Positions 1-64,000 of a stretch of 64,000 nucleotides of DNA are shown here, one piece after another. The stretch is from Bacilli bacterium (GTDB taxonomy: Bacteria > Bacillota_I > Bacilli_A > RF39 > UBA660): positions 8,416 through 72,415 of the forward strand of contig JAFRCD010000010.1 in the NCBI GenBank assembly GCA_017404555.1, read 5' to 3'. The position numbers and the translations under genes are program-made. A model generated the notes under the pieces. The model saw only the letters and a program-made list of their open reading frames with translations. It did not search any database and had not been told where the DNA came from. The first letter of the stretch is position 1, and the number at the start of each line of letters is the position of its first letter.

Positions 1-2
1 AC

Positions 3-1058
3 TATGAAGGATCAGACGACATAGTAAACTTCAACATGACTAATGATGTCATGAAGACTTATTATAGTAGTCTAGGAGCTTGGCTAAGTGATACAGATAA
101 TTTCCAAACTAATATGGATACTAACTTTAATAATTATAATTGTTCAGAATGTACAGGCCCTAATTATCAAGCGTGCCCAACGCCAGCTGCTGGAAAGACT
201 CTATGTGATCAATCAGTTGGATATGCGACAGGAGTAAGTACTATAAATGTTTATGAATCAGATGAAACTACTAAGGAAAAAGGTCCTTTAGTTACTTATA
301 CTACTGTCAAAGAAGGAACCATTTATAATATGATTCCAGGAGAAACATATTATTGGGAAGATACTGAAGATTCTGATGTTCATGGTTATGTTAAAGTAAG
401 TGGTAATAGAAGAACAATTGCTTCTAATGTTCGTAATGTTCGTGATTTAGGAGGATTAGAAGTAGATCCTAATAATGATGGGGTAGTTGATGGTACTATT
501 AAATATGGAAAACTATTTAGAGGTGCCAAACTATCTAGTAGTGCTAGTGATGTTGCTGAATTACAAAAACTAGGTATTACTGAAGAAGTTGACTTAAGAG
601 GATCTTCTGGTGATGCTAAGTTTAGTAATTATAAAGGACGTAGTATTACTAATTATTTAATCTATTATGATACTTATAATACCAATTACTTAGTATTTAG
701 ACAGGCATTAACTGATACTATGCAAGAAGTAATAAATGGTGAAAATATTTATTTCCACTGTGCAATTGGTACTGATAGAACTGGTACTATGGCTTATTTC
801 TTAGAAGGATTACTTGGTGTTGATGAAGAAGATAGAGTAGAAGACTATGAACTATCATACTTTACTGGATTATTAAATCGTCATCGTTTCCATGATTATT
901 TGAGTGGTTCAAGTATTAATCCAAGGTTTACTACTATGCATAATACTTATAAGACAAATCAAGAAATCTATCAATACTTTATGGTAGGTAGTTCTGATAT
1001 TATAAGTGATCAACAATTAATTCAAAACTTCAGAGATACCGTGATTGATTATAATTAA
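3..1058 (+). CDS. Tyrosine-protein phosphatase-like protein (Y_phosphatase3-type), 5' partial
   Basis: The frame is open from nt 3 with no stop before the first ATG at 36, so the N-terminus probably lies upstream of the window. 'VRNVRDLGG', the CX5R P-loop 'HCAIGTDRTG' and 'DYELSY' match bacterial PTP-like phosphatases. Confidence 0.7.
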   Translation, partial: YEGSDDIVNFNMTNDVMKTYYSSLGAWLSDTDNFQTNMDTNFNNYNCSECTGPNYQACPTPAAGKTLCDQSVGYATGVSTINVYESDETTKEKGPLVTYTTVKEGTIYNMIPGETYYWEDTEDSDVHGYVKVSGNRRTIASNVRNVRDLGGLEVDPNNDGVVDGTIKYGKLFRGAKLSSSASDVAELQKLGITEEVDLRGSSGDAKFSNYKGRSITNYLIYYDTYNTNYLVFRQALTDTMQEVINGENIYFHCAIGTDRTGTMAYFLEGLLGVDEEDRVEDYELSYFTGLLNRHRFHDYLSGSSINPRFTTMHNTYKTNQEIYQYFMVGSSDIISDQQLIQNFRDTVIDYN

Positions 1059-1068
1059 TAATAAAATA

Positions 1069-1096
1069 AGTAGGATTTATAAAATCCTACTTTTTA
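1069..1096 (+). terminator. Rho-independent terminator
   Basis: Perfect 10-bp stem AGTAGGATTT/AAATCCTACT followed by a T-run. Confidence 0.7.
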
Positions 1097-1126
1097 TATG
1101 ATATAATCTATAATAGAGGTGTTGAT

Positions 1127-1663
1127 ATGTTTTATATAGGAATTATAATTATTTGTTTAGTAGGTACTCTTTTACATTTTACATATGAATGGAGTAATCA
1201 TAATAAATATGTAGCGATTTTTTCAGCTGTAAATGAAAGTACTTGGGAACATGTTAAAATATGTATAACACCAACTATTTTGTGGAGTATATATGAAATA
1301 TTTAAATATGGATTTAGTGGTAAATATTTAGTTGCTAAAAGTTTAAGTTTATTAACTATAATTGTATTAATACCAGTTTTATTCTATAGTTATACTTTAT
1401 TTACTAAAAAAGCAATCTTAGTTATTGATGTTATTTGCTTTTATATAACTGTAATATGTTCACAATTAGTATTTCAAAAAGTAATTGGTTTAGGCGCTAT
1501 GCCAAGTATTTATATTTGGTTGGGAGTTATTCTTTTAGCTCTTGAGATTGGTGCATATTTATATCTAACATTTAATCCATTTAAGAATCCGGTCTTTAAA
1601 GATCCAATTACGCATAGGTATGGTTTAGAAGGACATCCCTGTGAACACAATCACAAACATTAA
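1127..1663 (+). CDS. Integral membrane protein of unknown function with a His/Cys-rich C-terminal tail
   Basis: Several hydrophobic helices and a C-terminal 'GHPCEHNHKH'. An extended -10 (TGATATAAT) and an AGAGGTG RBS lie upstream. The gene ends 12 nt before the CDF gene. Confidence 0.6.
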   Translation: MFYIGIIIICLVGTLLHFTYEWSNHNKYVAIFSAVNESTWEHVKICITPTILWSIYEIFKYGFSGKYLVAKSLSLLTIIVLIPVLFYSYTLFTKKAILVIDVICFYITVICSQLVFQKVIGLGAMPSIYIWLGVILLALEIGAYLYLTFNPFKNPVFKDPITHRYGLEGHPCEHNHKH

Positions 1664-1675
1664 AGAGGTGATAAG

Positions 1676-2785
1676 ATGAAAAATAGAGAAAGAGAAGTTA
1701 TTAAGACAAGTATAATAAGTATACTAGCAAATATCATTTTAGCTGGATTTAAAGCTCTAGTTGGAGTAGTTGCGAATTCGATTGCTATTATCTCTGATGC
1801 TGTTAATAATTTAAGTGATGCCTTATCAAGTATTATCACAATAGTAGGAACAAAATTAGCTTCCAAGGCACCAGATAGAGATCATCCATATGGACATGGT
1901 AGAATTGAATACATGACTTCTTTAATTGTTTCAGCTATCGTTCTATATGCTGGTATTACAGCTCTGGTTGAATCAATTAAAAAGATTATTCATCCAGAAG
2001 TAGCTAATTATAATACTACAACCTTAATAATCTTAATAGCGGGTATTCTTGTTAAGTTTATATTGGGAATGTATGTTAAGAGAAAAGGAAAAGAAGTAAA
2101 TTCTGATTCTTTAGTGGCGAGTGGTTCGGACGCCTTTAATGATGCTATTCTATCTATTTCCGTTTTAGTATCAGCTTTAATCTATATGGCCTTTAATATA
2201 AGCTTAGAGGCTTATGTTGGTGTCTTAGTCGCAATCTTCATCATCAAGGCCGGTTTAGAGCTAATAAAGGAATCTGTTGATAATATGTTAGGTCTTAGAG
2301 TAGAAAGCGATTTAGCTAAAGCTATTAAAAAGGATATTAATAAGGAAAAAGACGTACAAGGAGCATATGATTTAATACTAAATGATTATGGACCAGATAG
2401 GTACCTAGGTTCTATTCATATTGAGGTTGCTGATACTTTATCTGCTGCTGATATTGATAAACTATCAAGAAGAATAACTAAAATGATTGCTAAAAAGTAT
2501 GGGGTAATATTACACACTATAGGAGTTTATTCAGTTAATACTAAAGATAAAGAGGGAATGGCGGCCAAAAAAGAGATTACAAAGCTTGTTTTTGCTCATA
2601 AAGGAATACTACAGATGCATGGTTTCTATATTGATAAAAAAGAAAAGACTATAAGCTTTGACATAATTATTGATTTTAAAATAAAGAATAGAGAAGAAGT
2701 ATATAAAGAAATATATGATGAAGTTAAAGAAAAATATAAAGATTATAAAATAGAAATAACCTTAGATATAGATACTAGTGATTAA
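1676..2785 (+). CDS. Cation diffusion facilitator (CDF) family divalent-metal efflux transporter
   Basis: Six-TM N-terminal domain with 'SDAVNNLSD' and 'HPYGHGRIEY' motifs. The C-terminal cytoplasmic domain is typical of CDF proteins. Confidence 0.85.
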   Translation: MKNREREVIKTSIISILANIILAGFKALVGVVANSIAIISDAVNNLSDALSSIITIVGTKLASKAPDRDHPYGHGRIEYMTSLIVSAIVLYAGITALVESIKKIIHPEVANYNTTTLIILIAGILVKFILGMYVKRKGKEVNSDSLVASGSDAFNDAILSISVLVSALIYMAFNISLEAYVGVLVAIFIIKAGLELIKESVDNMLGLRVESDLAKAIKKDINKEKDVQGAYDLILNDYGPDRYLGSIHIEVADTLSAADIDKLSRRITKMIAKKYGVILHTIGVYSVNTKDKEGMAAKKEITKLVFAHKGILQMHGFYIDKKEKTISFDIIIDFKIKNREEVYKEIYDEVKEKYKDYKIEITLDIDTSD

Positions 2786-2821
2786 TAGTATGGTATAATA
2801 ATTATGAAAGAAGGTGAAAAT

Positions 2822-2932
2822 ATGTCTATTTATGATTTAAAAGTCAAGAATAGAGAAGGCAATGTCATCGAAAGATATTCACCAACTTATAAACCAGAGG
2901 AAATGGAAGATAAGATTAAAGAATTATTATAA
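2822..2932 (+). pseudogene. Glutathione peroxidase remnant (36-codon in-frame fusion of N- and C-termini, catalytic core deleted)
   Basis: 'MSIYDLKVKNREGN' resembles the GPx N-terminus and 'VIERYSPTYKPEEMEDKIKELL' the GPx C-terminus (compare my recollection of B. subtilis BsaA, 'MSIYHMKV...' and '...IVGRYSPNTNPKELEDDIVKLL'). It retains an extended -10 TGGTATAAT (2791-2799), a GGTGA RBS and a terminator. Confidence 0.75.
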
Positions 2933-2933
2933 T

Positions 2934-2959
2934 AAACAGATACTTGTATCTGTTTTTTT
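2934..2959 (+). terminator. Rho-independent terminator
   Basis: AAACAGATAC/GTATCTGTTT perfect inverted repeat followed by a T-run. Confidence 0.75.
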
Positions 2960-2994
2960 GTAAAAAATGATATAATTAAATTGGATGTGATAGA

Positions 2995-3714
2995 ATGTCT
3001 GATGTTGAAAGATTACAAAAACTAATTGATGATTCTAATAATATTGTCTTCTTTGGTGGGGCAGGAGTATCTACTGAGAGTGGTATTAGAGATTTCAGAG
3101 GCAAGAATGGTTTATATAAGGAAAAGTACAAAGGTATTCTTCCAGAATATATGTTAAGTCATGAATGCTTGTTTAAAGAACCAAAATTGTTCTATGAATA
3201 CTATAAAGATAACATGAATTGTTCAGATGCCCAGCCAAATGTTATTCATAAGTATTTAAAAGAACTTGAAGATAAAGGAAAATTAAAGGCTGTTATTACC
3301 CAAAATATTGACGGGCTTCATCAAAAAGCCGGATCAAAAAATGTCTTAGAACTTCATGGAACAACTAATAGGTGTTATTGTACTGAATGTGGAAAAGAGT
3401 ATCCAGGAGAATATATTTTTAAAAGTGAAAGTATTCCTAAATGCTCCTGTGGGGGAATGATAAGACCAGATGTGGTCTTATATGGAGAAATGTTACCTGA
3501 TTCTTATAACGAAGCCGTTCATTATATAATGGATGCTGATTTAATGATAGTTGCAGGGACTTCTCTTACAGTACAACCAGCGAGTAGTCTATTAGGATAT
3601 TTTAAAGGAAAACACTTGGTGATTATCAATGATATGCCAACTCCATATGACTCGATGGCCGAGATAGTTATTAATAAATCACTAAAAGAAGTGTTTACAA
3701 AACTTAATACATAA
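2995..3714 (+). CDS. cobB: NAD-dependent protein deacylase, Sir2 family
   Basis: 'GAGVSTESGIRDFRG', 'QNIDGLH' and a Zn-ribbon 'CTECG...CSCGG'. Confidence 0.85.
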   Translation: MSDVERLQKLIDDSNNIVFFGGAGVSTESGIRDFRGKNGLYKEKYKGILPEYMLSHECLFKEPKLFYEYYKDNMNCSDAQPNVIHKYLKELEDKGKLKAVITQNIDGLHQKAGSKNVLELHGTTNRCYCTECGKEYPGEYIFKSESIPKCSCGGMIRPDVVLYGEMLPDSYNEAVHYIMDADLMIVAGTSLTVQPASSLLGYFKGKHLVIINDMPTPYDSMAEIVINKSLKEVFTKLNT

Positions 3715-3743
3715 AAAAAGCAAACCTTAATGTTTGCTTTTTA
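3713..3743. terminator. Bidirectional terminator between convergent genes
   Basis: AAAGCAAAC/GTTTGCTTT stem flanked by an A-run and a T-run. The stop codon of the minus-strand gene lies in the loop. Confidence 0.6.
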
Positions 3744-4386
3744 TTAACCTTTTTCCTCTTCTTTTACTGGCAACTGCCCAACAATAAGTATCATATACTA
3801 ACATTTGTTGTTGAACAAATGGTTCGTCAAGACGTTCAATAAAAGCTTCTAATTGTTTAGCTTTAGCACCACGATCTTTATCGTTAATACTACCATATAT
3901 ACCAACAATAATATCATTGTTACCACTATTATGAATATTTGTCCAATTCATAATATAAGCTGGTGAATAAGGGTTTTGTGTCATAAGAACGGTATCGCGT
4001 GGTAAAAGTATTGCTTCTGAATCTCTTACCGATAGGTGCTTAATTAATACTGGACGATCACCAAAAAGAGCAATATCACCTTTAATAACTCTATCTTCAT
4101 TTAAACGTTCTAACCCTTCAGTATAAGGAGTAACAATAGTAGTACGAAGTCTTTTAACAATACTATCATATTTACCCTTGCCAATTTCCAATGTTTTAGC
4201 ACTATTAACAGGTTCAATTTCATCTCTCATATGTCTCAACAACTCTAAATAATTACTACCTATTCTTTGTCTTTTTTCTATCCAATCAGAAAATTCAGAT
4301 ATGAATAAAGAAGAAGTAGGATCAACATTTTTTACTCCAGTAGCTTCGACAAATTGGTCTCTCAATGAGTGTAAGTATCTTTTCAT
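3727..4386 (-). CDS. Hypothetical protein, 219 aa, no recognised family
   Basis: Long ORF with a GGGGGGA Shine-Dalgarno and a consensus promoter upstream. I recognise no motif in it. Confidence 0.6.
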   Translation of the reverse strand: MKRYLHSLRDQFVEATGVKNVDPTSSLFISEFSDWIEKRQRIGSNYLELLRHMRDEIEPVNSAKTLEIGKGKYDSIVKRLRTTIVTPYTEGLERLNEDRVIKGDIALFGDRPVLIKHLSVRDSEAILLPRDTVLMTQNPYSPAYIMNWTNIHNSGNNDIIVGIYGSINDKDRGAKAKQLEAFIERLDEPFVQQQMLVYDTYCWAVASKRRGKRLIKSKH

Positions 4387-4416
4387 AAAAATCCCCCCAA
4401 ATACATAACGGCTATA

Positions 4417-4445
4417 ATTATATTATATTTAAAAAAATATGTCAA
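4417..4445 (-). promoter_or_regulatory. Consensus sigma-A promoter (TTGACA-17-TATAAT) for the 219-aa orphan gene
   Basis: The minus strand reads TTGACA tatttttttaaatataa TATAAT, with a counted spacer of 17 nt. Confidence 0.65.
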
Positions 4446-4711
4446 TTTTTCTAAATAACAAGCACTACAACAAAGGAGAAAACATATGGAAAAACCTAAG
4501 ATATATTTTTCTGAAAAATGGCAAAAAAGGTAAAGTGTAAATCGAACAAAATTAGATTTTTCAGAAAAAAGGAAAATCGCTAACACCACCAAATCGTTAT
4601 ATATCAACGAATAATAGTAAAACAGCAATTTGGAAAAATTCCAAAAAAATGAAAAAAACGAAATTTATGAAAAATAAAAATGTCAAATTTTTATTTTTTT
4701 TAAAAAACCTA

Positions 4712-4740
4712 TTGCAACCAAAAATTACTGGTGCTATACT
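4712..4740 (+). promoter_or_regulatory. Putative nrdD promoter (TTGCAA-17-TGcTATACT)
   Basis: TTGCAA at 4712-4717, a 17-nt spacer ending in TGc, and TATACT at 4735-4740. This is about 30 nt upstream of the nrdD ATG. Confidence 0.55.
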
Positions 4741-4771
4741 CGTATTAAAGTACAAGTGTGGAGGTAAAATT

Positions 4772-7075
4772 ATGAAAGGAAAAGGTGTGGAAGTTTCTAA
4801 TTTAACAGTAGTTAAAAGAAACGGAAAAAAAGTAGATTTTGATGGTTCAAAGATTGCTTTAGCTATCAAAAAAGGATTTGATAATGTCACTGTTACTAAT
4901 GGTGACGAACTAGAAAAAGTTTATACAGAGAAAGATATTCAAACAGTCTATAAGGAAGTCATCAAGGAAATAGAATCCAACTACAATGACAAGGTAAAGA
5001 TTGAACAAATTCAAGATTTGATTGAAGAAGCTTTAAAGAAAAAAGGTTACAACGATGTTTATGAATGCTTTTCTGAATATCGTGAACGTCGTAGTCAATC
5101 AAGAGAATTGTTCTCTGATAAAAAGAAGCTTCATAAGTTCCTAAAGACTATTGAAGGATTAGGACTAAAGAGTGCTAATGAAGATGACAACAAAAGAGAA
5201 AATGCCAATGTTGATGGTGATACTGCTATGGGAACAATGCTTCAATATGGTTCAACAGTATCAAAAGAATTTGCAAAAACATATTTAATGAAAAGCAAAT
5301 TTACTGAAGCCCATGAATCAGGTGCTATTCATATTCATGATATGGATTTCTTAGGAATGGGTACTACTACCTGTATGCAAATAGAACTAGATCGTTTATT
5401 TAAAAATGGTTTTTCTACTGGTCACGGACACTTAAGAGAACCACAAGATATTATGAGTTATTCTGCATTAGCAGCTATTGCTATTCAATCTAATCAAAAT
5501 GATCAACATGGTGGACAAAGTATTCCCGCCTTTGATTTCTATTTAGCACCAGGAGTATTAAAAACATTCAAGAAACAGTTTAAACAACATATCTATGATT
5601 ATTTAGATTATGAAGGAATGTTAGATTATATTAATATGGATACTGTTGCTAAAGAAATAGATAAACTAGATAGTATTACAGTTGATTTAAAGAAGTTTGC
5701 TAGATTCTATAAAGATAGTGATATCGTTAAAAGAGGTTTTGAAAAAGCCTATGAAAAAACACTAGCTAAGACTAATAGAACAACATTCCAAGCTATGGAA
5801 GGATTTGTTCACAACTTAAATACTATGCATTCTCGTGCTGGAGCTCAAGTTCCGTTCTCATCAATTAACTTTGGAACTGATACTTCTCCAGAAGGAAGAA
5901 TGGTAGCTGAAAATTTCCTTTTAGCGACTGATGAAGGATTAGGAAAAGGAGAAACTCCTATCTTCCCAGTATCAATCTTTAAAGTAAAAGAAGGAGTTAA
6001 CTACAATCCTGAAGATCCAAACTATGATTTATTTAAACTAGCATGTCGAGTATCAGCTAAGAGATTATTCCCTAACTTCGCTTTCTTAGATTCTAAGTAT
6101 AATTTAGACTTCTATAAGAAAGGCGATTTTAGAACTGAAGTTAGTTATATGGGATGCCGTACTAGAGTTATTGCTGATGTAACTGATCTTAATAATCAAA
6201 CAACTGGTGGAAGAGGAAACTTATCTTTTACATCAATCAATTTACCAAGAATAGCTATTAAACATGGTATTTGCTTAGGTGAAAGAGATAAAGCCGATAT
6301 GAAAGGCTTCTATAAAGAACTAGAAGAAATGTTAGAATTAGTTCGTGATCAATTATTAGAAAGATTTGAAATACAATGTAGTAAACACTCATATAATTTC
6401 CCATTCTTAATTGGACAAGGAGTTTGGACTAATGGTGATAAACTAGAACCAGGAGATAGAATGAGAAAGATTCTAAAACATGGAACTTTATCAATTGGGT
6501 TCATTGGTTTGGCTGAGACTCTTAAAGCTCTAATTGGTAAACATCATGGTGAAAGTAAAGAAGCTCAAAAGTTAGGATTAGAAATAATTGGTTTCATGCG
6601 TAAGACTTGTGATAAGTTTGCTAAAGAATATAATCTAAACTTTACCCTACTAGCAACCCCAGCTGAGGGATTATCTGGAAGATTTGTTAGTATGGATAAA
6701 GCCATTTATGGAAAGATAAAAGGTATAACTGATAAGACATATTACACTAATTCATTCCATGTGCCAGTTTATTACAACATAAGTATTAAAGATAAACTTA
6801 CACTTGAGGCACCATATCATGCTTTAACTAATGCTGGACATATCTCTTATATTGAATTAGATGGAGATACTGCTAATAATGTAGAAGCATTTGAAAGTGT
6901 TATTAGGTTAATGAAAGAATTAGAAATTGGTTATGGAGCTATTAACCATCCAGTAGATAGAGATCCAGTTTGTGGATACGTTGGGGTAATTAATGATGTA
7001 TGCCCTCTATGTGGAAGAAGAGAATCAGAAGGAGTTCCAATGGAACATCTTCAAGATATAAATTGTAAATGTTAA
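4772..7075 (+). CDS. nrdD: Anaerobic ribonucleoside-triphosphate reductase large chain (class III RNR), lacking the C-terminal glycyl-radical segment
   Basis: GGAGG RBS before ATG 4772. N-terminal ATP-cone 'VVKRNGKKVDFDGSKIALAIKKGF', 'LLATPAEGLSGRF', and a Cys finger 'VCGYVGVINDVCPLCG'. The ORF ends in tandem stops TAA TGA. Confidence 0.9.
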   Translation: MKGKGVEVSNLTVVKRNGKKVDFDGSKIALAIKKGFDNVTVTNGDELEKVYTEKDIQTVYKEVIKEIESNYNDKVKIEQIQDLIEEALKKKGYNDVYECFSEYRERRSQSRELFSDKKKLHKFLKTIEGLGLKSANEDDNKRENANVDGDTAMGTMLQYGSTVSKEFAKTYLMKSKFTEAHESGAIHIHDMDFLGMGTTTCMQIELDRLFKNGFSTGHGHLREPQDIMSYSALAAIAIQSNQNDQHGGQSIPAFDFYLAPGVLKTFKKQFKQHIYDYLDYEGMLDYINMDTVAKEIDKLDSITVDLKKFARFYKDSDIVKRGFEKAYEKTLAKTNRTTFQAMEGFVHNLNTMHSRAGAQVPFSSINFGTDTSPEGRMVAENFLLATDEGLGKGETPIFPVSIFKVKEGVNYNPEDPNYDLFKLACRVSAKRLFPNFAFLDSKYNLDFYKKGDFRTEVSYMGCRTRVIADVTDLNNQTTGGRGNLSFTSINLPRIAIKHGICLGERDKADMKGFYKELEEMLELVRDQLLERFEIQCSKHSYNFPFLIGQGVWTNGDKLEPGDRMRKILKHGTLSIGFIGLAETLKALIGKHHGESKEAQKLGLEIIGFMRKTCDKFAKEYNLNFTLLATPAEGLSGRFVSMDKAIYGKIKGITDKTYYTNSFHVPVYYNISIKDKLTLEAPYHALTNAGHISYIELDGDTANNVEAFESVIRLMKELEIGYGAINHPVDRDPVCGYVGVINDVCPLCGRRESEGVPMEHLQDINCKC

Positions 7076-7099
7076 TGAGGTAAGAAAGGAGATATAATT

Positions 7100-7270
7100 A
7101 TGAAAAAAACAGTAGGTGAAGGAGTAAAATTCGAAAGAATAAGAAGAGTAACAGGATATTTATCAGGCGATGTATCACGTTTCAATAATGCTAAGAGAAC
7201 TGAAGAACATGACCGTGTTAAACATACTGGTGTTAAAGAATTAATCGCTAATGCAAAGTGTGAAAAATAA
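7100..7270 (+). CDS. Stand-alone 56-aa glycyl-radical module of NrdD
   Basis: AAAGGAG RBS (7085-7091) lies 8 nt before the ATG. 'FERIRRVTGYLSGDVSRFNNAKRTEEHDRVKH' matches the NrdD C-terminal radical motif (RxxGYL...N.[AG]K..E...RVKH). It is in the same frame as nrdD, and its stop overlaps the nrdG ATG (TAATG). Confidence 0.75.
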   Translation: MKKTVGEGVKFERIRRVTGYLSGDVSRFNNAKRTEEHDRVKHTGVKELIANAKCEK

Positions 7271-7830
7271 TGACTATTAGACTAGCGGCATATTTACAAA
7301 GTGATTCGATAGTAGATGGTGAGGGCATTCGGACAGTTATCTGGACACAGGGGTGTCCTCATCATTGTTTAGGCTGCCATAATCCTGAGACTTGGGATTT
7401 TGCTGGTGGGGCTGAAGTACCTATCAGTGAAGTAAAAGAAATAATAGATGGTTTGGAAGGGCAAGATGGACTTACCTTTTCAGGTGGAGAACCTTTTATG
7501 CAACCTAAACAGTGTGCTGAAATAGCTAAATATGCCAAAAGCTTAGGTTATAATATTTGGTCATATTCAGGTTTTACTTTTGAACAATTACTTTCTTTAG
7601 GAAAGACTAAAAAAGAAATAATGGACTTCCTAAATGAAGTTGATGTTTTAGTAGATGGAAAATTCGAACTTTCTAAAAAGAGTTATAATTGTCTTTTTAG
7701 GGGATCTACTAATCAAAGAATAATTGATGTTAAAAAGAGTTTAAAAGCTAGGAAAGCTATTATTGATGATAAATACGAAAAAGTACCAAGTAAAAATGGT
7801 CGTAAGAGACAAGAAGGAGTTTATATTTAA
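7270..7830 (+). CDS. nrdG: Anaerobic ribonucleotide reductase activating protein (radical SAM)
   Basis: 'GCPHHCLGCHN' CxxxCxxC cluster motif, 'GLTFSGGEP', and position directly after nrdD. Confidence 0.9.
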   Translation: MTIRLAAYLQSDSIVDGEGIRTVIWTQGCPHHCLGCHNPETWDFAGGAEVPISEVKEIIDGLEGQDGLTFSGGEPFMQPKQCAEIAKYAKSLGYNIWSYSGFTFEQLLSLGKTKKEIMDFLNEVDVLVDGKFELSKKSYNCLFRGSTNQRIIDVKKSLKARKAIIDDKYEKVPSKNGRKRQEGVYI

Positions 7831-7834
7831 TAAA

Positions 7835-7866
7835 AAACACAGCTATAAGTTGTGTTTTATTTTTGG
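7835..7866 (+). terminator. Rho-independent terminator (copy A of a repeated hairpin)
   Basis: ACACAGC/GTTGTGT stem (one G-U pair), loop TATAA, then a T-run. Confidence 0.65.
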
Positions 7867-7876
7867 CTAAATACAA

Positions 7877-7905
7877 TTGCTATATTTATTAATCTTCGGT
7901 ATAAT
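7877..7905 (+). promoter_or_regulatory. Putative promoter TTGCTA-17-TATAAT
   Basis: Counted spacer of 17 nt. It lies upstream of the LicD-family gene. Confidence 0.55.
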
Positions 7906-7932
7906 TTAATTGGTTAAAAAAGGAGTACTTAA

Positions 7933-8802
7933 ATGAAAAATTTTGGAACATATGATGAAAAAACATTGAAAATGCTACAAAAGGTAGAACTAGAAATGTT
8001 GAAAGATATTAATAAAGTGTGTGAAAAATATGATATTAAATACTTTGCCTTAGATGGAACAGGTATAGGAGCTATGAGACACAAGGGCTTTATTCCTTGG
8101 GATGATGACATTGATTTAAGATTCCTAGAAAAAGATGTAAGTAAATTTGTCAAATGTATGCAAGAGGAAATGCCAGATAAATATTACTTTGTTAATGAAA
8201 CTAGCTTTAAAAATTATCCTCTATCTTTTACTAAAATGTGCAAAAAGGATACTATCTTTGTTGAACATGCTACAGCAAATTCAGGAGTAGAGATAGGTAT
8301 ATTTATTGATATTGTTCCAATGGTATATGTTGACGATAATGAAAAAATAAGAAATAAGAAATTACTAAAATCGTGGTATATATATAAATTAGGGGTTTTA
8401 GCGGCAGTTAAAAATCCGGTTTTAAGTTTTGGAGGAATTAAAGCAAAAATAGTAGTGGCCGGATGCTATATAATTCATTATTTATTAAAACTACTACATT
8501 TGGATTCTGGGTTCTTTTTCAAAAAAGGTTATAAAGTTGCACTTGCAAATAAAAAAACTAACACAATCGCATCACTAAATACAGTATATAAACTAACAAG
8601 TATATATTCTGTTAACGATGTGTTTCCAGTAGTAAAAACCAAGTTTGAAGACACTTATGTTTATGTGCCCAAAGAATGTGATAAGTTGCTAAGAATTTAC
8701 TTTGGGGATTATATGGAATTGCCGCCTGAGGAAAAAAGGCATAACCATTGTCCTAAAAAATTAGTATTCGATAAAGAAAAAGAAAGCGAGAATAAAGTTT
8801 AA
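7933..8802 (+). CDS. licD: LicD-family phosphotransferase (phosphocholine/phospho-alcohol transferase to glycopolymers)
   Basis: 'LKMLQKVELEMLKDINKVCEKYDIKYFALDGTGIGAMRHKGFIPWDDDIDL' is the characteristic LicD N-terminal region with the DDDID motif. Confidence 0.8.
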   Translation: MKNFGTYDEKTLKMLQKVELEMLKDINKVCEKYDIKYFALDGTGIGAMRHKGFIPWDDDIDLRFLEKDVSKFVKCMQEEMPDKYYFVNETSFKNYPLSFTKMCKKDTIFVEHATANSGVEIGIFIDIVPMVYVDDNEKIRNKKLLKSWYIYKLGVLAAVKNPVLSFGGIKAKIVVAGCYIIHYLLKLLHLDSGFFFKKGYKVALANKKTNTIASLNTVYKLTSIYSVNDVFPVVKTKFEDTYVYVPKECDKLLRIYFGDYMELPPEEKRHNHCPKKLVFDKEKESENKV

Positions 8803-8903
8803 AGCCAATGTAGAACTAAAAGGAGGCTATAATATCAATTATAGGCTCTTTTTTCTACCTTTCATGTGGCCTGGAAATATGCTATAATATAGATGGTGAT
8901 ATT

Positions 8904-10028
8904 ATGAAAAACGTTGGTGTTGTGAGTTACAACATTAGATGCAATTTTACAAATTATGGTTCTGCCCTACAATCATGGGCGTTGAAAGAAACTATTGAGA
9001 AAATAGGTGGAGACAAACTGCATGCAAAACTAGTTGATTATTGTCCAGACGCCCACAGAGAGAGCGATCCCTTAAATCCTTATAAAAACATGTGGGATAA
9101 GGATGCAACGGCCAGAAAGAACTGTGAATTAACAATGCCAGCTATAAGAGAGAATTATAAAAAGTTTGAAGATTTTTATAACACACAATTTGATCGAACT
9201 AAAAAAATGTATGTTTCAGAAAACTTTGACAGTATTGTAGAAGAAGAAAACATAAAAAAATTTGTATGCGGCGCTGATACCATCTTTTGCGTTGATGAAT
9301 TTGGTATAGATGATGTTTTTTATGCCAACAAAAAGTGCATGAAGGAAAATTATACCTTTTCTTATGCTGCTAGTTTTGGAGATTCTCATTTTACGGAAGA
9401 AACTTATAAGCTGTTGGATCAAAGATTAACTAATTTTAAAGCAATTGGAATCCGTGAAAGTGAAATGGTTGATTATATTAAAGAACGTACAGTAGTCGAT
9501 GTAGAAAGGGTTATTGATCCAACTCTATTGTTAGAGGCTGATGATTACGAAAAGATAACAACTAAGGAGGTTCCTAAAGAAAAATACGTTTTATTATATA
9601 CAAGACGTGGTAACCAAATTATGGAAGATTATGCCGATATGATTGCCAATAAACTTCACTGCAAAGTCATTGAAATAAGTTTGAAAGCAACTAATAAAGA
9701 TAAACATGAAATGAGATATGATGCTGGTGTTGAGGAATTCCTAAATCTAGTAAAAAATGCTGAATATGTAGTAACTAATTCATATCATGGAATGATATTC
9801 TGTGTTCAATTTAGAAAGGACTTTGTTATTTTTTCTCGAGAACAATGCGACACTAAAATTGAAGAATTATTAAATATTATGGGTCTCCGAGATAGATTAT
9901 TAGTCACAGGGAAAGAAAGATTTAAAGAAGAGATAGACTATGATGCTGTTCACAACAATATTAAATCAGAAAAAGAAAAGAGTATTAAGTTTTTACAAAA
10001 ACAATTAAAAAAGGTAATAGGTGAGTAA
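8904..10028 (+). CDS. Polysaccharide pyruvyl transferase family protein
   Basis: N-terminal 'VGVVSYNIRCNFTNYGSALQSWAL' and a C-terminal 'VVTNSYHGMIF' pattern typical of PS_pyruv_trans proteins. It has its own extended -10 TGCTATAAT at 8880-8888. Confidence 0.7.
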   Translation: MKNVGVVSYNIRCNFTNYGSALQSWALKETIEKIGGDKLHAKLVDYCPDAHRESDPLNPYKNMWDKDATARKNCELTMPAIRENYKKFEDFYNTQFDRTKKMYVSENFDSIVEEENIKKFVCGADTIFCVDEFGIDDVFYANKKCMKENYTFSYAASFGDSHFTEETYKLLDQRLTNFKAIGIRESEMVDYIKERTVVDVERVIDPTLLLEADDYEKITTKEVPKEKYVLLYTRRGNQIMEDYADMIANKLHCKVIEISLKATNKDKHEMRYDAGVEEFLNLVKNAEYVVTNSYHGMIFCVQFRKDFVIFSREQCDTKIEELLNIMGLRDRLLVTGKERFKEEIDYDAVHNNIKSEKEKSIKFLQKQLKKVIGE

Positions 10029-10029
10029 T

Positions 10030-11727
10030 ATGAATAATAAATATCTTAGTAATAAAATACTAATCGAATTATTAAAAAAATATGGAATTAAAAAGTTAGT
10101 CCTATCATCTGGCTGTAGAAATGTGCCGTTTGTTTCAAATGTTGAAACTGATCCTGACTTCGAATGCTTTTCAGTAATTGATGAAAGAAACGCTGCCTTC
10201 TTTGGGATGGGGTTGAGTGAGGAGGCTAAAGAACCAGTTGCTATTGCCTGTACAAGTGGTACGGCTGCTTCTAATTATGTTTCTGGTGTTACAGAAGCAT
10301 ATTATTCTAAAGTGCCTTTAGTCGTTTTAACTTTTGATAGACATCCTTATATGTATAATCAATTGGAGACCCAAAAAATTGATCAGGAATCTATTTTTGA
10401 ATCTATTACTAAAAAAAGTGTAACATTACCGATTATTAAAGACGAAGAAGATGTTTGGTATTGTAATAGACTTATTAATGAAGCTTTTATAGAAATGACA
10501 AGGCATGGTGTAGGACCAGTACATATTAATGTTCCATTAGCTGGCGATATGAATAGCTTGTTTAATGATGATAGTAATAAAATGTCTGAAAAGGGAATGA
10601 AAAAAATTAATTATGTTTCTACAAATAATATGGTTTGGTTAAATAAAGTAGAAGAACTTCTTAAAACAAAAAAAGTACTCTTTATTCTAGGACAAGATTC
10701 CCTTTTAACAGATAAAGAAAAAGAAAAATTACGTAAATTTGCCGAAATTATGGACTGCCCTATACTGACAGATAATTTATCAAATTTTAAAAGTGAGCAT
10801 AATATTCTTGCAGGTCCCATTATTAAAGCTTTGAATTCTAAGACTATAAACGTTTTATTACCTGAGATAGTAATATCATATGGAAATAACATGCAAGAAA
10901 GAATAAAGGAAGTATTACGGGGGAAGAATATCAAACATTGGTATATTACACCTGATGGTAAAATTAGGGATTGTTTTAAAGCGTTAGATACAATATTTGA
11001 ATGTAGTATAAATGAATTTTTAGATATGTTTAATAAAAATTTTGAGAATAAGTATAAGCCAGATAAAAAATACTTTGAGAAATGGAAAAATATATCTGAA
11101 AGTATAAAACTACCAGAAATGCCATTTACTAATTTTTATGTTGCTAAAGAATTTTCTAAAATAATACCACATGATTCACTACTGCATTTGAGCATATTGA
11201 ATGCTACTAGACAGATGCAATTTTTCAATTTAGATGAATCGATAAAAGTATTTAGCAATGTTAATGCGTTTGGAATAGATGGGTGCTTGCCTACTTTTAT
11301 GGGACAAGCATATGCAACTGATAATTTAGCCTTTATTATGATAGGAGATTTAAGCTTCTTCTATGGTATGAATGCGTTATCGATAAAGCACAGGAAGAAG
11401 AATATTAGAGTATTAATGATTAATAATGGTGGTGGAGCCGAATTTCATATTCAACCTGATTCTAATAGCATCCCAACCATTGACTTGCATATTGGAGCGG
11501 CGCATAACAGGACTGCCAAAGAATGGGCAATTTCATCAGGATATAAATATTTAACCGCCAACGATAAAGAATCATTTGATAAGAATATTAAAGAATTCAT
11601 TTCTTCTGATAGTAAGGAGCCAATATTCTATGAAGTTTTTACGGATATGAAAACTGATGGAGAATTTTGTCTATCAGTGTATAGATATATGGAAGAAAGT
11701 ATAAAAGATTTGTTAAAAGAGGATTAA
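10030..11727 (+). CDS. Thiamine-diphosphate-dependent enzyme, MenD (SEPHCHC synthase)-like
   Basis: AGGTGA RBS, with ATG 10030 one nt after the upstream stop. PYR domain 'SSGCRNVPF..ERNAAFFGMG..CTSGTAASNY..LTFDRHP'. ThDP/Mg motif 'GDLSFFYGMNAL...NNGGGAEF'. Confidence 0.65.
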   Translation: MNNKYLSNKILIELLKKYGIKKLVLSSGCRNVPFVSNVETDPDFECFSVIDERNAAFFGMGLSEEAKEPVAIACTSGTAASNYVSGVTEAYYSKVPLVVLTFDRHPYMYNQLETQKIDQESIFESITKKSVTLPIIKDEEDVWYCNRLINEAFIEMTRHGVGPVHINVPLAGDMNSLFNDDSNKMSEKGMKKINYVSTNNMVWLNKVEELLKTKKVLFILGQDSLLTDKEKEKLRKFAEIMDCPILTDNLSNFKSEHNILAGPIIKALNSKTINVLLPEIVISYGNNMQERIKEVLRGKNIKHWYITPDGKIRDCFKALDTIFECSINEFLDMFNKNFENKYKPDKKYFEKWKNISESIKLPEMPFTNFYVAKEFSKIIPHDSLLHLSILNATRQMQFFNLDESIKVFSNVNAFGIDGCLPTFMGQAYATDNLAFIMIGDLSFFYGMNALSIKHRKKNIRVLMINNGGGAEFHIQPDSNSIPTIDLHIGAAHNRTAKEWAISSGYKYLTANDKESFDKNIKEFISSDSKEPIFYEVFTDMKTDGEFCLSVYRYMEESIKDLLKED

Positions 11728-11728
11728 T

Positions 11729-12763
11729 ATGCAAGAAAAAAGTATTTTAATATTGGGTGGCACCGGTGCCATGGGAACATCTTTAGTAGAGATATTGTCA
11801 CATGATGATAAATATAGTGTCTTTGTGACTACACGGCAAAGCAACCATAATGATTATAAAAATATAAAATATATAATTGGAAATGCTAGAGAAGAAGCTT
11901 TCATTCAGCAGGTATGTTCAAAAAAGTATGATGTAATTGTTGATTTCATGAACTATAATTTAGATGAATTTGAGAATTATCATACTGCACTTCTTAATGC
12001 TGCTGATCACTATTTGTTCTTAAGCTCTTGCCGGGTTTTCAGCAACGCTGAATTAATAGATGAAAGCACCCCTAGACTGTTAGAAACAACTAATGACACG
12101 GAGTTTTTAAAAACAAATAGATATGCATTAAGAAAGGCTCGAGAAGAGGATATCCTAACAAATTCTCCATATAATAATTGGACTATTATAAGACCATATA
12201 TTACATATAGTAATAGACGGTTACAACTAGGAATCTATGAGAAAGAAGAATGGTTATATAGATTATTAAACAATAGGCCATTAATATTACGAAAAGAAAT
12301 TTTAGATAAGTATACAACATTAACATATGGTAAAGATGTAGCATTAGGTATATATAATATTATTAATAATGAAAAATCATTAGGGCAAAAGATAAATATT
12401 GTCACAGAGGAATATACTACATGGCAAGACATATTGGATAAATATAAAGAAGTATTAAATCGCGAATTAAATATTGAACCAGAAATCTATTATGAAGAAA
12501 ATTTAGATGAGATTGAAATGTTGTTTGAGGGTGGTTATAACACTAAATATGACCGCTTATGGAATCGTCGATTTAAAAATGATAAAACAAAAGAATATTG
12601 TGGGGATATTGACTACAAAAAACCTTTACCAGGGATTGAACAATGCTTAGTAGAGCTAATTAACGATTGGAAAAAAGGTAAGGAAGTATTTAGAACAATA
12701 AATAGCGAATACGAGGACAAAATGAATAACTTGTGTAATCAAAAAACAAAGAGAAAGAGATGA
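11729..12763 (+). CDS. NAD(P)-dependent epimerase/dehydratase family (extended SDR) protein
   Basis: Rossmann motif 'ILILGGTGAMGTSL' and a candidate YxxxK 'YALRK'. Confidence 0.7.
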   Translation: MQEKSILILGGTGAMGTSLVEILSHDDKYSVFVTTRQSNHNDYKNIKYIIGNAREEAFIQQVCSKKYDVIVDFMNYNLDEFENYHTALLNAADHYLFLSSCRVFSNAELIDESTPRLLETTNDTEFLKTNRYALRKAREEDILTNSPYNNWTIIRPYITYSNRRLQLGIYEKEEWLYRLLNNRPLILRKEILDKYTTLTYGKDVALGIYNIINNEKSLGQKINIVTEEYTTWQDILDKYKEVLNRELNIEPEIYYEENLDEIEMLFEGGYNTKYDRLWNRRFKNDKTKEYCGDIDYKKPLPGIEQCLVELINDWKKGKEVFRTINSEYEDKMNNLCNQKTKRKR

Positions 12764-12767
12764 TAAA

Positions 12768-13841
12768 ATGATTAACTTTACAATTGGGCCAGTACAATCT
12801 AGCAAAGAAATAAGAAGAATTGGTGGCGAACAAGTACCATATTTTAGAACGCAAGAGTTTTCTAATTTGATGCTTGAAAATGAAAAACTAATTAAAAAAT
12901 TTATGGATGCTACTGAAGAAAGCAAAGTAGCATTTATAACTGGATCAGGGACAGCTTCCATGGAAGCAACTATTATGAATTTATTAACTAAAGAAGATAA
13001 AGCTTTAATTGTAAATGGTGGTGGTTTTGGACATAGATTTGTTGAGCTTTGTGAACTATATGAAGTTCCTTGTGATCAAATAATTCTAGATGTAGGACAA
13101 CCATTAACCGAAGAAATATTAAATAAATATAATCCTAGCGATTATAGTACCTTTATTGTAAACGTTCATGAAACCACGACTGGTGTTCACTATGATTTAA
13201 AATTAATTCATGATTTTTGTAAAAGAAACAGTTTGTTTTTAATAGTAGATGCTATCAGTTCATTTTTAGCGGATGAATTAAGTATGAAAGATGATGGAAT
13301 AGATGTGGTTATAACTGGATCTCAGAAAGCCTTGGCTTGTCCTCCAGGAATATCCATTATAACGTTATCTGAGAAAGCTGTGGAAAGGGTATATCAGAAT
13401 AACCCTAAGTGCCTATATTTAAACTTAAAAGAGGCCTTAGAAAATGCTAAAAGGGGACAGACACCTTTTACTCCAGCAGTAAGCATATTAAGACAAATAA
13501 ACGCTAGATTAAAACAAATTGATAATGCTGGTGGAACTGCATCAGAAGTAAAGAGAATATCAGCTCTAGCGAAATATTTCCGAGAAAGTATCAAGGATTT
13601 ACCATTTGAATATGTAACTAATTCACCATCTAATGCCATTACAGCACTTTCACCATTAAATGCTAGTGCCAATGATATATTTTTAGAACTAAAAGATAAT
13701 TATGGTATTTGGATATGTCCAAATGGTGGTGAATTAAAAGATAAGGTATTCAGAGTTGGGCATATAGGGGATCTAACTAATGAAGACTATGATAAATTAA
13801 TAGAGGCCTTCAAAGATTTACAAAAAAAAGGATTAATCTAG
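12768..13841 (+). CDS. Class V (AGXT/PhnW/SerC-like) pyridoxal-phosphate aminotransferase
   Basis: 'GSGTASMEA', 'DAISS' and 'TGSQKALACPPG' (PLP lysine context). Confidence 0.75.
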   Translation: MINFTIGPVQSSKEIRRIGGEQVPYFRTQEFSNLMLENEKLIKKFMDATEESKVAFITGSGTASMEATIMNLLTKEDKALIVNGGGFGHRFVELCELYEVPCDQIILDVGQPLTEEILNKYNPSDYSTFIVNVHETTTGVHYDLKLIHDFCKRNSLFLIVDAISSFLADELSMKDDGIDVVITGSQKALACPPGISIITLSEKAVERVYQNNPKCLYLNLKEALENAKRGQTPFTPAVSILRQINARLKQIDNAGGTASEVKRISALAKYFRESIKDLPFEYVTNSPSNAITALSPLNASANDIFLELKDNYGIWICPNGGELKDKVFRVGHIGDLTNEDYDKLIEAFKDLQKKGLI

Positions 13842-13854
13842 GAAGTGAATTATT

Positions 13855-15195
13855 ATGAAAAAAGTAATAACTTATGGTACATATGACCTGCTTCATTATG
13901 GTCACATCAGGCTTTTAGAAAGAGCTAAAGAGTTAGGAGATTATTTAATAGTTGGGGTAACATCAGATGATTTTGACAAGAGAAGAGGCAAGATAAACGT
14001 TCAGCAATCCCTAATTGAAAGAGTACAAGCAGTAAAAAGCACTGGTTTAGCTGATGAGATAATAATTGAAGAATATGAGGGCCAAAAAATAGATGATATT
14101 TGTAACTATGGTATAGATATATTTACTGTTGGATCAGACTGGGTAGGCAAATTTGATTATTTAAAGGAGTATTGTGAGGTAATATATTTAGATAGGACCG
14201 AAGGTGTTTCCAGCACTGAGATTAGGAGTAAAAATAGATCTCTTAATCTAGGAATAGTAGGTTCATTTAACTTTATTCAAAAACACTTAAACGAATCAAA
14301 ATATGTAAATGGGTTAGAAATAACTAAAATCAACTCTGAAGATAAAATACCTAAACACATGCTAAAAGAATACAATCTAACAGTAGAAGATGATTATGAT
14401 AAATTATTAGATAGTGTTGACGCTATTTATATTGCAACTAATCCTGATAAGCATTACGAAATAATAAAGAAAGCTATTGAAAAAAAGAAACATGTATTAT
14501 GTGAATCACCAATAACTTTGAAAAAAGAGGAATGTAAGAAATTGTTAGCTCTGGCTGATAAAAAAGGTGTTGTTTTAATGGAAGCTATTAAAACCAATTA
14601 TGCTAATGCATATATGCGCTTGATGCTACTTGCTAAAACAGGGGTAGTAGGGAAAATAGTTTCGGTTGATGCAACATGTACCAGTTTAAGACAATTAGAA
14701 GAATTAGGAGAAAAGAAGATAACTAATTATCAAAATAGTATCTGTGCTTGGGGACCAACTGCTATGCTACCAGTATTTCAATTGCTAGGAACTAAGTATA
14801 AAGAAAAACATATTACATCTTTATTGAGTGATAAGAATAAGAATTTTGATTTGTTCACAAAGATAAGCTTTGATTATAAAGATGCAACAGCAACAATCAA
14901 AGTAGGAAAGGGAGTAAAGTCAGAAGGGGAATTGATAATATCAGGTACAAAAGGGTATATCTATGTTCCAGCACCATGGTGGAAAATAGATTACTTTGAG
15001 GTAAGGTATGAAGATCCTGCCAAAAACAGAAGATATTTCTACCAATTAGAAGGCGAAGGGATACGATATGAATTAATTAGTTTCTTAAGGGCTATTAACA
15101 AGAAAACTAAGGTTGGTGGAATAAAGAAAGACACCACATTGGCTATCGTCGAAGTAATTGAAGATTTTTATAATAAAAAGAAAAATACTATATAG
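13855..15195 (+). CDS. Bifunctional glycerol-3-phosphate cytidylyltransferase (TagD-like) / Gfo-Idh-MocA oxidoreductase fusion
   Basis: The N-terminal ~130 aa, 'KVITYGTYDLLHYGHIRLLERAKELGDYLIVG...GSDWVGKFDYLKEYCEVIYLDRTEGVSSTEIR', closely resemble my recollection of B. subtilis TagD (HxGH motif). The C-terminal ~310 aa carry a Gfo/Idh/MocA-type Rossmann fold ('LNLGIVGSFNF', 'HVLCESP'). Confidence 0.75.
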   Translation: MKKVITYGTYDLLHYGHIRLLERAKELGDYLIVGVTSDDFDKRRGKINVQQSLIERVQAVKSTGLADEIIIEEYEGQKIDDICNYGIDIFTVGSDWVGKFDYLKEYCEVIYLDRTEGVSSTEIRSKNRSLNLGIVGSFNFIQKHLNESKYVNGLEITKINSEDKIPKHMLKEYNLTVEDDYDKLLDSVDAIYIATNPDKHYEIIKKAIEKKKHVLCESPITLKKEECKKLLALADKKGVVLMEAIKTNYANAYMRLMLLAKTGVVGKIVSVDATCTSLRQLEELGEKKITNYQNSICAWGPTAMLPVFQLLGTKYKEKHITSLLSDKNKNFDLFTKISFDYKDATATIKVGKGVKSEGELIISGTKGYIYVPAPWWKIDYFEVRYEDPAKNRRYFYQLEGEGIRYELISFLRAINKKTKVGGIKKDTTLAIVEVIEDFYNKKKNTI

Positions 15196-15213
15196 TAAGA
15201 ATGGGGCGAGAGA

Positions 15214-15573
15214 ATGGAAGATATAAAAATAATTGACCAATTTATGGATGAAAGAGAATTTAGAAACTATATAGTAAAACTATTAGATGAAAATGGTTTT
15301 ACTGATATTTCTATTGAGGATGCTCGTCTTAGTGATGAGGAACCAAAAAATAATAATGATTTAATAGCTAAAAAAGGTAAAGAAAGATATACTATTCAGA
15401 CTTTCTTAAATAAGGAAATAGGTTCCAAAGAAATAAAAGAAACATTAAGGGATATGAAAGAAGAATATGCTTCTAAAGCATTAATAATTACCAATAAGGA
15501 AGTATCTGAAGAAGTAATTAAAGAAGCAGAAGAAGCTGGCATAGAAATTTGGGATCGAAAAAAGTTTAAATAA
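15214..15573 (+). CDS. Small restriction-endonuclease-fold (Mrr_cat-like) protein
   Basis: Pattern 'GFTDI...NDLIAKKGKERYTIQTF...ALIITNKEVSEEVIKEAEEAGIEIWDRKKF' resembles the Mrr catalytic domain. The usual Q-x-K lysine is replaced (QTF). Confidence 0.45.
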   Translation: MEDIKIIDQFMDEREFRNYIVKLLDENGFTDISIEDARLSDEEPKNNNDLIAKKGKERYTIQTFLNKEIGSKEIKETLRDMKEEYASKALIITNKEVSEEVIKEAEEAGIEIWDRKKFK

Positions 15574-15603
15574 AAAGCACAACTATTAAGTTGTGTTTTT
15601 ATT
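15572..15603. terminator. Bidirectional terminator (copy B of the repeated hairpin)
   Basis: CACAACT/AGTTGTG perfect stem, loop ATTA, flanked by A- and T-runs. It sits between convergent genes. Confidence 0.7.
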
Positions 15604-15799
15604 CATCACGATAAGTATATTCCTTTAGCTTTTTCTTTAGTTTAAGTTCTTCTTTCCTAGTAGCTTTATCATAATAAGAAAACTCTGCTGATCTAGCTGT
15701 TTTTACTTGTTTACGAGTTTTAACTTTAGGAACTTTTATTATCCTATCTTCTTTCGGATCTTTCTTAGGAGTAACATCATAACTTTTAGGTTTAGTCAT
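15599..15799 (-). CDS. Small highly basic hypothetical protein (66 aa)
   Basis: Lys/Arg-rich ORF. Only coding potential and context support it. Confidence 0.4.
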   Translation of the reverse strand: MTKPKSYDVTPKKDPKEDRIIKVPKVKTRKQVKTARSAEFSYYDKATRKEELKLKKKLKEYTYRDE

Positions 15800-15891
15800 A
15801 TAATCACTTCCTAGTACTATTATAACGAAGAAATAAACTTTATTGCAAATATCTTTCTATCGGTATATACTAAAATTGAAAGGAGAAAAGG

Positions 15892-16422
15892 ATGAGAAAA
15901 GGAATAAAAATATTAAGTTCATTATTATTAGTGGTTGCAGTTTTAACTTTAGTAGGTTGTGCTGCTAAAAGAGAAGATTTAAAATTTAATGATACTAAAG
16001 GAAGTTTGGTTTTCTCTGTAAAAGAGGATGGTAATTATAAGATTTCTAAAAACCCTAAGGACTTAAGAAATACTAGAGAACAAGGAGTATTAATTGGAAA
16101 AGACTTCAAAATAAGTATTGAGTTTGATGATTCATTTGGTTATTTCTTTGATGGTGATTTTAATAAACTAAAAGAGAAGAGAAGAAATGATTATGATGAC
16201 TTTAAAGAAGTAACTTATAGTGATATGGAAGGTATTCAATACTTCTATTCTGGTTATATGTGTTATAACGTTATCTTCCCAATTGAAGGAAATAAAGACT
16301 ATACTTTAGTTTTATCAGTTTATGGTGCTGAAGATAATGAAAAAGCTGCCAAAGAAGCTATTAAGAATGAAGAAGTATTAGATGTGCTAAATCATATAAG
16401 TAATGTTAAGGTAAAAAAATAA
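15892..16422 (+). CDS. Lipoprotein of unknown function
   Basis: Signal peptide with lipobox 'LVGC' and an AGGAGAAAAGG RBS. Confidence 0.7.
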   Translation: MRKGIKILSSLLLVVAVLTLVGCAAKREDLKFNDTKGSLVFSVKEDGNYKISKNPKDLRNTREQGVLIGKDFKISIEFDDSFGYFFDGDFNKLKEKRRNDYDDFKEVTYSDMEGIQYFYSGYMCYNVIFPIEGNKDYTLVLSVYGAEDNEKAAKEAIKNEEVLDVLNHISNVKVKK

Positions 16423-16446
16423 GTATCGATAACGATACTTTTTCTT
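16421..16446 (+). terminator. Rho-independent terminator
   Basis: AAGTATCG/CGATACTT stem followed by a T-run. Confidence 0.7.
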
Positions 16447-16493
16447 TGCGAAAAGAGTCAAATTAAGATAAAATATTATTAGGAAGTGGTTAT

Positions 16494-17093
16494 ATGAGTA
16501 AAAAAGTAGAACTAGTAAATAAAAGTATTGGTGCAGCCTTTTTAATATCATTAGGTAATTATGCCTTATTAAAACTAGGTAATCCTATCGGACCAGTTAT
16601 CTTTGCCTTAGGTCTTTTAGGTGTTTGTTATCTAGGACAGAATTTATTTACTGGTAAATGTGGTTTCTTATTTGCGGATAAAATAAAAGTATTAGATCTA
16701 GTTATAATTCTATTAATAAACTTAGTAGCTGGTTATCTATTTGGACTTTTATACTCCATAACTGATCCGGAAGTTTATAAAGCAGCTATTGCTAAAGTAG
16801 CTAGTTGGGATTTTTCCTTAGCTTTCTTTATAAAAGCTTTTTTATGTGGAACTATCATGTATATAGCTGTAGCGATGTATCGCAAAGGAACACCTCTAGG
16901 AATAATATTTGGTATACCTCTATTCATTTTCTGTGGTTTCCAGCACTGTATTGCGAATATAATAACTTTAGGTGTTGCCAGAACCTTCGATTGGTCAATT
17001 GTTTTGGCTATAATTGGTAACTTTGTAGGATCATTATTTATGTGGTATATATCTAAAGATGTAGAAGAAAAGAAGAAAAAGAGAAAAAAGTGA
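16494..17093 (+). CDS. Formate/nitrite transporter (FNT) family-like membrane protein, short form
   Basis: 'NLFTGK' and 'GFQHCIANI' resemble the two FNT signature loops. At 199 aa it is shorter than classical FocA/NirC. Confidence 0.55.
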   Translation: MSKKVELVNKSIGAAFLISLGNYALLKLGNPIGPVIFALGLLGVCYLGQNLFTGKCGFLFADKIKVLDLVIILLINLVAGYLFGLLYSITDPEVYKAAIAKVASWDFSLAFFIKAFLCGTIMYIAVAMYRKGTPLGIIFGIPLFIFCGFQHCIANIITLGVARTFDWSIVLAIIGNFVGSLFMWYISKDVEEKKKKRKK

Positions 17094-17112
17094 TTATATA
17101 ATCATTTTTTTA
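17089..17112 (+). terminator. Rho-independent terminator
   Basis: Palindrome TGATTATATAATCA followed by T7. Confidence 0.6.
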
Positions 17113-17207
17113 TTACGCTAAATGTAGTAAAATAAAGATAAATATTTAGATTGTTAATTGTTAGTTAGATATTTTTTGTGTATAATAATATAGAAAGTAG
17201 GTGCTTT

Positions 17208-18297
17208 ATGGAGAAAAGTGAATTAAAAAAAGAATTAAATGAAGTACTTAAGAAAACTGAAGATTTATGGAGGTCACTTTGACATCGATAGTAAAAAAGA
17301 AAAAATAAGTAAGCTTGAAGAAGAAATGAATAGAACTGATTTCTGGAATGATAAAGAAAAAGCTGAAAAGACAATTGCTGAAATAAGTAGTTTAAAAAAG
17401 ATTACTGAAGATATAGACCATTTAAAAGAAAATGTTATTGATAGTACGGAGATGTTAGATTTAGATGATAATGAAATACTAGAAGAAATAGAAAGTCATT
17501 TAGAAGACTATCAGAAACTATATGATGAATTAGAAATGAATTTACTTTTAGATGGTGAATATGATCATGATAATTGCATTGTTGATATTCATCCAGGGGC
17601 AGGAGGAACAGAAAGCTGTGATTGGGCCTTAATGCTTTACCGGATGTATAGTAGATGGTGTGAAAAAAAAGGATATAAAGTAGAAGTATTAGATTATCAA
17701 GAAGGAGATACAGCAGGTATTAAAAACGTATCTTTCATCGTTAAAGGACAAAATGCTTATGGCTTATTAAAGAACGAAAAAGGAGTTCATAGATTAGTAC
17801 GTTTGTCACCATTTGATTCTAACAATAGAAGACATACATCTTTTGCTTCAGTAGATGTTACTCCTGATATTGATAAAGATTTAGATATTGTTATTGATGA
17901 TAAAGATTTAAAAATAGATGTCTATCGTTCAACTGGTGCTGGTGGTCAAGGAGTAAATACAACTGATTCGGCAGTTAGAATAACACATCTACCTACTAAA
18001 ATAGTAGTTACTTGTCAAAATGAACGTAGTCAACTACAAAATAAAGAACAAGCCTTAAAAGTATTAAAGAATAAGCTTATGCTTTTAGAAAAAGAAAAAC
18101 AAGAAAATGAAATGCACGATATTAAAGGAGAAGAACAGGATATTAACTTTGGTTCACAAATAAGGAGTTATGTTCTTCATCCCTATTCAATGATTAAAGA
18201 TCATCGAACTAATTTAGAGACAAGTAATGTTAATAAAGTGTTAGATGGAGAAATAGATGAATTTATCTTAAGTACCTTGAAGGGAGGGAAAAGATAA
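17208..18297 (+). CDS. prfB: Peptide chain release factor 2, expressed through a programmed +1 frameshift (17208..17279 joined to 17281..18297)
   Basis: Frame-0 ORF 'MEKSELKKELNEVLKKTEDLWRSL' ends at CTT TGA C (17277-17283), preceded by an internal GGAGG (17269-17273). The +1 frame continues as 'DIDSKKEKISKLEEEM...' and contains 'SPF' and 'GGQGVN' (GGQ). Confidence 0.92.
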
Positions 18298-19176
18298 ATG
18301 TTATTTGATAAAGAAAAATATGATCAATTATTAAAAAGTATCAATGCTAAATCCCGGATAAAGAGATTTATTGAACTTTGTATTGGTTGCTTTTTAATAG
18401 CGGTAGCCTTCAACTTGTTTTTATCACCCAATAATTTAGCACCTGGAGGAGTAGGTGGAATCGCTATTATTTTAAGACGAATTTTTGGTTGGGATAATTC
18501 AGTAACGATTTTACTTGTTAATATAATACTACTAGTAATTAGTTATTTTACTTTAGGATTTAGTAAAACTAAAAACTCTGTTTTAGGGTCTTTAATCTTG
18601 CCCCTTTTCATTAAATTAACTGCTAATATCTCTGTTTATATTAGTATTGATTTATCGCACTTAATATTACAGGCAATTTTTGGTGGAGTTATCTTTGGTG
18701 CTGGTGCTGGAATTATTTTCAAAGCTGGTTATACAACTGGGGGAACAGATATTATTAATCAAATGATGTATAAGTATTTGCATATGGGATTTGGGACTAG
18801 TACCCTTATAATTGATGGTTTAATTGCGCTTATGTCTGGATTCCTTTTTGGACCAACTATCATGATGTATGCCTTAGTAGCGCTATACATAATTAGCTAT
18901 ATGACAGACAGAGTCATTTTAGGAATATCTGATTCCAAAGCCTTCTATATTGTAACTACTAAAGATGAAGAAATGAAGGAATTTATCTTAAAGTATTTAA
19001 ATCATGGGGTAACGGTCTTTAATGCTAAAGGGGGATTTAAAGAAAGAAAACAAAAAGTATTACTTTGCGTATTACCAACTAAAGACTATTACAAATTAAA
19101 AGCTGGAATCAACGAAATCGATAAAGATGCCTTCTTTGTCGTAACTGACTCCTATGAAGTATTTGGAGGCGAATAG
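18298..19176 (+). CDS. YitT-family membrane protein (DUF2179 C-terminal domain)
   Basis: 'PNNLAPGGVGGIAIIL' and 'TTGGTDII', with a C-terminal 'AFFVVTDSYEVFGG'. Confidence 0.8.
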   Translation: MLFDKEKYDQLLKSINAKSRIKRFIELCIGCFLIAVAFNLFLSPNNLAPGGVGGIAIILRRIFGWDNSVTILLVNIILLVISYFTLGFSKTKNSVLGSLILPLFIKLTANISVYISIDLSHLILQAIFGGVIFGAGAGIIFKAGYTTGGTDIINQMMYKYLHMGFGTSTLIIDGLIALMSGFLFGPTIMMYALVALYIISYMTDRVILGISDSKAFYIVTTKDEEMKEFILKYLNHGVTVFNAKGGFKERKQKVLLCVLPTKDYYKLKAGINEIDKDAFFVVTDSYEVFGGE

Positions 19177-19177
19177 A

Positions 19178-20059
19178 ATGTTTAAATTCAAAAAAATAGA
19201 TACAGAAGAAATAGCAAAAAAGATAAATGAGCATAATAAATTAAAAAGATATGCGATGTTATTAACAGCACTTTTTGTATCAGCAGTAGTCTATAATTTA
19301 CTTATTATACCATCTAATTTAGTTATTGGTGGAGCTAATGGTGTCGCTGTTATAACTCGTTATATCTATCATTGGGATCCTGCTATAACAGTCTTCTTTA
19401 TTTGTGTCAGTATGATGATATTAAGCTTAATGTATTTAGGTAAAGAAGTAACAAAAGGAGTAGTGGTAGCTACTTTCGTATATCCGCTTTTTGTAGAACT
19501 TACCGCACCCTTATCTAAGTATATAACTATTACTTCAAACGATTTAATTGTTGTTGCTATCTTTGTTGGTGTATTAACCGGTATTTGTCATGGAGTAATG
19601 TATAAAAGCGGTTATTCTCAAGGAGGATTACCTATTCTTAGTCAAATATTCCATAAGTATTTTAAAGTATCAATTAGTACATCAAGTTTAATAATCAATT
19701 CAATTATTGTCTTTTTAGGAGGATTCTTCTTTGGCTGGACAATGATGATGTATTCACTAATAGTAATTTATATTAATAGCTTAATGGTTGATAAAGTTCT
19801 ATTAGGAATATCTGCTAATAAAGCTTTCTATATTATTACTAATAAAGAAAAAGAAGTAAAAGAATTCATTATGGAAGAATTGCACCATTCAGTTACAGTC
19901 TTTGATGTTAAAGGTGGCTTTAAGAATAGAAAAGGGGAAGTTTTATTAACTGTAATTCCTACTAGAGAATACTATGTAGTAACTGAAGGTATTAAAATGA
20001 TTGATAAGGATGCTTTCTTTTTAGCGAGTGATGCTTATCAAGTAGAAGGGGGTAAATAA
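19178..20059 (+). CDS. YitT-family membrane protein, tandem paralogue
   Basis: GGAGG RBS lies 8 nt before ATG 19178. Same architecture as the upstream gene ('PSNLVIGGANGVAVI', 'AFFLASDAYQVEGG'). Confidence 0.8.
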   Translation: MFKFKKIDTEEIAKKINEHNKLKRYAMLLTALFVSAVVYNLLIIPSNLVIGGANGVAVITRYIYHWDPAITVFFICVSMMILSLMYLGKEVTKGVVVATFVYPLFVELTAPLSKYITITSNDLIVVAIFVGVLTGICHGVMYKSGYSQGGLPILSQIFHKYFKVSISTSSLIINSIIVFLGGFFFGWTMMMYSLIVIYINSLMVDKVLLGISANKAFYIITNKEKEVKEFIMEELHHSVTVFDVKGGFKNRKGEVLLTVIPTREYYVVTEGIKMIDKDAFFLASDAYQVEGGK

Positions 20060-21237
20060 TGGAGTTCGTTGAATTAAATGAGAAAGATTTTAGAAAGTTT
20101 TTAGATAAAAGCCCACTAAAGAATTTTATGCAGTTACCAGAGTTTGCTCATATGAAAGAGATAAATAACTGGCAAAGTACTTATGTCGGAGTAAAAGAAA
20201 AAGATAGAATAGAGGCCGCTACTCTTCTATGCAGTAGAAAAAGAAGGTTTGGTTATGAGTTCTATGCTCCTAGAGGAATACTGGTTGATTATAAAAACAA
20301 GGAATTATTAACTTTCTTTGTTGAAAACTTAAAGAAGTATATAAGAAAAAGAAAAGGATATGTCTTAAGAATAGATCCTTACTATATTAGAGTAGAAAGA
20401 AATATTGATGGTAATGTTGTTGAAGGAGGAGTAAACAACGAAGAAGCAATAATTAATTTAAAGAAATTAGGCTTTAAGAAAAGTGCTCATCCAGAACAAA
20501 TTAGTTGGTCCTTTTCTTTAGATTTAGATAAGAATAAATCTGATGATGAGATTCTAAAAGAGATGAAAGGTAATACTAGAAGAGATATTACAAGAGCAAT
20601 TAAGAATGATTTAATCTTTAGGGAAATAGGTTATGATGAAATTAACTTGTTTAAAGAAGTCTTAGATTCAACAGGAGATAGAAAAGGTTTCTCTACCAGA
20701 AATTTAGACTATTTTAAGAAGCTATATAATGAACTAGTACCTAAGGATTTAGCTAAGTTTGTAGTGGTAGAACTAGATATCGATAAAACTTTAGGTACTA
20801 AAGAAAAAGAAAAGAAAGAACTATCAGAAAAGTTAAAGACTACTAAAAAGAATACAGCTACTTTAGAAGACCAAATAGGTAAAATTAATAAAGAAATAGA
20901 TGAATTAAAGGAATTGAAAAAGGAAAAAGGTAAAAAAATAGTTTTAGCGGCTGATATCTTTATAACCTATGGTGATGAAGTAGTATATTTATATGGTGGT
21001 AATGATGATAAATATATGAAATACTGTGGAGCTTATTTAACCCAATGGGAAATGATTAAATATGGAAGAGATAATGGTTTTAAGAAACATAACTTCTATG
21101 GTATAAGTGGAAATCTAACTGAAGATGATAAAGAGTATGGAGTATATAAGTTTAAAAAAGGTTTTGGAGGATATGTAGAAGAACTAATAGGAGAATATAT
21201 ACTACCTCTATCCCTAATATATTACTTACATAGATAG
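20059..21237 (+). CDS. FemAB-family peptidoglycan interpeptide-bridge aminoacyltransferase
   Basis: Two GNAT-like halves split by a coiled-coil insert ('KEKEKKELSEKLKTTKK...IDELKELKKEKG'), plus 'YLYGGNDDKY...AYLTQWEMIKYGRDNGFKKHNFYGISG'. Confidence 0.75.
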   Translation: MEFVELNEKDFRKFLDKSPLKNFMQLPEFAHMKEINNWQSTYVGVKEKDRIEAATLLCSRKRRFGYEFYAPRGILVDYKNKELLTFFVENLKKYIRKRKGYVLRIDPYYIRVERNIDGNVVEGGVNNEEAIINLKKLGFKKSAHPEQISWSFSLDLDKNKSDDEILKEMKGNTRRDITRAIKNDLIFREIGYDEINLFKEVLDSTGDRKGFSTRNLDYFKKLYNELVPKDLAKFVVVELDIDKTLGTKEKEKKELSEKLKTTKKNTATLEDQIGKINKEIDELKELKKEKGKKIVLAADIFITYGDEVVYLYGGNDDKYMKYCGAYLTQWEMIKYGRDNGFKKHNFYGISGNLTEDDKEYGVYKFKKGFGGYVEELIGEYILPLSLIYYLHR

Positions 21238-21246
21238 AAGAGAAAA

Positions 21247-21272
21247 ATACAAGTCAATAGACTTGTTTTTTA
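21247..21272 (+). terminator. Rho-independent terminator
   Basis: ACAAGTC/GACTTGT stem followed by a T-run. Confidence 0.7.
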
Positions 21273-21361
21273 TTAGACACAAATAGACAGTCAAATTGTG
21301 TAGGAACCTTTTTTTGTTCTCTAAACTATGTTATACTTAAATATGCTAAGGTGGTGATTTT

Positions 21362-22060
21362 GTGGACTTAATTAGACTAAAAAATGTCACTAAACAATAT
21401 AAGAATGGAGTAACAGCTATCTATGATCTTAATCTTTCAATTAAGAAGGGATCATTTGTTTTCATCATTGGTGGATCTGGATCGGGTAAATCTACCCTTA
21501 TTAAGATGCTATATCGAGAAGAAAAACCAACTAAAGGACAAATAGCTGTTGGTGGTTTAAATGTTGCTAAATTAAGAAATAGTAAAGTATATAAACTACG
21601 TCGTAAACTAGGAATAGTTTTCCAGGATTATCGTCTACTACCGAAGCTTACCATTTATGAAAATGTTGCTTTTGCAATGGATGTTATCGGAGCTAAGAAA
21701 AGTGAACGTCGGATAAAAGTTCTAAAAGCTCTAGAAGTAGTTGGATTAAAGGATAAAGTTCATAATTATCCTGATCAATTATCAGGAGGGGAACAACAAA
21801 GAGTAGCGATTGCTAGAGCTATTGTTAATGATCCTAAACTTCTTTTATGCGATGAGCCTACTGGTAACTTAGATCCTGAGAAAAGTATGGAAATTATGAA
21901 AGTATTAGATAATATCAACAAGACTAGAGGAACTACTATTTTAATGGTTACTCATGATAAAGATATTGTTAATAAAATGAAGAAACAGGTAATAGTACTA
22001 AAAGAAGGACGTATCGTTAAAAATAAAGAGAAAGGAATATATTACGATGAAGCTATTTAG
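21362..22060 (+). CDS. ftsE: Cell-division ABC ATPase FtsE
   Basis: GTG start after an AAGGTGGTGA RBS. Walker A 'GGSGSGKST', signature 'LSGGEQQRVAIARA' and Walker B 'LLLCDEPTGNLD'. Confidence 0.9.
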   Translation: MDLIRLKNVTKQYKNGVTAIYDLNLSIKKGSFVFIIGGSGSGKSTLIKMLYREEKPTKGQIAVGGLNVAKLRNSKVYKLRRKLGIVFQDYRLLPKLTIYENVAFAMDVIGAKKSERRIKVLKALEVVGLKDKVHNYPDQLSGGEQQRVAIARAIVNDPKLLLCDEPTGNLDPEKSMEIMKVLDNINKTRGTTILMVTHDKDIVNKMKKQVIVLKEGRIVKNKEKGIYYDEAI

Positions 22061-22946
22061 AGTGTTGATAAGAAGTATCCAAGATGCTTTTAAAAGTGTA
22101 TTTAGAAATTTTTCTCTTTCTTTAGCGTCTATCTCATGTATTACTATTACTTTAATCATTGTCGCTATTGCGATTGTTGCGTCCTTTAATGTAGAAAACT
22201 TTACTAAATTAATTGAAAAAGATATGACTATAGTAGCCTTTGTTAGTAAAGATGCTACTACTGAAGAAGTAGAAAAGTTGAAGAAAGATATTGATAGTAA
22301 CAAGAATGTTGCTAGTTATGTCTTTAAAGATAAAGCAGTAATTAAAGAAGACATGCAAAAAGAATCAGAAACTTTCAAGACAATTCTTTCCCAATGGAAA
22401 GATGAAGAAAGCCCTTTGAAGAGTGCTTTCCAAGTTAAAGTTAAAGATGTTAAAAAAATAGGAAAAACTGCTGAAACTATTGAAAATATGGATAAGATAG
22501 ATTTAGTTAGATATGGTGAAGGCATGGTTGAGAAAATGGTTAAGACCTTTGAGTCTGTCGAAAAGGTTGCCTATGGAGCAGTTATTGCTCTAGTATTAGT
22601 AACTATCTTCTTAATTGTTAATACTATTAAACTAACTATTTTCTCTCGTAAAAGAGAAATATCTATTATGCGTTTAGTAGGTGCCAGTAACTTTACGATT
22701 AAGACACCATTTATTATTGAAGGTATGGTTTTAGGACTTTTGGGTTCTATTATCCCAATACTATTCACAACCTTCGGCTATATCTCATTCTATGATCATT
22801 TTGATGGTCATCTATATTCAGAATTAATTAGATTAATCAAACCAGAACCATTTATATATACTTTTTCCTTAATAGTACTAGTAATTGGTATCATTGTTGG
22901 TATGATTGGTAGTGCTAGGGCAGTAAGAAAGTATTTGAAGGTGTAA
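22047..22946 (+). CDS. ftsX: Cell-division ABC permease-like protein FtsX
   Basis: Overlaps ftsE. One TM segment, an extracellular domain, then three TM segments; 'REISIMRLVGASNFTIKTPFIIEG'. Confidence 0.88.
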   Translation: MKLFRVLIRSIQDAFKSVFRNFSLSLASISCITITLIIVAIAIVASFNVENFTKLIEKDMTIVAFVSKDATTEEVEKLKKDIDSNKNVASYVFKDKAVIKEDMQKESETFKTILSQWKDEESPLKSAFQVKVKDVKKIGKTAETIENMDKIDLVRYGEGMVEKMVKTFESVEKVAYGAVIALVLVTIFLIVNTIKLTIFSRKREISIMRLVGASNFTIKTPFIIEGMVLGLLGSIIPILFTTFGYISFYDHFDGHLYSELIRLIKPEPFIYTFSLIVLVIGIIVGMIGSARAVRKYLKV

Positions 22947-22947
22947 T

Positions 22948-24129
22948 ATGAAAAAGTTTATAGGTGTAGTATTAACACTAGTATTAGTTGGTACAATCTT
23001 TATTAATCCTTTAAATGCTAGTGCTAAGACTTTAGCTGAATTTGAAAGCGAAGTCGCAGCTTATGCCAGTGTATTACAGTCTAAGAAGAATGCGATTGCT
23101 AAGAATGATGCTGAAGTAGCTGAAATAAAGAAGAAAATATCTTCTATTGAAGGTCAAATAGCTCAAGCAACTCAAGATATGAAGAAATTACAAGAAGAAA
23201 TTGATCAAAGTAATGAAGAAATAAAAAAGAAAAACGAAGAAAGTAAAAAGATCATGGAGTATTATCAAGTTTCAGGTGGTGAAAATGTCTATTTAGAGTA
23301 TGCCTTTGGAGCTAAAGATATAACTGATATGATCTATAGAATGTCTGTTGTTGAACAACTTACCGAGTACAATGATCAAATCATGAAAGAATTAAAAGAA
23401 TTGATCAAAGTAAATAAAGAAAAGAAAGTAGCCTTGGATGCTAAGAAAAAGGAATTAGCTAAATTACAAAAGGATTTAGAGACTCAAAAAGCTAGAATTA
23501 ATGCTGAAAGTGCTGCTATTAGAGAGACAATGCCTGGAGTTCAAGAACAAATTAAGGCTGCACAAGCCAATGTTAGATACTATAAATCACTAGGTTGTGG
23601 TCGTAATGAAGATATCAATGCTTGTCAATACCGAATTATTCAAAGGAATACCGGCGGTGGAGGCGGCGGAGGTGGTTCTGTACCATCTACTAATGGTTTC
23701 TATCGACCAATGGAATATGGGTATTTAACTCAAGGATATGGTGGAGCTCATATGGGAGTAGACTTATCTAGTTCTAATAAAACCATCCCTATTTATCCAA
23801 TTGCTAGTGGACAAGTATTTGCTAAATACTATGATGTTTATGGGGCCTTAGTTGTTAAAATAAGGCATAATGTTGGTGGTAGATTCATTTACTCAACTTA
23901 TGCTCACTTAAGTAGTTTTGCCTCTATCTCTGTTGGTCAAAACATATCTCATTTGACTATGATTGGTAATATGGGATCAACTGGTTATTCAACTGGACCA
24001 CACTTACACTTAGAATTAACTTCATGTGATTGGCATGCTGGAGGAGGATGTACTTGGGGACAATATGTTAATAGTACAATAGCGCCATCTTCATATGTAT
24101 CTATCCCTTCTAGCTGGAGTAACAGATAA
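22948..24129 (+). CDS. Secreted coiled-coil + M23 (LytM) peptidoglycan hydrolase, likely FtsEX partner
   Basis: Signal peptide, about 200 aa of coiled coil, a Gly8 linker, and an M23 domain with intact 'HMGVD' (HxxxD) and 'HLHLE' (HxH). Confidence 0.8.
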   Translation: MKKFIGVVLTLVLVGTIFINPLNASAKTLAEFESEVAAYASVLQSKKNAIAKNDAEVAEIKKKISSIEGQIAQATQDMKKLQEEIDQSNEEIKKKNEESKKIMEYYQVSGGENVYLEYAFGAKDITDMIYRMSVVEQLTEYNDQIMKELKELIKVNKEKKVALDAKKKELAKLQKDLETQKARINAESAAIRETMPGVQEQIKAAQANVRYYKSLGCGRNEDINACQYRIIQRNTGGGGGGGGSVPSTNGFYRPMEYGYLTQGYGGAHMGVDLSSSNKTIPIYPIASGQVFAKYYDVYGALVVKIRHNVGGRFIYSTYAHLSSFASISVGQNISHLTMIGNMGSTGYSTGPHLHLELTSCDWHAGGGCTWGQYVNSTIAPSSYVSIPSSWSNR

Positions 24130-24130
24130 A

Positions 24131-24156
24131 AAAAGCGAGCTTAGCTCGTTTTTTAT
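24131..24156 (+). terminator. Rho-independent terminator
   Basis: CGAGC/GCTCG core stem extended by A-T pairs, followed by a T-run. Confidence 0.6.
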
Positions 24157-24198
24157 TTGAAAAAATATGGTATAATTATTAATATAGGGAGTGATAGA

Positions 24199-24765
24199 GT
24201 GAAAAGTGTTTTAGAACGTATTAGAGGAGTTATGATTTATTTCATCTGTTTTGCCTTTATTGGCTGGATATATGAAGTAGTACTATTCCTATATGATGAC
24301 CACATTTTTGTAAATAGAGGGTTCTTATATGGACCATGGTTACCTGTTTATGGCTTTGGAGGAATGATTATTTACTGGTTGTTCTATCGCTTAAAAAAGA
24401 AACCAGTAAAAATAATGAAAATAAATATTCGACCTCTATTAATATTCATATATATTACGATAACTGCTGTCTTAGTAGAACTTACCACAACTTATATTTG
24501 TGATTTGTTCAAAACTGATTGGAAAAAATTATGGTTATATAGCGATGACTTTATGAATTTCCAAGGACGTATTGCCCTAGTTCCCGGTCTAAAATTTGGT
24601 TTAATTGGTTTATTAGGAGTCTATTTAATTATTCCTTTAATTGATAAACTTAAAGATTCAAAGAAAAAAGCAGTACAAAGTTTAACCTATATAATTATTT
24701 TGTTATTTATAATAGATGTTATTATTCATATGTTTACTGGTAGTACATATGCCGGACCAGTATAG
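24199..24765 (+). CDS. Membrane protein, putative ABC-transporter type IV (CmpB/DUF1113-like) family
   Basis: An extended -10 TGGTATAAT (24168-24176) lies inside the longer tracked ORF, so the GTG at 24199 after GGGAG is preferred. 'FIGWIYEVVLF...RGFLYGPWLPVYGFGG'. Confidence 0.55.
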   Translation: MKSVLERIRGVMIYFICFAFIGWIYEVVLFLYDDHIFVNRGFLYGPWLPVYGFGGMIIYWLFYRLKKKPVKIMKINIRPLLIFIYITITAVLVELTTTYICDLFKTDWKKLWLYSDDFMNFQGRIALVPGLKFGLIGLLGVYLIIPLIDKLKDSKKKAVQSLTYIIILLFIIDVIIHMFTGSTYAGPV

Positions 24766-24846
24766 TATAAGAGAAAGTGATTTCTCTTTTTTTGGCTTTT
24801 ATAAGGAAATATGGTAAAATCTAGATGAAAAAAACAGGTGATTAAT

Positions 24847-26793
24847 ATGGATAAATTTAAATTAGTATCAAAATTTAAACCAGCTGGTGATCAACCAGAA
24901 GCTATTGATAAACTAATAGAAGGAGTTAAAGCTGGTAAACATGAACAAGTTTTATTAGGAGCTACTGGTACTGGTAAGACTTTTACAATTGCTAATGTAA
25001 TTGAAAAAACAGGCAAAAAGACTTTAGTTCTTGCTCACAATAAGACTTTAGCCGGACAACTTTATTCCGAACTAAAAGAACTTTTCCCTAATAATCATGT
25101 CTGTTATTTTGTATCATACTATGACTATTATCAACCAGAGGCTTATGTTCCTTCAACTGATACCTATATTGAAAAAGACTCATCTATTAATGATGAAATA
25201 GATGAATTACGTCATGAAGCAACTAGTTCCCTTCTATCATATGATGACACTATAGTAGTATCCAGTGTATCTTGTATCTATGGTATTGGTGAAGTAGATG
25301 AATACAAGAATAAAATGATTACTTTAAGTGTTGGTGAAGAAATAGATCGTAATGATGTTATGAAAAGATTGGTAGATATGCTTTATGATCGCAATGACTT
25401 AGATTTTAAACGAGGTACTTTTAGAGTTAGAGGAGATATTCTAGAAGTGATTCCTCCATATCAAAACACTACTGGTTATCGCATTGATTTCTTTGGTGAT
25501 AGTATTGATCGTATCAGTGAAATAGATACTTTAACTGGTGCTGTTATAACAAATAAAAAGACCATTAGTTTGTTCCCAGCTAGTCACTTCGTTGTTAGTG
25601 ATGAAAAACTACAGGAAGCTATTGTTCGAATTAAAGATGAATTAAAAGATAGGTTAGCTGAGTTAAAAAAGGATAATAAATTATTAGCGGCTGAACGACT
25701 AGAACAACGTACTAACTATGATATGGAAATGTTAGAAGAAACTGGTTTCTGTAGTGGTATTGAAAACTATTCTGCCCCTTTAGCGGGTCGTAAAAAAGGA
25801 GAAACTCCAACTACTTTAATTGATTTCTTTGGTGATGATTTCTTGCTAGTAGTTGATGAATCACATGTAACACTACCACAGGTTAGGGGAATGTATAATG
25901 GGGATCGTTCTCGAAAAGAAAACTTAGTTGAGTATGGATTCCGTCTTCCTAGTGCTCTTGATAATAGACCTTTGAAATTTAATGAATTTGAGAAGAAGAT
26001 TGATCAAGCTATCTATGTATCGGCTACTCCAGGAGACTATGAAATAGAAAAAGTAGATAATGAAGTTGTTGAACAGATAATTAGACCTACTGGTCTTTTA
26101 GATCCAACTATTGAAGTTAAAAAGACTGAAGGTCAAATTGATAGTTTAATTGAAGAGATAAATAAACGAATTAAATTAAATGAAAGAGTTTTAGTAACGA
26201 CTCTTACTATTAGAATGGCTGAAGAATTAACTAATTATTTAAAGGAATTAGATATTAAAGTAGCTTATCTGCATACTGAAGTAAAAACTTTAGAAAGACT
26301 ACAAATAGTTCATGATTTAAGAACAGGTAAATATGATGTTGTGGTTGGTATAAACTTACTTCGTGAAGGAATTGATATTCCTGAAGTATCTTTAATTGCG
26401 ATTATGGATGCTGATAAAGAAGGATTCTTACGTAGTACTCGTAGTTTAATTCAAACTATTGGTAGATGTGCTCGTAATGAACATGGACATGTCATTATGT
26501 ATGCTGATAAGGTGACTGATTCCATGAGCGAAGCTATAGATGAAACAAAACGAAGAAGAACTATCCAAGAAGAATATAATAAAGAACATGGAATTGTTCC
26601 TAAAACTATTAAAAAAGACATTAGAGAAGTTATTAGGAATGTTGATGTAGAAGCTAAGGAAAAGAAAATGACTAAGAAAGAACTAAACTTAACTATTGAA
26701 AAACTAGAAGAAGAAATGAGAGAAGCAGCAAAAGCCTTAGACTTTGAAAGAGCTATGGAATTAAGAGATATTATCTTTGAGATGAAAGCTTAA
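24847..26793 (+). CDS. uvrB: Excinuclease ABC subunit B
   Basis: '[18 protein letters not shown]', 'GATGTGKT', 'DESHVT', and a C-terminal UVR motif '[12 protein letters not shown]'. Confidence 0.95.
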
Positions 26794-26848
26794 AAACTAT
26801 CTTTAAAAAAGAAAGGGATTATGGTACAATATAATAAGGAGTGGTACT

Positions 26849-28243
26849 ATGGATTACTATGAAATACTAGGGGTATCAAAAGACGCTAGCTTTGACGAAA
26901 TAAAAGAAGCTTATTTTGCGTTGCGTAAAGATCTATCTGGTCCTGAATTAGATCTTTTAGAGATGGCTTATCGTACTTTAGCTAATGATTCTAAAAGAGC
27001 TGATTATGATATGGGAATAAACTCTCATAATAAGACAGTTAAGATTGATGATGGTGATGGTTTTAGAGAAAAACTATATCATACTATTGATTTAGATAAT
27101 CCTCATCAAGAAATACTATTGAGATTTGATGATAAACCTAATCCTAGTATAGAAGAAGAAATACATAGTATAAACACCTATAACACATTAGAAAAAGAAG
27201 CAGAAGATTTAGTTGATGAAGAAGAATTAGAAGATGATTTAGATTTCTATTTAACACCTAGAGAAATTAGTAGAGCATTAGCTTTATTAGTTAGAGGTGA
27301 TGGTGACGAATATATCGAAGGAACAAATGTTGCTAAACCAAGAGATCGTAGAGCAGATGAAACCGATGAGGAATATACAGCATTCCTAGAGAAATATTAT
27401 CAAGAACATTTCTATATTCCTGGTACTAATATTCTAAAACCAAGAGATCGTAAAGCTAATGAAACTGATGAAGAGTATAACAATTATTTAGCTAATTACT
27501 ATGCTATTATCTTTGCCAATAAACAAATACAAGAAGATGACTATGAAGAAGATTATGATGAAGAAGAGGAATTGTTAGAAGTAACTGATCGTAATAGACA
27601 CGCAAAACTAAAAAAAGTTGTTCGGGGCTTATTAATTGCGGGAGCACTTTTATTAGGAGTATTAGGTATTAAAGCCTGTACTGCTAATGATAAAGAAAGT
27701 AAAGCTCCATATGGTTCTAATACAACTGTTGATGAAGCTATTGATGATGCAGGTAATACTATGGAAGAAGACTATAGTGACTATGATGATTATGCCGAAG
27801 AGTTAGAACATAGTATTGTTAATCCAGAGATTGATGATCTCCCAGAATTAGAAGAGGTAGAGGAAGATTATTCTATTAATGTTGGTGATAAGTTCAATTT
27901 AGATGAAAGCACTCTTCTATATACTGCTAGTACTGATCAAGAAGCCAAAGGTAGAGTAAATACTAATGCTGCTGCTCTTGGGGAATATACTATTGATAAG
28001 ATAGTAGTGCTAGATAGTAATAATAATATTGTTGCTAATAGTAGCTTTGGTGAAGTAGATTTAGATAGTTATGATGATAGTTATAAGAAGATGATTCACT
28101 TTAGCCGTAATGTTACAGTAGAAGATATTGAAACTGGTCGAGTAGAGAGAAATAATGAAAAGAATTTGGGTTGGGTTTTCCTTGAGAATTTAAATGCTAA
28201 TCAAAAGATTGGTAGTGTCTTAGAGTCTGGGAAAACAAAGTAG
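26849..28243 (+). CDS. Membrane-anchored acidic protein with a degenerate (HPD-less) J-domain
   Basis: 'DYYEILGVSKDASFDEIKEAY...AYRTLANDSKRADYD' is J-domain-like, but 'DLSGPE' replaces the HPD loop. A 27-aa tandem repeat is present (27320-27502). One TM segment 'GLLIAGALLLGVLGI' is followed by a C-terminal external domain. Confidence 0.65.
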   Translation: MDYYEILGVSKDASFDEIKEAYFALRKDLSGPELDLLEMAYRTLANDSKRADYDMGINSHNKTVKIDDGDGFREKLYHTIDLDNPHQEILLRFDDKPNPSIEEEIHSINTYNTLEKEAEDLVDEEELEDDLDFYLTPREISRALALLVRGDGDEYIEGTNVAKPRDRRADETDEEYTAFLEKYYQEHFYIPGTNILKPRDRKANETDEEYNNYLANYYAIIFANKQIQEDDYEEDYDEEEELLEVTDRNRHAKLKKVVRGLLIAGALLLGVLGIKACTANDKESKAPYGSNTTVDEAIDDAGNTMEEDYSDYDDYAEELEHSIVNPEIDDLPELEEVEEDYSINVGDKFNLDESTLLYTASTDQEAKGRVNTNAAALGEYTIDKIVVLDSNNNIVANSSFGEVDLDSYDDSYKKMIHFSRNVTVEDIETGRVERNNEKNLGWVFLENLNANQKIGSVLESGKTK

Positions 28244-28252
28244 GTGATAGAT

Positions 28253-28492
28253 ATGAATTTAGAATTAGGTGAGGAAATAACACTAAATAATAAGGATAAG
28301 TACATTGTCATGGGTGTAACAACTTATGCTGATAAAAGATATGTTTTCCTAATGAATAACGATAATGATTTAGTTATTAAAATAGGAGAAGAAGTAATTG
28401 AAAATGATAAAGTCTTTGTTAAAATAGTGAAGAACAAAAAACTAATTAAAGAAATAATAGAACAGGTAGCTGGTGAAAAAATATCAGATTAA
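28253..28492 (+). CDS. Small hypothetical protein (79 aa)
   Basis: AGGTGA RBS before ATG 28253, immediately after the J-like gene. No secure family assignment; there is a faint DUF1292-like pattern. Confidence 0.45.
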   Translation: MNLELGEEITLNNKDKYIVMGVTTYADKRYVFLMNNDNDLVIKIGEEVIENDKVFVKIVKNKKLIKEIIEQVAGEKISD

Positions 28493-28551
28493 TGATATTT
28501 TTTTATTATCTGGTTTTATCTGTGGTATAATATGGTAATAGGTGAAGGAGT

Positions 28552-31368
28552 ATGGAAGATAAGATAGTTATTAAAGGAGCTAGAGAAAACAACCTTAAGA
28601 ATATTGACTTAGAGCTTCCTAAAAATAAGTTAATTGTCATGACAGGTTTATCAGGTAGTGGTAAATCTTCTTTGGCGTTTGATACTATTTATGCCGAAGG
28701 AAGAAGAAGATATGTTGAAAGCTTATCAGCCTATGCTAGACAGTTCCTAGGAGGAACAGATAAACCAAAAGTAGATAGTATAGAGGGATTATCCCCAGCA
28801 ATATCTATTGATCAAAAGACCACTAATAATAACCCTCGTTCAACAGTCGGAACTGTTACCGAAATATATGATTATCTTCGTCTTTTGTTCGCGAGAATAG
28901 GTACTGCTTATTGTCCTAATCACCATATTCCTATTAAGAGTCAATCAGTTGAAGAAATGGTTGATAAATTACTTTCTTATGAGCTTGGTACTAAGATGAT
29001 TATCCTATCCCCAATTGTTCATGGTAAAAAAGGAACCCACAAAGATTTATTTGATCAATTAAGAAAAGAGGGTTTTGCAAGAGTAAGAGTAAATGGAGAA
29101 ATTCTTGATTTAGATAGTAATATAGAACTAGAAAAGAATAAAAAAGATAATATTGATGTTGTTGTCGACCGAATTGTTATTACAGAAGATTCCCGTAGTA
29201 GATTACATGAGTCAGTAGAAACAGCATGTAAACTATCAGAAGGTAAAGTAGTAATTAGTATTTTAGGAGACAATAAAAAAGAATTGGTCTTCTCTGAAAA
29301 CTTTGCTTGTCCGCATTGTGAGTTTTCATTACCAGAAATAGAACCAAGACTATTTAGTTTTAATGCTCCATATGGTGCTTGCCCTGATTGTAAGGGATTG
29401 GGTATTAAACTAAGAATTGATAAGGATCTAGTGATACCTGATAAGAGTTTATCTTTGAAAGAAGGATGTATTAAGACTTTAGGTGATGATGGAGATAACA
29501 TTTATAATAAAAAACTAGAATGTGTTTGTAAGCATTATCATATTGATATGGATAAACCATTTGAAAAACTGACTAAGAAGGAACAAGAAATGATTCTTTA
29601 TGGTAGTGACGAAATAATTCATTTTAACTATGCAACTAGAAGTGGTAATATCATGAATAATCGAGATTACTATGAAGGAGTTATTACTAATTTAGAAAGA
29701 AGATATATGGAAACTTCTTCTAATTGGATCAGAGAATGGTTAGAGCATTATATGGTTGAATTAGAATGTGAAACTTGTCATGGAGCTCGTCTTAATAATG
29801 ATGTTTTATGTATTAAAGTAGGGGACAAGAACATTCATGAAGTAACAGAAATGTCCATTAAGGAATTAATTCCTTTCTTTGATAATTTAAAACTAACCGA
29901 AGAACAAAAAGAAATAGCAGAATTAATATTAAAGGAAATTAAAGATCGTTTGGCTTTCCTAGCTAATGTAGGACTTGAGTATTTAACTCTTTCCCGTTCA
30001 GCAGGAACTTTATCCGGCGGTGAAGCTCAAAGAATAAGACTAGCTACTCAGATAGGATCTCATCTAACAGGAGTTTTGTATGTCTTAGATGAACCAAGTA
30101 TTGGTCTTCATCAAAAAGATAATCAAAGACTAGTAGATTCACTTTTAAAGATGCGTGATTTAGGTAATACTTTAATTGTAGTTGAACACGACGAAGAGAC
30201 AATGCGAAGTGCTGATTATATAGTTGACATTGGACCAGCTGCTGGTAATGAGGGTGGCGAAGTCATGGCTAAAGGAACTCCGGCCGAAGTTATGAAAAGT
30301 AAAAAAAGTATTACTGGTGCCTATTTAAGCGGCAAAAAATGTATTGAGACTCCTAAAACAAGAAGGAAAGGAATTAAAAAGACTATTCAAATTAAAGGTG
30401 CTCAAGCTAATAACTTAAAAAATATAGATGTTACTATTCCTTTAGGAACTTTCACTTGTGTGACTGGAGTATCAGGCTCTGGTAAATCTACTCTAATTAA
30501 TGAAATTATGTGTAAGGCTATTGCTAAAGAATTATATCGATCTAAAGAAAAACCACTTGCTCATAAAAAAATAGTGGGAATAGAAAATATTGATAAGATT
30601 GTTGAGATAACCCAAAAACCAATTGGTAGAACTCCAAGATCTAATCCGGCTACTTATACAAGTGTTTTTGATGATATTAGAGAATTATATACTAACTTGA
30701 AAGAATCCAAAATGTTAGGTTATAAAAAGAATAGGTTTTCTTTCAATGTTAAAGGAGGACGTTGTGAAGCATGTTGGGGAGATGGTGTTAAAAAAATAGA
30801 GATGCACTTCTTACCAGATGTTTATGTTCCTTGCGAAGTATGTCATGGTAGTAGGTATAATAAAGAAACCCTTAAAATAAGGTATAAAGGAAAAAATATT
30901 GCTGATGTCTTAGATATGAGGGTATCAGAGGCTTTAGATTTCTTCTCTAATGTACCTAAAATAAAGAGAAAACTACAAGTTCTAAACGATGTAGGACTAG
31001 GATATATTAAACTAGGACAAAGTGCTCCAACTTTATCTGGCGGGGAAGCAGAAAGAGTAAAACTAGCTAAAGAATTACAGAAAAAAGCTACTGGAAAAAC
31101 ACTATTTGTCTTAGATGAACCAACTACAGGATTACACACTGATGACATCAAGAGATTGCTTGCAATTTTACAGAAAATAGTAGATAATAATGATACAGTA
31201 GTAGTTATAGAACATAACCTAGATGTCATTAAAAGCGCTGATTATATAATTGATTTAGGACCTGATGGTGGTGACGGTGGAGGACAGGTAATAGCTACTG
31301 GTACTCCTGAAGAAGTTGCCCAAGTAAAAGGTTCATATACAGGAGAGTTCTTAAAGAAAGTATTATAG
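28552..31368 (+). CDS. uvrA: Excinuclease ABC subunit A
   Basis: '[42 protein letters not shown]', two ABC modules and Zn-finger cysteines. Confidence 0.95.
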
Positions 31369-31376
31369 GAGGATAT

Positions 31377-31823
31377 ATGAGATTAGTTGTTAAAGAAAAA
31401 AACAAAGTTAGAATAAATCGTGTTGTTGAATGGTTAATCTACATGGTGGTTTATTTCCTTATTTTTTCCTTTGTAGCGAGTCTTTTTAAGACTGTTTATA
31501 TTGATGATAGTCATTACTATATTTATTCAATTATTATAGTACTAATTATTTATATATTAAATATAACTATTAAACCAATCTTTGTTACTTTAACAATACC
31601 TATTACAGGGATGACTTTAGGCCTTTTCTATCCTTTTATTAATTATTTTATTCTAAAACTAACCGATTGGATTTTAGGACCACATTTTCAAATAAAAAGA
31701 TTTTGGATTGGGGTCTTAATGGCTCTAATGATATCATTCTTCAATTTAGTAATCGATAAAGTAATAATTGAACCAATTATAAGGAGGTTTAAAGATGGAC
31801 AAAACAGTTCTAAGCATAGGTAA
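31377..31823 (+). CDS. YvlD-like / phage-holin-4_2 family membrane protein
   Basis: 'KPIFVTLTIPITGMTLGLFYPFINYFILKLTDW' pattern and four TM segments. Confidence 0.6.
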   Translation: MRLVVKEKNKVRINRVVEWLIYMVVYFLIFSFVASLFKTVYIDDSHYYIYSIIIVLIIYILNITIKPIFVTLTIPITGMTLGLFYPFINYFILKLTDWILGPHFQIKRFWIGVLMALMISFFNLVIDKVIIEPIIRRFKDGQNSSKHR

Positions 31824-32595
31824 ATTTAATATATATTGGTATTCAATATTTATTTGCCTTGGTATTTTAGTAGCACTATTCTTCATTAGAAGAGAAGCTA
31901 AAAAACAGAAAATAGATAAAGAATTTATTGTTAATTTATCGTTCTATACCATCCTTTTTTCAATTGTAGGAGCTAGACTTTATTATTGTTTCTTTAATTG
32001 GGATTATTATGGTACTAATCTAGTTGAAATACTAAAAGTATGGAATGGGGGACTAGCTATTCATGGTGGCTTATTATTTGGAATATTAACAGTTTTAATC
32101 TATACAAAAAAGCACCAGTTACCGGTTTTAAAGATTTTAGATATTGTCGTTGTAGGAGTTATTATTGGTCAAGCTATTGGTCGTTGGGGTAACTTCTTCA
32201 ATAAAGAAGCCTTTGGAGCGGCTACTACTTTAGCTAATTTAAAGGGCATGATGTTACCACAATTTATTATTGATGGTATGAAAATAGGTGGAGTTTATTA
32301 CACACCAACTTTCTTATATGAATCAATTTGGTGTCTTTTAGGCTTTATTGTTTTACTTTGTGTAAGAAAGTTCTATGAACGTCTTCATATTGGTGATTTA
32401 ACGGCTATTTATTTCATTTGGTATGGAATAGGACGTTTCTTTATCGAAGGATTACGCCTTGATAGTTTAATGCTTGGTAATATTAAAATAGCTCAATTAG
32501 TATCTATTATATTTATCTTAGTAGGATGTATAATACTTATTAAAAATATGCTTAATAAAGACAAATTTGCTAATCTATATAACAAAACAGAGTAG
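31795..32595 (+). CDS. lgt: Prolipoprotein diacylglyceryl transferase
   Basis: 'WNGGLAIHGG' and 'GQAIGRWGNFFNKEAFG'. AGGAGG RBS. Confidence 0.9.
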   Translation: MDKTVLSIGKFNIYWYSIFICLGILVALFFIRREAKKQKIDKEFIVNLSFYTILFSIVGARLYYCFFNWDYYGTNLVEILKVWNGGLAIHGGLLFGILTVLIYTKKHQLPVLKILDIVVVGVIIGQAIGRWGNFFNKEAFGAATTLANLKGMMLPQFIIDGMKIGGVYYTPTFLYESIWCLLGFIVLLCVRKFYERLHIGDLTAIYFIWYGIGRFFIEGLRLDSLMLGNIKIAQLVSIIFILVGCIILIKNMLNKDKFANLYNKTE

Positions 32596-32603
32596 GTGGT
32601 ATA

Positions 32604-33557
32604 ATGCAAAAGAAAGTTGTTGTTTTTGGAGGAGGAACAGGTCTTTCTAGTCTGTTAAAAGGACTAAAAGAGTATCCTCTAGATATCACAGCAGTTATTA
32701 CAGTATCTGATAACGGTAGATCAACTGGTAAGTTGCGTAAGGAATTTAATGTGCCCGCAGTAGGTGATATCAGGAAGGTTATTACTTCTTTATCAACTTC
32801 ATCTGATTCTATTAAAGAAATGATGGAATATCGTTTCCATACTTCTAGTGATTTAGATGGTCACGCAGTAGGTAATTTAGTACTTACTTCCCTTTTAGAC
32901 ATTACTGGTAGTTTAAAAGACGCAATTGCGTCTTTATGTGAACTTTTCAATGTGAGGCATACAGTCTTACCTATTTCTGAAGACTCTGATTTAACTCTAA
33001 TGGCCAAATTTCCTAATGGGGAAATAGTCGAAGGAGAAGAAAACATCTCGGAAAAAGGAGAAGTAATTGAAAAGATTTTTTATAAAGAAGAACCAAATGT
33101 TTTAAAAGAAGTTATTGATGCTATTAATGAAGCTGATTTAATTATTTTTAGTATGGGTAGTCTATATACTTCAATCCTACCTAATATTATTTGTAAGGAT
33201 GTAGAAAAAGCTTTAAATAATTCTAAAGCGCCTATTATGTATGTTTGTAATGCCATGACTCAACCAGGCGAAACTGATAAGTTTAAGGTTTCTGATCATG
33301 TTAAACTACTTAATAGTTACTTAGATAAGAGAAAAATTGATATTGTTATCGCTAGTAACACTAAAATAAGTAAAAAGATTGCTAAAAAGTATGAAACAGA
33401 AGAACAAAAAGATGCTGTTCTTGTAGATCATAAAAACCTTGATAATATGGATGTTAAACTTATTGAATCAGACTTATTAATAGTAGAAAACAATGTTTTA
33501 AGACATGATGGTTTTAAAATAGGATCCATAGTAGTTTCTTATTTAATAGGAGATTAA
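32604..33557 (+). CDS. yvcK: YvcK/GlmR-family gluconeogenesis factor (CofD-like)
   Basis: 'VVVFGGGTGLSSLLKGLK' and 'GDIRK', located upstream of whiA. Confidence 0.85.
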   Translation: MQKKVVVFGGGTGLSSLLKGLKEYPLDITAVITVSDNGRSTGKLRKEFNVPAVGDIRKVITSLSTSSDSIKEMMEYRFHTSSDLDGHAVGNLVLTSLLDITGSLKDAIASLCELFNVRHTVLPISEDSDLTLMAKFPNGEIVEGEENISEKGEVIEKIFYKEEPNVLKEVIDAINEADLIIFSMGSLYTSILPNIICKDVEKALNNSKAPIMYVCNAMTQPGETDKFKVSDHVKLLNSYLDKRKIDIVIASNTKISKKIAKKYETEEQKDAVLVDHKNLDNMDVKLIESDLLIVENNVLRHDGFKIGSIVVSYLIGD

Positions 33558-33558
33558 T

Positions 33559-34464
33559 ATGTCATATACAGTTAAAGTAAAAGAAGAAATATTAAATAAA
33601 GAAGAAACAACTACTGAAAAAATAGCTAAACTGGCAGGATTTATTAAAAACAATGGCCTTCAAAAAGAAGAAGGATTAGTTTTGGCTACTGAAAACAAAC
33701 AAATTAAAGATAGAATTAAAGAAGAAATATTATCTTTAATGGATATTAATATTGTTGAAAAAGAAACAGCAGGTAATAACTTTTCTAAAAAGAGTTTATA
33801 TATGCTAGAAATAGTTGATTATGAAGTCCTATTAAAGACATTAGGATTACTAAATAGAGATGTTGTTGAAGAATATATAGTTGACTCTAATGCTGAGATT
33901 AGAGCTTATATTAGAGGAGCTTTTCTAGCAAGTGGTAGTGTTAATGATCCTAAGACTTCTAGATACCATATGGAAATAGTTGTTAACCAAAAAGAAGAAG
34001 CTGTTTTCCTACAAAAACTAATTAATATCTTTATGCTTAATGCCAAGATCTTAAATAGAGATAAAGGCTATATGATTTATTTAAAAGATGCTGAGGCAAT
34101 TAGTGATTTCTTAAAGATATTAGGTGCTAATAACGCAGTTATGTACTATGAAGATATTAGAATATATCGTGATAAAATGAATAGAACCAATAGATTAAAT
34201 AATTGTGAACAAGCTAATACTGATAAGATAGTTAATGCCGCTTTAGAAGAATTAAAGTGTATTGAAAAATTAGAAGAAAACATGGCCTTAGATCTTTTAG
34301 ATGAAAAGGTTCAGGAAGCAGCAATCTATCGTAAAAAGTATCCAGAATCTTCCCTAAAAGAGTTAAGTGAAATTATATCTTTAGAAACAAATAAAAAAAT
34401 AACTAAATCTGGACTTTATCATCGCTTTCGGAAGATAAAAGATTTAGCTAATAAATTTGAGTAG
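33559..34464 (+). CDS. whiA: DNA-binding protein WhiA
   Basis: LAGLIDADG-like repeats 'RAYIRGAFLASGSVNDP' and a C-terminal HTH 'SGLYHRFRKI'. Conserved position after yvcK. Confidence 0.88.
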   Translation: MSYTVKVKEEILNKEETTTEKIAKLAGFIKNNGLQKEEGLVLATENKQIKDRIKEEILSLMDINIVEKETAGNNFSKKSLYMLEIVDYEVLLKTLGLLNRDVVEEYIVDSNAEIRAYIRGAFLASGSVNDPKTSRYHMEIVVNQKEEAVFLQKLINIFMLNAKILNRDKGYMIYLKDAEAISDFLKILGANNAVMYYEDIRIYRDKMNRTNRLNNCEQANTDKIVNAALEELKCIEKLEENMALDLLDEKVQEAAIYRKKYPESSLKELSEIISLETNKKITKSGLYHRFRKIKDLANKFE

Positions 34465-34480
34465 AAATACTCTTTTTTTT
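34459..34480 (+). terminator. Rho-independent terminator of whiA
   Basis: GAGTA/TACTC stem, GAAA loop, then T8. Confidence 0.5.
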
Positions 34481-34742
34481 AATTGCTTTTTTTATTCATA
34501 TGCTTGGTAACGCTTTCATTCACTGCTACCACGTATGCCTCTTGTAATGCCTTGATTGTTTCAGGATCTAGACCAGAGTCGTTGTTGACTATTTCAAAAG
34601 GAATAGTACCTCTTTTAATTAATTGCTTGATTGCCATATTAACAAAAGTAGACATATTAAGACCTAAGTCATTTAAAATTTCATTTGCTTTCTTTTTGTC
34701 TTTTGCATCAACATTAACATTGACGATGCTTGTCGCTGCCAT
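34479..34742 (-). CDS. RelB/DinJ-family (ribbon-helix-helix) antitoxin-like protein with no adjacent toxin
   Basis: AGAGGTGA RBS before ATG 34742. 'VNVNVDAKDKKKANEILNDLGLNMSTFVNMAIKQLIKRGTIPFE' matches the DinJ N-terminal RHH pattern. Own promoter TTGACA-17-CATAAT on the minus strand. Confidence 0.7.
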   Translation of the reverse strand: MAATSIVNVNVDAKDKKKANEILNDLGLNMSTFVNMAIKQLIKRGTIPFEIVNNDSGLDPETIKALQEAYVVAVNESVTKHMNKKSN

Positions 34743-34807
34743 TGTATCACCTCTATATACATTATGGATGCAAACTAACACATTGTCAATACAATATAAC
34801 ATGATTT

Positions 34808-35377
34808 TTAAATTATTTTATCTACCAATCCATAAGTCAGTGCCTCGTTGGCATCCATAAAGTAATCCCTTTCAGTATCCTTTTCAATCTGCTTTAAGGA
34901 AGCTTTTGTATTCTTAGAGAAGAGTTTATTTAGTTTAGTTCTTAGTTTTAAAATTCGTTCAGCCGCTATTTTAATCTCTGTTGCTTGTCCAGAGGCACCC
35001 CCTAAAGGTTGATGAATCATAACTTCGGCATTAGGTAAGATATATCTTTTACCTTTAGTACCACTAGAAAGTAGGAAGGCTGCCATTGATGCGGCAATAC
35101 CAATACAAATAGTAGAGACATCGCTTTTCACTAAGTTCATCGTATCATATATAGCTAAGCCTGCCGTAATTGCACCCCCAGGTGAGTTAATATAAATATA
35201 AATGTCATCGTGAGAAATAGAGTCTAAATATAATAGTTCTGCAATAATATTATCAGAAGTATAATCAGTTATTTCACCACTTAAAATAATAATCCTCTCT
35301 TTTAAAAGACGCGAGAAAATATCATAGCTCCGTTCCCCGTTTAATTCTTGATCAACTACCATAGGAATTAAGTTCAT
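34808..35377 (-). CDS. clpP: ATP-dependent Clp protease proteolytic subunit
   Basis: '[30 protein letters not shown]' and a catalytic Ser context 'GIAASMAAF'. GGTGA RBS before ATG 35377. Confidence 0.93.
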
Positions 35378-35477
35378 TTTCTTCACCAATAGTAGTATAT
35401 TTTAAAGAAATAAAAATATACATGTAATAAACCGCAAAATATGATATAATTAAATAAGGATAAAAGGAGGTGTGATA

Positions 35478-37127
35478 ATGAACGAAGAAATTAAAGTATA
35501 TATTAATAGTCAAGAATATACTTATCCTAAAGGCACAACACTACGTGAAATATCACAATCCTTTACTGATAACTTTAAACATCCAATTATCCTAGCTAAA
35601 GTAAATAATAGTATTAAAGAGCTAGGTAGAATTCCTGAAAACAATTCCCAAATAGAGTTTTTTGATTTAACTAATAAAGTCGCTAATAGGACTTATGTAG
35701 CGGGCTTGGTTTTTCTTATCCAATATACAGTTAAACAGTTATATGGTAAGGAAGCAGATATCATTTTGCACCATTCAATTGATAAAGGACTTTTAATTGA
35801 AACAACTTTTCCTCTAACTGAAGAAAAACTAAAAGAAATAGATACTAAAATGCATGAAATAGTTAAACAAGATCTGCCAATAAAAAAATTAGCCGTTGAT
35901 CGAGTAGAAGCTAGTAACTATTTTAAAAAAATAGGTGATTTATCAAAAGTAGGAACACTAAAGTATAATACTAATAATATAGTATCATTATATAAACTAG
36001 GCAATATTTATAATTACTTCTATACTTATATGCCAGCATCAACTAAATACTTAGATGAATTTGCTTTCACTTATATTAGTGAGAGTAGATTTGTTCTTCG
36101 TTATCCAACAGTTTATCAAAGTGATACTATCAAGGAATATGTTCATCATGAAAAACTATATAATGCCTTTGAACTATGTAATGATTTTAATCAAAAGACC
36201 AAAATAGAGAATGGCTCTGATATTAATAATATTGTTTCTCGTGGTTGGGCTGATGAAATGATTAGGCTTAATGAAGCTGTATATAATAAGATCTTAATTG
36301 ATTTAGCTATTGAAATAACTAACCATAAAGAAATAAGTATTGTCCTAATGGCTGGACCTTCTTCATCAGGTAAGACAACTGTTTCGAAAAAGTTAAAAAC
36401 ATTTATTAATGGTCAAGCTGTTAGAGTTTATTCAATTTCGATGGATGATTTCTTTAAAGAGAAAATGGATACTCCTAAAATAGATGGTAAATATGATTTT
36501 GAATCATTAGATGCTGTTGATTTAGATTTATTTAATGGAACAATGGAAAAACTACTTAACTATGAAGAAGTAGAGATGCCTACTTATAATTTCATTACTG
36601 GTAAAAAAGAATTTAAAGAAAAAATAAAACTAGAAGAAAAAGATGTCTTAATAATAGAAGGAATACATGCGTTAGACACCAAGATACTACAAAATATTCC
36701 TAAAGAGAAGAAATATAAGATATATCTTTCGCCACTTACTGAATTAAATATTGATAATCATAATAGAATATCTACTACTGATAATAGACTTTTAAGAAGA
36801 ATAGTAAGAGATAATAGAACTAGAGGATATGATGTAGAGATGAGTTTAGCGGCTTGGGATGACGTTAGAAAAGGTGAAGAAGAATATATCTTCCCATTCC
36901 AAGATGAAGCAGATTATGTTTTCAATTCTGGAGAAATATATGAAATGGGAGTCTTAAAGACGTATGTTGAGCCATTACTATATAATGTCAGTATTGATTC
37001 ACCATATTATGAAGAAGCCAAGAGATTAATTAACTTCTTAAGAGCCTTCTTACCAATACCAAGTGATGCTATCCCTAAAGATTCAGTTCTAAGGGAATTC
37101 ATCGGCGGATCTTGTTATCATGATTAA
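35478..37127 (+). CDS. TGS-domain / uridine-kinase-family nucleoside kinase fusion protein
   Basis: N-terminal TGS-like 'IKVYINSQEYTYPKGTTLREIS', P-loop 'MAGPSSSGKTT', and a PRK/Udk-like C-terminal half. Confidence 0.65.
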   Translation: MNEEIKVYINSQEYTYPKGTTLREISQSFTDNFKHPIILAKVNNSIKELGRIPENNSQIEFFDLTNKVANRTYVAGLVFLIQYTVKQLYGKEADIILHHSIDKGLLIETTFPLTEEKLKEIDTKMHEIVKQDLPIKKLAVDRVEASNYFKKIGDLSKVGTLKYNTNNIVSLYKLGNIYNYFYTYMPASTKYLDEFAFTYISESRFVLRYPTVYQSDTIKEYVHHEKLYNAFELCNDFNQKTKIENGSDINNIVSRGWADEMIRLNEAVYNKILIDLAIEITNHKEISIVLMAGPSSSGKTTVSKKLKTFINGQAVRVYSISMDDFFKEKMDTPKIDGKYDFESLDAVDLDLFNGTMEKLLNYEEVEMPTYNFITGKKEFKEKIKLEEKDVLIIEGIHALDTKILQNIPKEKKYKIYLSPLTELNIDNHNRISTTDNRLLRRIVRDNRTRGYDVEMSLAAWDDVRKGEEEYIFPFQDEADYVFNSGEIYEMGVLKTYVEPLLYNVSIDSPYYEEAKRLINFLRAFLPIPSDAIPKDSVLREFIGGSCYHD

Positions 37128-37130
37128 ATA

Positions 37131-37156
37131 AAAACAAGGAAAATCCTTGTTTTTTA
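37131..37156 (+). terminator. Rho-independent terminator
   Basis: ACAAGGA/TCCTTGT stem followed by a T-run. Confidence 0.75.
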
Positions 37157-37204
37157 TTTTAGCAACATGTATAATAACTATGTAAGGTAGGGAAGAACAA
37201 GAAG

Positions 37205-38584
37205 ATGAAGAAAACATTTAATTTGTACAATATAACTTTAATACTCGTAATAGTATTAGCATCATTACTAGCATTCAAAGCACCAGAAGTAAGAGCATCT
37301 GGAACAGTAACATGGAGTGGACCTAGTTCCATAACTATTAGAAACACAATAAATGAGGTAATGAATCCTATGGATGTGTCTTTGACGTATGTAATAGAGG
37401 CCGATAGTGATAATCCCTCTGGAGCTAGTGGGGCTCCTACCAATGTTACAGCAGCATTTACAAGAACTTCACCAACAGTTTCTAATTATACATTAACTAA
37501 AACAGCAGTCCTTAGTTTTAGTAATATGACATTTACCGATCCGGGCGATTATACTTATAATGTTATTTTTGGTACTGATGATATTGGTGATATCGGTGGT
37601 GATCATGCCGTATATGTGGTCCCTGAGTTTACTGCCAATTATTCTCAGTATAAAGTAGTTATTTCTGTGAGAAATATAGTTGATAGTAATAATAATCCAA
37701 CTGGGAATTATACAGCCAGTCTGATACTACAAGAGTGTAATGATGAACAATCAACAGAACTTGTTTGTTCTAAAATCAATTCAGAAAGTGGAGTTTTATA
37801 TGCTGACTATGATTATGCCACTACAAATATGTCAATGGGTGCAATTACGAAAACAGTAAAAGGTATAGGGGCAGACACTACCGAGTATTTTCCATTTACT
37901 ATATCAATAGATGATGAAGATGGTACTTTTGATGGCTGGGTATTTCCTGTTACTATTTATGAGGATATTTATTCTAATAATCCAACAGATGTTACTAATA
38001 TTTCAGTTAACTATAATGGCCAAACAAGGACACAACCAACCAGTATTACTAGTGGCGGTTCTTCAATAACACTTTATTTAAAACACAATCAAATAGCTGT
38101 TATAGGGGCAGTGATAAATGAAAACAATCCGGGCGAAGCTCTTATGGGGATTCCGGGGGGAGTCTCTTGTGGTAATGATTCTGGTACCACATCTGGTCAA
38201 AGCAATCATATTAATAAAAAGTTTGAATTAAAAAATCTTATTCAAGCACCTGATACATCTTCCAAGAACAAAGTTATTCAATTAGGAGATAGTACGCTTT
38301 GTGGAGGAGACAAATGGTCAGTTCAGGAAGAACAAGGTGATTATACGCCTTCATATGCATTTATTAACGGCGGCTCTTCAGAAGAGACTGAAGGTAATTC
38401 GTTCTCTGATGTTCGTTTTCCGCATAATAATACCTCTCAAGTTATATTCACCAATACTAAAGAGATGTCGCCTGTTACAGGGCTAATTTTTACAATACTT
38501 CCATACTTAATACTAGCAGGTATAGGTGTTGGAGGAACTCTTCTAATAATGTATTTAAAGAAAGAAGAAAAAGCAAATCAATAG
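37205..38584 (+). CDS. Cell-wall-anchored pilin/adhesin-like surface protein with an SPVTG sorting signal (paralogue 1)
   Basis: Signal peptide. Pilin-type motifs 'FTDPGDYTYNV', 'TKTVKGIGADTTEYFPFTISI' and 'LYLKHNQIAVIG'. C-terminal 'SPVTG' (38468-38482), then a TM segment and a 'KKEEK' tail. Confidence 0.7.
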   Translation: MKKTFNLYNITLILVIVLASLLAFKAPEVRASGTVTWSGPSSITIRNTINEVMNPMDVSLTYVIEADSDNPSGASGAPTNVTAAFTRTSPTVSNYTLTKTAVLSFSNMTFTDPGDYTYNVIFGTDDIGDIGGDHAVYVVPEFTANYSQYKVVISVRNIVDSNNNPTGNYTASLILQECNDEQSTELVCSKINSESGVLYADYDYATTNMSMGAITKTVKGIGADTTEYFPFTISIDDEDGTFDGWVFPVTIYEDIYSNNPTDVTNISVNYNGQTRTQPTSITSGGSSITLYLKHNQIAVIGAVINENNPGEALMGIPGGVSCGNDSGTTSGQSNHINKKFELKNLIQAPDTSSKNKVIQLGDSTLCGGDKWSVQEEQGDYTPSYAFINGGSSEETEGNSFSDVRFPHNNTSQVIFTNTKEMSPVTGLIFTILPYLILAGIGVGGTLLIMYLKKEEKANQ

Positions 38585-38597
38585 ATTTGCTTTTTTG
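38571..38597 (+). terminator. Rho-independent terminator
   Basis: GCAAATC/GATTTGC stem followed by T6. Confidence 0.7.
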
Positions 38598-38640
38598 TTT
38601 AGTGACGGGTATAATAAATATATAAGAAAGTGGTGATAAT

Positions 38641-39648
38641 ATGAAAGTTGCAATTAATGGTTTTGGAAGAATAGGAAGGTTAGTATTAAGATTATTAGAT
38701 GGTGATAGTGATTTAGAATTAGTAGCTATCAATGATTTATCTAAACCAGAGGACTTGGCTTATTTATTAAAATATGATACTAATCATCGTAATTATAAAG
38801 TAGATAGTATTACTAGTGATGAAGATGAACTTATAATTGATGGAAAACATATTAAAGTATTTGCTGAAAGTGATCCTTCTAAGCTACCTTGGAAAGATTT
38901 AGATGTTGACATTGTTTTTGAATGTACAGGACATTTCACTGATAAAGATAAAGCTAATGCTCATATTCAAGCTGGTGCTAAAAGAGTAATTATTTCAGCT
39001 CCTGCTACAGGTGATTTAAAGACAATAGTTTATGGTGTTAATGAAGAAACACTAGATAGTAATGATATTATTATTTCAGCTGCTTCTTGTACTACTAATG
39101 CCCTTGCCCCAGTAGTTGATGTTATTGATAAGGAATATGGGATTGTTAAAGGCTTCATGAATACAGTCCATGCCTATACTAATGATCAAGCCACTTTAGA
39201 TATTGCCCATCCAAAAGGGTATATGTCTCGTCGTGGTAGAGCTTGTGCTATGAATATTGTACCAGCTTCTACTGGTGCTGCTAAAGCTATTGGTAAAGTA
39301 ATACCAAAACTAGAGGGTAAGTTGGATGGTATGGCTCTAAGAGTTCCTACCTCAACTGGTTCAGTTATTGATATTGTTTTAGAACTTGAGAAGAATACTA
39401 CTAAAGAAGAAATAAATAGCTTATTAGAAAGTAAAAAAGGTGATGTTATTGGCTTTACAATGGACCCAATTGTATCTAGTGATGTCATTGGTACCAACAA
39501 GGCTACAGTAGTTGATGGTTTATCTACGAATGTCTTAGATGTTGATGGCAAACAACTAGTAAAAGTAATCACCTGGTATGATAACGAGATGGGCTACACC
39601 ACTCAAATGGTTAGAACAGCTAAGTATTTCAGTAAAATTATGAATTAA
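38641..39648 (+). CDS. gap: Glyceraldehyde-3-phosphate dehydrogenase, type I
   Basis: 'MKVAINGFGRIGR', active-site 'SCTTNALAP' and 'WYDNEMGY'. Confidence 0.95.
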   Translation: MKVAINGFGRIGRLVLRLLDGDSDLELVAINDLSKPEDLAYLLKYDTNHRNYKVDSITSDEDELIIDGKHIKVFAESDPSKLPWKDLDVDIVFECTGHFTDKDKANAHIQAGAKRVIISAPATGDLKTIVYGVNEETLDSNDIIISAASCTTNALAPVVDVIDKEYGIVKGFMNTVHAYTNDQATLDIAHPKGYMSRRGRACAMNIVPASTGAAKAIGKVIPKLEGKLDGMALRVPTSTGSVIDIVLELEKNTTKEEINSLLESKKGDVIGFTMDPIVSSDVIGTNKATVVDGLSTNVLDVDGKQLVKVITWYDNEMGYTTQMVRTAKYFSKIMN

Positions 39649-39664
39649 AATTCATAATTTTTAT
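39637..39664 (+). terminator. Rho-independent terminator overlapping the gap stop codon
   Basis: ATTATGAATT/AATTCATAAT perfect 10-bp inverted repeat followed by T5. Confidence 0.7.
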
Positions 39665-39670
39665 TATGGG

Positions 39671-39699
39671 TTGACCGACCGACCGACCTATGATATAAT
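39671..39699 (+). promoter_or_regulatory. Near-consensus promoter TTGACC-17-TGaTATAAT whose spacer is built from a (GACC)4 repeat
   Basis: TTGACC at 39671-39676 and TATAAT at 39694-39699, with a counted spacer of 17 nt. Confidence 0.65.
39673..39688 (+). repeat. Tetranucleotide repeat (GACC)x4
   Basis: GACCGACCGACCGACC read directly. It is a GC-rich island in AT-rich sequence. Confidence 0.95.
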
Positions 39700-39717
39700 A
39701 TTTATAGAGGTGATAGT

Positions 39718-40572
39718 ATGAAAGACAAAAAATGGCTAAAAGACATGCGTATAAAACATAATCTTACCCAAGAAAAGTTGGCAATTAATACAGGTTTATC
39801 TAAGTACACAATTGAGAATATTGAACAGGGTAAACGTAAAGGTGACAAAAAAACTTGGGATGCTATAGAAAAGTATTTTGCCAACACTAGTAAAAAGAGA
39901 TCTCCTAAGAGTTTGTTTTTAAAAGCAATTGAAAAACAACATTATTATGAAAACTTTATTACCCGAAGTATTAAAAGTTCCAATGCCATTGAAGGGAATA
40001 CTTTGTCGTATGCGGAAACATATTCGATAGTGTTTGCTGATGAATCATTACCATTACAAAATATTAATCCACGGGAGTTATATGAAGCTATCAATTTGAA
40101 GTATGCTTTAAACTATTCACTAGAACACTTAAATAGTTTTAATACTAGTTTGGTTATCAAGATAAACGAATTAATTAATAAAAACATTAAAGATACTAAA
40201 GGGTATAGGACAGGTAAAGTCTTGATAAAAGGTGCCGATTTTGTTCCTCCTCAAGCTTCTTTAGTTCCAAGTATGTTAAACGAACTTATTTACCAATACC
40301 AAAATAGTGAAGCTCCCCTTTTAGAGAGGATTGCCTTCTTTCATATTGGTTTTGAACGGATTCATCCTTTTGAAGATGGTAACGGTAGGACAGGAAGGGT
40401 TTTAATAAATCACATGTTAATAAATGAAAATCAAGTTCCGCTCGTTATTCCCGAAGAAAAAAGGATAGAATACTTTGAGTATCTACAAAACGAAGATACA
40501 ATAGGTTTAGCTAAAATGTTTGCAGATCTACAAGAAAAAGAAAAAGCTAAAATAAAAGAGTATACTAAATAG
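39718..40572 (+). CDS. XRE-HTH / Fic-domain fusion protein (putative AMPylase)
   Basis: N-terminal HTH 'LKDMRIKHNLTQEKLAINTGLSKYTIENIEQGKR'. Inhibitory-helix-like 'SNAIEGN' (SxxxEG). Fic motif 'HPFEDGNGRTGR'. Confidence 0.85.
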   Translation: MKDKKWLKDMRIKHNLTQEKLAINTGLSKYTIENIEQGKRKGDKKTWDAIEKYFANTSKKRSPKSLFLKAIEKQHYYENFITRSIKSSNAIEGNTLSYAETYSIVFADESLPLQNINPRELYEAINLKYALNYSLEHLNSFNTSLVIKINELINKNIKDTKGYRTGKVLIKGADFVPPQASLVPSMLNELIYQYQNSEAPLLERIAFFHIGFERIHPFEDGNGRTGRVLINHMLINENQVPLVIPEEKRIEYFEYLQNEDTIGLAKMFADLQEKEKAKIKEYTK

Positions 40573-40628
40573 AAAATTGAATTTATAAGCAAATAAAGGT
40601 ATAATAATAAAAGAAAGAAGAGGTCCAT

Positions 40629-41795
40629 ATGAAGACTATTGAAACATTAGATTTAAAGAATAAGAAAGTAATTATTAGATGTGATTTTAATGTGCCTATT
40701 AAAGAAGGAAAAATACTTGATGATACTAGAATAGTTAGTGCCTTAAAGACAATTAAATACTGTCTAAGAAAGAATGCTAAAGTAATACTTATGTCCCATT
40801 TAGGTAGAATTAAAACTAAAGAAGATCTTTCTAAAAACGATTTAAAAGTAGTTGCTGATTACTTAAGTGAATTACTTAAAAAAGAAGTACTATTTTCTTC
40901 TAAAACGAGAGGTAAAGAATTAGAAGAAATGATAGATAAAATGAATTCAAAGGACATTCTTTTAATTCAAAACACTCGTTATGAAGATTTAGATGGTAAT
41001 AAAGAGAGTTCTAATGATAAAGAATTAGGAAAGTACTGGGCTTCTTTAGGAGATGTTTTTATTAATGATGCTTTTGGTATGATTCATAGGGCGCATGCTT
41101 CTAATGTCGGTATTGCGGAAAATATCCAGGAAAGAGGAATTGGGTTCTTAATTATGGAAGAACTAGATAAATTAAGTGAACTTGATAATCCAGCTCATCC
41201 TTTCATTGTTATAATGGGAGGAGCCAAAGTATCTGATAAAGCTAAAATGATGGAAAATCTATTAAAAAAATGTGACTATATTTTAGTTGGTGGAGAACTA
41301 GCTAATACCTTCTTAGTTGGGGAAGGTTATGACTTAGGTTCTTCACTAGTAGAAGAAGAATCTATTAAGTATTGTCAGAAGGTCCTAAAGAAATATGCTG
41401 ATAAAATAATCTTACCAATTGATTTCAAAGTAAATAATGAAATAAGTAATCGTGATTATGTTATTAAAGATATTACTGAGTTTAATTATGATGACATTGC
41501 GATGGATATTGGTGATCGTAGTGTTAAAATATTCAAAAAACATCTACAAAAAGCTAAATTGGTTTTATGGAATGGACCATTAGGTGCTTATGAATATTCT
41601 AATTATCGTCGTGCTACTTTAGATGTTTTGAACTTTCTAGTAGATAAAAACATTAAGACTATTATTGGTGGTGGTGATATTGTCGCAGCTTCTACTGATT
41701 TCAAAGATAAAATCTATCATATATCAACTGGAGGCGGAGCCACTTTAAAATACTTAGAAGGAAAAAAATTACCTAGTTTAAAGATAATGGAGTAA
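40629..41795 (+). CDS. pgk: Phosphoglycerate kinase
   Basis: 'IIRCDFNVP', 'SHLGR', 'FINDAFG' and 'GGGDIVAA...STGGGATLKYLEGK'. Confidence 0.95.
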   Translation: MKTIETLDLKNKKVIIRCDFNVPIKEGKILDDTRIVSALKTIKYCLRKNAKVILMSHLGRIKTKEDLSKNDLKVVADYLSELLKKEVLFSSKTRGKELEEMIDKMNSKDILLIQNTRYEDLDGNKESSNDKELGKYWASLGDVFINDAFGMIHRAHASNVGIAENIQERGIGFLIMEELDKLSELDNPAHPFIVIMGGAKVSDKAKMMENLLKKCDYILVGGELANTFLVGEGYDLGSSLVEEESIKYCQKVLKKYADKIILPIDFKVNNEISNRDYVIKDITEFNYDDIAMDIGDRSVKIFKKHLQKAKLVLWNGPLGAYEYSNYRRATLDVLNFLVDKNIKTIIGGGDIVAASTDFKDKIYHISTGGGATLKYLEGKKLPSLKIME

Positions 41796-41798
41796 AAT

Positions 41799-42812
41799 AT
41801 GGAGTTTGTAAAGAATCTTAGAAAAAATACAATAGTTCTCCTATTGATAACTTTTGTTGTTCTGTTTTTTGTCTTAAAAGATGACTTTAATGATATTATT
41901 GATACCCTTTTTAAGATGAAGTATGGCTTTATTGCTTTAGCAGTTTTATTTGTCTTTATATTCTTATTTATTAAGGCTTTCATTTCTTATAAAACAGTTA
42001 AAGAAAAGGAGAAGTACTCCTTATTAGAAGCATTAAAACATACAGTAATAGTACAATTTTTCAATGGTATTACCCCTTTTTCTACTGGTGGTCAACCAAT
42101 GGAAATATATATGTTAACTAAACATGATATAAGTGGTAGTAGAGCAACTTCAATAGTAGTACAGAACTTTATCTTCTATCAGACAGCCTTAGTTATTTTC
42201 GGTATTTTTGCCGTAGTAATGAACTATTTTTGTGAATTCTTTCCTAAAGTACCATTACTAAGAGAATTAGTATTATTAGGATTTATTATTAATACTTTAG
42301 TATTATTAGGAATCTTATTAATAGCTTTTTCTTCTAGATTTACGGGTTTCTGTTTAAAAATGGTTCTAAAAATTACTAAGAAGATTAAAGTGTTTAAAGA
42401 TAATAAAAAAACAAAAGAAAAATGGGAGAATAGAATAAAAGAGTTTAATAGTTGCGCTAAAGAACTAAAGAATCGCAAATTATTCTTTGTTTCTAGTGTT
42501 TTATTAAATATTGTTAGTTTAGCATTTTTCTATGCTATTCCTTATATTATTGTTAGAGGAACACCTAATTTAGAGAATATTACTCTAATAGAGAGTTTAG
42601 TGGCCTCAGCCTATGTTTTAATTATTGGTTCCTTTGTACCAATACCTGGGGCTTCAGGAGGTATTGAATATGGGTTCTTGGCTTTCTTTGGAAACTTTAT
42701 TCCTGGAAAGATTACCCCCGCAATCCTTCTAGTATGGCGCTTTATTACTTATTATCTACCAATGATAATAGGAGGTATATTATTTAGTTTTGATCGAGGT
42801 GAGAGCAAATGA
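41799..42812 (+). CDS. Flippase-like membrane protein (lysyl-phosphatidylglycerol synthase TM-region / UPF0104 family)
   Basis: Eight or so TM helices, 'FFNGITPFSTGGQPMEIY' and 'PIPGASGGIEYGF'. Confidence 0.65.
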   Translation: MEFVKNLRKNTIVLLLITFVVLFFVLKDDFNDIIDTLFKMKYGFIALAVLFVFIFLFIKAFISYKTVKEKEKYSLLEALKHTVIVQFFNGITPFSTGGQPMEIYMLTKHDISGSRATSIVVQNFIFYQTALVIFGIFAVVMNYFCEFFPKVPLLRELVLLGFIINTLVLLGILLIAFSSRFTGFCLKMVLKITKKIKVFKDNKKTKEKWENRIKEFNSCAKELKNRKLFFVSSVLLNIVSLAFFYAIPYIIVRGTPNLENITLIESLVASAYVLIIGSFVPIPGASGGIEYGFLAFFGNFIPGKITPAILLVWRFITYYLPMIIGGILFSFDRGESK

Positions 42813-44038
42813 GAATAGGACTTTTTACTGATACTTATCCACCTTTTATTAACGGAGTATCAACTAGTGTAGAAATGCTTAAGAATGCTTTAGAAAAGAA
42901 AGGACATACAGTATATATAGTTACTGTTAATGAAAGTACAGTTAAGTATAATTATGATGAAGAAAATCATGTTTTAAGAGTACCAAGTATACCAATTGGT
43001 TGGTATAACTATCGAATGAGTGGTACTTATCCTATTAGAGGAATTAATATAATTAAAAAATGGAAATTAGATGTTATTCATTCTCATACTGAACTAGGTA
43101 TAGGTATTATAGGAAGAATAGTTTCTAAACAGTTTAATATTCCTCTTGTACACACATATCATACAATGTATGAAGATTATACCCATTATGTAGCTGGTGG
43201 TCACCTTAAGCATACTAGTAAAGCAGCTCTTAAGTATTTAACAGAGTTTTATTGTGATAAGACTGCTACTGAACTTATCGTACCTACCGCAAAAACATAT
43301 AAATTATTTAAAGATAAATATAAATTCGAAAGAAACATTCATATTATTCCTAGTGGTATTGAAGTAGATCGTTTCTTTAAAGAAAATGTTGATAGTAAAG
43401 AAATTCAACTCCTTAAGAAAAATCTTAAAATTACCAAGAACGACTTTATCATGCTCTTTGTAGGTCGATTAGCTAGTGAAAAGAATGTTGAATTCCTACT
43501 TGATTTAGAAGAAAAGCTTCTTAAGAAGAATAAGGCTTTTAAGCTATTAATAGTAGGAGATGGACCTGATAAAGAGAAATATGAGGAGATTGCTAAAAAG
43601 AAAAAGATTGATGCTAATACAATCTTTACTGGTAAAGTAGCTTGGGATGATATGCCATTATACTATCATTTAGCTAATATCTTTATCACAGCCTCTATTA
43701 CGGAGACTCAAGGATTAACTGTTATTGAAGCAATGGCTTCTGGACTTGCTCCTTTCTGTATTGATGATCCAGCCTTTTTATCAATGTGTACCGATGAACT
43801 TAACTCTGTTATCTTTAAAGACTTAGATGACTGTTATAAAAAGATAATAGAGTTCCATGGTAATAAAGAAAAACAAAAACGTTTAAACTCACAAGCTCGT
43901 ATTCAATCTGAACACTTATCTTCAGCTCGTTATGCTGATAGTGTTTTAGAAGTGTATGAGCACGCTATTAAAGAAAAGAATAAAAACCGGTACGGAATTA
44001 TATCGGCTATATCTAGAAAAATAAAAAAAGACAAGTAA
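42809..44038 (+). CDS. GT4-family glycosyltransferase, glycolipid (diacylglycerol glycosyl) synthase-like
   Basis: 'MRIGLFTDTYPPFINGVSTSV', 'FVGRLASEKN' and 'ETQGLTVIEAMASG' (EX7E region). Overlaps the upstream flippase-like gene. Confidence 0.75.
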   Translation: MRIGLFTDTYPPFINGVSTSVEMLKNALEKKGHTVYIVTVNESTVKYNYDEENHVLRVPSIPIGWYNYRMSGTYPIRGINIIKKWKLDVIHSHTELGIGIIGRIVSKQFNIPLVHTYHTMYEDYTHYVAGGHLKHTSKAALKYLTEFYCDKTATELIVPTAKTYKLFKDKYKFERNIHIIPSGIEVDRFFKENVDSKEIQLLKKNLKITKNDFIMLFVGRLASEKNVEFLLDLEEKLLKKNKAFKLLIVGDGPDKEKYEEIAKKKKIDANTIFTGKVAWDDMPLYYHLANIFITASITETQGLTVIEAMASGLAPFCIDDPAFLSMCTDELNSVIFKDLDDCYKKIIEFHGNKEKQKRLNSQARIQSEHLSSARYADSVLEVYEHAIKEKNKNRYGIISAISRKIKKDK

Positions 44039-44053
44039 AAACTTGTTTTTTTA
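44028..44053 (+). terminator. Rho-independent terminator
   Basis: ACAAGT/ACTTGT stem, A4 loop, then T7. Confidence 0.6.
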
Positions 44054-44060
44054 TTCGACA
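44054..44060 (-). promoter_or_regulatory. Perfect Spo0A '0A box' (TGTCGAA on the minus strand) upstream of spo0A
   Basis: TTCGACA is read on the + strand, about 45 nt upstream of a candidate TATAAT (44104-44109). Confidence 0.45.
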
Positions 44061-44142
44061 AAACTTGTCTTTTTTTGCTCTTTCCAAACAGCCAGTTCTA
44101 GTATATAATGATACTACATGGTAGTATATGGAAGGAGAAATG

Positions 44143-44907
44143 ATGAAAAAAACGAAAGTTCTGATGATTGATGATAATAAGGAACTTGTAACCATGATTG
44201 AAGAGTATTTTAAAAATGAAGAGGATATTGAAATGGCTTTTAAAGCCTATGATGGAGTAGAAGGACTAGAACTGATTGAGAAGAAACAGGAACAGTATGA
44301 TTTAATAATATTAGATCTAGTTATGCCTAAAAAAGATGGGTTATATGTCTTGGAGAAAATGAAGAAGAAAAAGATTAATAAAGATGTTATAGTACTTACT
44401 TCGTATAATGCTCCAGATATGATTAGAAAGACTTCAGAATTAGGTATTAGCTATTTCATTTTAAAGCCTTTTGAATTAGATGATCTTAAAGAAAAGATTG
44501 AAGAAGTTGTTGATGGTGTTAACTATCAAGCTAAATCAATGGATATTTATAAGAACAATTTAGAGAAATCAATTACGAAGATACTCCATGAACTAGGAGT
44601 ACCATCACATATTAAAGGATATCAATATATAAGAGAAGGGATAATTACTCTTTATAATAAACCAGAAGTAATAGGTGGAATAACTAAAGAATTATATCCT
44701 GATATTGCCAAAAAATTTGATACGACAGTATCTCGTGTAGAACGAGCAATCAGACATGCTATTGAAGTGAGTTGGAATAGAGGTAATTGGGATTTAATGG
44801 AAGAAATATTTGGCCATAGTGTCGACATTGATAAAGCCAAACCCACTAATTCAGAGTTTATCGTAACTATTGCTGATAAATTAAGACTAGAATTTTCCTA
44901 TCTATAA
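44143..44907 (+). CDS. spo0A: Sporulation master response regulator Spo0A
   Basis: Receiver domain ('[14 protein letters not shown]') plus the Spo0A-specific effector '[19 protein letters not shown]...[31 protein letters not shown]...[17 protein letters not shown]'. The start could also be 44128 or 44140. Confidence 0.9.
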
Positions 44908-44931
44908 AGCAGAAATAGCTGCTTTTTTTTA
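44906..44931 (+). terminator. Rho-independent terminator
   Basis: AAAGCAG/CTGCTTT stem followed by T8. Confidence 0.7.
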
Positions 44932-44988
44932 TTGAAAGAAAAGCAAATGTTTTATATAATATAAGTATAAGATAATAAGGAGAAGTCT

Positions 44989-46251
44989 ATGAAAAAAGTA
45001 TTAAATATTAAAAATATGGGACTATTATTAATAATAGTATTAATAGCTGTATTAACTATAAATACTAAAGAAGCAAAAGCAGCAGGAACAGTAACTTGGA
45101 GTGGACCAAGTAGTATAACTATTAGAGATACAATACATAATATAGCTAATCCTATAGTGGCTAGTACGAAGTGTGTTCTTTTTGAGGGGGGTGATACTCA
45201 TGATGATGTGGCAACTACAACAATAAACTATACAGCGAGTGATACACCAACTAACTATCAAATAACTAAATCCGCAACAATGAATTTATCAAGCCTAACA
45301 TTTACAAAGCCGGGTGATTATTCATACAACTTAGTTGAGGAGCTGCTTAATTCAAATGCTGAAGCATTTTGGCCTGGCGAGGATGCCCCCTATTATAAAG
45401 TGACAATATCAGTAAGAAATATTGTAGATGCAAACAATGTGCCAACAGGAAACTTTACTGCATCATTAATAATAGAAAAATGTATAAGCGGAAATATCTG
45501 TTCAAAAATAAATCCCGTAAGTGGGAATTTGATTGTCGATTTTGATTATGAAACCAATCCTGAAAGCTTTGGCCATATTGAAATATCCAAAACAGTAAAA
45601 GGTATAGGTGCAGATATCAATGAATACTTTCCATTTACAGTTTCAATTGATGATGCAGATGATGCTTTTGATGGATGGGTATATCCAATAAGCGGAATAG
45701 ATTCAACTGTGACATATAATGGAAGTACAGTAAGTAATCCAACAACTATAACAAGTGGTACTCCAACAACAATATATTTAAAACATGGTCAAACAGCTAT
45801 CATAGGACAAGTTACAAGCGGAGGAAATACATTTGATGCAATCCCAAATTTTTATTGTACAGGTGGTGGCCATTCTCCTACCGTCACATCATATAATTTT
45901 TCAAAAAATCTTAGAATTAGGAAACTCGCTAATATAGATGGGAAAACCTGCTATGGAAGTTATGTTTCTATTTCTGAGAATTCAGGTAGCTATACTCCCT
46001 CAATTTCTCTAGATGGAAGTGATTATATAAGTGGTGATTCATTTGATGATATAGATGGATTAGACTTAATAGATAATACAAGTTTACCGGTTGAATCTGA
46101 AACCAATGCTTATTATTTTGTAAATACTAAAGAAATGTCACCAGTGACAGGATTAATCCTTACAATATTACCTTATTTAATACTAGCTGGTATAGGTATA
46201 GGAGGAACCCTTCTAGTAATGCACTTAAAGAAACAAAAAGTAGATGCTTAA
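44989..46251 (+). CDS. Cell-wall-anchored pilin/adhesin-like surface protein with an SPVTG sorting signal (paralogue 2)
   Basis: Same N-terminus 'GTVTWSGPSSITIR', 'FTKPGDYSYNL' and 'SKTVKGIGADINEYFPFTVSI'. C-terminal 'NTKEMSPVTG' (46138-46152) followed by a TM segment and a basic tail. Confidence 0.7.
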   Translation: MKKVLNIKNMGLLLIIVLIAVLTINTKEAKAAGTVTWSGPSSITIRDTIHNIANPIVASTKCVLFEGGDTHDDVATTTINYTASDTPTNYQITKSATMNLSSLTFTKPGDYSYNLVEELLNSNAEAFWPGEDAPYYKVTISVRNIVDANNVPTGNFTASLIIEKCISGNICSKINPVSGNLIVDFDYETNPESFGHIEISKTVKGIGADINEYFPFTVSIDDADDAFDGWVYPISGIDSTVTYNGSTVSNPTTITSGTPTTIYLKHGQTAIIGQVTSGGNTFDAIPNFYCTGGGHSPTVTSYNFSKNLRIRKLANIDGKTCYGSYVSISENSGSYTPSISLDGSDYISGDSFDDIDGLDLIDNTSLPVESETNAYYFVNTKEMSPVTGLILTILPYLILAGIGIGGTLLVMHLKKQKVDA

Positions 46252-46265
46252 TATCTACTTTTTAT
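46238..46265 (+). terminator. Rho-independent terminator
   Basis: GTAGAT/ATCTAC stem followed by T5. Confidence 0.6.
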
Positions 46266-46311
46266 TTGAATATTTATTTAATATGTGGTATCTTTTCTAT
46301 GGAGATAGGGT

Positions 46312-47568
46312 ATGCGTAAGAAGAAAAAATTAAAACGAAAAGTAAAAGTTTTAATTCCTGTTACTATTATTCTGTTAATAGTTTTATTTGTTGTGGGCTA
46401 TTACGAGATTCATGGTGATGTTAAGAAGTTATCTCTAAAGCTAAAAGGTCCTTCTGAAATAACTCTAGAATTAGGAAAGAAATATATCGAAAAAGGAGCT
46501 AAAGCTTACTATAATAAAAAGAATATTTCTTCTACTATTAAAGTTATTGGGCATGTTAATAGTGAAAAAGTAGGGAAGTATAATATAGGGTATAAAGTAA
46601 AGTATAAAATGGTATCTAGAAAAAAGAAAAGAGTAATAAATATAGTAGATACTATTAAACCAGTAATAACTTTAGTTGAAGATGAGATTAATATTTATCA
46701 AAATAGTACTTATGAAGAACCTGGTGTTAAAGCTACAGATAATTATGATGGTGATATTAGTTCAAAGATTAAGGTAGATAATAAAATTGATATTACTAAA
46801 GTAGGTACTTATGAAGTTATTTATAAAGTAAAGGATTCTAGTGGTAATAGTGCTGAAGCTAAAAGAATAGTTAATGTTGTTTTAGATAATCCTAATCAGA
46901 AAGTAGCAGTCTTAAACTATCATTTTTTCTATGATCCTGATAAAGGAGAAGGTTGTAATGAATCTATTTGTGAAAAAGTTAGTGATTTTAGAGCTCATCT
47001 AGAGTATTTAAAAGAGAATAATTTTAAAGCTCTAACGATGAAAGAATTTAGAGATTTCATGTATGGTAAGAGAGCTATTCCTGAAAAATCAGTTTTAATA
47101 ACTATTGATGATGGTGCTTTAGGAACAGGTAAACATAATGGTAATAAGTTAATTCCTATCTTAGAAGAGTATAAGATGCATGCCACGCTATTTCTCATTA
47201 CTAGTTGGTGGGATATAGAAAACTATCGGTCTCCTTACTTAGATATTGAATCTCATACTAATGATATGCATAGAGAAAATAGATGTCGGGGAGTTACTCG
47301 TGGGGCTCAAATGTTATGCTCAAGCAATGATGAAGTTCTAAAAGACCTTCAGAAATCTATTAGTATTACTAAGTCTAAACAAGCATTTTGTTTTCCGTTT
47401 TATGCTTATAACCAAAATGCTATTGAATTAGTCAAGAAAGCAGGCTTTGAATTAGCCTTTATTGGTGGCCAAAAGAAAGCTACTAGAAATACTGATAAAT
47501 ACCACATTCCTAGATATGCTATTGTCAAAGAAGCTACTTTAGAAGACTTTAAACATTATGTTAATTAA
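46312..47568 (+). CDS. Membrane-anchored polysaccharide deacetylase (NodB/CE4) with Ig-like (DUF5011-type) repeats
   Basis: N-terminal TM segment. Two 'ATDNYDGDIS...VGTYEVIYKVKDSSGN'-type Ig-like modules. CE4 motifs 'LITIDDG' and 'ESHTNDMH'. Confidence 0.75.
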   Translation: MRKKKKLKRKVKVLIPVTIILLIVLFVVGYYEIHGDVKKLSLKLKGPSEITLELGKKYIEKGAKAYYNKKNISSTIKVIGHVNSEKVGKYNIGYKVKYKMVSRKKKRVINIVDTIKPVITLVEDEINIYQNSTYEEPGVKATDNYDGDISSKIKVDNKIDITKVGTYEVIYKVKDSSGNSAEAKRIVNVVLDNPNQKVAVLNYHFFYDPDKGEGCNESICEKVSDFRAHLEYLKENNFKALTMKEFRDFMYGKRAIPEKSVLITIDDGALGTGKHNGNKLIPILEEYKMHATLFLITSWWDIENYRSPYLDIESHTNDMHRENRCRGVTRGAQMLCSSNDEVLKDLQKSISITKSKQAFCFPFYAYNQNAIELVKKAGFELAFIGGQKKATRNTDKYHIPRYAIVKEATLEDFKHYVN

Positions 47569-47594
47569 ACTACATCTATTGATGTAGTTTTTTA
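47567..47594 (+). terminator. Rho-independent terminator
   Basis: AAACTACATC/GATGTAGTTT perfect stem followed by a T-run. Confidence 0.75.
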
Positions 47595-47665
47595 ATGGAG
47601 ATATTGACTTTTAATAACTATTTATGTATACTTAATTTATAAAAAGTGTAAGGATGTGACAATTT

Positions 47666-48928
47666 ATGGAACGAAAAATATATGATTTCTTCTTAAAGTG
47701 GAAAAATGATATTATCAGGAAGCCATTAGTTTTATATGGACCTAAACAGGTAGGAAAGACTTTTTCAACTTTAGAATTTGGTAAAAGAGAATATAAAAAT
47801 ATTGCTTATTTTGATTGCTACAACAATCCTAAAATAGTAGATCTATTTAAGAAAGAGAAAGCGCTTGATCAAATAATAGTTAAACTATCATTACTAATTA
47901 ATGAAACCATTATTAAAAATGACACACTAATGGTATTTGATAATGTTGATGATGTTGAAATAATTAAAGGTATTAAACTATTTAATGCTAATACTGAATA
48001 TCATATTATTGTAATTACTTCCAGAAGAGAGAACTTACTTAAGTTTAAAGGTGAAGAATTATTGTTTAAATCAATGACTGAATTAGATTTTGAAGAATAC
48101 TTATGGGCTCGAGAAGAGAAGAACCTAGCTAATCTAATTAGAGAGTCTTTTGATAAACATCGTAGTTGCCGTTTTCATAAACTAGCACTTGAATACTTTT
48201 ATGAGTATTTAGAAACAGGTGGTTTCCCTGAAGCTGTTTTAGCTAATGTCGAAGGTAAGAGTAAAAATGAAATAAATGTCATTAAGAAAAAGATAATGGA
48301 TACTTATAAATCAGAGTTTATCTTAAATAAGAATTTAATTGATATTCCTCGATCTTTAGAAGTGTTTGAAAGTATCCCTAGACAACTAGCTAAAGAGAAT
48401 AAGAAGTTCCAATATAGTGCTCTTGGTAAAGGAAAAAGAAAAAGTGAATATGAATCAGCTATTAAATATTTAGTAAATAACCAAATCCTTTATCGTAGTT
48501 ATAAAGTATCAACAGTTAAATCCCCTTTATCTAGTTGTAGAGAGAAGGATAGCTTCAAACTTTATTTAACTGATGCAGGATTACTTTATTCAATGCTTCA
48601 TATTACAAGAAAGGATCTCCAAAACTATTTAATTAGAGAAGCTTTATTTGAAAACTATATTGCTAAGACACTAGTTGATTTAGGTTATGTATTATATTTT
48701 TATCAATCTGAAGGAAAAGCTTTAGTAAACTTCGTTGTTCAAAACCGAGTAGGGGATATAATCCCAATAGAACTTATTACTAAGGAGAACTCTAAAGCTA
48801 AGAACCTATCAGTATTTGTTAAGAAAGTAACAGTAAAAGAAGGTTATCGAATAACTGAGAACAATTTCTCAACTAAAAAGAATATTAGATATATACCTAT
48901 TTATGCTACTTTCTGTATAGGATTCTAG
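47666..48928 (+). CDS. AAA-type ATPase with a DUF4143-like C-terminal domain (COG1373-type)
   Basis: 'KPLVLYGPKQVGKT' Walker A, 'LMVFDNVDD' Walker B-like, and overall length and N-terminal 'FLKWKND' pattern typical of this family. Confidence 0.65.
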   Translation: MERKIYDFFLKWKNDIIRKPLVLYGPKQVGKTFSTLEFGKREYKNIAYFDCYNNPKIVDLFKKEKALDQIIVKLSLLINETIIKNDTLMVFDNVDDVEIIKGIKLFNANTEYHIIVITSRRENLLKFKGEELLFKSMTELDFEEYLWAREEKNLANLIRESFDKHRSCRFHKLALEYFYEYLETGGFPEAVLANVEGKSKNEINVIKKKIMDTYKSEFILNKNLIDIPRSLEVFESIPRQLAKENKKFQYSALGKGKRKSEYESAIKYLVNNQILYRSYKVSTVKSPLSSCREKDSFKLYLTDAGLLYSMLHITRKDLQNYLIREALFENYIAKTLVDLGYVLYFYQSEGKALVNFVVQNRVGDIIPIELITKENSKAKNLSVFVKKVTVKEGYRITENNFSTKKNIRYIPIYATFCIGF

Positions 48929-48929
48929 G

Positions 48930-49475
48930 ATGCAATATAATGATATAAAGACACCTCAAGAGTTATATCTCTTTATGAAGAAAAACATAAAATATGGATT
49001 CATATCTAAAATAGATAATAAGGCCTATAAAAGGGATGAGTTAAATGATGATGAATTCTATGATTATATGATTCATCATGGCTATTATCTACAAACACCT
49101 GAAGAATTACTAAAAAGTGGTTATGGTTTATGTCTGGATCAAGTAGAATTAGAACGTGATTGGTTTGAAAGACATGGGTATAAAGTTTATACATATCATT
49201 CTAACTATCACAACCACACTTTCTTAATATATAATGAAGAAGATGCTTATTATCTGTTTGATAGATCATTTTATATATTTAATGGAATTCATAAAGCTAA
49301 TTCTTTAGAAGAGTGTTTAGACTTATACATTGGTCTTCAAAAAAATAATTTAAAGGAACCAACTAAAGAAATAGTTCTTACTCCTTATGAAAAAATAGAG
49401 TTTGGACAGGGCTTTACTGAAATAATTAAGCATTTTAAAGAAGAATTAAAAGATAAAATAGTATTTAAGTTATAA
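48930..49475 (+). CDS. Hypothetical protein, possible transglutaminase-like Cys-His-Asp fold
   Basis: Starts 1 nt after the ATPase stop. 'SGYGLCLDQVELERDWFERHGYKVYTY...NHTFLIY...YYLFD' has C..H..D spacing reminiscent of transglutaminase-like cysteine peptidases. Confidence 0.4.
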   Translation: MQYNDIKTPQELYLFMKKNIKYGFISKIDNKAYKRDELNDDEFYDYMIHHGYYLQTPEELLKSGYGLCLDQVELERDWFERHGYKVYTYHSNYHNHTFLIYNEEDAYYLFDRSFYIFNGIHKANSLEECLDLYIGLQKNNLKEPTKEIVLTPYEKIEFGQGFTEIIKHFKEELKDKIVFKL

Positions 49476-49505
49476 AAAAACAGTTTGTTTATCAAACTGT
49501 TTTTA
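49474..49505. terminator. Bidirectional terminator between convergent genes
   Basis: ACAGTTTG/CAAACTGT stem flanked by A7 and T5. Confidence 0.7.
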
Positions 49506-49895
49506 TCTTAAACTATCAATTATTTCCTGAGCTCTATCCAAATTAGCATCAATATCTTCTCTATTTTCTATTTCGTTATATTTCTCTGCATTTTGCAATA
49601 CTCTATCAAATTTTTCTAAGTTTTCCTCTCTAGTAGCTTCAGTATATATAGCTTTAAATACTAACATATCAACGAAGACCATTATAATTAAAGCTAGAAC
49701 ACTTAGTGCTAATCCAGAAATTGACATTCCCTTACTTTGATATTTACTTAAGGCAATAATACCAAATATAATAGCGACAACTCCGCCAAAGAACGATAAT
49801 ACATTAACAAAAGGTATAAATGATAGAATTAAACTGACAATTCCTAGAGTTAAAGCTACAATCGCAAAACTATTATTTTCGCTTTTCTTCTTCAT
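49503..49895 (-). CDS. DUF4190-like small membrane protein
   Basis: AAAGGAG RBS before ATG 49895. 'FAIVALTLGIVSLILSFIPFVNVLSFFGGVVAIIFGIIALSK' is a two-TM hairpin, followed by a soluble tail. Confidence 0.6.
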   Translation of the reverse strand: MKKKSENNSFAIVALTLGIVSLILSFIPFVNVLSFFGGVVAIIFGIIALSKYQSKGMSISGLALSVLALIIMVFVDMLVFKAIYTEATREENLEKFDRVLQNAEKYNEIENREDIDANLDRAQEIIDSLR

Positions 49896-49949
49896 AGTTA
49901 CTCCTTTCAACATTATTATAATATAGATTAAATTATAAGTAAAATAAGA

Positions 49950-49978
49950 TTGCCAATATAGAAAATATGTTCTATAAT
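49950..49978 (+). promoter_or_regulatory. dinB promoter TTGCCA-17-TATAAT with an embedded LexA-like (Cheo-type) box
   Basis: The spacer contains GAAAATATGTTC (49961-49972), which has one mismatch to GAAC-N4-GTTC. Confidence 0.45.
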
Positions 49979-49997
49979 TTAATTGGAGGTGTTGTTT

Positions 49998-51197
49998 ATG
50001 AAAGATAGAATTATATTTCATCTTGATGTGAATAACGCCTTTTTATCATGGAGTGCAGTTGATTTGTTAGAACATGGCTATAAGAAAGATATCAGGAAGA
50101 TACCTGCTATTATTGGTGGTGATGAAACAAGAAGAAGGGGAATAGTTTTAGCGAAATCCCCTGTAGCTAAAAAATATGGTATTAAAACAGCAGATACCAT
50201 CTATGAAGCTAAAAAGAAATGTCCGCAAATAGAATTGTATCCGCCATATTATGAGTTATATAGTAAAAAGTCACGTGAATTATTTACTTATTTAAAGAAA
50301 TATACACCTACTATTGAACAGTTCTCTGTTGATGAGGCTTTTCTAGATATGAGTGGTACTAATTTATTATATAAAGATCATGTTAAATTAGCTCATACTA
50401 TAAAAGATGATATTAAAAAAAGATTTGGTTATACAGTTAATATTGGAGTAGCTAATAATAAACTTTGTGCTAAGATGGCTAGCGATTTTGAAAAACCGGA
50501 TAAAGTACATACTCTATTTAATGATGAAATAAAAGAAAAAATGTGGCCATTACCAGTAGAAGACTTGTTTATGTGTGGAAAGAAAAGCGCCGAAAGATTA
50601 CATAGTTTAGGTATTGATACTATAGGAGATCTGGCGAAAGCTGATGTTGGGAAATTATATAAGCACTTTAAGAATCAAGCCAACTTCTTAATAGAAAGTG
50701 CTAAAGGAATTGATAATTCCAAAGTAATCCCCAGAAAAGAACGGACTATTAAAAATGAGAGTATAAGTACTAGTAGGACATTAAGTTATGATTATACAGA
50801 TATTGATAAATTAAAAGAAATACTATTTAAACAGGCTGAAAGATTAGGTAGAGAGTTAAGACAAAAGAAGAAGTATACAACTACGGTTGGTATTGTTTTA
50901 AAGAATAATTTATTTAAGAGTTATTCCCATCAAAGGAAAGTAGAGGCAACTAATAAGAATAGTGTTATCTATAAAACAGCTTGTGAACTTTTAGAACGTA
51001 ACTGGCGAGAAGATCCAATTAGATTAATTGGAATTAGGTTAGCAGACTTAACAACGAATCGTGATGTTCAATTATCTTTTGATAGTAAAGAAGAAAACAA
51101 AGAAGAAGAAATAATTCAAGATGTTATGGATAGAATCAATAATAAGTTTGGTGGTAGTAGTGTTATACCGGCTTCAATGAAGAAGAAAAAAGATTAA
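49998..51197 (+). CDS. dinB: Y-family DNA polymerase IV
   Basis: GGAGG RBS. 'IIFHLDVNNAFLSWS', 'SVDEAFLDMSG' and a 'VANNKLCAKMASD' palm/fingers pattern. Confidence 0.85.
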   Translation: MKDRIIFHLDVNNAFLSWSAVDLLEHGYKKDIRKIPAIIGGDETRRRGIVLAKSPVAKKYGIKTADTIYEAKKKCPQIELYPPYYELYSKKSRELFTYLKKYTPTIEQFSVDEAFLDMSGTNLLYKDHVKLAHTIKDDIKKRFGYTVNIGVANNKLCAKMASDFEKPDKVHTLFNDEIKEKMWPLPVEDLFMCGKKSAERLHSLGIDTIGDLAKADVGKLYKHFKNQANFLIESAKGIDNSKVIPRKERTIKNESISTSRTLSYDYTDIDKLKEILFKQAERLGRELRQKKKYTTTVGIVLKNNLFKSYSHQRKVEATNKNSVIYKTACELLERNWREDPIRLIGIRLADLTTNRDVQLSFDSKEENKEEEIIQDVMDRINNKFGGSSVIPASMKKKKD

Positions 51198-51266
51198 TAC
51201 TTTAATTAAGTGTAAAGACATATATTTAATTAAAGTTTTTTTATGAAAAAAATTTCTAAAAAACAC

Positions 51267-51296
51267 TTGCAAACGTTGTAATACTTATGTTAAAAT
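51267..51296 (+). promoter_or_regulatory. S10 operon promoter TTGCAA-18-TGtTAAAAT
   Basis: TTGCAA at 51267-51272 and an extended -10 TGTTAAAAT at 51288-51296. Confidence 0.6.
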
Positions 51297-51297
51297 A

Positions 51298-51419
51298 GTC
51301 CGTGTGTGACTGCTTAGATGTGCGAGGTTGTCGATACACTAGGATAAGTTGCTAACTAGTTATCGGGTTTTTTGCACGGAGCAAGTCTATACTAAGATAT
51401 AGGCGAAGGGAGGATTTAT
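51298..51419 (+). ncRNA. Structured 5' leader of the S10 operon with a terminator-like hairpin
   Basis: Hairpin CGATA-c-ACTAG/CTAGTTATCG (51332-51365), then GG and T6 (51368-51373). An outer helix TCCGTG (51299-51304)/CACGGA (51375-51380) encloses it. Confidence 0.5.
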
Positions 51420-51731
51420 ATGTCAAAAGAAAAGGTTCGCATTAAATTAAAAGCATATGATCATAGAATTCTTGACAATGCAGCAACAAAAATAGTTGAA
51501 ACTATCAAACGTTCAGGTGGCGAAATATCAGGGCCAGTTCCCCTACCAACTGAAATTGAAAAGTTCACAATTCTTAGAGCTGTACACAAATACAAAGATT
51601 CACGTGAACAATTTGAAATGCGTACACATAAGAGACTTATTGATATCAAAAATCCTAGTAAGGAAACGATTGATGCATTAGCTCATCTAGACTTACCTAG
51701 TGGTGTAGATATTGAAATTAAAACAAAATAA
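51420..51731 (+). CDS. rpsJ: 30S ribosomal protein S10
   Basis: '[14 protein letters not shown]...' and operon position. Confidence 0.97.
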
Positions 51732-51746
51732 TAGGAGGAAATAATA

Positions 51747-52571
51747 ATGAAAGGAATCTTAGGTAAAAAGATCGGAATGACCCAAGTATTTACTAAAGAT
51801 GGTAAATTAATTCCGGTTACTGTTATTGAAGTAGAACCTAATGTGGTTACTCAAATTAAGACAGTTGAAAAAGATGGTTATGATGCTATTCAACTTGGTA
51901 CTGATACAGTAAGAGCCAAGATAAGCAACAAGCCTAAAATGGGTCATACAAAAAAAGCAAATACTGAACCTAAGCGCTTCTTAAGAGAAATTAGAGGAGT
52001 TAATGTCAGTGATTATGAACTTGGACAAGTAATGAATGTTTCAGTATTTGAACCAGGAGAAATGGTAGATGTTACTGGAACTAGTAAAGGTAAAGGTTTC
52101 CAAGGTGTTATTAAAAGACATAACCAATCTCGTGGACCAATGGGACATGGTTCTCAATATCATAGAGGGGTAGGTTCACTTGGAACAATGCGTCCAATGC
52201 GTGTTATCCCTGGTAAGAAAATGCCTGGTCAAATGGGTAATGTTAGAAGAACAGTTCAAAATCTAGAAGTAGTAGAAGTAGATGTAGAGAACAATCTTAT
52301 TTTAATTAAGGGAAATGTACCTGGACCAAAGAAAGGTTTAGTAATAATCAAAACAGCTGTTAAAAACCCAACTAAGAAAGATGCTAACGAATTAGTTAAC
52401 TATGAAGAAGTAGTAGAACAACCAATTGAAGAAACAGTAGTTGAAGAAACTACTGAAGAAGCTGTTCAAGAAGAACCTAAAGAAGAAACTACTGAAGAAG
52501 CTCCTGCAGAAGAAAAAGAGGAACCTTCTGAAGAAACAAAAGAAGAGAAAGAGGAAACATCACAAGAATAA
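51747..52571 (+). CDS. rplC: 50S ribosomal protein L3 with a ~65-aa acidic C-terminal extension
   Basis: '[15 protein letters not shown]', '[12 protein letters not shown]'. The tail is '[32 protein letters not shown]...'. Confidence 0.95.
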
Positions 52572-52605
52572 CTAACTGATTAAATGTGATGGAAGGAGGA
52601 TAAGT

Positions 52606-53232
52606 ATGAAAAAAGTTGATCTTTTAAATGAAAAAAATGAAAAAGTAAAAGATATTAAACTTAATGAAGATATATTTGGAATAGAACCAAATGATAAAGT
52701 CTTATACGATGCTATTATTTTAGCAAGAGCATCACTAAGACAAGGAACTCATAGTACTAAAACTCGTTCTGAAGTAAGAGGAGGAGGCCGTAAGCCTTGG
52801 AGACAAAAAGGTACTGGTCATGCTCGTCAAGGTTCAATTAGAGCAGTACAATGGGTTGGTGGTGGCCGTTATGGTACACCAGTTCCAAGAGATTATAGTA
52901 AGAAACAGAATCGTAAAGAAAGAACACTTGCTCTTAAATCTGCTTGGGCACATAAATATAACGATAAAGAATTACTAGTAATTGATAAATTATCTATTAA
53001 GACACCAAAGACTAAAGAATTTGTTTCTCTTTTAGAAACATTAAAGATAGCTGATAAGAAAGTACTAGTAATTGTAAAAGAATTTGAGGAGAACATAATT
53101 CTTGCTTCAAGAAACTTAGAAAACGTTGCTTTAATAGCTAGTGATGAAGTAAATGTATTAGATTTAGTTGCTAGTGACGTAGTTCTAATAACTGAAGAAG
53201 CATTAAAAGATGTTGAGGAGGTGCTAAAGTAA
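52606..53232 (+). CDS. rplD: 50S ribosomal protein L4
   Basis: '[33 protein letters not shown]'. Confidence 0.96.
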
Positions 53233-53233
53233 A

Positions 53234-53527
53234 ATGGATACTAAATATTTAGAGATTATTAAAGCACCAATAATTACTGAAAAAACTGAAATAGCAAGAC
53301 AAAATGGAATCTATACTTTTAAAGTAGATCCTCGTGCTAATAAAACAGAAATAAAACTTGCTATTGAAAAGATCTTTGGCGTTAATGTTACTTCAATTAA
53401 AACAATGAATGCTAAGCCAAAGAAGAAAAGAGTTGGCCGTTATAGTGGAATGACTAATCATTATAAGAAAGCAGTTGTTACCCTTAAAGAAGGTCAAACT
53501 ATTGATTTAGGACTTGGAGGTGAGTAA
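53234..53527 (+). CDS. rplW: 50S ribosomal protein L23
   Basis: '[11 protein letters not shown]...[22 protein letters not shown]'. Confidence 0.95.
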
Positions 53528-53529
53528 GA

Positions 53530-54360
53530 ATGGCTATAATGAATTATAAACCTACTACTCCAGGAAGAAGAGGTATGAGTACTTTAAAGAATGAGGAAAT
53601 TACTAAGAAGAGTCCTGAGAAGAATCTTGTAAAGACTGTTAAGAAAAACGGTGGAAGAAACAATCAAGGTAAAATTACTGTTCGTCATCAAGGTGGTGGC
53701 GCTAAGAGAAAATACCGTATGATTGATTTCAAGAGAGATAAGAAGAACATCCCTGGTAAAGTAGCAGGTATTGAATATGATCCAAATAGAACTGCTAATA
53801 TCGCTCTTATTAATTACTTAGATGGAGAAAAGAGATATATCTTAGCTCCACAAGAGTTAAAAGTAGGAGATATGATTGAAGCAGGAGAAAAAGTTGATAT
53901 TAAAGTTGGTAATTCACTACCTATTATGAACATTCCTGTAGGTACTGTTATCCATAATATTGAACTTAAACCTGGTAAAGGTGGAGAACTAGCACGTTCT
54001 GCTGGAGCTTCAGCTCAAATACTAGGTCGTGAAGATAAATACGTAATGATCCGTTTAGCAAGTGGTGAACAAAGAATGGTTTTAGGTACTTGCTATGCCA
54101 CTATTGGTGTAGTTGGTAATGAAGATGCCTCACTTGTTAAAGTTGGTAAAGCTGGACGTAAGCGTCATATGGGAATTCGTCCTACTGTTCGTGGTTCTGT
54201 TATGAACCCTAATGATCACCCACATGGTGGTGGTGAAGGACGTGCACCAATCGGACGTAAAGGACCAGTTACTCCTTGGGGTAAACCAGCTTTAGGATAT
54301 AAAACACGTAAGAGAAAAGCATCTGATAAGATGATTGTTCGTCGCAGAAATAGTAAATAG
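53530..54360 (+). CDS. rplB: 50S ribosomal protein L2
   Basis: '[14 protein letters not shown]'. Confidence 0.97.
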
Positions 54361-54377
54361 GAAAGGAAAGAAAGAAT

Positions 54378-54644
54378 ATGTCAAGAAGTTTAAAGAAAGG
54401 ACCTTATGTATTCGATAGATTACTTAAAAAGGTCGAGGAATTAAATAAGTCAGGAAAAAAAGAAGTTATTAAGACTTGGTCTCGTCGTTCTACAATCTTT
54501 CCTCAATTTATTGGTCATACCTTTGCTGTACATAATGGTAAAGAATTCATTCCAGTGTACATTACTGAAGATATGGTTGGACATAAACTAGGTGAGTTTG
54601 CTCTAACACGTAAGTGTGGAGGACACGGCGAAAATAAAAAATAA
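54378..54644 (+). CDS. rpsS: 30S ribosomal protein S19
   Basis: '[10 protein letters not shown]...[23 protein letters not shown]'. Confidence 0.96.
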
Positions 54645-54667
54645 AATATGACTAGGAGGATAAAGTA

Positions 54668-55003
54668 ATGAAAGAAGCGAAAGCTAGTGCTAAAGATTTA
54701 AGAACATCTCCTATTAGAACAAGACTTGTAATTGATACTATTAGAGGTAAAGATGTTGCTGAAGCACTTAACATTTTAACTAATATGAATAAGAAGTCAG
54801 CTCGACTTATTAAAAAAGTATTAGATTCTGCTATTGCTAATGCCACTAATAACTTTGGGTTAGATGCTTCAAAGTTATATGTCAAAGAAGCAACAGTAGA
54901 TGCAGGACCAGTGTTAAAGCGTCATTTCATTGATTCACGTTCACACATTGGTAGAAAAGATCACAGAACTAGTCACATAAATATAACAGTGGCTGAAAAA
55001 TAA
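54668..55003 (+). CDS. rplV: 50S ribosomal protein L22
   Basis: 'RTSPIRTRLVIDTIRGKDVAEAL' and operon position. Confidence 0.95.
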   Translation: MKEAKASAKDLRTSPIRTRLVIDTIRGKDVAEALNILTNMNKKSARLIKKVLDSAIANATNNFGLDASKLYVKEATVDAGPVLKRHFIDSRSHIGRKDHRTSHINITVAEK

Positions 55004-55019
55004 TTAAAGGAGGAAAAGC

Positions 55020-55766
55020 ATGGGACAAAAAGTTAGTCCTAATGGACTTAGAATTGGTATCAATAAAGACTGGGAAGCAAAATGGTATGCTAAAAAATCA
55101 GATTTTGCTGATGTTTTAGCTAAAGATATTAAAGTTCGTGAATATTTAGAAAAGAACTTAAAACATGCCGGTATTGCTAAAGTTGAAATTGAAAGAAATG
55201 CCAAAAGATGCGAAGTTATAATTCATTCTTCTAAACCAGGTGTTATTATTGGCCGTGGTGGAGAAGAAATTGAAAAACTAAAGAAGAAATTATCTAATCT
55301 TATTTCTGAAAAAGTAGGAATTTCCATTGTTGATATTAAGAAGGCTGATATTAATGCTCAATTAGTAGCAGATTCAATCGCTCAACAAATATCTAATCGT
55401 GCATCTTTCCGTATGGCCCAAAAGCGTGCTATTAGAAACGCTATGAAGGCTGGTGCAAAGGGAATTAAAACTAGTGTATCAGGACGTTTAAATGGTGCTG
55501 ATATGGCTCGTACTGAAGGATATACTGAAGGAACTATTCCTCTACATACATTACGTGCTGATGTTGATTATGCTACAGCTGAAGCTGATACAACATTTGG
55601 TAAGATTGGTGTAAAGGTATGGATCTATAAAGGAGAAATACTTCCTGGTAGTAAAAAGGCAGTAGAAGTTAAGGAAGGTCCTAAAAGAGAAAGAAAGAAA
55701 TTAGAGATTGCTGATACTAAAAAAGAAGAAAAAGCACCAAAAGAAGAAGCTGGAGGTGTTAAGTAA
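55020..55766 (+). CDS. rpsC: 30S ribosomal protein S3 (with a Lys/Glu-rich C-terminal tail)
   Basis: '[18 protein letters not shown]' and a KH domain '[14 protein letters not shown]'. Confidence 0.96.
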
Positions 55767-56197
55767 TGTTAATACCATCAAGAACAAAACATAGACGTGT
55801 GCACAGATTACCTTTTACTGGTAAATCACGTGGTAATACTGAACTTCACTTTGGTGATTATGGTATTCAAGCTAAAGAAGGTGCTTGGATTACTGCTAAC
55901 CAAATCGAAGCTGCTCGTATTGCTATGACCCGTTATATGAAGCGTGGAGGAAAAGTTTGGATTAATATTTTCCCTCACTTACCACTTACTACTAAAGGTA
56001 TTGGTGTTCGTATGGGAAAAGGTAAAGGTAGTGTTGATAAATGGGTTGCCGTTGTTAAAGAAGGAAAGATCATGTTTGAAATAGCTGGTGTTTCTGAAGA
56101 GGTAGCCAGAGAAGCCCTACGTCTAGCTGCTCATAAACTACCAGTAGCTACAAAATTTGTAAAGAAAGAAGACGGTGGTGATAAAAATGAAGGTTAA
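55766..56197 (+). CDS. rplP: 50S ribosomal protein L16
   Basis: '[11 protein letters not shown]...RMGKGKG'. TAATG overlap with rpsC. Confidence 0.96.
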
Positions 56198-56390
56198 TGA
56201 AATTAGAGAATTATCAACAGATGAAATAAATAATAAGCTAAAAGAAACTAAAGAAGAACTATTTAACTTACGTTTTAAACAAGCAACAGGAACTCTTGAT
56301 AAACCTTCACGTATTAGAGAATTAAGACACACTGTTGCAAGAATGAAAACTGTTCTTAAGGAACGTGAAAAGGACGTAAAGGAGGTATAG
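56187..56390 (+). CDS. rpmC: 50S ribosomal protein L29
   Basis: '[35 protein letters not shown]'. ATG 56187 is preferred over GTG 56175. Confidence 0.93.
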
Positions 56391-56396
56391 TGCAGG

Positions 56397-56660
56397 ATGG
56401 AAAAGAAAGCAATTAAGAAAGAATTAGTTGGTAAAGTAGTTAGTGCATCTAACAATAAGACTATTACTGTACTAGTAGAAACATATAAAACTCATCCACT
56501 ATATCACAAAAGAGTTAAGTCTTCTAAAAAGTATAGTGTACATGATGAGACTAACAAAGCAAAAGTTGGAGATACAGTAAGAATTGTATCAACTAGACCA
56601 ATTTCAAAAACTAAGAAATTCTATTTAAAAGAAATCGTAAAAGAAGCGGTTATAATCTAA
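56397..56660 (+). CDS. rpsQ: 30S ribosomal protein S17
   Basis: '[29 protein letters not shown]'. Confidence 0.95.
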
Positions 56661-56682
56661 TCATGGAATAGGAGGAAAAATT

Positions 56683-57051
56683 ATGGTACAACAAGAAAGT
56701 CGTCTTAAAGTTGCGGATAACTCTGGTGCTCGTGAACTATTAGTAATTAGAGTATTAGGTGGAAGTAAAGTTAAGACTGGAAACATTGGGGACGTTGTGG
56801 TTGGAACTGTTAAACATGCTATTCCTAACTCAGGCGTACCTAAGGGAAAAGTTGTAAAAGCAGTTATCGTCAGAACTAAACAAGGATTAAGACGTGAAGA
56901 CGGTAGCTACATAAAATTTGATGACAATGCTTGCGTTCTTATTCGTGAAGATAAGAGTCCTATTGGAACTCGTATCTTTGGACCTGTCGCAAGAGAACTT
57001 CGTGATGCCGATTATATGAAAATAGTTTCTTTGGCTAAGGAAGTACTATAG
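56683..57051 (+). CDS. rplN: 50S ribosomal protein L14
   Basis: '[16 protein letters not shown]'. Confidence 0.97.
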
Positions 57052-57061
57052 GAGGTATATG

Positions 57062-57370
57062 ATGAACTTAAAAGTAGGAGATAAAGTTGTTGTCATCGCT
57101 GGTAAAGATAAAGGTAAAGAAGGAAAGATAATCAAGACTTTTAAAAACGATAATAAAGTACTAGTTGAAGGTATCAATATGGTTAAGAAACATCAAAAAC
57201 CTATGGGACAAGAAACTGGTGGCATTATCGATATGGAAGCACCTATCGATAGAAGTAATGTTATGATTATTGATCCTAAGACTAAGAAAAGAACTAGAAT
57301 AGGACATACAACTGATAAGAATAATAAGAAAATAAGAATATCAAGAAAATCTAACGAGAAACTTGATTAA
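57062..57370 (+). CDS. rplX: 50S ribosomal protein L24
   Basis: 'MNLKVGDKVVVIAGKDKGKEG'. GGAGG lies 6 nt upstream. The ATG at 57059 is an alternative start. Confidence 0.93.
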   Translation: MNLKVGDKVVVIAGKDKGKEGKIIKTFKNDNKVLVEGINMVKKHQKPMGQETGGIIDMEAPIDRSNVMIIDPKTKKRTRIGHTTDKNNKKIRISRKSNEKLD

Positions 57371-57389
57371 ACAAAAAGGAGGATAATAT

Positions 57390-57929
57390 ATGAACCGCCT
57401 AAAAGAAAAATATTTAAAGGAAGTAGTTCCAAGCTTACAAAAGAAGCATAACTATAAAACAGTTATGGCTGTACCAAAACTTGAAAAGATAGTAATTAAT
57501 ATGGGTGTTGGTGATGCTACTACTAATTCTAAATTCTTAGAGGGAGCAGTATCTGATCTAACTAAGATTTCTGGCCAAAAACCAGTAATTACTAAAGCTA
57601 AGAAATCAATCGCTGGTTTCAAAGTTAGAGCTGGACAACCTATTGGTTGCAAAGTTACTTTACGAGGAGAAAATATGTATAACTTCTTAGATAAGTTAAT
57701 ATCTATCTCTCTACCACAAGTACGTGACTTTAGAGGAGTTTCTCCTAAAGCCTTTGATGGTAGAGGTAACTACACTATGGGTATTAAAGAACAATTGATT
57801 TTCTCAGAGATTGATTATGATGAAATAGTTAAGGTTAGAGGAATGGACATTGTCTTTGTAACCACAGCTAAAACTAATGAAGAAGCATTTGATTTATTAG
57901 ATGGACTTGGAATTCCTTTTAAAAAGTAG
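57390..57929 (+). CDS. rplE: 50S ribosomal protein L5
   Basis: '[15 protein letters not shown]...[11 protein letters not shown]'. Confidence 0.96.
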
Positions 57930-57940
57930 GAGGATAAAAA

Positions 57941-58126
57941 ATGGCAAAAAAAAGTATGATTGTTAAAGCTAATCGTGAACCAAAGTATAAAGTACGTAAA
58001 TATACTCGTTGTGCTCGTTGTGGAAGACCACATGCTGTTATGAGTAAATTTGGTATATGCCGTATTTGCTTTAGAGAATTAGCTTATAAAGGACAAATAC
58101 CAGGGGTTAAAAAATCAAGCTGGTAA
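57941..58126 (+). CDS. rpsN: 30S ribosomal protein S14, short zinc-binding (type Z) form
   Basis: 61 aa with '[10 protein letters not shown]...CRICFRE'. Confidence 0.95.
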
Positions 58127-58142
58127 GGAAGGAGGAATAAAA

Positions 58143-58544
58143 ATGGCAGTAGTAACAGATACAATTGCAGATATGTTAACTCGTATTCGTAATGCAAATA
58201 GTATGCGTTATGAAGAAGTTAAAGTTCCTTCATCTAATTTGAAACTAGAAATAGCTAGAATCTTAAAGGAAGAAGGATTTATAAAGGATTATAAATTAGA
58301 GAAAGATAACGTTCAAGGAACTATTGTTTTAACTTTAAAATATAGTGCTAAGAAAGAACGCGTTATCACTGGTTTAAAGAGAATTTCTAAACCTGGACTT
58401 AGAGTTTATGCTTCCGCTAATGAAGTCCCTAAAGTATTAAATGGTTTAGGTATCGCTATCCTTTCAACTTCGAAAGGGATTATGACTGATAAAGAAGCAA
58501 GAAAACAAAATATAGGTGGAGAAGTTCTAGCTTATATTTGGTAA
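58143..58544 (+). CDS. rpsH: 30S ribosomal protein S8
   Basis: '[14 protein letters not shown]'. Confidence 0.96.
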
Positions 58545-58569
58545 TTAAAAAAAATATAAGGAGGAAAAT

Positions 58570-59100
58570 ATGAGTCGTATTGGAAACAGAATAATAACAA
58601 TTCCTGAAGGTGTAACAGTATCAGTTGATAATAATACAGTTACTGTTAAAGGACCTAAGGGTGAATTATCACAAGTGTTACTTAAAGATATTGAAATGAA
58701 AATCGACGGAAATGAAATTACTTTGACTAGAAAAAATGAAAATGCCAAAGCAATGCATGGAACAATGAATGCTATCTTAACCAATATGATTAAAGGTGTT
58801 AAAGATGGTTATGAAAAAGATCTAGAAATCATTGGTGTTGGATATCGTTTCAATGTTCAGGGTAAACAACTTGTTATAAATGCTGGTTATTCTCATCCAG
58901 TTAAGATGGAAATACCAGAAGGTTTAACAGTTACTTCATCATCTAATACGGAAATAACCGTTAAGGGTATTGATAAAGTATTAGTAGGTGAATTTGCTGC
59001 TAATATTAGAAAAGTACGTAAACCAGAACCATATAAGGGTAAAGGTATACGTTATAAAGACGAACATGTTCGTCGTAAGGAAGGAAAGAAAGCTGCATAG
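58570..59100 (+). CDS. rplF: 50S ribosomal protein L6
   Basis: 'MSRIGNRIITIPEGVTV...VKGPKGEL'. Confidence 0.96.
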   Translation: MSRIGNRIITIPEGVTVSVDNNTVTVKGPKGELSQVLLKDIEMKIDGNEITLTRKNENAKAMHGTMNAILTNMIKGVKDGYEKDLEIIGVGYRFNVQGKQLVINAGYSHPVKMEIPEGLTVTSSSNTEITVKGIDKVLVGEFAANIRKVRKPEPYKGKGIRYKDEHVRRKEGKKAA

Positions 59101-59117
59101 GCTAGGAGGTAGAAAAA

Positions 59118-59480
59118 ATGATAAAGAAAAGATCTCGTAATGAAATGCGTGTAGTAAGACATGAGAGAATTCGTTCTGATATTTTTGGAACAGCAGAAAT
59201 TCCTAGACTTTGCGTATTTCGTTCAAACAAGCACATTTCTGCTCAAATCATTGATGATGAGACTAGAACTACATTAGTATCTGCTTCATCTAACGATAAA
59301 GATCTAAAACTTAAGAATGGATCTAATAAAGAAGGAGCTCAAAAAGTAGGAGCAGAACTTGCTAAAAGAGCTAAAAAAGCTAAGATTAAAAAAGTTGTAT
59401 TTGATAGAGGAGGATACCTTTATCACGGAAGAGTAGCTGCCTTAGCAGACGCTGCTCGTGAAAACGGATTAGAATTCTAG
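59118..59480 (+). CDS. rplR: 50S ribosomal protein L18
   Basis: '[19 protein letters not shown]...[26 protein letters not shown]'. Confidence 0.96.
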
Positions 59481-59491
59481 GAGGTGTATTT

Positions 59492-60001
59492 ATGCAAAAA
59501 AGAAATCAAAATACCAAAGACAAGAGTTTAGAAGAATTAGTAATTGAGATTAAAAGCGTTGTTAAAGTTAACAAAGGTGGTCGTCAAAGAAGATTCTCAG
59601 CAACTGTTGTAGTTGGAGACCGTAAAGGTCGTGTTGGTCTAGGTACTGGTAAAGCTAATGAAGTACCAGACGCTATTAAGAAAGCTATTCAAAATGCTAA
59701 TAAGAAAATGATAAAAATACCTCTAATCGATGGACGTACTATTGCGCATGAAATAGTAGGAAAATCAGGAGCTGCTACAGTAATTTTAAAACCTGCTAAA
59801 GAAGGTACTGGAATTATTGCTGGTGGATCAGTCAGAGCTGTCCTTGAACTTGCTGGAGTAAAAGATATTATATCTAAATCTCTAGGAGCAAGAACTAAAT
59901 TAAATATGTCACAAGCTGCTTTAAATGGACTTAAAGCTATTAAGACTCCAGAAGAAGTTGCGGCTTTACGTGGTAAAACAGTAGAGGAGATATTAGGATA
60001 A
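59492..60001 (+). CDS. rpsE: 30S ribosomal protein S5
   Basis: '[41 protein letters not shown]'. Confidence 0.96.
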
Positions 60002-60444
60002 TGAAGTTACATGAATTAGAGAAAAATATTGGTGCTACTAGTTCTAAGAAACGTGTTGGTCGTGGACCAGGAAGCGGTTTAGGAAAGACTAGTGGTCGTG
60101 GACATAAAGGACAAAATGCTCGTTCTGGTGGAGGGGTATCACCAGTATTTGAAGGTGGACAATTTCCACTATTCAGACATATCCCAAAAAGAGGTTTTTC
60201 TAACAAAAGATTTAAAACTGAATATGCTGTTATTAATGTTGGTGATTTAAATGTATTTGATAATAATACTTTAGTAACACCAGCACTATTAAAAGAAAAG
60301 AAGATTGTTAAAAGACAATTAGATGGAATTAAAGTATTAGGTAATGGTAAATTAGAGAAGAAGTTAACTATTCAAGCTAATAAGTTCTCTAAGAGTGCTT
60401 TAGCTAAGATTGAAGAATCAGGTAGTAAAGCTGAGGTGATTTAG
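60001..60444 (+). CDS. rplO: 50S ribosomal protein L15
   Basis: 'MKLHELEKN...[22 protein letters not shown]'. Its ATG overlaps the rpsE stop, and no rpmD (L30) lies between them. Confidence 0.96.
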
Positions 60445-60445
60445 G

Positions 60446-61717
60446 ATGTTTAGTACTATGAAGCAACTATTCACTAAATCAAATAAAGATTTGCGTCATC
60501 GTATTTACTTCACTTTAGGAGCCTTAGCAATCTTTATACTAGGTATTAATATTAGAGTACCAGGTACTGAAGATTTAACTAGTAATTTAGGGTTCTTAGA
60601 CCTTATTAATGCTATGGGTGGAGGAGCTTTAAAGAGATTTTCAATCTTTGCTCTAGGAGTTATGCCTTACATTACGGCATCCATCATTATGCAATTATTA
60701 CAGATGGATATAATTCCTTATTTCTCAGAGTTATCTAAACAAGGTCATACTGGAAGACAAAAGATAAGTAGAATAACTAGATATATGGGTATATTATTTG
60801 CTTTCATTGAAGGATATGCTTTTGCCTTTGCCTTTATTGGTAAATCAGCAACTCCAATGGAATACTTATATATTGCTATAGTTCTAACTGCTGGTACTGC
60901 TTTCCTACTTTGGTTAGGAGATCAGATATCACAGAAAGGAATTGGAAATGGTGTCAGTCTAATCATCATGGCTGGTATTATAGCTACATTACCACAGATG
61001 TTTATTGATGCCTTTACTAATCTAGTAACTTTTACTGGATCAACACAAGCAATTGCTTTAGGTATTATTAAGTTTATTCTATTTGTAATTGTTTATTTCG
61101 CTATTGTAATCGGTGTTATCTTTGTTGAACAAGCAGAGAGAAGAATACCTATTCAATATGCTAATAAGTCAACATATGGCTCTGAGGCATCATCATTTAT
61201 GCCTTTAAAGCTAAATTCAGCTAACGTTATACCAGTTATCTTTGCATCTAGTTTGATGTCATTACCAGGTATAATTGCTCGTTTTGTTAAAAACGATACA
61301 TTCACATTAATTGCTGAGAAATATTTAAATTATACTACAATAGTAGGATTTATATTATATGCTTTACTTATATTCTTCTTCGCTTATTTCTATACATTCA
61401 TCCAATTAAAACCAGATGAATTTGCGAAGAACTTACAAGAAAATGGTGGTTATATCCCAGGAGTAAGACCTGGAGAAGAAACCAGCAATTACTTAACTAA
61501 AGTTCTATCTAGAATTACGGTAGTTGGAGCATTCTTCTTAGTTGTTCTAGCTGGCTTACCAATTCTATTTTCTAAGTTAACTAGCTTACCAACTAGTGTA
61601 TCAATTGGTGGTACAGGATTATTAATCGTTGTTGGTGTGGCTCTAGAAACATATAAACAATTAGAAAGTAGTGTTTTAGCTCGTAATTATAGAAGAAGTT
61701 ATAAGAGGAGTAGATAA
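60446..61717 (+). CDS. secY: Preprotein translocase subunit SecY
   Basis: Ten TM helices, 'LGVMPYITASIIMQLL' and 'GTGLLIVVGVALET'. Confidence 0.96.
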   Translation: MFSTMKQLFTKSNKDLRHRIYFTLGALAIFILGINIRVPGTEDLTSNLGFLDLINAMGGGALKRFSIFALGVMPYITASIIMQLLQMDIIPYFSELSKQGHTGRQKISRITRYMGILFAFIEGYAFAFAFIGKSATPMEYLYIAIVLTAGTAFLLWLGDQISQKGIGNGVSLIIMAGIIATLPQMFIDAFTNLVTFTGSTQAIALGIIKFILFVIVYFAIVIGVIFVEQAERRIPIQYANKSTYGSEASSFMPLKLNSANVIPVIFASSLMSLPGIIARFVKNDTFTLIAEKYLNYTTIVGFILYALLIFFFAYFYTFIQLKPDEFAKNLQENGGYIPGVRPGEETSNYLTKVLSRITVVGAFFLVVLAGLPILFSKLTSLPTSVSIGGTGLLIVVGVALETYKQLESSVLARNYRRSYKRSR

Positions 61718-62373
61718 TGAAAAATATTATGTTTATAGCCCCACCAGCAGCTGGTAAGGGTACACAAGCAGAAATGGTAGTAGAGAAATACCATATACCA
61801 CATATTTCAACTGGAGATATCTTAAGAGATATTTCTAAAGAAGATTCAGAGATTGGTAGTTATGTGCGTGAGACTCTAGCGAGTGGTGGACTTGTTAAAG
61901 ATGAGATTACTTATTCTTTGATCGAAGATAGATTACAAAAAGATGATTGTAAGAATGGTTATATCATTGATGGTTTCCCTAGAAACCTAGAACAAGCTAT
62001 TAAATATGATGAAATATTAGATAAATTAAATATTGATATTGGTAATATTATTCTAATTGATATCGACAAAGATATCTTAGAAAAAAGAATTACTGGTAGA
62101 AGATTATGCGAAGAGTGTAATGCTATCTACAATATTAATGAAGAAAACTCTAAACCAGAAGTAGATTCAGTATGTGATGTTTGTGGTGGTAAACTATATC
62201 AAAGAAGTGATGATAATTTAGAGTCTTTCCAAAATAGATATAATACCTATATGGAAAAGACTGCTCCAATCATTGATTATTACAAGAAAAAACATCTTTT
62301 GCATACTGTTGATGGTAATTTAGATAAAGAGCAAGTATTCGCACAAATTGAAAGGATAATCGAGGGTAAATAA
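61717..62373 (+). CDS. adk: Adenylate kinase (zinc-lid type)
   Basis: 'APPAAGKGTQA', 'GFPRN' and lid cysteines 'CEEC...CDVCGG'. Confidence 0.95.
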   Translation: MKNIMFIAPPAAGKGTQAEMVVEKYHIPHISTGDILRDISKEDSEIGSYVRETLASGGLVKDEITYSLIEDRLQKDDCKNGYIIDGFPRNLEQAIKYDEILDKLNIDIGNIILIDIDKDILEKRITGRRLCEECNAIYNINEENSKPEVDSVCDVCGGKLYQRSDDNLESFQNRYNTYMEKTAPIIDYYKKKHLLHTVDGNLDKEQVFAQIERIIEGK

Positions 62374-63134
62374 TGATCAGTATTAAAAGTAAAAGAGAAA
62401 TAGAATTACTAAAAGTAGCTGGTAGAATTGTCTACCAAACTCATCAGTATTTAAAACCATATATTAAAGCTGGTATTACTACTAAAGAATTAGACCGTTT
62501 AGCGGAAGAGTTCATTAGAAGTAAAGATGCTACTCCTTCTTTTAAAGGTTATGAGGGGTTTCCTGCTACTTTGTGTACTAGTATTAATTCACAAGTAGTA
62601 CATGGAATACCTGATGATACCAAACTAAAAGATGGAGACATTATCTCAGTTGATATTGGAGCCTGTTATAAAGGTTATCATGGTGATTCAGCCTGGACTT
62701 ATACTGTCGGTAAAGTAGATGAAGAAATAAAGAGGCTACTTGCTGATACTGAAAAATCATTATTTGTAGGCTTAAATGAAATAAAGCCTGGGGCTCATAT
62801 TGGTGATATTGGAGCCGCTATTGAAGAATATGCTACTTCTCATAAACTAGGAGTAGTAAGAGAACTTTGTGGCCATGGAGTCGGAACTTCTGTCCATGAA
62901 GCACCTGATGTACCTAATTTTGGAACAAGAGGTAAAGGACCTGTTCTTAAAGAGGGTATGGTTATAGCAGTAGAACCCATGTTAACATTGGGTAGTCCAG
63001 AAATATATATCTATGATAATGACTGGACAATAGATACTATTGATGAAAGTCCATCAGCTCATTTTGAACATACTGTGGTTGTTACGAAAGATGGATATCA
63101 AATACTAACGACAGGAGATGAAGAAAATGGCTAA
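62373..63134 (+). CDS. map: Methionine aminopeptidase, type I
   Basis: 'VVHGIP', '[12 protein letters not shown]', 'GHGVG' and 'EPM'. Confidence 0.95.
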
Positions 63135-63342
63135 AGATGACAAAATTGAAGTAGACGGAAAGGTATTAGAAGTAATACCCGGAGGTAAATTTAAAGTGGA
63201 GTTAGAAAACGGTCACATCGTTGAAGCTCACGTTTCTGGTAAAATACGAATGCATTACATTCGCATCTTAGCAGGAGATACTGTGACAATTGAACTTTCT
63301 CCATATGATTTAACACGTGGGCGTATTACCTATCGTAAATAA
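63127..63342 (+). CDS. infA: Translation initiation factor IF-1
   Basis: '[16 protein letters not shown]...[14 protein letters not shown]'. ATG 63127 is preferred, with a GGAGA RBS. Confidence 0.93.
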
Positions 63343-63357
63343 ATAGGAGGGATAAAA

Positions 63358-63471
63358 ATGAAGGTTAGACCATCAGTAAAGAAAATGTGTCCGAAATGTA
63401 AAATTGTAAGACGCAAAGGTGTAGTAAGGGTTATTTGTAGTAATCCAAAGCACAAACAAAGACAAGGATAA
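63358..63471 (+). CDS. rpmJ: 50S ribosomal protein L36
   Basis: Not in the ORF track because it is only 37 aa. '[37 protein letters not shown]' after an AGGAGGG RBS. Confidence 0.95.
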
Positions 63472-63491
63472 TAATAATAGGAGGTAATTAA

Positions 63492-63860
63492 ATGGCACGT
63501 ATTAAAGGTGTAGATATTCCAGATAATAAGCATATCGTTATTTCACTTACTTATATCTATGGTATAGGTCATAGCCTTGCTAAAGAGATTTGTGCAGGTG
63601 CTAAAGTAGAACCAACCAAGAAGACTAAAGATGTTACTAGTGATGAAATCGTAAAACTACGTAATGAAATCGATAAGCATTTAACAGAAGGAGATCTTCG
63701 TAGAGAAATTAAGATGAATATCAAGACTAAGATGGAAATCGGTTCTTATGAAGGATCTCGTCATAAAAAGGGATTACCTGTAAGAGGACAATCTACTAGA
63801 CGTAATGCCAGAACTCGTAAGGGTAAAGGTAAGGTAGTCGCTAATAAAAAGAAAATCTAA
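63492..63860 (+). CDS. rpsM: 30S ribosomal protein S13
   Basis: '[26 protein letters not shown]'. Confidence 0.96.
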
Positions 63861-63890
63861 TTAAAATAAAGGAAGGAATCGGAGGTAAAA

Positions 63891-64000
63891 ATGGCTTATA
63901 AAACTAGAAAAAGAAAAGTTAAAAAGAATGTCCCAGAAGGACAAGCTCATATTCATTCAACTTTTAACAATACCATAACTACTATTACTGATAAAGATGG
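63891..64000 (+). CDS. rpsK: 30S ribosomal protein S11, 3' partial (runs off the window)
   Basis: '[37 protein letters not shown]' after a GGAGG RBS. Confidence 0.92.

What the first reader, a model, noticed from the sequence alone, without database searches (positions are those of the whole stretch)
7877..15603. LicD-centred glycopolymer decoration cassette with an enzyme set that matches no pathway I can name
Six tightly packed, co-oriented genes are present:
- a LicD phosphotransferase
- a polysaccharide pyruvyl transferase
- a full-length MenD-like ThDP enzyme
- an extended SDR
- a class V aminotransferase
- a TagD-type cytidylyltransferase fused to a Gfo/Idh/MocA oxidoreductase

A small Mrr-fold protein follows them. 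Gaps from 8904 to 15195 are 1-14 nt, which implies one operon.

LicD plus a cytidylyltransferase implies a CDP-activated phospho-alcohol head group that is transferred onto a wall polysaccharide or teichoic acid. The oxidoreductase, aminotransferase, ThDP enzyme and SDR imply that the head group is chemically elaborated first.

It is not the choline pathway (no LicA/LicC type). It is not ribitol (no TarI/J pair). It is not the 2-aminoethylphosphonate pathway (no PEP mutase, and the decarboxylase is the wrong size).

This is a candidate pathway for a new CDP-linked amino-polyol or keto-acid-derived wall substituent.
Basis: partly seen in the sequence, partly recalled or inferred. Interest (0 to 1): 0.65.

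Follow-up and report, generated by a model that had tools for sequence, protein, structure and literature searches.

The report
Two-module surface-glycan phospho-amino-alcohol decoration cassette
An uncultured cattle-gut bacterium carries a seven-gene operon that probably attaches a CDP-activated phospho-amino-alcohol (most likely serinol phosphate) to a surface glycan and then elaborates it using a repurposed relative of the vitamin-K enzyme MenD; no paper in the held library describes either part.

Summary
Seven co-oriented genes lie between a promoter-like site (7877) and a terminator hairpin (15578-15603), and every domain call was confirmed.

The cassette is two recurrent modules, not one pathway.

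- **Module A** is LicD, an aminotransferase, and a TagD-like cytidylyltransferase fused to a Gfo/Idh/MocA-like domain. The fusion occurs in at least 552 species, including Bacteroidales and Methanobrevibacter. An aminotransferase sits next to the fusion in 64 of 79 loci.
- Two unrelated aminotransferase families (PhnW-like and HisC-like) fill that slot.
- Cytidylyltransferase-aminotransferase, acetyltransferase-aminotransferase and LicD-aminotransferase fusions exist. One lies on a phage-like contig with no Gfo domain.
- The Gfo-like domain lacks the family's catalytic Lys and Tyr/His in all 91 sequences examined.
- Best reading: keto-phosphate to amino-alcohol phosphate (probably DHAP to serinol-P), then the CDP derivative, then LicD transfer.
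- **Module B** is a pyruvyltransferase-like protein, a MenD-clade ThDP enzyme and an SDR. It occupies the slot that holds an N-acetyltransferase or a pyruvyltransferase plus Fe-S flavoprotein in other loci.
- The MenD-like clade has lost the 2-oxoglutarate-binding Arg. True MenDs in men operons keep it.
- Its chemistry is inferred, not shown.

Homology to the pneumococcal CDP-2-glycerol genes could not be tested.

The parts
7834..7858 (+). Intrinsic terminator-like hairpin ending the upstream nrdD/nrdG unit. It marks the left border of the cassette.
   Evidence: 11-bp stem followed by a T-run; sequence read.
7877..7905 (+). Sigma-70-type promoter-like site, TTGCTA-17-TATAAT, 28 nt upstream of the LicD start codon.
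   Evidence: 10 of 12 matches. This is a consensus match only. The region as a whole has no more such matches than shuffled sequence.
7933..8802 (+). LicD-family phosphotransferase (289 aa). Predicted to transfer the phospho-head group from its CDP donor to a glycan acceptor.
   Evidence: Pfam LicD, E = 9.6e-37, full length. Weak similarity to FKRP, a CDP-ribitol phosphotransferase. A LicD lies within six genes of the cytidylyltransferase-Gfo fusion in 49 of 79 species loci.
8904..10028 (+). Polysaccharide-pyruvyltransferase-like protein (374 aa), module B. Predicted PEP-dependent enolpyruvyl/pyruvyl transferase.
   Evidence: Pfam PS_pyruv_trans, E = 2.3e-29. It scores far below the CsaB equivalog cutoff (29 against 213 bits). 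No solved relative. It is present in 17 of 17 non-redundant close MenD-like loci.
10030..11727 (+). MenD-clade ThDP enzyme (565 aa from the ATG at 10030; 568 aa from the GTG at 10021), module B. Predicted carboligase with a donor other than 2-oxoglutarate.
   Evidence: NCBIfam menD at 274 bits against a cutoff of 244. Best PDB matches are MenD structures, E = 1e-51. The clade signature keeps Arg32, Arg106, Arg409 and Phe490 but changes Arg428 to Val and Ile489 to Glu. True MenDs in men operons keep all of these residues.
11729..12763 (+). Extended-type SDR (344 aa) with GxxGxxG and YxxxK, module B. Predicted ketoreductase.
   Evidence: Pfam Epimerase 2e-8 and NmrA 1e-6. No PDB relative. An SDR is present in about half of the close loci. 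Other loci carry a classical adh_short SDR between the pyruvyltransferase and the ThDP enzyme instead.
12768..13841 (+). Class V PLP aminotransferase (357 aa), module A. Predicted to convert a keto-phosphate into an amino-alcohol phosphate.
   Evidence: Pfam Aminotran_5, 2e-20. Nearest NCBIfam model is PhnW/AepZ, 158 bits against a cutoff of 361. PDB 3F0H, annotated only as 'Aminotransferase', matches at E = 8e-137. The DAISS and SQK (PLP-lysine) motifs are readable. An aminotransferase is adjacent to the cytidylyltransferase-Gfo fusion in 64 of 79 species loci.
13855..14232 (+). TagD-like cytidylyltransferase domain of the fusion protein (residues 1-126).
   Evidence: PDB 1COZ (B. subtilis TagD), E = 1e-39. 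HxGH and RTEGxSxT motifs are kept. NCBIfam g3p_cytidyltrns scores 118 bits against a cutoff of 165. Subfamily motifs RGK and EEYEGQK replace TagD's QKQK and EKNWEQK. They are shared with cytidylyltransferase-aminotransferase fusions.
14239..15195 (+). Gfo/Idh/MocA-like domain of the fusion protein (residues 129-446). It is degenerate and lacks the canonical catalytic residues.
   Evidence: Pfam GFO_IDH_MocA, 1.5e-21. ESP replaces EKP. Thr replaces the Tyr of the second motif in 3E9M, the best-matching structure. Position 218 is never Lys in 91 of 91 sequences.
15214..15573 (+). Small Mrr_cat (restriction-endonuclease fold) protein, 119 aa. A co-oriented passenger, not part of the conserved set.
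   Evidence: Pfam Mrr_cat, 2.6e-14. Found only in the window's own contigs L001 and L002, not in the 80 related loci tested.
15578..15603 (.). Hairpin CACAACT-ATTA-AGTTGTG flanked by T-runs on both strands. It is a likely bidirectional terminator and the right border of the cassette.
   Evidence: One search lists it on the minus strand. The sequence shows TTTTTATT after the stem on the plus strand.

Best explanation
The cassette is a composite of two recurrent, horizontally mobile modules that together decorate a surface glycan made elsewhere in the genome.

**Module A** (LicD, class V aminotransferase, TagD-like cytidylyltransferase fused to a Gfo-like domain)
1. The aminotransferase converts a phosphorylated carbonyl compound of central metabolism, most likely dihydroxyacetone phosphate, into an amino-alcohol phosphate, most likely serinol phosphate.
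2. The cytidylyltransferase domain activates it with CTP to the CDP derivative.
3. LicD transfers the phospho-amino-alcohol onto a sugar hydroxyl.
4. The Gfo-like domain has lost the catalytic residues of its family. It probably has a structural or binding role, not a redox role.

**Module B** (pyruvyltransferase-like protein, MenD-clade ThDP enzyme, SDR)
This module sits in the slot that other loci fill with an N-acetyltransferase, or with a pyruvyltransferase plus an FrhB-like Fe-S flavoprotein.
1. I infer that the pyruvyltransferase puts a PEP-derived enolpyruvyl group on the head group, on its amine or its free hydroxyl.
2. The MenD-like enzyme then adds an acyl-anion equivalent from a 2-keto acid other than 2-oxoglutarate to the beta-carbon of that group. 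This is a Stetter-type 1,4-addition, the same regiochemistry as hydride addition by a MurB-like reductase.
3. The SDR reduces the new ketone.

**What is shown and what is inferred**
- Shown: domain identities, operon borders, co-occurrence statistics, fusions and residue signatures.
- Inferred: every substrate, the order of steps and the final structure.
For: **Module A**
- The fusion protein has more than 8000 relatives at 90% clustering. It occurs in at least 552 species genomes across Firmicutes, Bacteroidales, Elusimicrobia, Spirochaetes, Planctomycetes and Methanobrevibacter, at about 60% identity.
- An aminotransferase lies within six genes in 69 of 79 loci and directly adjacent in 64 of 79. 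LicD lies within six genes in 49 of 79.
- The aminotransferase slot is filled by two unrelated families. One is class V, nearest to PhnW/AepZ. The other is class I/II, scoring 274 and 236 bits on hisC (cutoff 277) and also matching CobD. All three named enzymes (PhnW, HisC, CobD) act on a small substrate that carries a phosphate or phosphonate group. This is my knowledge of the families.
- Precedent: C. jejuni Cj1437 transaminates DHAP to (S)-serinol-P, and Cj1436 decarboxylates L-serine-P to ethanolamine-P (PMC11800397).
- Fusions link the steps: cytidylyltransferase-aminotransferase without any Gfo domain (P0250, P0288, P0333), GNAT-aminotransferase (P0492, P0521), LicD-aminotransferase (P0348) and aminotransferase-NTP_transf_3 (P0289).
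- P0250 lies on a phage-like contig. In the Pfam annotation of that contig it is flanked only by a DUF4422-LicD gene and a GNAT gene. This is a minimal self-contained module.
- A GNAT lies nearby in 14 of 79 loci, which fits an amine product.
- The Gfo-like domain has no Lys at the EKP position in 91 of 91 sequences. It has Thr, Ile, Ala or Val at the position aligned with the Tyr of the second motif in 3E9M. The third Rossmann Gly is present in only 14 of 91.
- Relative to TagD, the cytidylyltransferase pocket gains acidic residues (Lys and Trp become Glu in EEYEGQK). This fits a cationic substrate, but it is an inference.

**Module B**
- In 17 non-redundant loci with a close MenD-like protein and at least 3 kb of flank, a pyruvyltransferase is present in 17, an aminotransferase in 17, the cytidylyltransferase-Gfo fusion in 14 and an SDR in 9.
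- In the species set, 12 of 13 pyruvyltransferases are followed by an FrhB-like protein (10) or a ThDP enzyme (2).
- More distant MenD-like proteins (35-43% identity) still sit beside a classical SDR (12 of 17 non-redundant loci), and in 5 of those 17 beside a pyruvyltransferase-like gene, in glycan loci without the aminotransferase or cytidylyltransferase.
- Residue signature: Arg32 and Arg106 (isochorismate recognition), Arg409 and Phe490 are kept. Arg428, which mainly binds alpha-ketoglutarate, becomes Val, Ile, Leu or Ala. Ile489 becomes Glu.
- Four control sequences with the full MenD signature lie in menF-menD-menB-menC-menE operons.
Against: - No experiment and no transcript data bear on any step.
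- The invariable fusion of the cytidylyltransferase to a well-conserved Gfo-like domain suggests that domain does something. Loss of canonical residues does not prove loss of catalysis.
- The cytidylyltransferase domain shows strong similarity to genuine glycerol-3-phosphate cytidylyltransferases (E = 1e-39 to B. subtilis TagD), so glycerol-3-phosphate remains a possible substrate.
- If the pneumococcal Gtp proteins are homologues, the product in that system is glycerol-2-phosphate, not an amine.
- An SDR is present in only about half of the close loci, so ketoreduction is not obligatory.
- Module B co-occurs with the aminotransferase in 17 of 17 close loci. This also fits a model in which the ThDP enzyme feeds the aminotransferase.
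- The acceptor glycan is unknown. No wall-polymer locus lies in the 64-kb window.
Confidence: 0.42

Rival explanations
1. The TagD domain makes CDP-glycerol from glycerol-3-phosphate. The fused Gfo domain oxidises C2 to CDP-dihydroxyacetone. The aminotransferase then makes CDP-serinol. This would parallel the oxidoreductase/aminotransferase pairs WbpB/WbpE and GnnA/GnnB that act on UDP-sugars. The end product is the same as in my best explanation, but the route differs and the Gfo domain is active.
For: - The cytidylyltransferase and Gfo-like domains are fused in every one of the 79 species loci and in more than 8000 clusters.
- The cytidylyltransferase domain is the closest relative of TagD in the PDB (E = 1e-39).
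- The Gfo-like domain is highly conserved, with many invariant residues.
- An aminotransferase followed by an N-acetyltransferase mirrors the known oxidise-aminate-acetylate logic of UDP-sugar pathways. This is my knowledge.
Against: - The EKP lysine and the Tyr/His of the second motif are absent in 91 of 91 sequences. The glycine-rich loop is degenerate.
- Cytidylyltransferase-aminotransferase fusions of the same cytidylyltransferase subfamily lack any Gfo domain. One lies on a phage-like contig whose Pfam annotation shows no dehydrogenase.
- HisC-like and PhnW-like enzymes normally act on free phospho- or phosphono-carbonyls, not on nucleotide-linked ones. This is my knowledge.
Confidence: 0.2
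2. Module A is an orthologue of the pneumococcal CDP-2-glycerol system (wchX plus gtp1, gtp2, gtp3). It would install glycerol-2-phosphate, not an amine, and the aminotransferase-fold protein would have a non-transaminase role. The core would then be an already characterised pathway.
For: - Pneumococcal loci carry wchX (glycerol phosphotransferase) followed by gtp1, gtp2 and gtp3 for CDP-2-glycerol (PMC1391919 and PMC5581491).
- From my recollection of Wang et al. 2010 (J Bacteriol 192:5506, not held), the three enzymes were reported as a reductase, a cytidylyltransferase and a phosphotransferase.
- I also recall, without certainty, that they belong to the Gfo/Idh/MocA, TagD-like and class V aminotransferase-like families.
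Against: - Homology could not be tested because no pneumococcal sequence was reachable with these tools.
- Two unrelated aminotransferase families are interchangeable in the slot.
- The PLP lysine and aspartate motifs are intact.
- GNAT-aminotransferase fusions and frequent neighbouring GNATs point to an amine product.
Confidence: 0.12
3. AEP-like logic. In loci that carry module B, the ThDP enzyme works as a decarboxylase on a keto acid produced with the help of the pyruvyltransferase-like enzyme. The aminotransferase aminates the resulting aldehyde or ketone. The cytidylyltransferase and LicD then act. On this reading the six genes do form one linear pathway to a new head group.
For: - An aminotransferase co-occurs with the close MenD-like clade in 17 of 17 loci.
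- Locus L090 has TagF-like, pyruvyltransferase, HisC-like aminotransferase, NTP-transferase and ThDP genes with no cytidylyltransferase-Gfo fusion.
- The clade-specific Glu at the Ile489 position recalls catalytic glutamates of ThDP decarboxylases. This is my knowledge and a loose analogy.
- The nearest NCBIfam model to the aminotransferase is the AEP transaminase.
Against: - The same aminotransferase orthologues (54-76% identity) work with the cytidylyltransferase-Gfo fusion in most loci that lack any ThDP enzyme.
- More distant MenD-like proteins occur with an SDR, and sometimes a pyruvyltransferase-like gene, but without an aminotransferase or cytidylyltransferase.
- No PEP mutase or other obvious keto-acid-forming enzyme is present.
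- PS_pyruv_trans enzymes are not known to make free 2-keto acids. This is my knowledge.
Confidence: 0.15
4. The ThDP gene is an ordinary menD for menaquinone synthesis that merely happens to lie in this operon, as its automatic annotation would say.
For: It passes the NCBIfam menD equivalog cutoff. Public records name its relatives SEPHCHC synthase.
Against: - Three of seven strictly conserved MenD active-site residues are replaced, including Arg428, the main alpha-ketoglutarate-binding arginine.
- True MenDs recovered in the same scan keep them and sit in men operons.
- The clade is always next to a pyruvyltransferase-like gene in glycan loci.
Confidence: 0.02

Closest known systems
LicD/CDP-alcohol phosphotransfer decorations (pneumococcal Lic phosphocholine system; FKTN/FKRP with CDP-ribitol)
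   Same: A cytidylyltransferase makes a CDP-activated small alcohol phosphate, and a LicD-family enzyme transfers the phospho-alcohol to a glycan. The LicD domain is full length, and FKRP is the only PDB relative.
   Different: There is no choline kinase (LicA) and no LicC-type or IspD-type nucleotidyltransferase. The cytidylyltransferase is TagD-type, and the head group is predicted to be an amine made by a dedicated aminotransferase.
Pneumococcal CDP-2-glycerol pathway (wchX, gtp1, gtp2, gtp3; serotypes 15, 23)
   Same: It is a four-gene set of a phosphotransferase, a cytidylyltransferase and two accessory enzymes for a C3 phospho-alcohol side group on a capsule. The enzyme families are possibly the same, but this is recollection and was not tested.
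   Different: Here the cytidylyltransferase and Gfo-like parts are fused. The Gfo-like part lacks catalytic residues. The comparative evidence points to an amine, not glycerol. Homology itself is unverified.
C. jejuni HS:2 serinol-phosphate/ethanolamine-phosphate supply (Cj1437, Cj1436)
   Same: A PLP enzyme turns DHAP into (S)-serinol phosphate, or L-serine-P into ethanolamine-P, for capsule decoration (PMC11800397). The HisC/CobD-like aminotransferases that replace the class V enzyme in 23 of 79 loci are candidates for the same chemistry.
   Different: In C. jejuni the amino-alcohol phosphate is amide-linked to glucuronate by an ATP-grasp ligase and then dephosphorylated. Here it is predicted to be CDP-activated and phosphodiester-linked by LicD.
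2-Aminoethylphosphonate tailoring (Ppm, Ppd, PhnW/AepZ, PntC, LicD-like transferases)
   Same: The logic of a ThDP enzyme, a class V aminotransferase, a cytidylyltransferase and a transferase is similar. The aminotransferase's nearest curated model is PhnW/AepZ. Aminotransferase-nucleotidyltransferase fusions exist in both systems.
   Different: There is no PEP mutase. The ThDP enzyme is a full-length three-domain MenD-clade protein, not a Ppd. The cytidylyltransferase is TagD-type, not LicC-type. The aminotransferase scores well below the PhnW cutoffs (158 against 361 bits).
MenD (SEPHCHC synthase), the natural Stetter-type ThDP enzyme of menaquinone synthesis
   Same: The three-domain fold is the same. 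It passes the menD HMM cutoff. It keeps the cofactor glutamate, Arg32, Arg106, Arg409 and Phe490.
   Different: Arg428 becomes an aliphatic residue, Ile489 becomes Glu and Leu493 is variable. The gene lies in glycan loci beside a pyruvyltransferase-like gene, not in a men operon.
MurA/MurB (enolpyruvyl transfer followed by flavin-dependent reduction to a lactyl ether)
   Same: This is a proposed functional analogy for the pyruvyltransferase + FrhB-like pair, and by extension the pyruvyltransferase + MenD-like pair. In each case a PEP-derived enolpyruvyl group would be attacked at its beta-carbon.
   Different: There is no sequence relationship. The analogy is inference only, and nothing was tested.

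Membership tests
LicD phosphotransferase family (PF04991) | Full-length match to the LicD profile above the gathering score | tested here: met
   127.7 bits against a cutoff of 22.6, profile positions 1-227 of 227.
Glycerol-3-phosphate cytidylyltransferase TagD/TarD (TIGR01518 equivalog) | Score above the curated equivalog cutoff | tested here: not met
   118.2 bits against a cutoff of 165.4. It is nevertheless the closest PDB relative of TagD (1COZ, E = 1e-39).
Glycerol-3-phosphate cytidylyltransferase TagD/TarD (TIGR01518 equivalog) | HxGH and RTEGISTT nucleotide-binding motifs | tested here: met
   HYGH and RTEGVSST are present and invariant in the family.
Glycerol-3-phosphate cytidylyltransferase TagD/TarD (TIGR01518 equivalog) | Use of sn-glycerol-3-phosphate as substrate | not testable with these tools
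   The motifs around TagD Lys44/Lys46 and Trp74 differ (RGK, EEYEGQK). Their meaning for substrate choice is inferred.
Gfo/Idh/MocA NAD(P)-dependent oxidoreductases | N-terminal Rossmann-domain profile match | tested here: met
   PF01408, 77.7 bits against a cutoff of 24.
Gfo/Idh/MocA NAD(P)-dependent oxidoreductases | Catalytic lysine of the EKP motif | tested here: not met
   The window has ESP. Position 218 is Ser, Ala, Thr, Pro or Leu and never Lys in 91 of 91 fusion proteins. The four PDB homologues aligned all have EKP.
Gfo/Idh/MocA NAD(P)-dependent oxidoreductases | Asp and Tyr/His of the GGx3Dx3(Y/H) motif | tested here: not met
   The aligned segment is WGPTAMLP. The position aligned with the Tyr of 3E9M is Thr, Ile, Ala, Val or Leu across the family.
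Gfo/Idh/MocA NAD(P)-dependent oxidoreductases | GxGxxG dinucleotide-binding loop | tested here: inconclusive
   The first two glycines are invariant. The third is Gly in only 14 of 91, and the residue before it is Glu or Asp in 62 of 91.
MenD (SEPHCHC synthase, TIGR00173) | Score above the curated equivalog cutoff | tested here: met
   274.1 bits against a cutoff of 244.2.
MenD (SEPHCHC synthase, TIGR00173) | The strictly conserved active-site set Arg32, Arg106, Arg409, Arg428, Ile489, Phe490, Leu493 (B. subtilis numbering, PMC2914249) | tested here: not met
   Four of seven are kept. Arg428 becomes Val, Ile489 becomes Glu and Leu493 becomes Gln. The first two changes hold across the whole glycan-locus clade.
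MenD (SEPHCHC synthase, TIGR00173) | Genomic association with other men genes | tested here: not met
   The cassette has no men genes. Control MenDs from the same scan sit in menF-menD-menB-menC-menE operons. The rest of the genome is not available.
Polysaccharide pyruvyl transferases (PF04230; CsaB equivalog TIGR03609) | Pfam family match; CsaB equivalog score | tested here: inconclusive
   The Pfam match is met (103.6 bits against 25.3). The CsaB equivalog is not met (29.3 against 213.1). Whether it forms a ketal or an enolpyruvyl product cannot be told from sequence.
2-Aminoethylphosphonate pathway (Ppm, Ppd, PhnW/AepZ) | PEP mutase present; aminotransferase above the PhnW/AepZ cutoff | tested here: not met
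   No cassette protein matches a PEP mutase. The aminotransferase scores 157.7 bits against 360.8 (AepZ) and 127.4 against 400.8 (PhnW).
Lic1 phosphocholine pathway (LicA, LicB, LicC, LicD) | Choline kinase LicA and LicC-type cytidylyltransferase next to LicD | tested here: not met
   Neither family appears among the cassette proteins.
Pneumococcal CDP-2-glycerol pathway (WchX, Gtp1-3) | Sequence homology of the aminotransferase and the cytidylyltransferase-Gfo fusion to Gtp3, Gtp2 and Gtp1 | not testable with these tools

The most novel reading that the evidence does not exclude
A clade of MenD-derived ThDP enzymes has been recruited to glycan tailoring as 'Stetterases'. They would add an acyl-anion equivalent to the beta-carbon of an enolpyruvyl group installed by a pyruvyltransferase-like partner. 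The result would be a previously undescribed carboxy-oxo/hydroxy-alkyl substituent, for example a 2-linked 4-hydroxypentanoate-type group. Here it would sit on a CDP-serinol-derived phospho-amino-alcohol head group that is itself undescribed as a phosphodiester decoration. The pyruvyltransferase + FrhB-like pair would be the hydride-adding (lactyl-forming) counterpart of the same logic.
Probability: 0.22. Interest if true: 0.82.

Novelty: new variant of a known kind. Interest (0 to 1): 0.6.

Why it matters
- The cytidylyltransferase-Gfo-like fusion and its aminotransferase partner are among the most widely shared surface-decoration genes of gut and rumen microbes. They occur in hundreds of species across bacterial phyla, in methanogenic archaea and on at least one phage-like contig.
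- They are annotated only generically, and I found no biochemical description in the held literature.
- If they install a cationic or N-capped phospho-amino-alcohol, they would define a common, transferable determinant of surface charge. That could affect phage adsorption and immune recognition in the gut.
- The MenD-like clade would be mis-annotated by NCBI's menD model, since the window protein scores above its cutoff, and public records already name relatives SEPHCHC synthase. This could create false positives in menaquinone-pathway predictions for gut anaerobes.
- If its inferred chemistry holds, it would be a rare new natural Stetter-type reaction and a new class of acidic glycan substituent.

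Tried and rejected
1. **Literature.** Ten full-text searches covered LicD + cytidylyltransferase + Gfo + aminotransferase; LicD + MenD + pyruvyl transferase; CDP-serinol, phosphoserinol and related terms; CDP-2-glycerol and gtp1-3; and MenD + pyruvyltransferase. None returned a paper describing either module. The key pneumococcal papers are not held: Wang 2010 (PMC2950487) and Ramirez & Tomasz 1998 (PMC107572). Bentley 2006 has no held supplements.
2. **Reaching pneumococcal Gtp3 by sequence.** I tried the 50%-identity representative search plus cluster look-up. The ten best representatives carry no organism names.
3. **Transcript evidence for the operon.** The only runs holding the sequence are low-depth gut or bovine metagenome contigs of unknown library type. 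Nothing can be said about co-transcription.
4. **A wall-polymer or teichoic-acid locus nearby that would name the acceptor.** The flanks are housekeeping genes: nrdD/nrdG, prfB, FemAB, FtsEX, PcsB-like, UvrAB, Lgt, WhiA, GAPDH, PGK and Spo0A.
5. **The inositol (IolG/IolD-like) idea** for the Gfo + ThDP pair. I rejected it because the ThDP enzyme belongs to the MenD clade, not IolD, and the Gfo domain lacks catalytic residues.
6. **Mrr-fold protein as part of the system.** I rejected this because it is absent from all related loci.
7. **PDB sequence searches** for the pyruvyltransferase-like protein and the SDR found nothing useful.

Full report
**What is in the window**

Seven co-oriented ORFs occupy 7933-15573:

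| Gene | Coordinates |
|---|---|
| LicD | 7933-8802 |
| Polysaccharide-pyruvyltransferase-like protein | 8904-10028 |
| Three-domain ThDP enzyme | 10030-11727 (or 10021 if the GTG start is used) |
| Extended-type SDR | 11729-12763 |
| Class V aminotransferase | 12768-13841 |
| TagD-like cytidylyltransferase fused to a Gfo/Idh/MocA-like domain | 13855-15195 |
| 119-aa Mrr_cat protein | 15214-15573 |

A terminator-like hairpin closes nrdG at 7834-7858. A TTGCTA-17-TATAAT site follows at 7877-7905. A hairpin with T-runs on both strands sits at 15578-15603.

From the pyruvyltransferase gene to the Mrr gene the gaps are 1-18 nt. The 101-nt gap after LicD holds a weak AT-rich hairpin and a second -10-like box. 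I could not obtain transcript data, so 'one operon' rests on anatomy alone.

**Host and surroundings**

- The same 76.7-kb contig was assembled from an ENA metagenome. The sequence recurs in gut and bovine-gut metagenomes.
- G+C is about 30%.
- The flanks are housekeeping genes: nrdD/nrdG, a lipoprotein, an FNT channel, prfB, YitT, FemAB, FtsEX, a PcsB-like peptidase, UvrB/UvrA, Lgt, WhiA, GAPDH, PGK and Spo0A.
- The host is thus an uncultured, wall-bearing Firmicute of a spore-forming lineage.
- No glycopolymer backbone locus lies in the window, so the acceptor is encoded elsewhere.

**The cassette is two modules: module A**

I anchored a scan of one genome per species on the cytidylyltransferase-Gfo fusion. 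It found at least 552 species, and 80 loci were fetched. These included Lachnospiraceae, Oscillospiraceae, uncultured Bacilli, Bacteroidales/Prevotellaceae, Elusimicrobia, Spirochaetes, a planctomycete and several Methanobrevibacter, all at about 60% identity. The protein has more than 8000 clusters at 90% identity.

In 79 usable loci:
- An aminotransferase lies directly beside the fusion in 64 and within six genes in 69.
- A LicD lies within six genes in 49.
- A GNAT acetyltransferase lies nearby in 14.
- A pyruvyltransferase-like gene is present in 12 loci (13 genes): 10 are followed by an FrhB-like 4Fe-4S flavoprotein and 2 by a MenD-like ThDP enzyme.

The surrounding genes are glycosyltransferases, flippases, Wzy/O-antigen-ligase-like proteins, TagF-like phosphotransferases and, once, flagellar genes.

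Module A (LicD + aminotransferase + cytidylyltransferase-Gfo-like fusion) is therefore an independent, highly mobile unit of surface-glycan loci.

**The cassette is two modules: module B**

I anchored a metagenome scan on the ThDP enzyme. The order pyruvyltransferase, [classical SDR], ThDP enzyme, [extended SDR], aminotransferase, cytidylyltransferase-Gfo appeared in more than 30 loci.

Among 17 non-redundant loci with at least 3 kb of flank on both sides:
- A pyruvyltransferase is present in 17.
- An aminotransferase is present in 17.
- The cytidylyltransferase-Gfo fusion is present in 14, and a LicC/RmlA-type nucleotidyltransferase replaces it once.
- An SDR of either kind is present in 9.

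ThDP relatives at 35-43% identity still sit beside a classical adh_short SDR in 12 of 17 non-redundant loci, and beside a pyruvyltransferase-like gene in 5 of those 17. These glycan loci have no aminotransferase and no cytidylyltransferase.

Module B (pyruvyltransferase-like + MenD-like + SDR) is therefore separable from module A.

**What module A most likely does**

Four results bear on the chemistry.

1. *Two aminotransferase families share the slot.* Class V enzymes like the window's occupy it in 46 loci. Their nearest curated model is the AEP transaminase PhnW/AepZ, and PDB 3F0H, annotated only as 'Aminotransferase', matches at E = 8e-137. Class I/II enzymes that score almost at the hisC cutoff and also match CobD occupy it in 23 loci. 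Non-orthologous replacement by another aminotransferase argues that the step really is an amino transfer. PhnW, HisC and CobD all act on a small substrate carrying a phosphate or phosphonate group.

2. *Fusions tie the steps together.* They are cytidylyltransferase-aminotransferase (P0250, P0288, P0333), GNAT-aminotransferase (P0492, P0521), LicD-aminotransferase (P0348) and aminotransferase-nucleotidyltransferase (P0289). The cytidylyltransferase halves carry the same subfamily motifs as the window protein.

3. *A minimal version exists without the Gfo-like domain.* P0250 lies on a phage-like contig that carries a terminase fragment and many small ORFs. Its immediate neighbours are a DUF4422-LicD gene and a GNAT gene, and the Pfam annotation of the contig shows no dehydrogenase.

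4. *The Gfo-like domain lacks its family's catalytic residues.* The EKP lysine is Ser, Ala, Thr, Pro or Leu in 91 of 91 fusion proteins. The position aligned with the Tyr of the second motif in 3E9M is Thr, Ile, Ala, Val or Leu. The third glycine of the dinucleotide loop is present in only 14 of 91.

Together these results favour the following order. The aminotransferase first makes an amino-alcohol phosphate from a central keto-phosphate. DHAP to serinol-P is the obvious candidate and has a precedent in C. jejuni Cj1437 (PMC11800397). The cytidylyltransferase then makes the CDP derivative, and LicD transfers it.

The cytidylyltransferase pocket gains acidic residues relative to TagD: EEYEGQK replaces EKNWEQK. 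This fits a cationic substrate but proves nothing.

The alternative order, CDP-glycerol oxidised by the Gfo domain and then aminated, gives the same product. I keep it as the main rival because the fusion is invariable and the Gfo-like domain is strongly conserved.

**What module B most likely does**

The ThDP protein passes NCBI's menD equivalog cutoff (274 bits against 244). Public records name its relatives SEPHCHC synthase.

I aligned it to B. subtilis MenD (PDB 2X7J) and read it against the mutagenesis study of that enzyme (PMC2914249):
- It keeps Arg32 and Arg106, which are critical for isochorismate recognition.
- It keeps Arg409 and Phe490.
- Arg428, the residue that mainly binds alpha-ketoglutarate, is replaced by Val.
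- Ile489 is replaced by Glu.
- Leu493 is replaced by Gln.

The Arg428-to-aliphatic and Ile489-to-Glu changes hold across all close and intermediate relatives and across 12 of the 16 most distant relatives. Four sequences from the same scan carry the full MenD signature. Of the three with flanking sequence, L154 and L159 were checked and lie in men operons (L159 in a full menF-menD-menB-menC-menE operon); L161 has an unchecked gene upstream. This is a useful internal control.

The protein is therefore a neofunctionalised MenD paralogue. It probably still binds a carboxylate-bearing acceptor but no longer uses 2-oxoglutarate as donor.

In these loci the pyruvyltransferase-like gene is, with one exception (L068), followed by an FrhB-like Fe-S flavoprotein or by the MenD-like enzyme. 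Characterised ketal-forming pyruvyltransferases need no partner, to my knowledge.

My inference is as follows:
1. The pyruvyltransferase leaves an enolpyruvyl group.
2. The flavoprotein would reduce that group to a lactyl group, the MurA/MurB logic.
3. The MenD-like enzyme would instead add an acyl-anion equivalent to the same beta-carbon, which is MenD's own Stetter chemistry.
4. The SDR would reduce the resulting ketone.

Classical and extended SDRs appear in this module in different loci. The SDR is missing in about half of the close loci, so this last step is optional.

In loci that also carry module A, module B occupies the position that a GNAT occupies elsewhere. This suggests it caps the amine or the free hydroxyl of the head group. 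All of this is inference from co-occurrence and residue patterns.

**Comparison with known systems**

- The overall logic is the known LicD/CDP-alcohol phosphotransfer decoration.
- It is not the Lic1 choline system, the TarI/TarJ ribitol system or the AEP system. The defining genes are absent and the curated cutoffs are not met.
- The pneumococcal wchX-gtp1-gtp2-gtp3 genes for CDP-2-glycerol may be homologues of module A. I recall them as oxidoreductase-like, TagD-like and aminotransferase-like. I could reach neither the paper nor the sequences, so this remains an untested lead.
- If the homology is real, the aminotransferase-fold protein in that system has been assigned a non-transaminase role. 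That sits uneasily with the comparative evidence here.
- I found no description of a MenD-like or pyruvyltransferase-based tailoring module in the held literature.

**Verdict**

- It needs three corrections: there are two modules, not one pathway; the 'oxidoreductase' is degenerate; and the Mrr-fold gene is a passenger.
- The finding is a new variant of a known kind of system. It contains two uncharacterised and widely distributed parts.
- Interest is moderate to high (0.6), limited by the absence of any experimental or transcript evidence.

Noticed in passing
window 4649-7270: The anaerobic ribonucleotide reductase appears split. The 808-aa NrdD ORF ends at 7075. A separate 56-aa ORF (7100-7270) carries the glycyl-radical motif (FERIRRVTGYLSG). 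The same split is called on two independent contigs (L001, L002).
   Followed up: partly
L171 6004-10266: A phage-like contig (terminase large-subunit fragment, a T4 Y07B-like protein, many small ORFs) carries a minimal three-gene decoration module: a DUF4422-LicD fusion, a cytidylyltransferase-aminotransferase fusion and a GNAT. This suggests a phage-encoded surface-glycan modification.
   Followed up: partly
L173 1472-7459: Two TagF-like (Glyphos_transf) genes flank a GNAT-aminotransferase fusion and a cytidylyltransferase-Gfo fusion. This hints at a teichoic-acid-like polymer built from the (N-acetyl)amino-alcohol phosphate, not a side-group decoration.
   Followed up: no
L089 1-11817: The LicD, cytidylyltransferase-Gfo, pyruvyltransferase, MenD-like and aminotransferase set lies directly downstream of fliD/fliS and three TagF-like or unannotated proteins of about 500 aa. 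This raises the possibility of flagellin modification.
   Followed up: no
L085 4538-6906 and 9 other loci (e.g. L013, L022, L061, L076): There is a recurrent pair of a polysaccharide-pyruvyltransferase-like gene and an FrhB/FdhB-like 4Fe-4S flavoprotein. In the species set, 12 of 13 pyruvyltransferase-like genes have such a partner or a MenD-like enzyme; one (L068) stands alone. This may be a lactyl (1-carboxyethyl)-forming pair analogous to MurA/MurB.
   Followed up: partly
L033, L048, L062, L072 (Methanobrevibacter) and L031, L034, L038, L050-L054, L059 (Bacteroidales/Prevotella): Archaeal and Bacteroidales genomes carry cytidylyltransferase-Gfo and aminotransferase genes about 60% identical to the Firmicute ones. 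This points to wide horizontal transfer within gut and rumen communities.
   Followed up: no
L145 7641-8558: A tandem double TagD-like cytidylyltransferase (two CTP_transf_like domains, like eukaryotic ECT) lies next to a distant MenD-like gene.
   Followed up: no
window 15214-15573 and 15599-15799 (-): A 119-aa stand-alone Mrr_cat protein, which also gives a weak hit to an 'inactive restriction endonuclease' family, lies next to a convergent 66-aa lysine-rich ORF. The two share the bidirectional terminator. Neither is found in related loci.
   Followed up: no
window 8803-8903: The 101-nt gap between LicD and the pyruvyltransferase gene holds an AT-rich hairpin (CTATAAT-ATCA-ATTATAG) followed by a T-run and a TATAAT box. 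These may be a partial terminator and an internal promoter separating LicD from the downstream genes.
   Followed up: no
window 37205-38584 and 44989-46251: Two paralogous proteins of 420-460 aa give only weak DUF7601 matches. They lie near Spo0A (44128-44907) and an Ig-like/polysaccharide-deacetylase surface protein (46312-47568). Their function is unknown.
   Followed up: no

Follow-up and report, generated by a model that had tools for sequence, protein, structure and literature searches.

A MenD-lineage ThDP enzyme partnered by a pyruvyl-transferase-family protein and a carbonyl reductase: a candidate carboligase for cell-surface decoration

Why should a MenD-like ThDP enzyme be encoded in a genome that otherwise shows no sign of menaquinone synthesis, and what might it do there instead? 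The gene in question (product P0001) lies in a 64,000-nucleotide stretch of a Bacilli assembly (the window; GCA_017404555.1, contig JAFRCD010000010.1, positions 8,416 to 72,415), which comes from a reduced-genome (0.94-Mb) gut or rumen bacterium. The initial annotation had remarked that no men genes lie nearby; this holds, and extends to the entire 944-kb genome (completeness 95.96%), in which searches for menB, isochorismate synthase (menF) and menA returned no matches and the P0001 gene is the sole menD-like gene.

The cassette and its MenD-like enzyme

The gene sits within the following set of features, listed with coordinates in the window, strand and basis:

7834–7858, + strand: terminator-like hairpin after nrdG, the upstream boundary of the cassette (its stem resembles that of the 15578–15595 hairpin)
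7877–7905, + strand: promoter-like site, TTGCTA-17-TATAAT, ahead of licD (consensus match only)
7933–8802, + strand: LicD-family phosphotransferase, 289 aa (Pfam LicD, 9.6e-37)
8904–10028, + strand: PS_pyruv_trans-family enzyme (PyrT), 374 aa (Pfam PF04230, 2.3e-29)
10030–11727, + strand: MenD-like ThDP enzyme P0001, 565 aa (translation; Pfam, NCBIfam and PDB matches)
11729–12763, + strand: extended SDR of 344 aa, from the NAD-dependent epimerase/dehydratase family; supplies the triad with its reductase (Pfam Epimerase/NmrA)
12768–13841, + strand: class-V aminotransferase, 357 aa, PhnW/AepZ-like but under those cut-offs (Pfam, NCBIfam)
13855–15195, + strand: TagD-like cytidylyltransferase fused to a Gfo/Idh/MocA oxidoreductase (CT-Gfo), 446 aa (Pfam, NCBIfam)
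15214–15573, + strand: small Mrr_cat-fold protein, 119 aa, at the cassette end (Pfam)
15578–15595, unstranded: palindromic hairpin closing the cassette (stem similar to that of the 7834–7858 hairpin)

The neighbours named in the initial annotation (a pyruvyl transferase, an SDR and an aminotransferase) are therefore all in place, but its description of a ‘cell-wall operon’ needs qualification: the genes are as stated, yet this is no classical cell-wall operon. Rather, six genes make up a compact decoration cassette of the LicD type, set between nrdDG and a group of housekeeping genes (prfA-like, YitT, FemAB, FtsEX, PcsB-like and UvrB), with the Mrr_cat-fold protein outside the pathway. The cassette is bracketed by the two similar hairpins and has a GC content (~0.30–0.32) like that of its surroundings; flanking direct repeats were sought as signs of recent insertion, and none was convincing. 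Both LicD and PS_pyruv_trans are single-copy genome-wide, the CT-Gfo fusion family is very abundant, and both Wzx-like flippases of the genome are found on other contigs.

The reading frame of P0001 is intact and stop-free. Its ATG, directly preceded by a Shine-Dalgarno-like AGGTGAG, starts 1 nt past the stop of the PS_pyruv_trans gene, and the SDR gene begins 1 nt past its own stop. Every motif quoted in the initial annotation is present: ERNAAFFGMG (with the catalytic Glu52), CTSGTAASNY, LTFDRHP (with Arg104) and the ThDP motif GDLSFFYGMNAL...NNGGGAEF, with Asp440 and Asn466. The hallmarks of ThDP decarboxylases and carboligases, namely Glu52, Asp440...Asn466 (GDx(25-30)NN) and the V-conformation residue Ile416, are invariant throughout the clade to which P0001 belongs.

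Pfam recognises TPP_enzyme_N, M_2 and C domains, and the NCBIfam menD model (TIGR00173) scores 274.2 bits, above its trusted cut-off of 244.2, a threshold that evidently also lets in the paralogous clade described below. By comparison, acetolactate synthase (ALS) models reach 31–72 bits against cut-offs of 509–1084, and a PDB sequence search returns MenDs as the closest solved structures (Listeria 9e9b, E 1.7e-51; plant ALS, E 4e-9). Profile and structure matches thus favour MenD over the ALS and phosphonopyruvate decarboxylase families, either of which would have undercut the original family assignment.

A clade apart from canonical MenD

In a tree of 171 sequences, P0001 falls in a clade of 80 leaves (support 0.975), 78 of which carry Glu at the position of E. 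coli MenD Ile474 (the ‘Glu474’ clade). This is separate from a canonical clade (support 0.948) holding E. coli MenD and the MenDs of Bacteroides men operons, and the separation from bona fide MenD envisaged at the outset is borne out; of the 150 top representatives after clustering at 50%, of which 141 were usable in the tree, only ~30 fall in the canonical group. The immediate subclade of P0001 comprises 19 leaves (support 1.0) and more than 120 clusters at 90% identity, with a fixed signature of R33, R107, T117, R293, L391, R/K395, V/I/A413, E474 and F475. Amongst 201 sampled genomes of the same phylum, the menD cut-off is passed by one, that of P0001 itself.

Alignment to E. coli MenD shows that P0001 keeps Glu52, Arg30, Arg104, Gln115, Arg394, Ile416, Asp440 and Asn466, but changes Ser391 to Leu390, Arg413 to Val411, Ile474 to Glu471 and Leu478 to Gln475, with Lys292 aligning to a gap. 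The 2-oxoglutarate site (Ser391/Arg395/Arg413 in E. coli; Arg409 and Arg428 in B. subtilis) accordingly reads Leu390/Arg394/Val411. The isochorismate site, described as strictly conserved in MenD (Arg33, Arg107, Lys292/Arg293, Ile474, Phe475, Leu478), is conserved only in part: Arg30, Arg104, Arg291 and Phe472 are kept, but the positions of Lys292, Ile474 and Leu478 are not. In the B. subtilis enzyme, Arg428 (E. coli Arg413) mainly binds 2-oxoglutarate, with the Km of an Ala mutant raised more than 20-fold; Ile489 (E. coli Ile474) ranks with the residues that matter most for catalysis; and Arg32 and Arg106 recognise the carboxylated acceptor (PMC2914249). The equivalents of these two acceptor-recognising arginines are retained in P0001, and an invariant Glu stands at the position of Ile474. 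Saying this, some PyrT-linked members of the Glu474 clade lack Arg33/Arg107 (P0157 and the Ruminococcus albus protein), so that the acceptor-binding argument is not general.

The neighbourhoods of relatives are equally distinctive. PyrT is the constant partner, adjacent in nearly all non-men relatives, and in other taxa its orthologs (41–63% identity) adjoin MenD-like genes or lie close by; the order PyrT, MenD-like, SDR/AKR recurs in Clostridia, Ligilactobacillus ruminis, Bifidobacterium, Companilactobacillus, Succinivibrionaceae, Verrucomicrobia and Ruminococcus albus 7, the last on plasmid pRUMAL01, which was the one useful match in a plasmid search that otherwise returned mostly true MenDs. 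Bacteroides matches instead lie inside menF-menD-menB-menC-menE operons. The carbonyl reductase beside the MenD-like gene may be an SDR, an AKR or an FrhB-like protein, with the place of the SDR itself taken by either an SDR or an AKR, and natural fusions join the partners as PyrT-MenDl and MenDl-PyrT (both orders), FrhB-PyrT-MenDl and AKR-Fer4-MenDl. Triads are also found in Wzx/Wzy loci, and naturally occurring alleles disrupted by an IS are known (loci L073 and L074).

Could P0001 nonetheless be a true MenD, with its gene order as the sole oddity? It passes an equivalog cut-off, and public database records name its relatives ‘MenD’; set against this are a 96%-complete genome devoid of the other men genes, the separate clade with its altered substrate residues, and the PyrT/reductase context and fusions conserved among relatives. 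We reject this reading as extremely improbable, and consider with high confidence that P0001 is not MenD and belongs to a PyrT/MenD-like/reductase triad. Clade and gene context together uphold the central proposal of the initial annotation, that of a MenD-lineage ThDP enzyme with no role in menaquinone synthesis, tied to glycan or head-group decoration.

Proposed chemistry and its alternatives

Synthesising these observations, we propose that the triad most likely equips a cell-surface molecule with a hydroxy-acid side group in ether linkage, a model drawn from gene content and residue patterns. PyrT would move an enolpyruvyl group from PEP to an acceptor hydroxyl, giving an enolpyruvyl ether. 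P0001 would decarboxylate a 2-oxoacid, presumably pyruvate in preference to 2-oxoglutarate because the distal-carboxylate site is lost, and the resulting ThDP-bound acyl anion would add in Stetter-type (1,4-) fashion to the enolpyruvyl C3, with the invariant Glu471 protonating C2, to yield a 4-oxo-2-O-linked acid. The adjacent SDR may then reduce the 4-oxo group, leaving a 2,4-dihydroxypentanoate 2-ether. The ether might be placed on a glycan sugar or on an amino-alcohol phosphate head group; the latter would probably be made and transferred, in CDP-activated form (serinol phosphate, for example), by the CT-Gfo, aminotransferase and LicD. These three genes are a separable second module, since they travel together in other loci, including loci with no MenD-like gene.

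As a whole, the picture of P0001 as a neofunctionalised MenD-lineage carboligase, the middle enzyme of the triad in a Stetter scheme, appears to us about evenly balanced between right and wrong. Its key step, Stetter addition by P0001 to an enolpyruvyl group, we would put slightly short of that balance, and the choice of pyruvate as donor, which draws on the loss of only two residues, is doubtful. A sister clade in Wzy loci retains Ser391/Arg395/Arg413, as would be expected for 2-oxoglutarate users.

Two lines of evidence bear on the enolpyruvyl step. In some LicD cassettes, a single FrhB-like flavin/FeS reductase replaces the MenD-like and SDR genes, the remainder of the cassette being orthologous (PyrT 56–58%, aminotransferase 56–64% and CT-Gfo 62–65% identity). 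That the two can be interchanged behind the same PyrT ortholog points to chemistry on an enolpyruvyl group rather than on a keto-sugar, and would fit a MurA/MurB logic acting on one enolpyruvyl intermediate; MurB delivers hydride to the enolpyruvyl C3. The second line comes from known products. [quoted passage not shown] The scheme predicts precisely these two acids, as its C3+C2 and C3+C4 products.

Several considerations weigh against it. Enolpyruvyl ethers are rich in electrons and make poor Michael acceptors, and a PS_pyruv_trans enzyme would normally close a ketal instead of releasing an enol ether. An aldehyde product would suit the PhnW-like aminotransferase, and in L. ruminis what appears to be a second aminotransferase paralog stands where others have the reductase.

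In a second possibility, P0001 is a plain 2-oxoacid decarboxylase following phosphonopyruvate-decarboxylase logic, its aldehyde product being aminated by the PhnW-like aminotransferase or reduced by the SDR; 3-phosphohydroxypyruvate, for instance, could pass through phosphoglycolaldehyde and phosphoethanolamine to CDP-ethanolamine, ahead of transfer by LicD. The best models for the aminotransferase are indeed 2-aminoethylphosphonate/aldehyde-type transaminases (TIGR03301, 157.7 bits, below cut-off), the cytidylyltransferase family includes ethanolamine-phosphate enzymes, and acid-base chemistry absent from MenD is suggested by the invariant Glu471 and His473; a Glu in the active site around position 474 is reminiscent of pyruvate-decarboxylase-type enzymes. 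The phosphonate (Ppd-like) version of this route can be rejected, as the genome contains no match to PEP mutase (TIGR02320), and decarboxylation alone leaves PyrT unexplained and accounts neither for triads whose loci contain no aminotransferase, cytidylyltransferase or LicD nor for the FrhB-like reductase swap. We therefore regard it as improbable.

The precedent offered in the initial annotation was YerE, and a YerE-like route would have P0001 carry out an acyloin 1,2-addition, the target being a keto or aldehyde group that the Gfo domain creates on CDP-glycerol, or one on a sugar nucleotide, with the SDR reducing the side-chain ketone as YerF does. The pairing of a ThDP enzyme with a reductase in glycan tailoring mirrors YerE/YerF, the fused Gfo/Idh/MocA oxidoreductase could supply the carbonyl, and MenDs do perform 1,2-additions to aldehydes in vitro; to this extent the precedent stands. 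The 1,2-addition to a keto-sugar nucleotide itself, however, finds no support in the constant, often fused PyrT, for which it has no role, or in the FrhB swap; moreover, many Wzx/Wzy loci with a triad lack an oxidoreductase that could supply a keto acceptor, and the CT-Gfo/aminotransferase/LicD module exists without any ThDP enzyme. We judge this route unlikely, if a little less so than simple decarboxylation.

A further variant keeps the Stetter bond but reverses the order, as for megapolipeptin: the ThDP enzyme would add its acyl anion to PEP, giving a 2-phospho-4-oxo acid, and the PS_pyruv_trans-like enzyme would transfer that unit. PEP is itself an enolpyruvyl compound whose phosphate and carboxylate could be bound by Arg30 and Arg104, and 1,5-dicarboxy-3-oxopentyl phosphate is the precursor that the authors of PMC11411415 propose for MgpK/MgpL. 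On mechanistic grounds, though, the phosphate would no longer be an enol phosphate after the addition, such that the addition-elimination of a pyruvyl transferase would not apply, and replacement of the MenD-like enzyme by FrhB is easier to picture if each of them works on the already transferred group, in the manner of MurB. Here too the odds seem to us low, on a par with those of the decarboxylase.

Returning to the preferred order, with transfer ahead of carboligation, we also speculate that all six genes might form one pathway, making a zwitterionic head group: a CDP-activated serinol-phosphate-like unit to which a 2,4-dihydroxy- or 4-amino-2-hydroxy-pentanoate is joined in ether linkage, formed through Stetter addition to an enolpyruvyl ether. 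LicD would then attach this head group to a glycolipid or to a wall glycan. Such a combination is a long shot; were it correct, it would show ThDP Stetter chemistry serving a new purpose in biology, define a family of ‘extended pyruvate’ decorations, and mean that hundreds of ‘MenD’ database entries are misannotated.

The triad alongside known systems

MenD has a large, unstudied sister radiation, linked to pyruvyl transferases in loci for surface glycans among bacteria of the gut and rumen, that includes cultured Ligilactobacillus, Bifidobacterium and Ruminococcus strains. If the triad scheme is right, it would assign genes to the 2,4-dihydroxypentanoate ether decoration known from Providencia, explain the 4-oxoheptanedioate ether of megapolipeptin, offer new carboligases for biocatalysis, and correct a systematic ‘MenD’ misannotation, a label that can falsely imply menaquinone synthesis in organisms without the pathway. 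A literature search for a MenD/pyruvyl-transferase pair in polysaccharide loci found nothing specific, and no description of biosynthetic genes for the Providencia ethers; a review of E. coli O-antigens gives no genetic assignment for lactyl ethers. One Bifidobacterium paper does no more than name a ‘thiamine pyrophosphate enzyme’ among the genes of an EPS cluster.

MenD (SEPHCHC synthase, EC 2.2.1.9; TIGR00173) is to our knowledge the only well-studied natural Stetter-type ThDP enzyme. It shares its three-domain ThDP fold with P0001, and its structures (PDB 9E9B, 3LQ1, 2X7J, 7TIN and 5EJ4) are the closest to P0001 in sequence (E 1e-51 to 1e-44). P0001 retains the catalytic Glu, the ThDP/Mg motif, the V-conformation Ile and Arg33/Arg107/Arg395, and the two probably share a reaction type, namely Stetter-like 1,4-addition with an unsaturated carboxylate as acceptor; the partners differ, being MenF, MenH and MenB for MenD, but a pyruvyl transferase and a reductase for P0001.

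The only published case we found in which these two enzyme types are paired is MgpK/MgpL of Paraburkholderia megapolitana. As described by its authors, it resembles the triad in joining a putative pyruvyl transferase to a ThDP enzyme for an ether-linked 2-hydroxy-4-oxo acid. The role is a single-sentence proposal by the authors (PMC11411415), the product is a lipopeptide rather than a surface glycan, and its C7 acid implies 2-oxoglutarate as donor.

MurA/MurB follow the two-step logic proposed here, enolpyruvyl transfer and then conjugate hydride addition to give a lactyl ether, but belong to families unrelated to those of the triad, which would add a carbon nucleophile in place of hydride and then reduce a ketone. 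Finally, YerE/YerF of yersiniose synthesis likewise unite a ThDP carboligase and a reductase in glycan tailoring; YerE, however, is of the acetolactate-synthase lineage and performs a 1,2-addition to a CDP-4-keto-sugar, whereas P0001 is of the MenD lineage and tied to PyrT.

The MenD-like gene and its genomic setting

The gene for P0001, the MenD-like ThDP enzyme, reads without interruption through 565 codons, with its ATG 1 nt past the stop of the preceding gene and AGGTGAG just 5' of that ATG, and is the third of six densely packed genes.

Genes of the cassette (window coordinates)
7933-8802: LicD
8904-10028: PS_pyruv_trans (pyruvyl transferase)
10030-11727 (+): MenD-like ThDP enzyme, P0001
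11729-12763: extended SDR
12768-13841: class-V aminotransferase, PhnW/AepZ-like, under cut-off
13855-15195: TagD-like cytidylyltransferase fused to Gfo/Idh/MocA (CT-Gfo)

A terminator-like hairpin and a promoter-like site lie 5' of licD; nrdD/nrdG flank the cassette on one side and a release factor, YitT, FemAB, FtsEX, a PcsB-like hydrolase and UvrB on the other, and neither flanking direct repeats nor a GC shift was seen at the cassette. Hairpins with similar stems (7834-7858 and 15578-15595; …ACACAGCT… and CACAACT…) enclose the six genes plus a small ORF at the cassette end (15214-15573), whose 119-aa Mrr_cat-fold product has no methyltransferase or specificity partner close by. The initial annotation placed the gene in a ‘cell-wall operon’, but the cassette does not qualify as a classical wall-polymer operon: glycosyltransferases, flippase and polymerase are all absent from it; the two Wzx-like genes of the genome are on other contigs, the genome has no TagF-type enzyme, and the cassette holds its sole LicD and sole pyruvyl transferase. 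NCBIfam gives a single match for LicD, the glycolipid cholinephosphotransferase Mf1 of Mycoplasma fermentans, at 69 bits where the cut-off is 225. Since 2-amino-1,3-propanediol phosphate forms part of M. fermentans glycolipids, a glycolipid is worth considering as the acceptor for LicD in this reduced genome.

P0001 has three ThDP-enzyme domains (Pfam) and contains every sequence motif quoted in the initial annotation, whose assignment to the MenD family is borne out: it scores 274.2 bits against the NCBIfam menD model TIGR00173 (cut-off 244.2), and its closest solved structures are the MenDs of Listeria, B. subtilis, S. aureus and E. coli (E 1.7e-51 to 1e-24). The alternative of a best alignment to acetolactate synthase (ALS) or phosphonopyruvate decarboxylase proved negative, the MenD matches being far stronger (a plant ALS structure gave E 4e-9); the NCBIfam models for acetolactate synthase, glyoxylate carboligase and sulfoacetaldehyde acetyltransferase all scored far under cut-off.

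P0001 is the only menD-like gene in the source genome (944 kb, completeness 95.96%), which has no match to menB, isochorismate synthase or menA, so that the absence of menaquinone genes, originally remarked on for the neighbourhood, holds genome-wide for these three. Among 201 genomes sampled from this phylum (most of them small, at roughly 0.7-3 Mb, some with in-frame TGA codons inside matches), the source genome alone passed the menD cut-off; since a menD match is missing from two further members of its family, we regard the cassette as accessory.

Active-site residues and clade

An alignment of 171 sequences was built from close homologs, 141 representatives at 50% clustering, the proteins of the loci retrieved and the MenD of E. 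coli MG1655; in it we read the columns corresponding to active-site residues of E. coli and B. subtilis MenD. Canonical MenDs, including Bacteroides proteins from menF-menD-menB-menC-menE operons, have S32 R33 E55 R107 N/G117 Q118 K292 R293 S391 R395 R413 I418 D442 N469 G471 I474 F475 L478; in the same order, P0001 has C R E R T Q gap R L R V I D N G E F Q. Of the eight residues mutated in MenD, five basic and three non-polar, seven are strictly conserved in MenD; in the B. subtilis enzyme, Arg428 (E. coli Arg413) chiefly binds 2-oxoglutarate, Arg409 (E. coli Arg395) contacts both substrates, Arg32 and Arg106 recognise isochorismate, and Ile489 and Phe490 have the largest catalytic effect (PMC2914249).

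P0001 keeps the cofactor machinery, both acceptor arginines and the Arg395 equivalent; the 2-oxoglutarate arginine has become Val411, Ser391 has become Leu390, and the Ile474 position holds an invariant Glu471. The isochorismate site, which the initial annotation had singled out for checking, is retained at Arg33, Arg107, Arg293 and Phe475 but altered at three other positions (Ile474 to Glu, Leu478 to Gln, Lys292 to a gap). In a FastTree phylogeny, P0001 falls within a clade of 80 leaves (SH-like support 0.975), 78 of them with Glu at position 474, and outside that of E. coli MenD and the men-operon proteins (0.948), so that clustering with true MenD, named in the initial annotation as a refuting outcome, was not observed; a residue signature is fixed in the subclade to which the window belongs (19 leaves, support 1.0).

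The TIGR00173 cut-off lets P0001 through, which gives rise to ‘MenD’ labels in public records and would favour a true MenD. With the men pathway absent, the clade separate and the residues changed, we give that reading next to no chance and conclude that P0001 is not MenD; of the five tests applied for belonging to the MenD equivalog, it failed four.

A conserved triad and a separable second module

A one-genome-per-species scan gave 24 loci. Of the non-Bacteroides loci whose flanks are long enough, all but two contain PS_pyruv_trans, mostly directly upstream of the MenD-like gene, and in most of the loci that contain it an SDR or aldo/keto reductase (AKR) lies directly downstream of the MenD-like gene; the two exceptions are Lachnospiraceae/Eubacterium loci from a subclade without Arg33/Arg107. 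The triad of transferase, MenD-like enzyme and reductase occurs in Clostridia MAGs, Ligilactobacillus ruminis DSM 20403, Bifidobacterium pseudolongum and B. oedipodis (in EPS loci with GT2, GT1 and EpsG), Companilactobacillus insicii, Succinivibrionaceae and a verrucomicrobial MAG, on plasmid pRUMAL01 of Ruminococcus albus 7 and, in more distant representatives, within Wzx/Wzy loci (metagenomic contexts). Natural fusions are also found among the representatives.

Fusion proteins
PS_pyruv_trans-MenD-like: P0149, P0164, P0168
MenD-like-PS_pyruv_trans: P0157
FrhB-like/4Fe-4S-PS_pyruv_trans-MenD-like: P0184 (1283 aa)
AKR-4Fe-4S-MenD-like: P0122, P0140, P0195, P0220 (4Fe-4S domain of the dicluster type)

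Fusion in both orders and constant adjacency across phyla provide strong evidence, from gene arrangement, for transferase, ThDP enzyme and reductase catalysing consecutive steps. In L. ruminis DSM 20403 (L004:11738-12823), an apparent second class-V aminotransferase paralog (47% identity, tblastn) sits directly after the MenD-like gene, in the reductase slot of relatives; its longest ORF is only 227 aa, and the gene may be damaged.

LicD, aminotransferase and CT-Gfo join the triad solely in the window's subclade (at least 47% identity). The CT-Gfo fusion family is very abundant, and in its contexts the minimal module is LicD + aminotransferase + CT-Gfo, with interchangeable add-ons.

Add-ons to the minimal module
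none
GNAT
PS_pyruv_trans + FrhB-like flavin/FeS protein
PS_pyruv_trans + MenD-like + reductase (this window)
PS_pyruv_trans + MenD-like + reductase, MenD-like gene split by an IS element

The GNAT version and the triad stand next to each other in R. albus 7, and this arrangement, with the variety of add-ons, shows that the two modules are separable. Both lie on the 420-kb plasmid of this cultured type strain (L075; pRUMAL01, 344633-357263), in the order aminotransferase, CT-Gfo, LicD, GNAT, LicD, GT2, pyruvyl transferase, flippase, MenD-like (annotated ‘thiamine pyrophosphate-binding protein’), SDR, acyltransferase; R. albus 7 is a good experimental system. In the split allele (L073:1579-4632, L074:1579-4632), a DDE transposase interrupts the MenD-like gene and the rest of the LicD/transferase/aminotransferase/CT-Gfo cassette is intact, a natural knock-out usable for comparison; this contig type is common in the gut, its CT-Gfo protein being indexed in 198 assembly-collection blocks.

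YerE, the precedent offered initially, would imply 1,2-addition to a carbonyl produced by the Gfo domain. Whilst the pairing of ThDP enzyme and reductase parallels YerE/YerF, this reading has no role for the transferase and fails where triads occur without the oxidoreductase, and we consider it unlikely.

FrhB-type cassettes have transferases 56-58%, aminotransferases 56-64% and CT-Gfo proteins 62-65% identical to the window orthologs, and at L065:3705-9305 and L067:4578-9350 one FrhB-like/4Fe-4S protein replaces MenD-like + SDR behind the orthologous transferase; these alternatives have been exchanged in evolution at one slot. A plain decarboxylase supplying the aminotransferase, to which the new Glu and His residues point, as does the PhnW-like transaminase, would leave both transferase and swap unaccounted for, and PEP mutase was not found in the source genome; we regard it as decidedly unlikely.

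Proposed chemistry and comparison with known systems

The PS_pyruv_trans reaction draws on PEP and goes by way of an enolpyruvyl stage; MurB transfers hydride to C3 of an enolpyruvyl ether and so reduces it. By analogy, the L065/L067 cassettes may follow a MurA/MurB-like route to a lactyl (1-carboxyethyl) group, the FrhB-like reductase behind the transferase yielding a lactyl ether. MenD natively catalyses a Stetter-type reaction in which a ThDP-bound acyl anion undergoes conjugate addition to an unsaturated carboxylate at its beta-carbon, and this carboxylate itself carries an enolpyruvyl group. We propose that in the triad an enolpyruvyl group would be transferred by the PS_pyruv_trans enzyme, that the MenD-like enzyme would then perform conjugate acyl-anion addition at C3 to give a 2-O-linked 4-oxo acid, and that the ketone would be reduced; this is the simplest scheme employing all three conserved partners. 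Enzyme family, changed residues, gene linkage, fusions and swap are observed, and from these we infer the chemistry. Glu471 could protonate C2 after addition; the ether acceptor might be a glycan sugar or an amino-alcohol head group from the second module, and the aminotransferase could also act on the 4-oxo group (compare the apparent second paralog in the L. ruminis reductase slot).

Unlike P0001, its sister clade in Wzy loci retains Arg413 and Ser391, and their loss suggests a non-dicarboxylate donor, most simply pyruvate, and hence a C5 acid. The predicted C3 + C2 product after reduction, a 2,4-dihydroxypentanoic acid 2-ether, matches a group known on Providencia alcalifaciens O31 O-antigen sugars (PMC10609480); the predicted C3 + C4 product matches the 2-hydroxy-4-oxoheptanedioate ether of megapolipeptins, whose cluster has a putative pyruvyl transferase and ThDP enzyme tentatively tied to that group by the authors (PMC11411415). 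The reverse order, with the ThDP enzyme acting on PEP first, is the published guess for megapolipeptin; the transfer step would be chemically awkward, and we find this order very doubtful.

No assay, structure or gene-to-product assignment for P0001's clade was found in the literature, the nearest published statement being one tentative sentence on MgpK/MgpL (PMC11411415). New here are the residue-level donor-site contrast between clades, the FrhB for MenD-like swap behind orthologous transferases, and a MenD-like cassette in a minimal genome without men genes. Our preferred reading, at roughly even odds, is that this ThDP enzyme of MenD lineage performs Stetter-type chemistry on a new acceptor, like MenD in its presumed reaction type but set apart from it by the failed equivalog tests.

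Follow-up and report, generated by a model that had tools for sequence, protein, structure and literature searches.

A candidate surface head-group module combining an aminotransferase, LicD and a TagD-type cytidylyltransferase fused to a Gfo-like domain that lacks redox motifs

The cassette and its genes

The window, that is, the whole stretch of 64,000 nucleotides analyzed here, contains an operon in which the first gene encodes a LicD-family protein and which also holds the genes for a class V aminotransferase and a fusion protein of 446 aa (13855-15195, + strand), the latter consisting of a TagD-type cytidylyltransferase (CT) and a Gfo/Idh/MocA-fold domain (Table 1). The open reading frames of the aminotransferase and the fusion, at 12768-13841 and 13855-15195, are exactly those delimited by a first-pass annotation of this DNA. 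LicD aligned with the entire PF04991 profile (127.7 bits, profile positions 1-227 of 227). The cassette is bracketed by a module of ~40 nt that is present at both ends (7826..7866 and 15574..15603); the core of the left copy, CACAGCTATAAGTTGTGTTTT, closely resembles 15578-15600. These terminator copies were matched by eye, as a repeat finder applied to 7000-16500 missed them owing to indels.

Table 1. Features of the cassette (positions in the window)
Position	Strand	Feature	Basis or detail
7826..7866	+	Left bracketing module: nrdG stop codon and intrinsic terminator	Hairpin 7834-7858, then T run
7877..7905	+	Promoter-like site 5' of LicD	TTGCTA-17-TATAAT, 10/12 matches; consensus match only
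7933..8802	+	LicD-family phosphotransferase, 289 aa	PF04991, E 9.6e-37
8904..10028	+	Polysaccharide pyruvyl-transferase-family protein (second, separable module)	PF04230, E 2.3e-29
10021..11727	+	MenD-like ThDP enzyme (second module)	TIGR00173 274 bits, PF02776
11729..12763	+	SDR / NmrA-like NAD(P)-binding protein (second module)	PF01370, PF05368, PF13460
12768..13841	+	Class V PLP aminotransferase (AGXT/PhnW/SerC-related), 357 aa	PF00266, E 2.2e-20
13855..14235	+	TagD-type CT domain, fusion residues 1-127	PF01467
14236..15195	+	Gfo/Idh/MocA-fold domain without redox motifs, residues 128-446 and stop codon	PF01408
15214..15573	+	Small Mrr_cat-fold protein, final gene 5' of the terminator	PF04471, E 2.6e-14
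15574..15603	+	Intrinsic terminator, right bracketing module	Hairpin 15578-15595, T runs on both sides

Of the genes in the second module, that of the pyruvyl-transferase-family protein was found in only 13 of 79 loci carrying the fusion and that of the MenD-like ThDP enzyme in ~5 of the 79, and the SDR / NmrA-like gene rarely accompanies the fusion in other genomes. The Mrr_cat-fold gene has no evident pathway role. The genome (0.94 Mb, 96% complete) has a single LicD gene, the one in the cassette, and a search of it found no second TagD-type CT, no second LicD and no TagF-like gene. The core is best explained as a head-group module of three genes (aminotransferase, CT-Gfo-like fusion, and LicD) on an accessory cassette.

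The cytidylyltransferase half of the fusion

In profile searches, residues 5-125 of the fusion matched PF01467 (CTP_transf_like, E 2.4e-19). Residues 1-126 aligned end to end with B. subtilis TagD (PDB 1COZ, E 9e-40), with an identity of ~52% as counted from the printed alignment of this 126-residue domain, and likewise with S. aureus TarD (2B7L). The closeness to TagD and the HYGH and RTEGVSST motifs noticed in the first-pass annotation were thus both confirmed; these motifs and K46 align with 1COZ and 2B7L and are invariant in 16-81 homologues, and the mean column conservation of the CT is 0.89 among 81 homologues. The position of TagD K44 is Arg in the window CT. TagD W74, at a position that we take to be that of the choline-binding tryptophan in CCT, aligns with E75 in an invariant EEYEG loop. 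We considered this Trp-to-Glu change as a head-group-pocket marker of the aminotransferase-linked clade and dropped it, because Glu also occurs in relatives with an intact EKP motif (EDHEG) and hence does not discriminate.

Unlike TagD, the window CT is permanently joined to a 320-residue Gfo-fold domain, has an aminotransferase partner, and carries the loop EEYEGQK where TagD has PEKNWEQK. Since its score against TIGR01518 (118.2 bits) is also below the equivalog cut-off of 165.4, its substrate is probably not glycerol 3-phosphate; given the closeness to TagD, plain glycerol 3-phosphate may still be used.

The Gfo/Idh/MocA-fold half has lost its redox motifs

PF01408 (GFO_IDH_MocA) matched residues 131-243 in the profile search (E 1.5e-21). 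An AlphaFold2 model of the fusion had a pLDDT of 91.7 and a pTM of 0.81, and its C-terminal two thirds superposed on 3E9M (TM 0.85), 2O48, and KijD10; Foldseek gave TM values of 0.79-0.85 to 3E9M, 4HAD, 2O48, and KijD10, in agreement with the two-domain Gfo fold. The first-pass description of TagD fused to a Gfo/Idh/MocA oxidoreductase therefore holds for the fusion and the fold, but not for the oxidoreductase, because both the catalytic and the cofactor motifs are absent. In place of the dinucleotide glycine loop GxxGxGxxA/G the window protein has LGIVGSFNFI, and the positions past G136 vary among 81 homologues. The catalytic lysine of EKP is replaced (ESP in the window); in the 81 homologues this position is Ser in 60, Ala in 13, Thr in 6, and Pro and Leu in 1 each, never Lys, whereas printed alignments show EKP retained in 3E9M, 4HAD, 3EVN, YjhC, and YhhX. 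The E/D-x3-H/Y motif is likewise missing, with CAWGPTA where a sister clade has ELGSY and 3E9M has HGSGSY. All three of these motifs are absent throughout the aminotransferase-linked clade.

A sister clade of CT-Gfo fusions, 33-41% identical, keeps all three elements (GTGRIA, EKP, and ELGSY). No aminotransferase was found in any of the five informative sister-clade loci examined, a sixth contig being too short to tell; of the five fusions, four have the EKP lysine and one (L081) has ENP instead, with the glycine loop and E-x3-Y intact. The presence of an aminotransferase thus tracks the loss of the redox motifs. Judged by its sequence, the window domain falls outside the canonical NAD(P) oxidoreductases and derives from an active CT-Gfo family whose motifs it has lost, and it very probably performs no NAD(P)-dependent redox chemistry. 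Conservation is 0.47 at residues 132-190, in the NAD-binding half and the lowest in the protein, versus 0.85 at residues 331-405, and the C-terminal half contains 52 near-invariant residues. Such strong conservation implies that the domain does something: it may have an unconventional catalytic role, and we think that it is kept as a structural/oligomerization or ligand-binding platform for the CT. The fusion is a clean case of a dehydrogenase domain that loses its chemistry yet stays under strong constraint.

These features bear on the route put forward in the first-pass annotation, in which the CT makes CDP-glycerol, the Gfo-like domain forms a CDP-linked ketone by oxidation at C2, and from this the aminotransferase gives CDP-serinol, as in the oxidize-then-transaminate chemistry of WbpB/WbpE. 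The domain order and an aminotransferase beside a Gfo fold do mirror WbpB/WbpE, the domain is well folded with a strongly conserved region at 331-405, and the CT is ~52% identical to TagD. However, no close homologue has the redox motifs, conservation is lowest in the NAD-binding half, the partner aminotransferases are of small-molecule types, from families with small phospho-carbonyl substrates, and not DegT/WbpE-type, and in the clade whose redox motifs are intact or mostly intact the five informative loci are all without an aminotransferase. This parallel is therefore not supported, and we regard the route as unlikely. With a fused Gfo-like half devoid of redox residues, the amine probably comes from direct transamination.

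Two interchangeable types of partner aminotransferase

The window aminotransferase scored 73.4 bits against PF00266 (cut-off 21.5) and matched no DegT profile. Its SQK motif with the PLP lysine (S185-Q186-K187) is invariant in 27 orthologues, as is the class V FRVGH arginine, and a near-orthologue (PDB 3F0H, E 8e-137) has the entry title 'aminotransferase' without a function. Its best NCBIfam match was PhnW-AepZ, and the PDB matches included 2-aminoethylphosphonate (AEP) transaminases and Tde1415. These matches, together with a ThDP enzyme in the cassette, would suit a phosphonate module in which an AEP transaminase and a CMP-AEP-forming CT serve LicD as in the Pnt pathway. Yet the scores were far below the PhnW cut-offs (157.7 versus 360.8 bits for TIGR03301 and 127.4 versus 400.8 for TIGR02326), the ThDP enzyme is MenD-like and missing from most fusion loci, and the CT is TagD-type rather than LicC/PntC-type. 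We rejected this reading, which we regard as extremely improbable, because no PEP mutase was found above the cut-off in the 96%-complete genome (best PF13714 match, 21 bits versus 31.5).

In other loci the place of the class V enzyme is taken by a HisC-like class I/II aminotransferase, a non-homologous family. The HisC-like partners scored 214-236 bits against TIGR01141 and 137-146 bits, below the HisC score, against TIGR01140 (CobD), and their top PDB matches were all HisC. An aminotransferase of either type lies beside the fusion in ~72 of 79 loci. The gene immediately upstream is class V in 43 of 80 and HisC-like in 17 of 80, and within 6 kb the numbers are 46-51 and 23-24, respectively (79-81 loci). 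The proposal that the adjacent aminotransferase is a true functional partner was thereby borne out: in most of 79 loci the gene immediately precedes the fusion. About five loci with adequate flanks had no aminotransferase close by; a query of the window type found a class V enzyme elsewhere in one of these five genomes (G403) and not in the other four.

On a tree of 81 fusions, the aminotransferase type changes at least 5-7 times over well-supported branches, and even one sister pair differs (HisC-like in L048, class V in L068). Because they swap repeatedly among near-identical fusions, the two types appear interchangeable, and two unrelated families in one job suggest plain transamination. 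Both families include members that aminate a carbonyl beside a phosphate or phosphonate (HisC; PhnW/AepZ, SerC, and AGXT). We predict that the window enzyme is a dihydroxyacetone phosphate (DHAP) aminotransferase; transamination of DHAP to serinol phosphate is documented for Cj1437 (PMC12409886) and RtxA (PMC3222319).

Distribution and neighborhood of the fusion

Close homologues of the fusion number more than 8000. Among species-representative genomes, at least 497 matches were found, in Bacillota, Bacteroidota, Methanobrevibacter, and Saccharibacteria and at ~60% identity; of 24 other genomes searched from the organism's own family, 1 carries it. This wide yet patchy distribution indicates a horizontally traded decoration. 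The first-pass annotation had suggested looking for the fusion and its neighbors in other genomes, and the survey revealed a widespread protein with a near-constant aminotransferase and with recurring LicD or TagF-like transferases and GNAT genes. LicD is the usual transferase, and genes 59-61% identical to the window LicD adjoin the aminotransferase and the fusion in two loci (L001 and L005); TagF-like CDP-glycerol transferases lie near the fusion in several. In 12 loci GNAT acetyltransferase genes adjoin it; L009 has a LicD-GNAT fusion and L044 an octopine-dehydrogenase-family gene. This neighborhood suggests an amine that gets modified.

Could the fusion simply make CDP-glycerol for LicD, like TagD, with the aminotransferase serving an unrelated step? 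The CT keeps all TagD catalytic motifs, and the TagF-like neighbors fit such a role. Nevertheless, the near-constant aminotransferase in two non-homologous versions, the recurrent GNAT genes, and the CT score below the TagD equivalog cut-off (118 versus 165 bits) speak against it, and we consider it quite improbable.

Longer homologues of the fusion include Metallophos, GDPD, MurJ, and GpsA fusions, and relatives are also joined to LicD domains; a Rosetta-stone search among them found no AT-CT or AT-CT-Gfo fusion (AT, aminotransferase). In P0301, GpsA (glycerol-3-phosphate dehydrogenase) is fused to CT-Gfo, and the EKP lysine is missing there too. Together with the GDPD and LicD fusions, this protein links the family to three-carbon phosphate chemistry. 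A 74-aa fragment upstream of P0159 was considered as GpsA and rejected.

A proposed route to CDP-serinol

Taking these results together, the most likely role of the cassette is to decorate a surface polymer with an amine-bearing three-carbon phosphate, serinol phosphate being the leading candidate. In the proposed pathway, the class V aminotransferase would turn glycolytic DHAP into serinol phosphate (2-amino-3-hydroxypropyl phosphate), the TagD-type domain would join serinol phosphate and CTP into CDP-serinol, as its homology to TagD suggests, and LicD, judging from its family and co-occurrence, would move phosphoserinol onto a surface glycan or teichoic-acid-like polymer. The free amine left on the product would make a zwitterionic phosphodiester decoration. 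That the module makes a CDP-activated, amine-bearing phospho-alcohol is a fairly likely reading; that the alcohol is serinol we put at even or slightly below, and the model of DHAP transamination, CDP-serinol formation, and LicD transfer, drawn from sequence comparison, has about an even chance of being right. The CDP-amino-propanediol donor for LicD envisaged in the first-pass annotation thus survives in part: an amine-bearing C3 phospho-alcohol is the best guess and LicD the usual transferase, but the CDP-linked keto route is not supported. Its remark that no CDP-serinol pathway has been described agrees with our search, in which no paper with 'CDP-serinol' was found in the searchable literature. 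To our knowledge, no glycan structure with phosphoserinol has been reported.

The order of steps could be the reverse, with the CT first converting DHAP to CDP-dihydroxyacetone and the aminotransferase then aminating the CDP-linked ketone. Sequence data do not fix the order, and there are precedents in S. pneumoniae AbpA/AbpB (CDP-arabinitol) and C. jejuni HS:5 (CDP-glucitol), where a ketose phosphate is cytidylylated first and then modified. However, in HisC-, SerC-, and PhnW-type enzymes the bound group is a terminal phosphate or phosphonate, Cj1437 takes free DHAP (PMC12409886), and two unrelated, freely swapping scaffolds would both need room for a bulky CDP ester; we doubt this order. A different amine, such as 3-amino-1,2-propanediol phosphate (from glyceraldehyde 3-phosphate), phosphoethanolamine, or an aminated C4-C6 polyol phosphate, is also improbable. 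The PhnW-like ancestry of the class V enzyme favors aldehyde substrates, and the HisC family includes the decarboxylases CobD and Cj1436 (TIGR01140, 137-146 bits; PMC12409886). Against this, two unrelated families in the same job point to plain transamination, the HisC-like partners score higher on HisC models than on CobD and have only HisC as top PDB matches, a TagD-like CT suits a substrate of glycerol-phosphate size, and the fusion with GpsA in P0301 speaks for C3 chemistry derived from DHAP.

Extending the preferred DHAP-to-CDP-serinol reading, we tentatively suggest, at somewhat less than even confidence for the whole, that CDP-serinol is a real, undescribed activated head group that places phosphoserinol, with optional N-acetylation by GNAT enzymes, on surface glycans in hundreds of species from gut and rumen, methanogenic archaea included. 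The aminotransferase would have taken over the conversion of DHAP from an ancestral fusion of reductase and cytidylyltransferase, and the repurposed pseudo-dehydrogenase would have a new conserved role, its C-terminal half being as conserved as the CT.

Small phosphodiester-linked head groups such as phosphocholine, phosphoethanolamine, glycerol phosphate, and AEP affect how the microbial surface is seen by hosts, phages, and antimicrobial peptides, and immunomodulation by zwitterionic glycans of gut bacteria is known. The cassette is widespread among gut microbes and uncharacterized; the module is present in several hundred species representatives or more, and its product is absent from the searchable literature. 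Carriers include Segatella baroniae DSM 16972 and Clostridium mobile MSJ-11. With the 3F0H structure, which has no titled function, and several cultured carrier strains, the hypothesis is directly testable.

Comparison with known systems

With TagD and TarD (PDB 1COZ, 1N1D, and 2B7L; TIGR01518), which supply a CDP-alcohol to wall-polymer transferases, the window CT has in common the fold and the HxGH, K46, and RTxGxSTT motifs. WbpB/WbpE also set a Gfo-fold protein beside an aminotransferase; their substrate is a sugar nucleotide, which that of the window module is not, and unlike these UDP-sugar enzymes with a DegT-type aminotransferase, the window lacks the Gfo lysine and cofactor loop and has a class V enzyme.

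Transamination, cytidylylation, and LicD-type transfer have a proven precedent, by analogy, in the phosphonate Pnt pathway, where AEP transaminase and PntC, fused in T. denticola Tde1415 (PDB 6PD1), occur with LicD-like transferases (PMC6697681). Its order of class V aminotransferase, cytidylyltransferase, and LicD-type enzyme is that of the three steps proposed here (PMC6697681), and the window aminotransferase matches 6PD1 (E 6e-20). Unlike the Pnt pathway, with its LicC-type CT and phosphonate, the window has a TagD-type CT, its head group would be a phosphate ester, and its genome is without PEP mutase or phosphonopyruvate decarboxylase.

The transamination proposed for the window enzyme is that of C. 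jejuni Cj1437 and the N-terminal domain of B. elkanii RtxA (PMC12409886, PMC13276843, PMC3222319), a likeness in the described reaction; the window enzyme itself is class V. Cj1437 produces (S)-serinol phosphate from DHAP, and in C. jejuni an ATP-dependent ligase links serinol phosphate to glucuronic acid as an amide, without CDP activation. HisC, the relative of the enzymes that replace the class V aminotransferase in 23 loci, likewise aminates a ketone beside CH2-O-phosphate. In S. pneumoniae, CDP-2-glycerol involves the LicD-type WchX and three pathway genes (PMC1391919). For a link to pneumococcal gtp1-3, no Gtp label was present among the cluster names checked, and an EKP-type Gfo query of 401 Lactobacillales genomes returned mostly generic paralogues.

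In TarI/TarJ, H. influenzae Bcs1, and the CDP-arabinitol and CDP-glucitol synthases, a CT is joined to or lies beside an enzyme by which a ketose phosphate becomes the alcohol that is then activated. CT-Gfo fusions of the sister clade with intact motifs probably operate like these paired CDP-alditol synthases, whereas in the window clade the redox partner is degenerate and the aminotransferase appears to take over the carbonyl-converting step.

Aminotransferase and cytidylyltransferase fusion genes

The first-pass annotation had noticed a class V aminotransferase gene beside a gene for a TagD-type cytidylyltransferase (CT) domain fused to a Gfo/Idh/MocA-fold domain (CT-Gfo), and this observation was correct by profile searches, TagD alignment, and fold comparison. 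Residues 1–126 of the fusion protein aligned end to end with Bacillus subtilis TagD (PDB 1COZ; E = 9e-40, ~52% identity) and with Staphylococcus aureus TarD, and HYGH, Lys46, and RTEGVSST were retained in the alignment to the two enzymes. The Gfo/Idh/MocA Rossmann profile covered residues 131–243 (E = 1.5e-21). An AlphaFold2 model of the fusion, constructed with 64 homologues as input, was confident (pLDDT 91.7, pTM 0.81), and its C-terminal part superposed on the Gfo/Idh/MocA structures 3E9M (TM 0.85), dihydrodiol dehydrogenase (2O48), and KijD10. The best NCBIfam matches of the aminotransferase were the PhnW-AepZ, BhcA, PhnW, and SerC models, all with scores far under the cut-offs, and its near-orthologue in the PDB (3F0H, E = 8e-137) is entitled just "aminotransferase".

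Features of the cassette and its flanks
Feature	Positions	Strand	Remarks
Terminator module, first copy	7826-7866		Stop codon plus terminator; near-identical to second copy
Promoter-like site	7877-7905		Precedes the block
LicD	7933-8802		First gene of the block
Pyruvyl-transferase, MenD-like ThDP enzyme, SDR	8904-12763		Trio set between LicD and the aminotransferase
Aminotransferase and fusion genes	12768-15195	+	Two genes
Class V PLP aminotransferase	12768-13841	+	357 aa; PF00266, E = 2.2e-20
CT-Gfo fusion	13855-15195	+	446 aa; TagD-type CT and Gfo/Idh/MocA Rossmann profile
Mrr_cat-fold protein	15214-15573		119 aa, acidic; last operon gene
Terminator module, second copy	15574-15603		Stop codon plus terminator

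The two genes lie near the 3' end of a seven-gene operon-like block (LicD, pyruvyl-transferase-family, MenD-like ThDP enzyme, SDR, aminotransferase, fusion, and a small Mrr-fold gene, whose partner methyltransferase was absent), located between nrdDG and housekeeping genes. The block is an accessory cassette of 7.7 kb flanked by the two terminator modules, which share the core CACA(G/A)CTAT(A/T)AAGTTGTGTTTT, and it seems to have entered at the terminator of nrdG. Of the 24 further genomes searched in this organism's family (0.8–1.3 Mb), just one carried the fusion. The genome of the organism (0.94 Mb, 96% complete) contained no TagF-like gene and neither a second LicD nor a second TagD-type cytidylyltransferase, and nothing in it scored as a PEP mutase beyond the cut-off of that family. 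FemAB, PcsB-like, and FtsEX genes also occur within the window, and together with the small genome they indicate a reduced-genome, wall-bearing, Bacilli-like gut organism.

Among 80 fusion loci analysed, just 13 had the pyruvyl transferase and about 5 had the MenD-like enzyme; the two form a separate module that happens to lie between LicD and the aminotransferase here. This second module joins the aminotransferase–fusion pair in a minority of loci only, and in others (e.g. L042) the pyruvyl transferase has an FrhB/FdhB-like Fe-S protein as its partner instead.

Distribution of the fusion and its neighbours

Strong homologues of the fusion number more than 8000; the best 120 were 61–68% identical, and all of these contained both Pfam domains. 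By scanning species-representative genomes, we confirmed at least 497 relatives, and the hosts among the matches listed included Lachnospiraceae, Oscillospiraceae, Bacilli, Prevotellaceae, Muribaculaceae, Methanobrevibacter, and Saccharibacteria. Cultured carriers include Segatella baroniae DSM 16972, Clostridium mobile MSJ-11, Laedolimicola intestinihominis CLA-AA-H132, and Otoolea muris DSM 111138. We then analysed the neighbourhoods of 80 of these loci. The gene directly upstream of the fusion encoded a class V aminotransferase in 43 and a HisC-like class I/II aminotransferase in 17 of the 80; within 6 kb, the counts were 46–51 and 23–24, respectively (79–81 loci). Roughly five loci with adequate flanks had neither type, and one of the genomes concerned encodes a class V aminotransferase elsewhere. 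Thus, the search for the same fusion in other genomes, which had been proposed along with the original observation, revealed a widespread protein with an aminotransferase in most neighbourhoods, and the suggested partnership holds, being established by comparative genomics for class V and HisC-like enzymes alike. Mapping the aminotransferase types onto a maximum-likelihood phylogeny of 81 fusion proteins gave at least 5–7 changes of type over well-supported branches, sister pairs included. Because of this repeated switching, the two unrelated aminotransferases are regarded as functionally interchangeable partners of one fusion.

LicD was present in 44 of the 80 loci, often in multiple copies, and TagF-like glycerophosphotransferases in several. 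A GNAT acetyltransferase occurred in 12 loci, six with the class V and six with the HisC-like enzyme. Directly upstream of the fusion, one locus encodes a LicD-GNAT fusion protein (L009:8488-9978) and another an octopine/nopaline-dehydrogenase-family protein (L044:8797-9936). Each would fit a head group bearing a primary amine, the first through N-acylation and the second through opine-type N-carboxyalkylation.

Loss of redox motifs in the Gfo-like domain

The first-pass annotation proposed, as speculation, that CDP-glycerol is oxidized by the Gfo domain and then transaminated to give a donor for LicD. The oxidation step was not borne out, since the redox motifs are lost, at the sequence level, in the window protein and every close homologue. 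The lysine of the EKP motif was present in none of 81 sequences (the window protein and close homologues), the position reading E-S/A/T/P/L-P, and in HMMER alignments the EKP of 3E9M, 4HAD, 3EVN, YjhC, and YhhX was exactly opposite the ESP of the query. In all these proteins, the dinucleotide-binding GxxGxGxxA loop has shrunk to G-x-x-G followed by variable residues, and an invariant CAWGPTA-type stretch stands in for the second catalytic motif. Furthermore, the cofactor-binding region (residues 132–190, beta1–beta3) varies more than any other part of the fusion (conservation 0.47), and residues 331–405 (0.85) are conserved nearly as well as the CT domain (0.89), a pattern that is the inverse of that expected for a dehydrogenase. 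Judged from these alignments, the Gfo-like domain is probably not an oxidoreductase. Because it has 52 near-invariant residues and its arrangement with the CT domain is confidently fixed in the model (pTM 0.81), the domain must do something; it may serve in oligomerization or as a platform for the CT domain, bind a ligand, or have an unconventional activity.

When the Gfo-like domain served as the sole query in an exhaustive search, a sister clade (33–41% identical) emerged that retains GTGRIA, EKP, and ELGSY. Its members are standalone, CT-Gfo, CT-Gfo-GDPD, Metallophos-CT-Gfo (with or without GDPD), and LicD-Gfo-GDPD proteins. Since the intact motifs are common to the rest of the superfamily, the clade of the window protein is the derived, degenerate one. 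None of the five informative sister-clade fusion neighbourhoods contained an aminotransferase (another contig did not extend far enough to judge), and four of these five fusions possess the EKP lysine. The fifth, a CT-Gfo protein (L081:701-3882), has an intact glycine loop and E-x3-Y with ENP in place of EKP; next come a standalone EKP-type Gfo gene and a LicD gene, an intermediate arrangement that may supply the redox step in trans. Motif loss goes with the aminotransferase, and fusions whose motifs are intact or mostly so lack it nearby, a clear pattern in a small sample of five loci.

Outside the window, a large, uncharacterized EKP-type Gfo family (P0140–P0168 and P0302–P0363) is fused, in numerous combinations, to domains of the TagD-type CT, GDPD, calcineurin-like phosphoesterase, LicD, and MurJ kinds, and its Metallophos-CT-Gfo-GDPD proteins are 1100–1460 aa long. 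Such multi-domain fusions suggest a multi-enzyme route around glycerophosphodiesters, and the motif-intact clade may be kin to the pneumococcal CDP-2-glycerol (gtp) genes.

Proposed pathway

In each of the two partner aminotransferase families, some enzymes transfer an amino group to a carbonyl next to a phosphate or phosphonate; the substrates are imidazole-acetol phosphate for HisC, phosphohydroxypyruvate for SerC, and phosphonoacetaldehyde for PhnW. We infer that the simplest common substrate that also gives a TagD-sized product, serinol phosphate (2-amino-3-hydroxypropyl phosphate), is dihydroxyacetone phosphate (DHAP). A relative of 795 aa (P0301; L113:3994-6381) has a complete GpsA glycerol-3-phosphate dehydrogenase ahead of CT-Gfo, which puts three-carbon phosphates derived from DHAP at the entry to the CT domain; its CT-Gfo part has also lost the EKP lysine (ETP). 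A Wzy-type polymerase gene adjoins this gene.

In the proposed pathway, the aminotransferase would convert DHAP into serinol phosphate, the TagD-type domain would make CDP-serinol, and LicD would move phosphoserinol onto a surface polymer, the putative acceptor. The end product guessed at in the first-pass annotation, the aminotransferase partnership, and the role of LicD are thus kept, and the oxidation step is dropped. The recurrent GNAT genes are compatible with acetylation of the free amine in some lineages; no GNAT gene is present in the window, and therefore the amine would stay free here.

Our literature search found no paper containing the term "CDP-serinol" and, apart from unrelated contexts, nothing tying serinol to a cytidylyltransferase. 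The module is widespread, uncharacterized, and easy to test. It would be a variation on the known decoration systems in which a CDP-alcohol is combined with LicD, and its proposed order of reactions resembles that of the Pnt phosphonate pathway, in which transamination, cytidylylation, and LicD transfer are proven to proceed in this order (PMC6697681).
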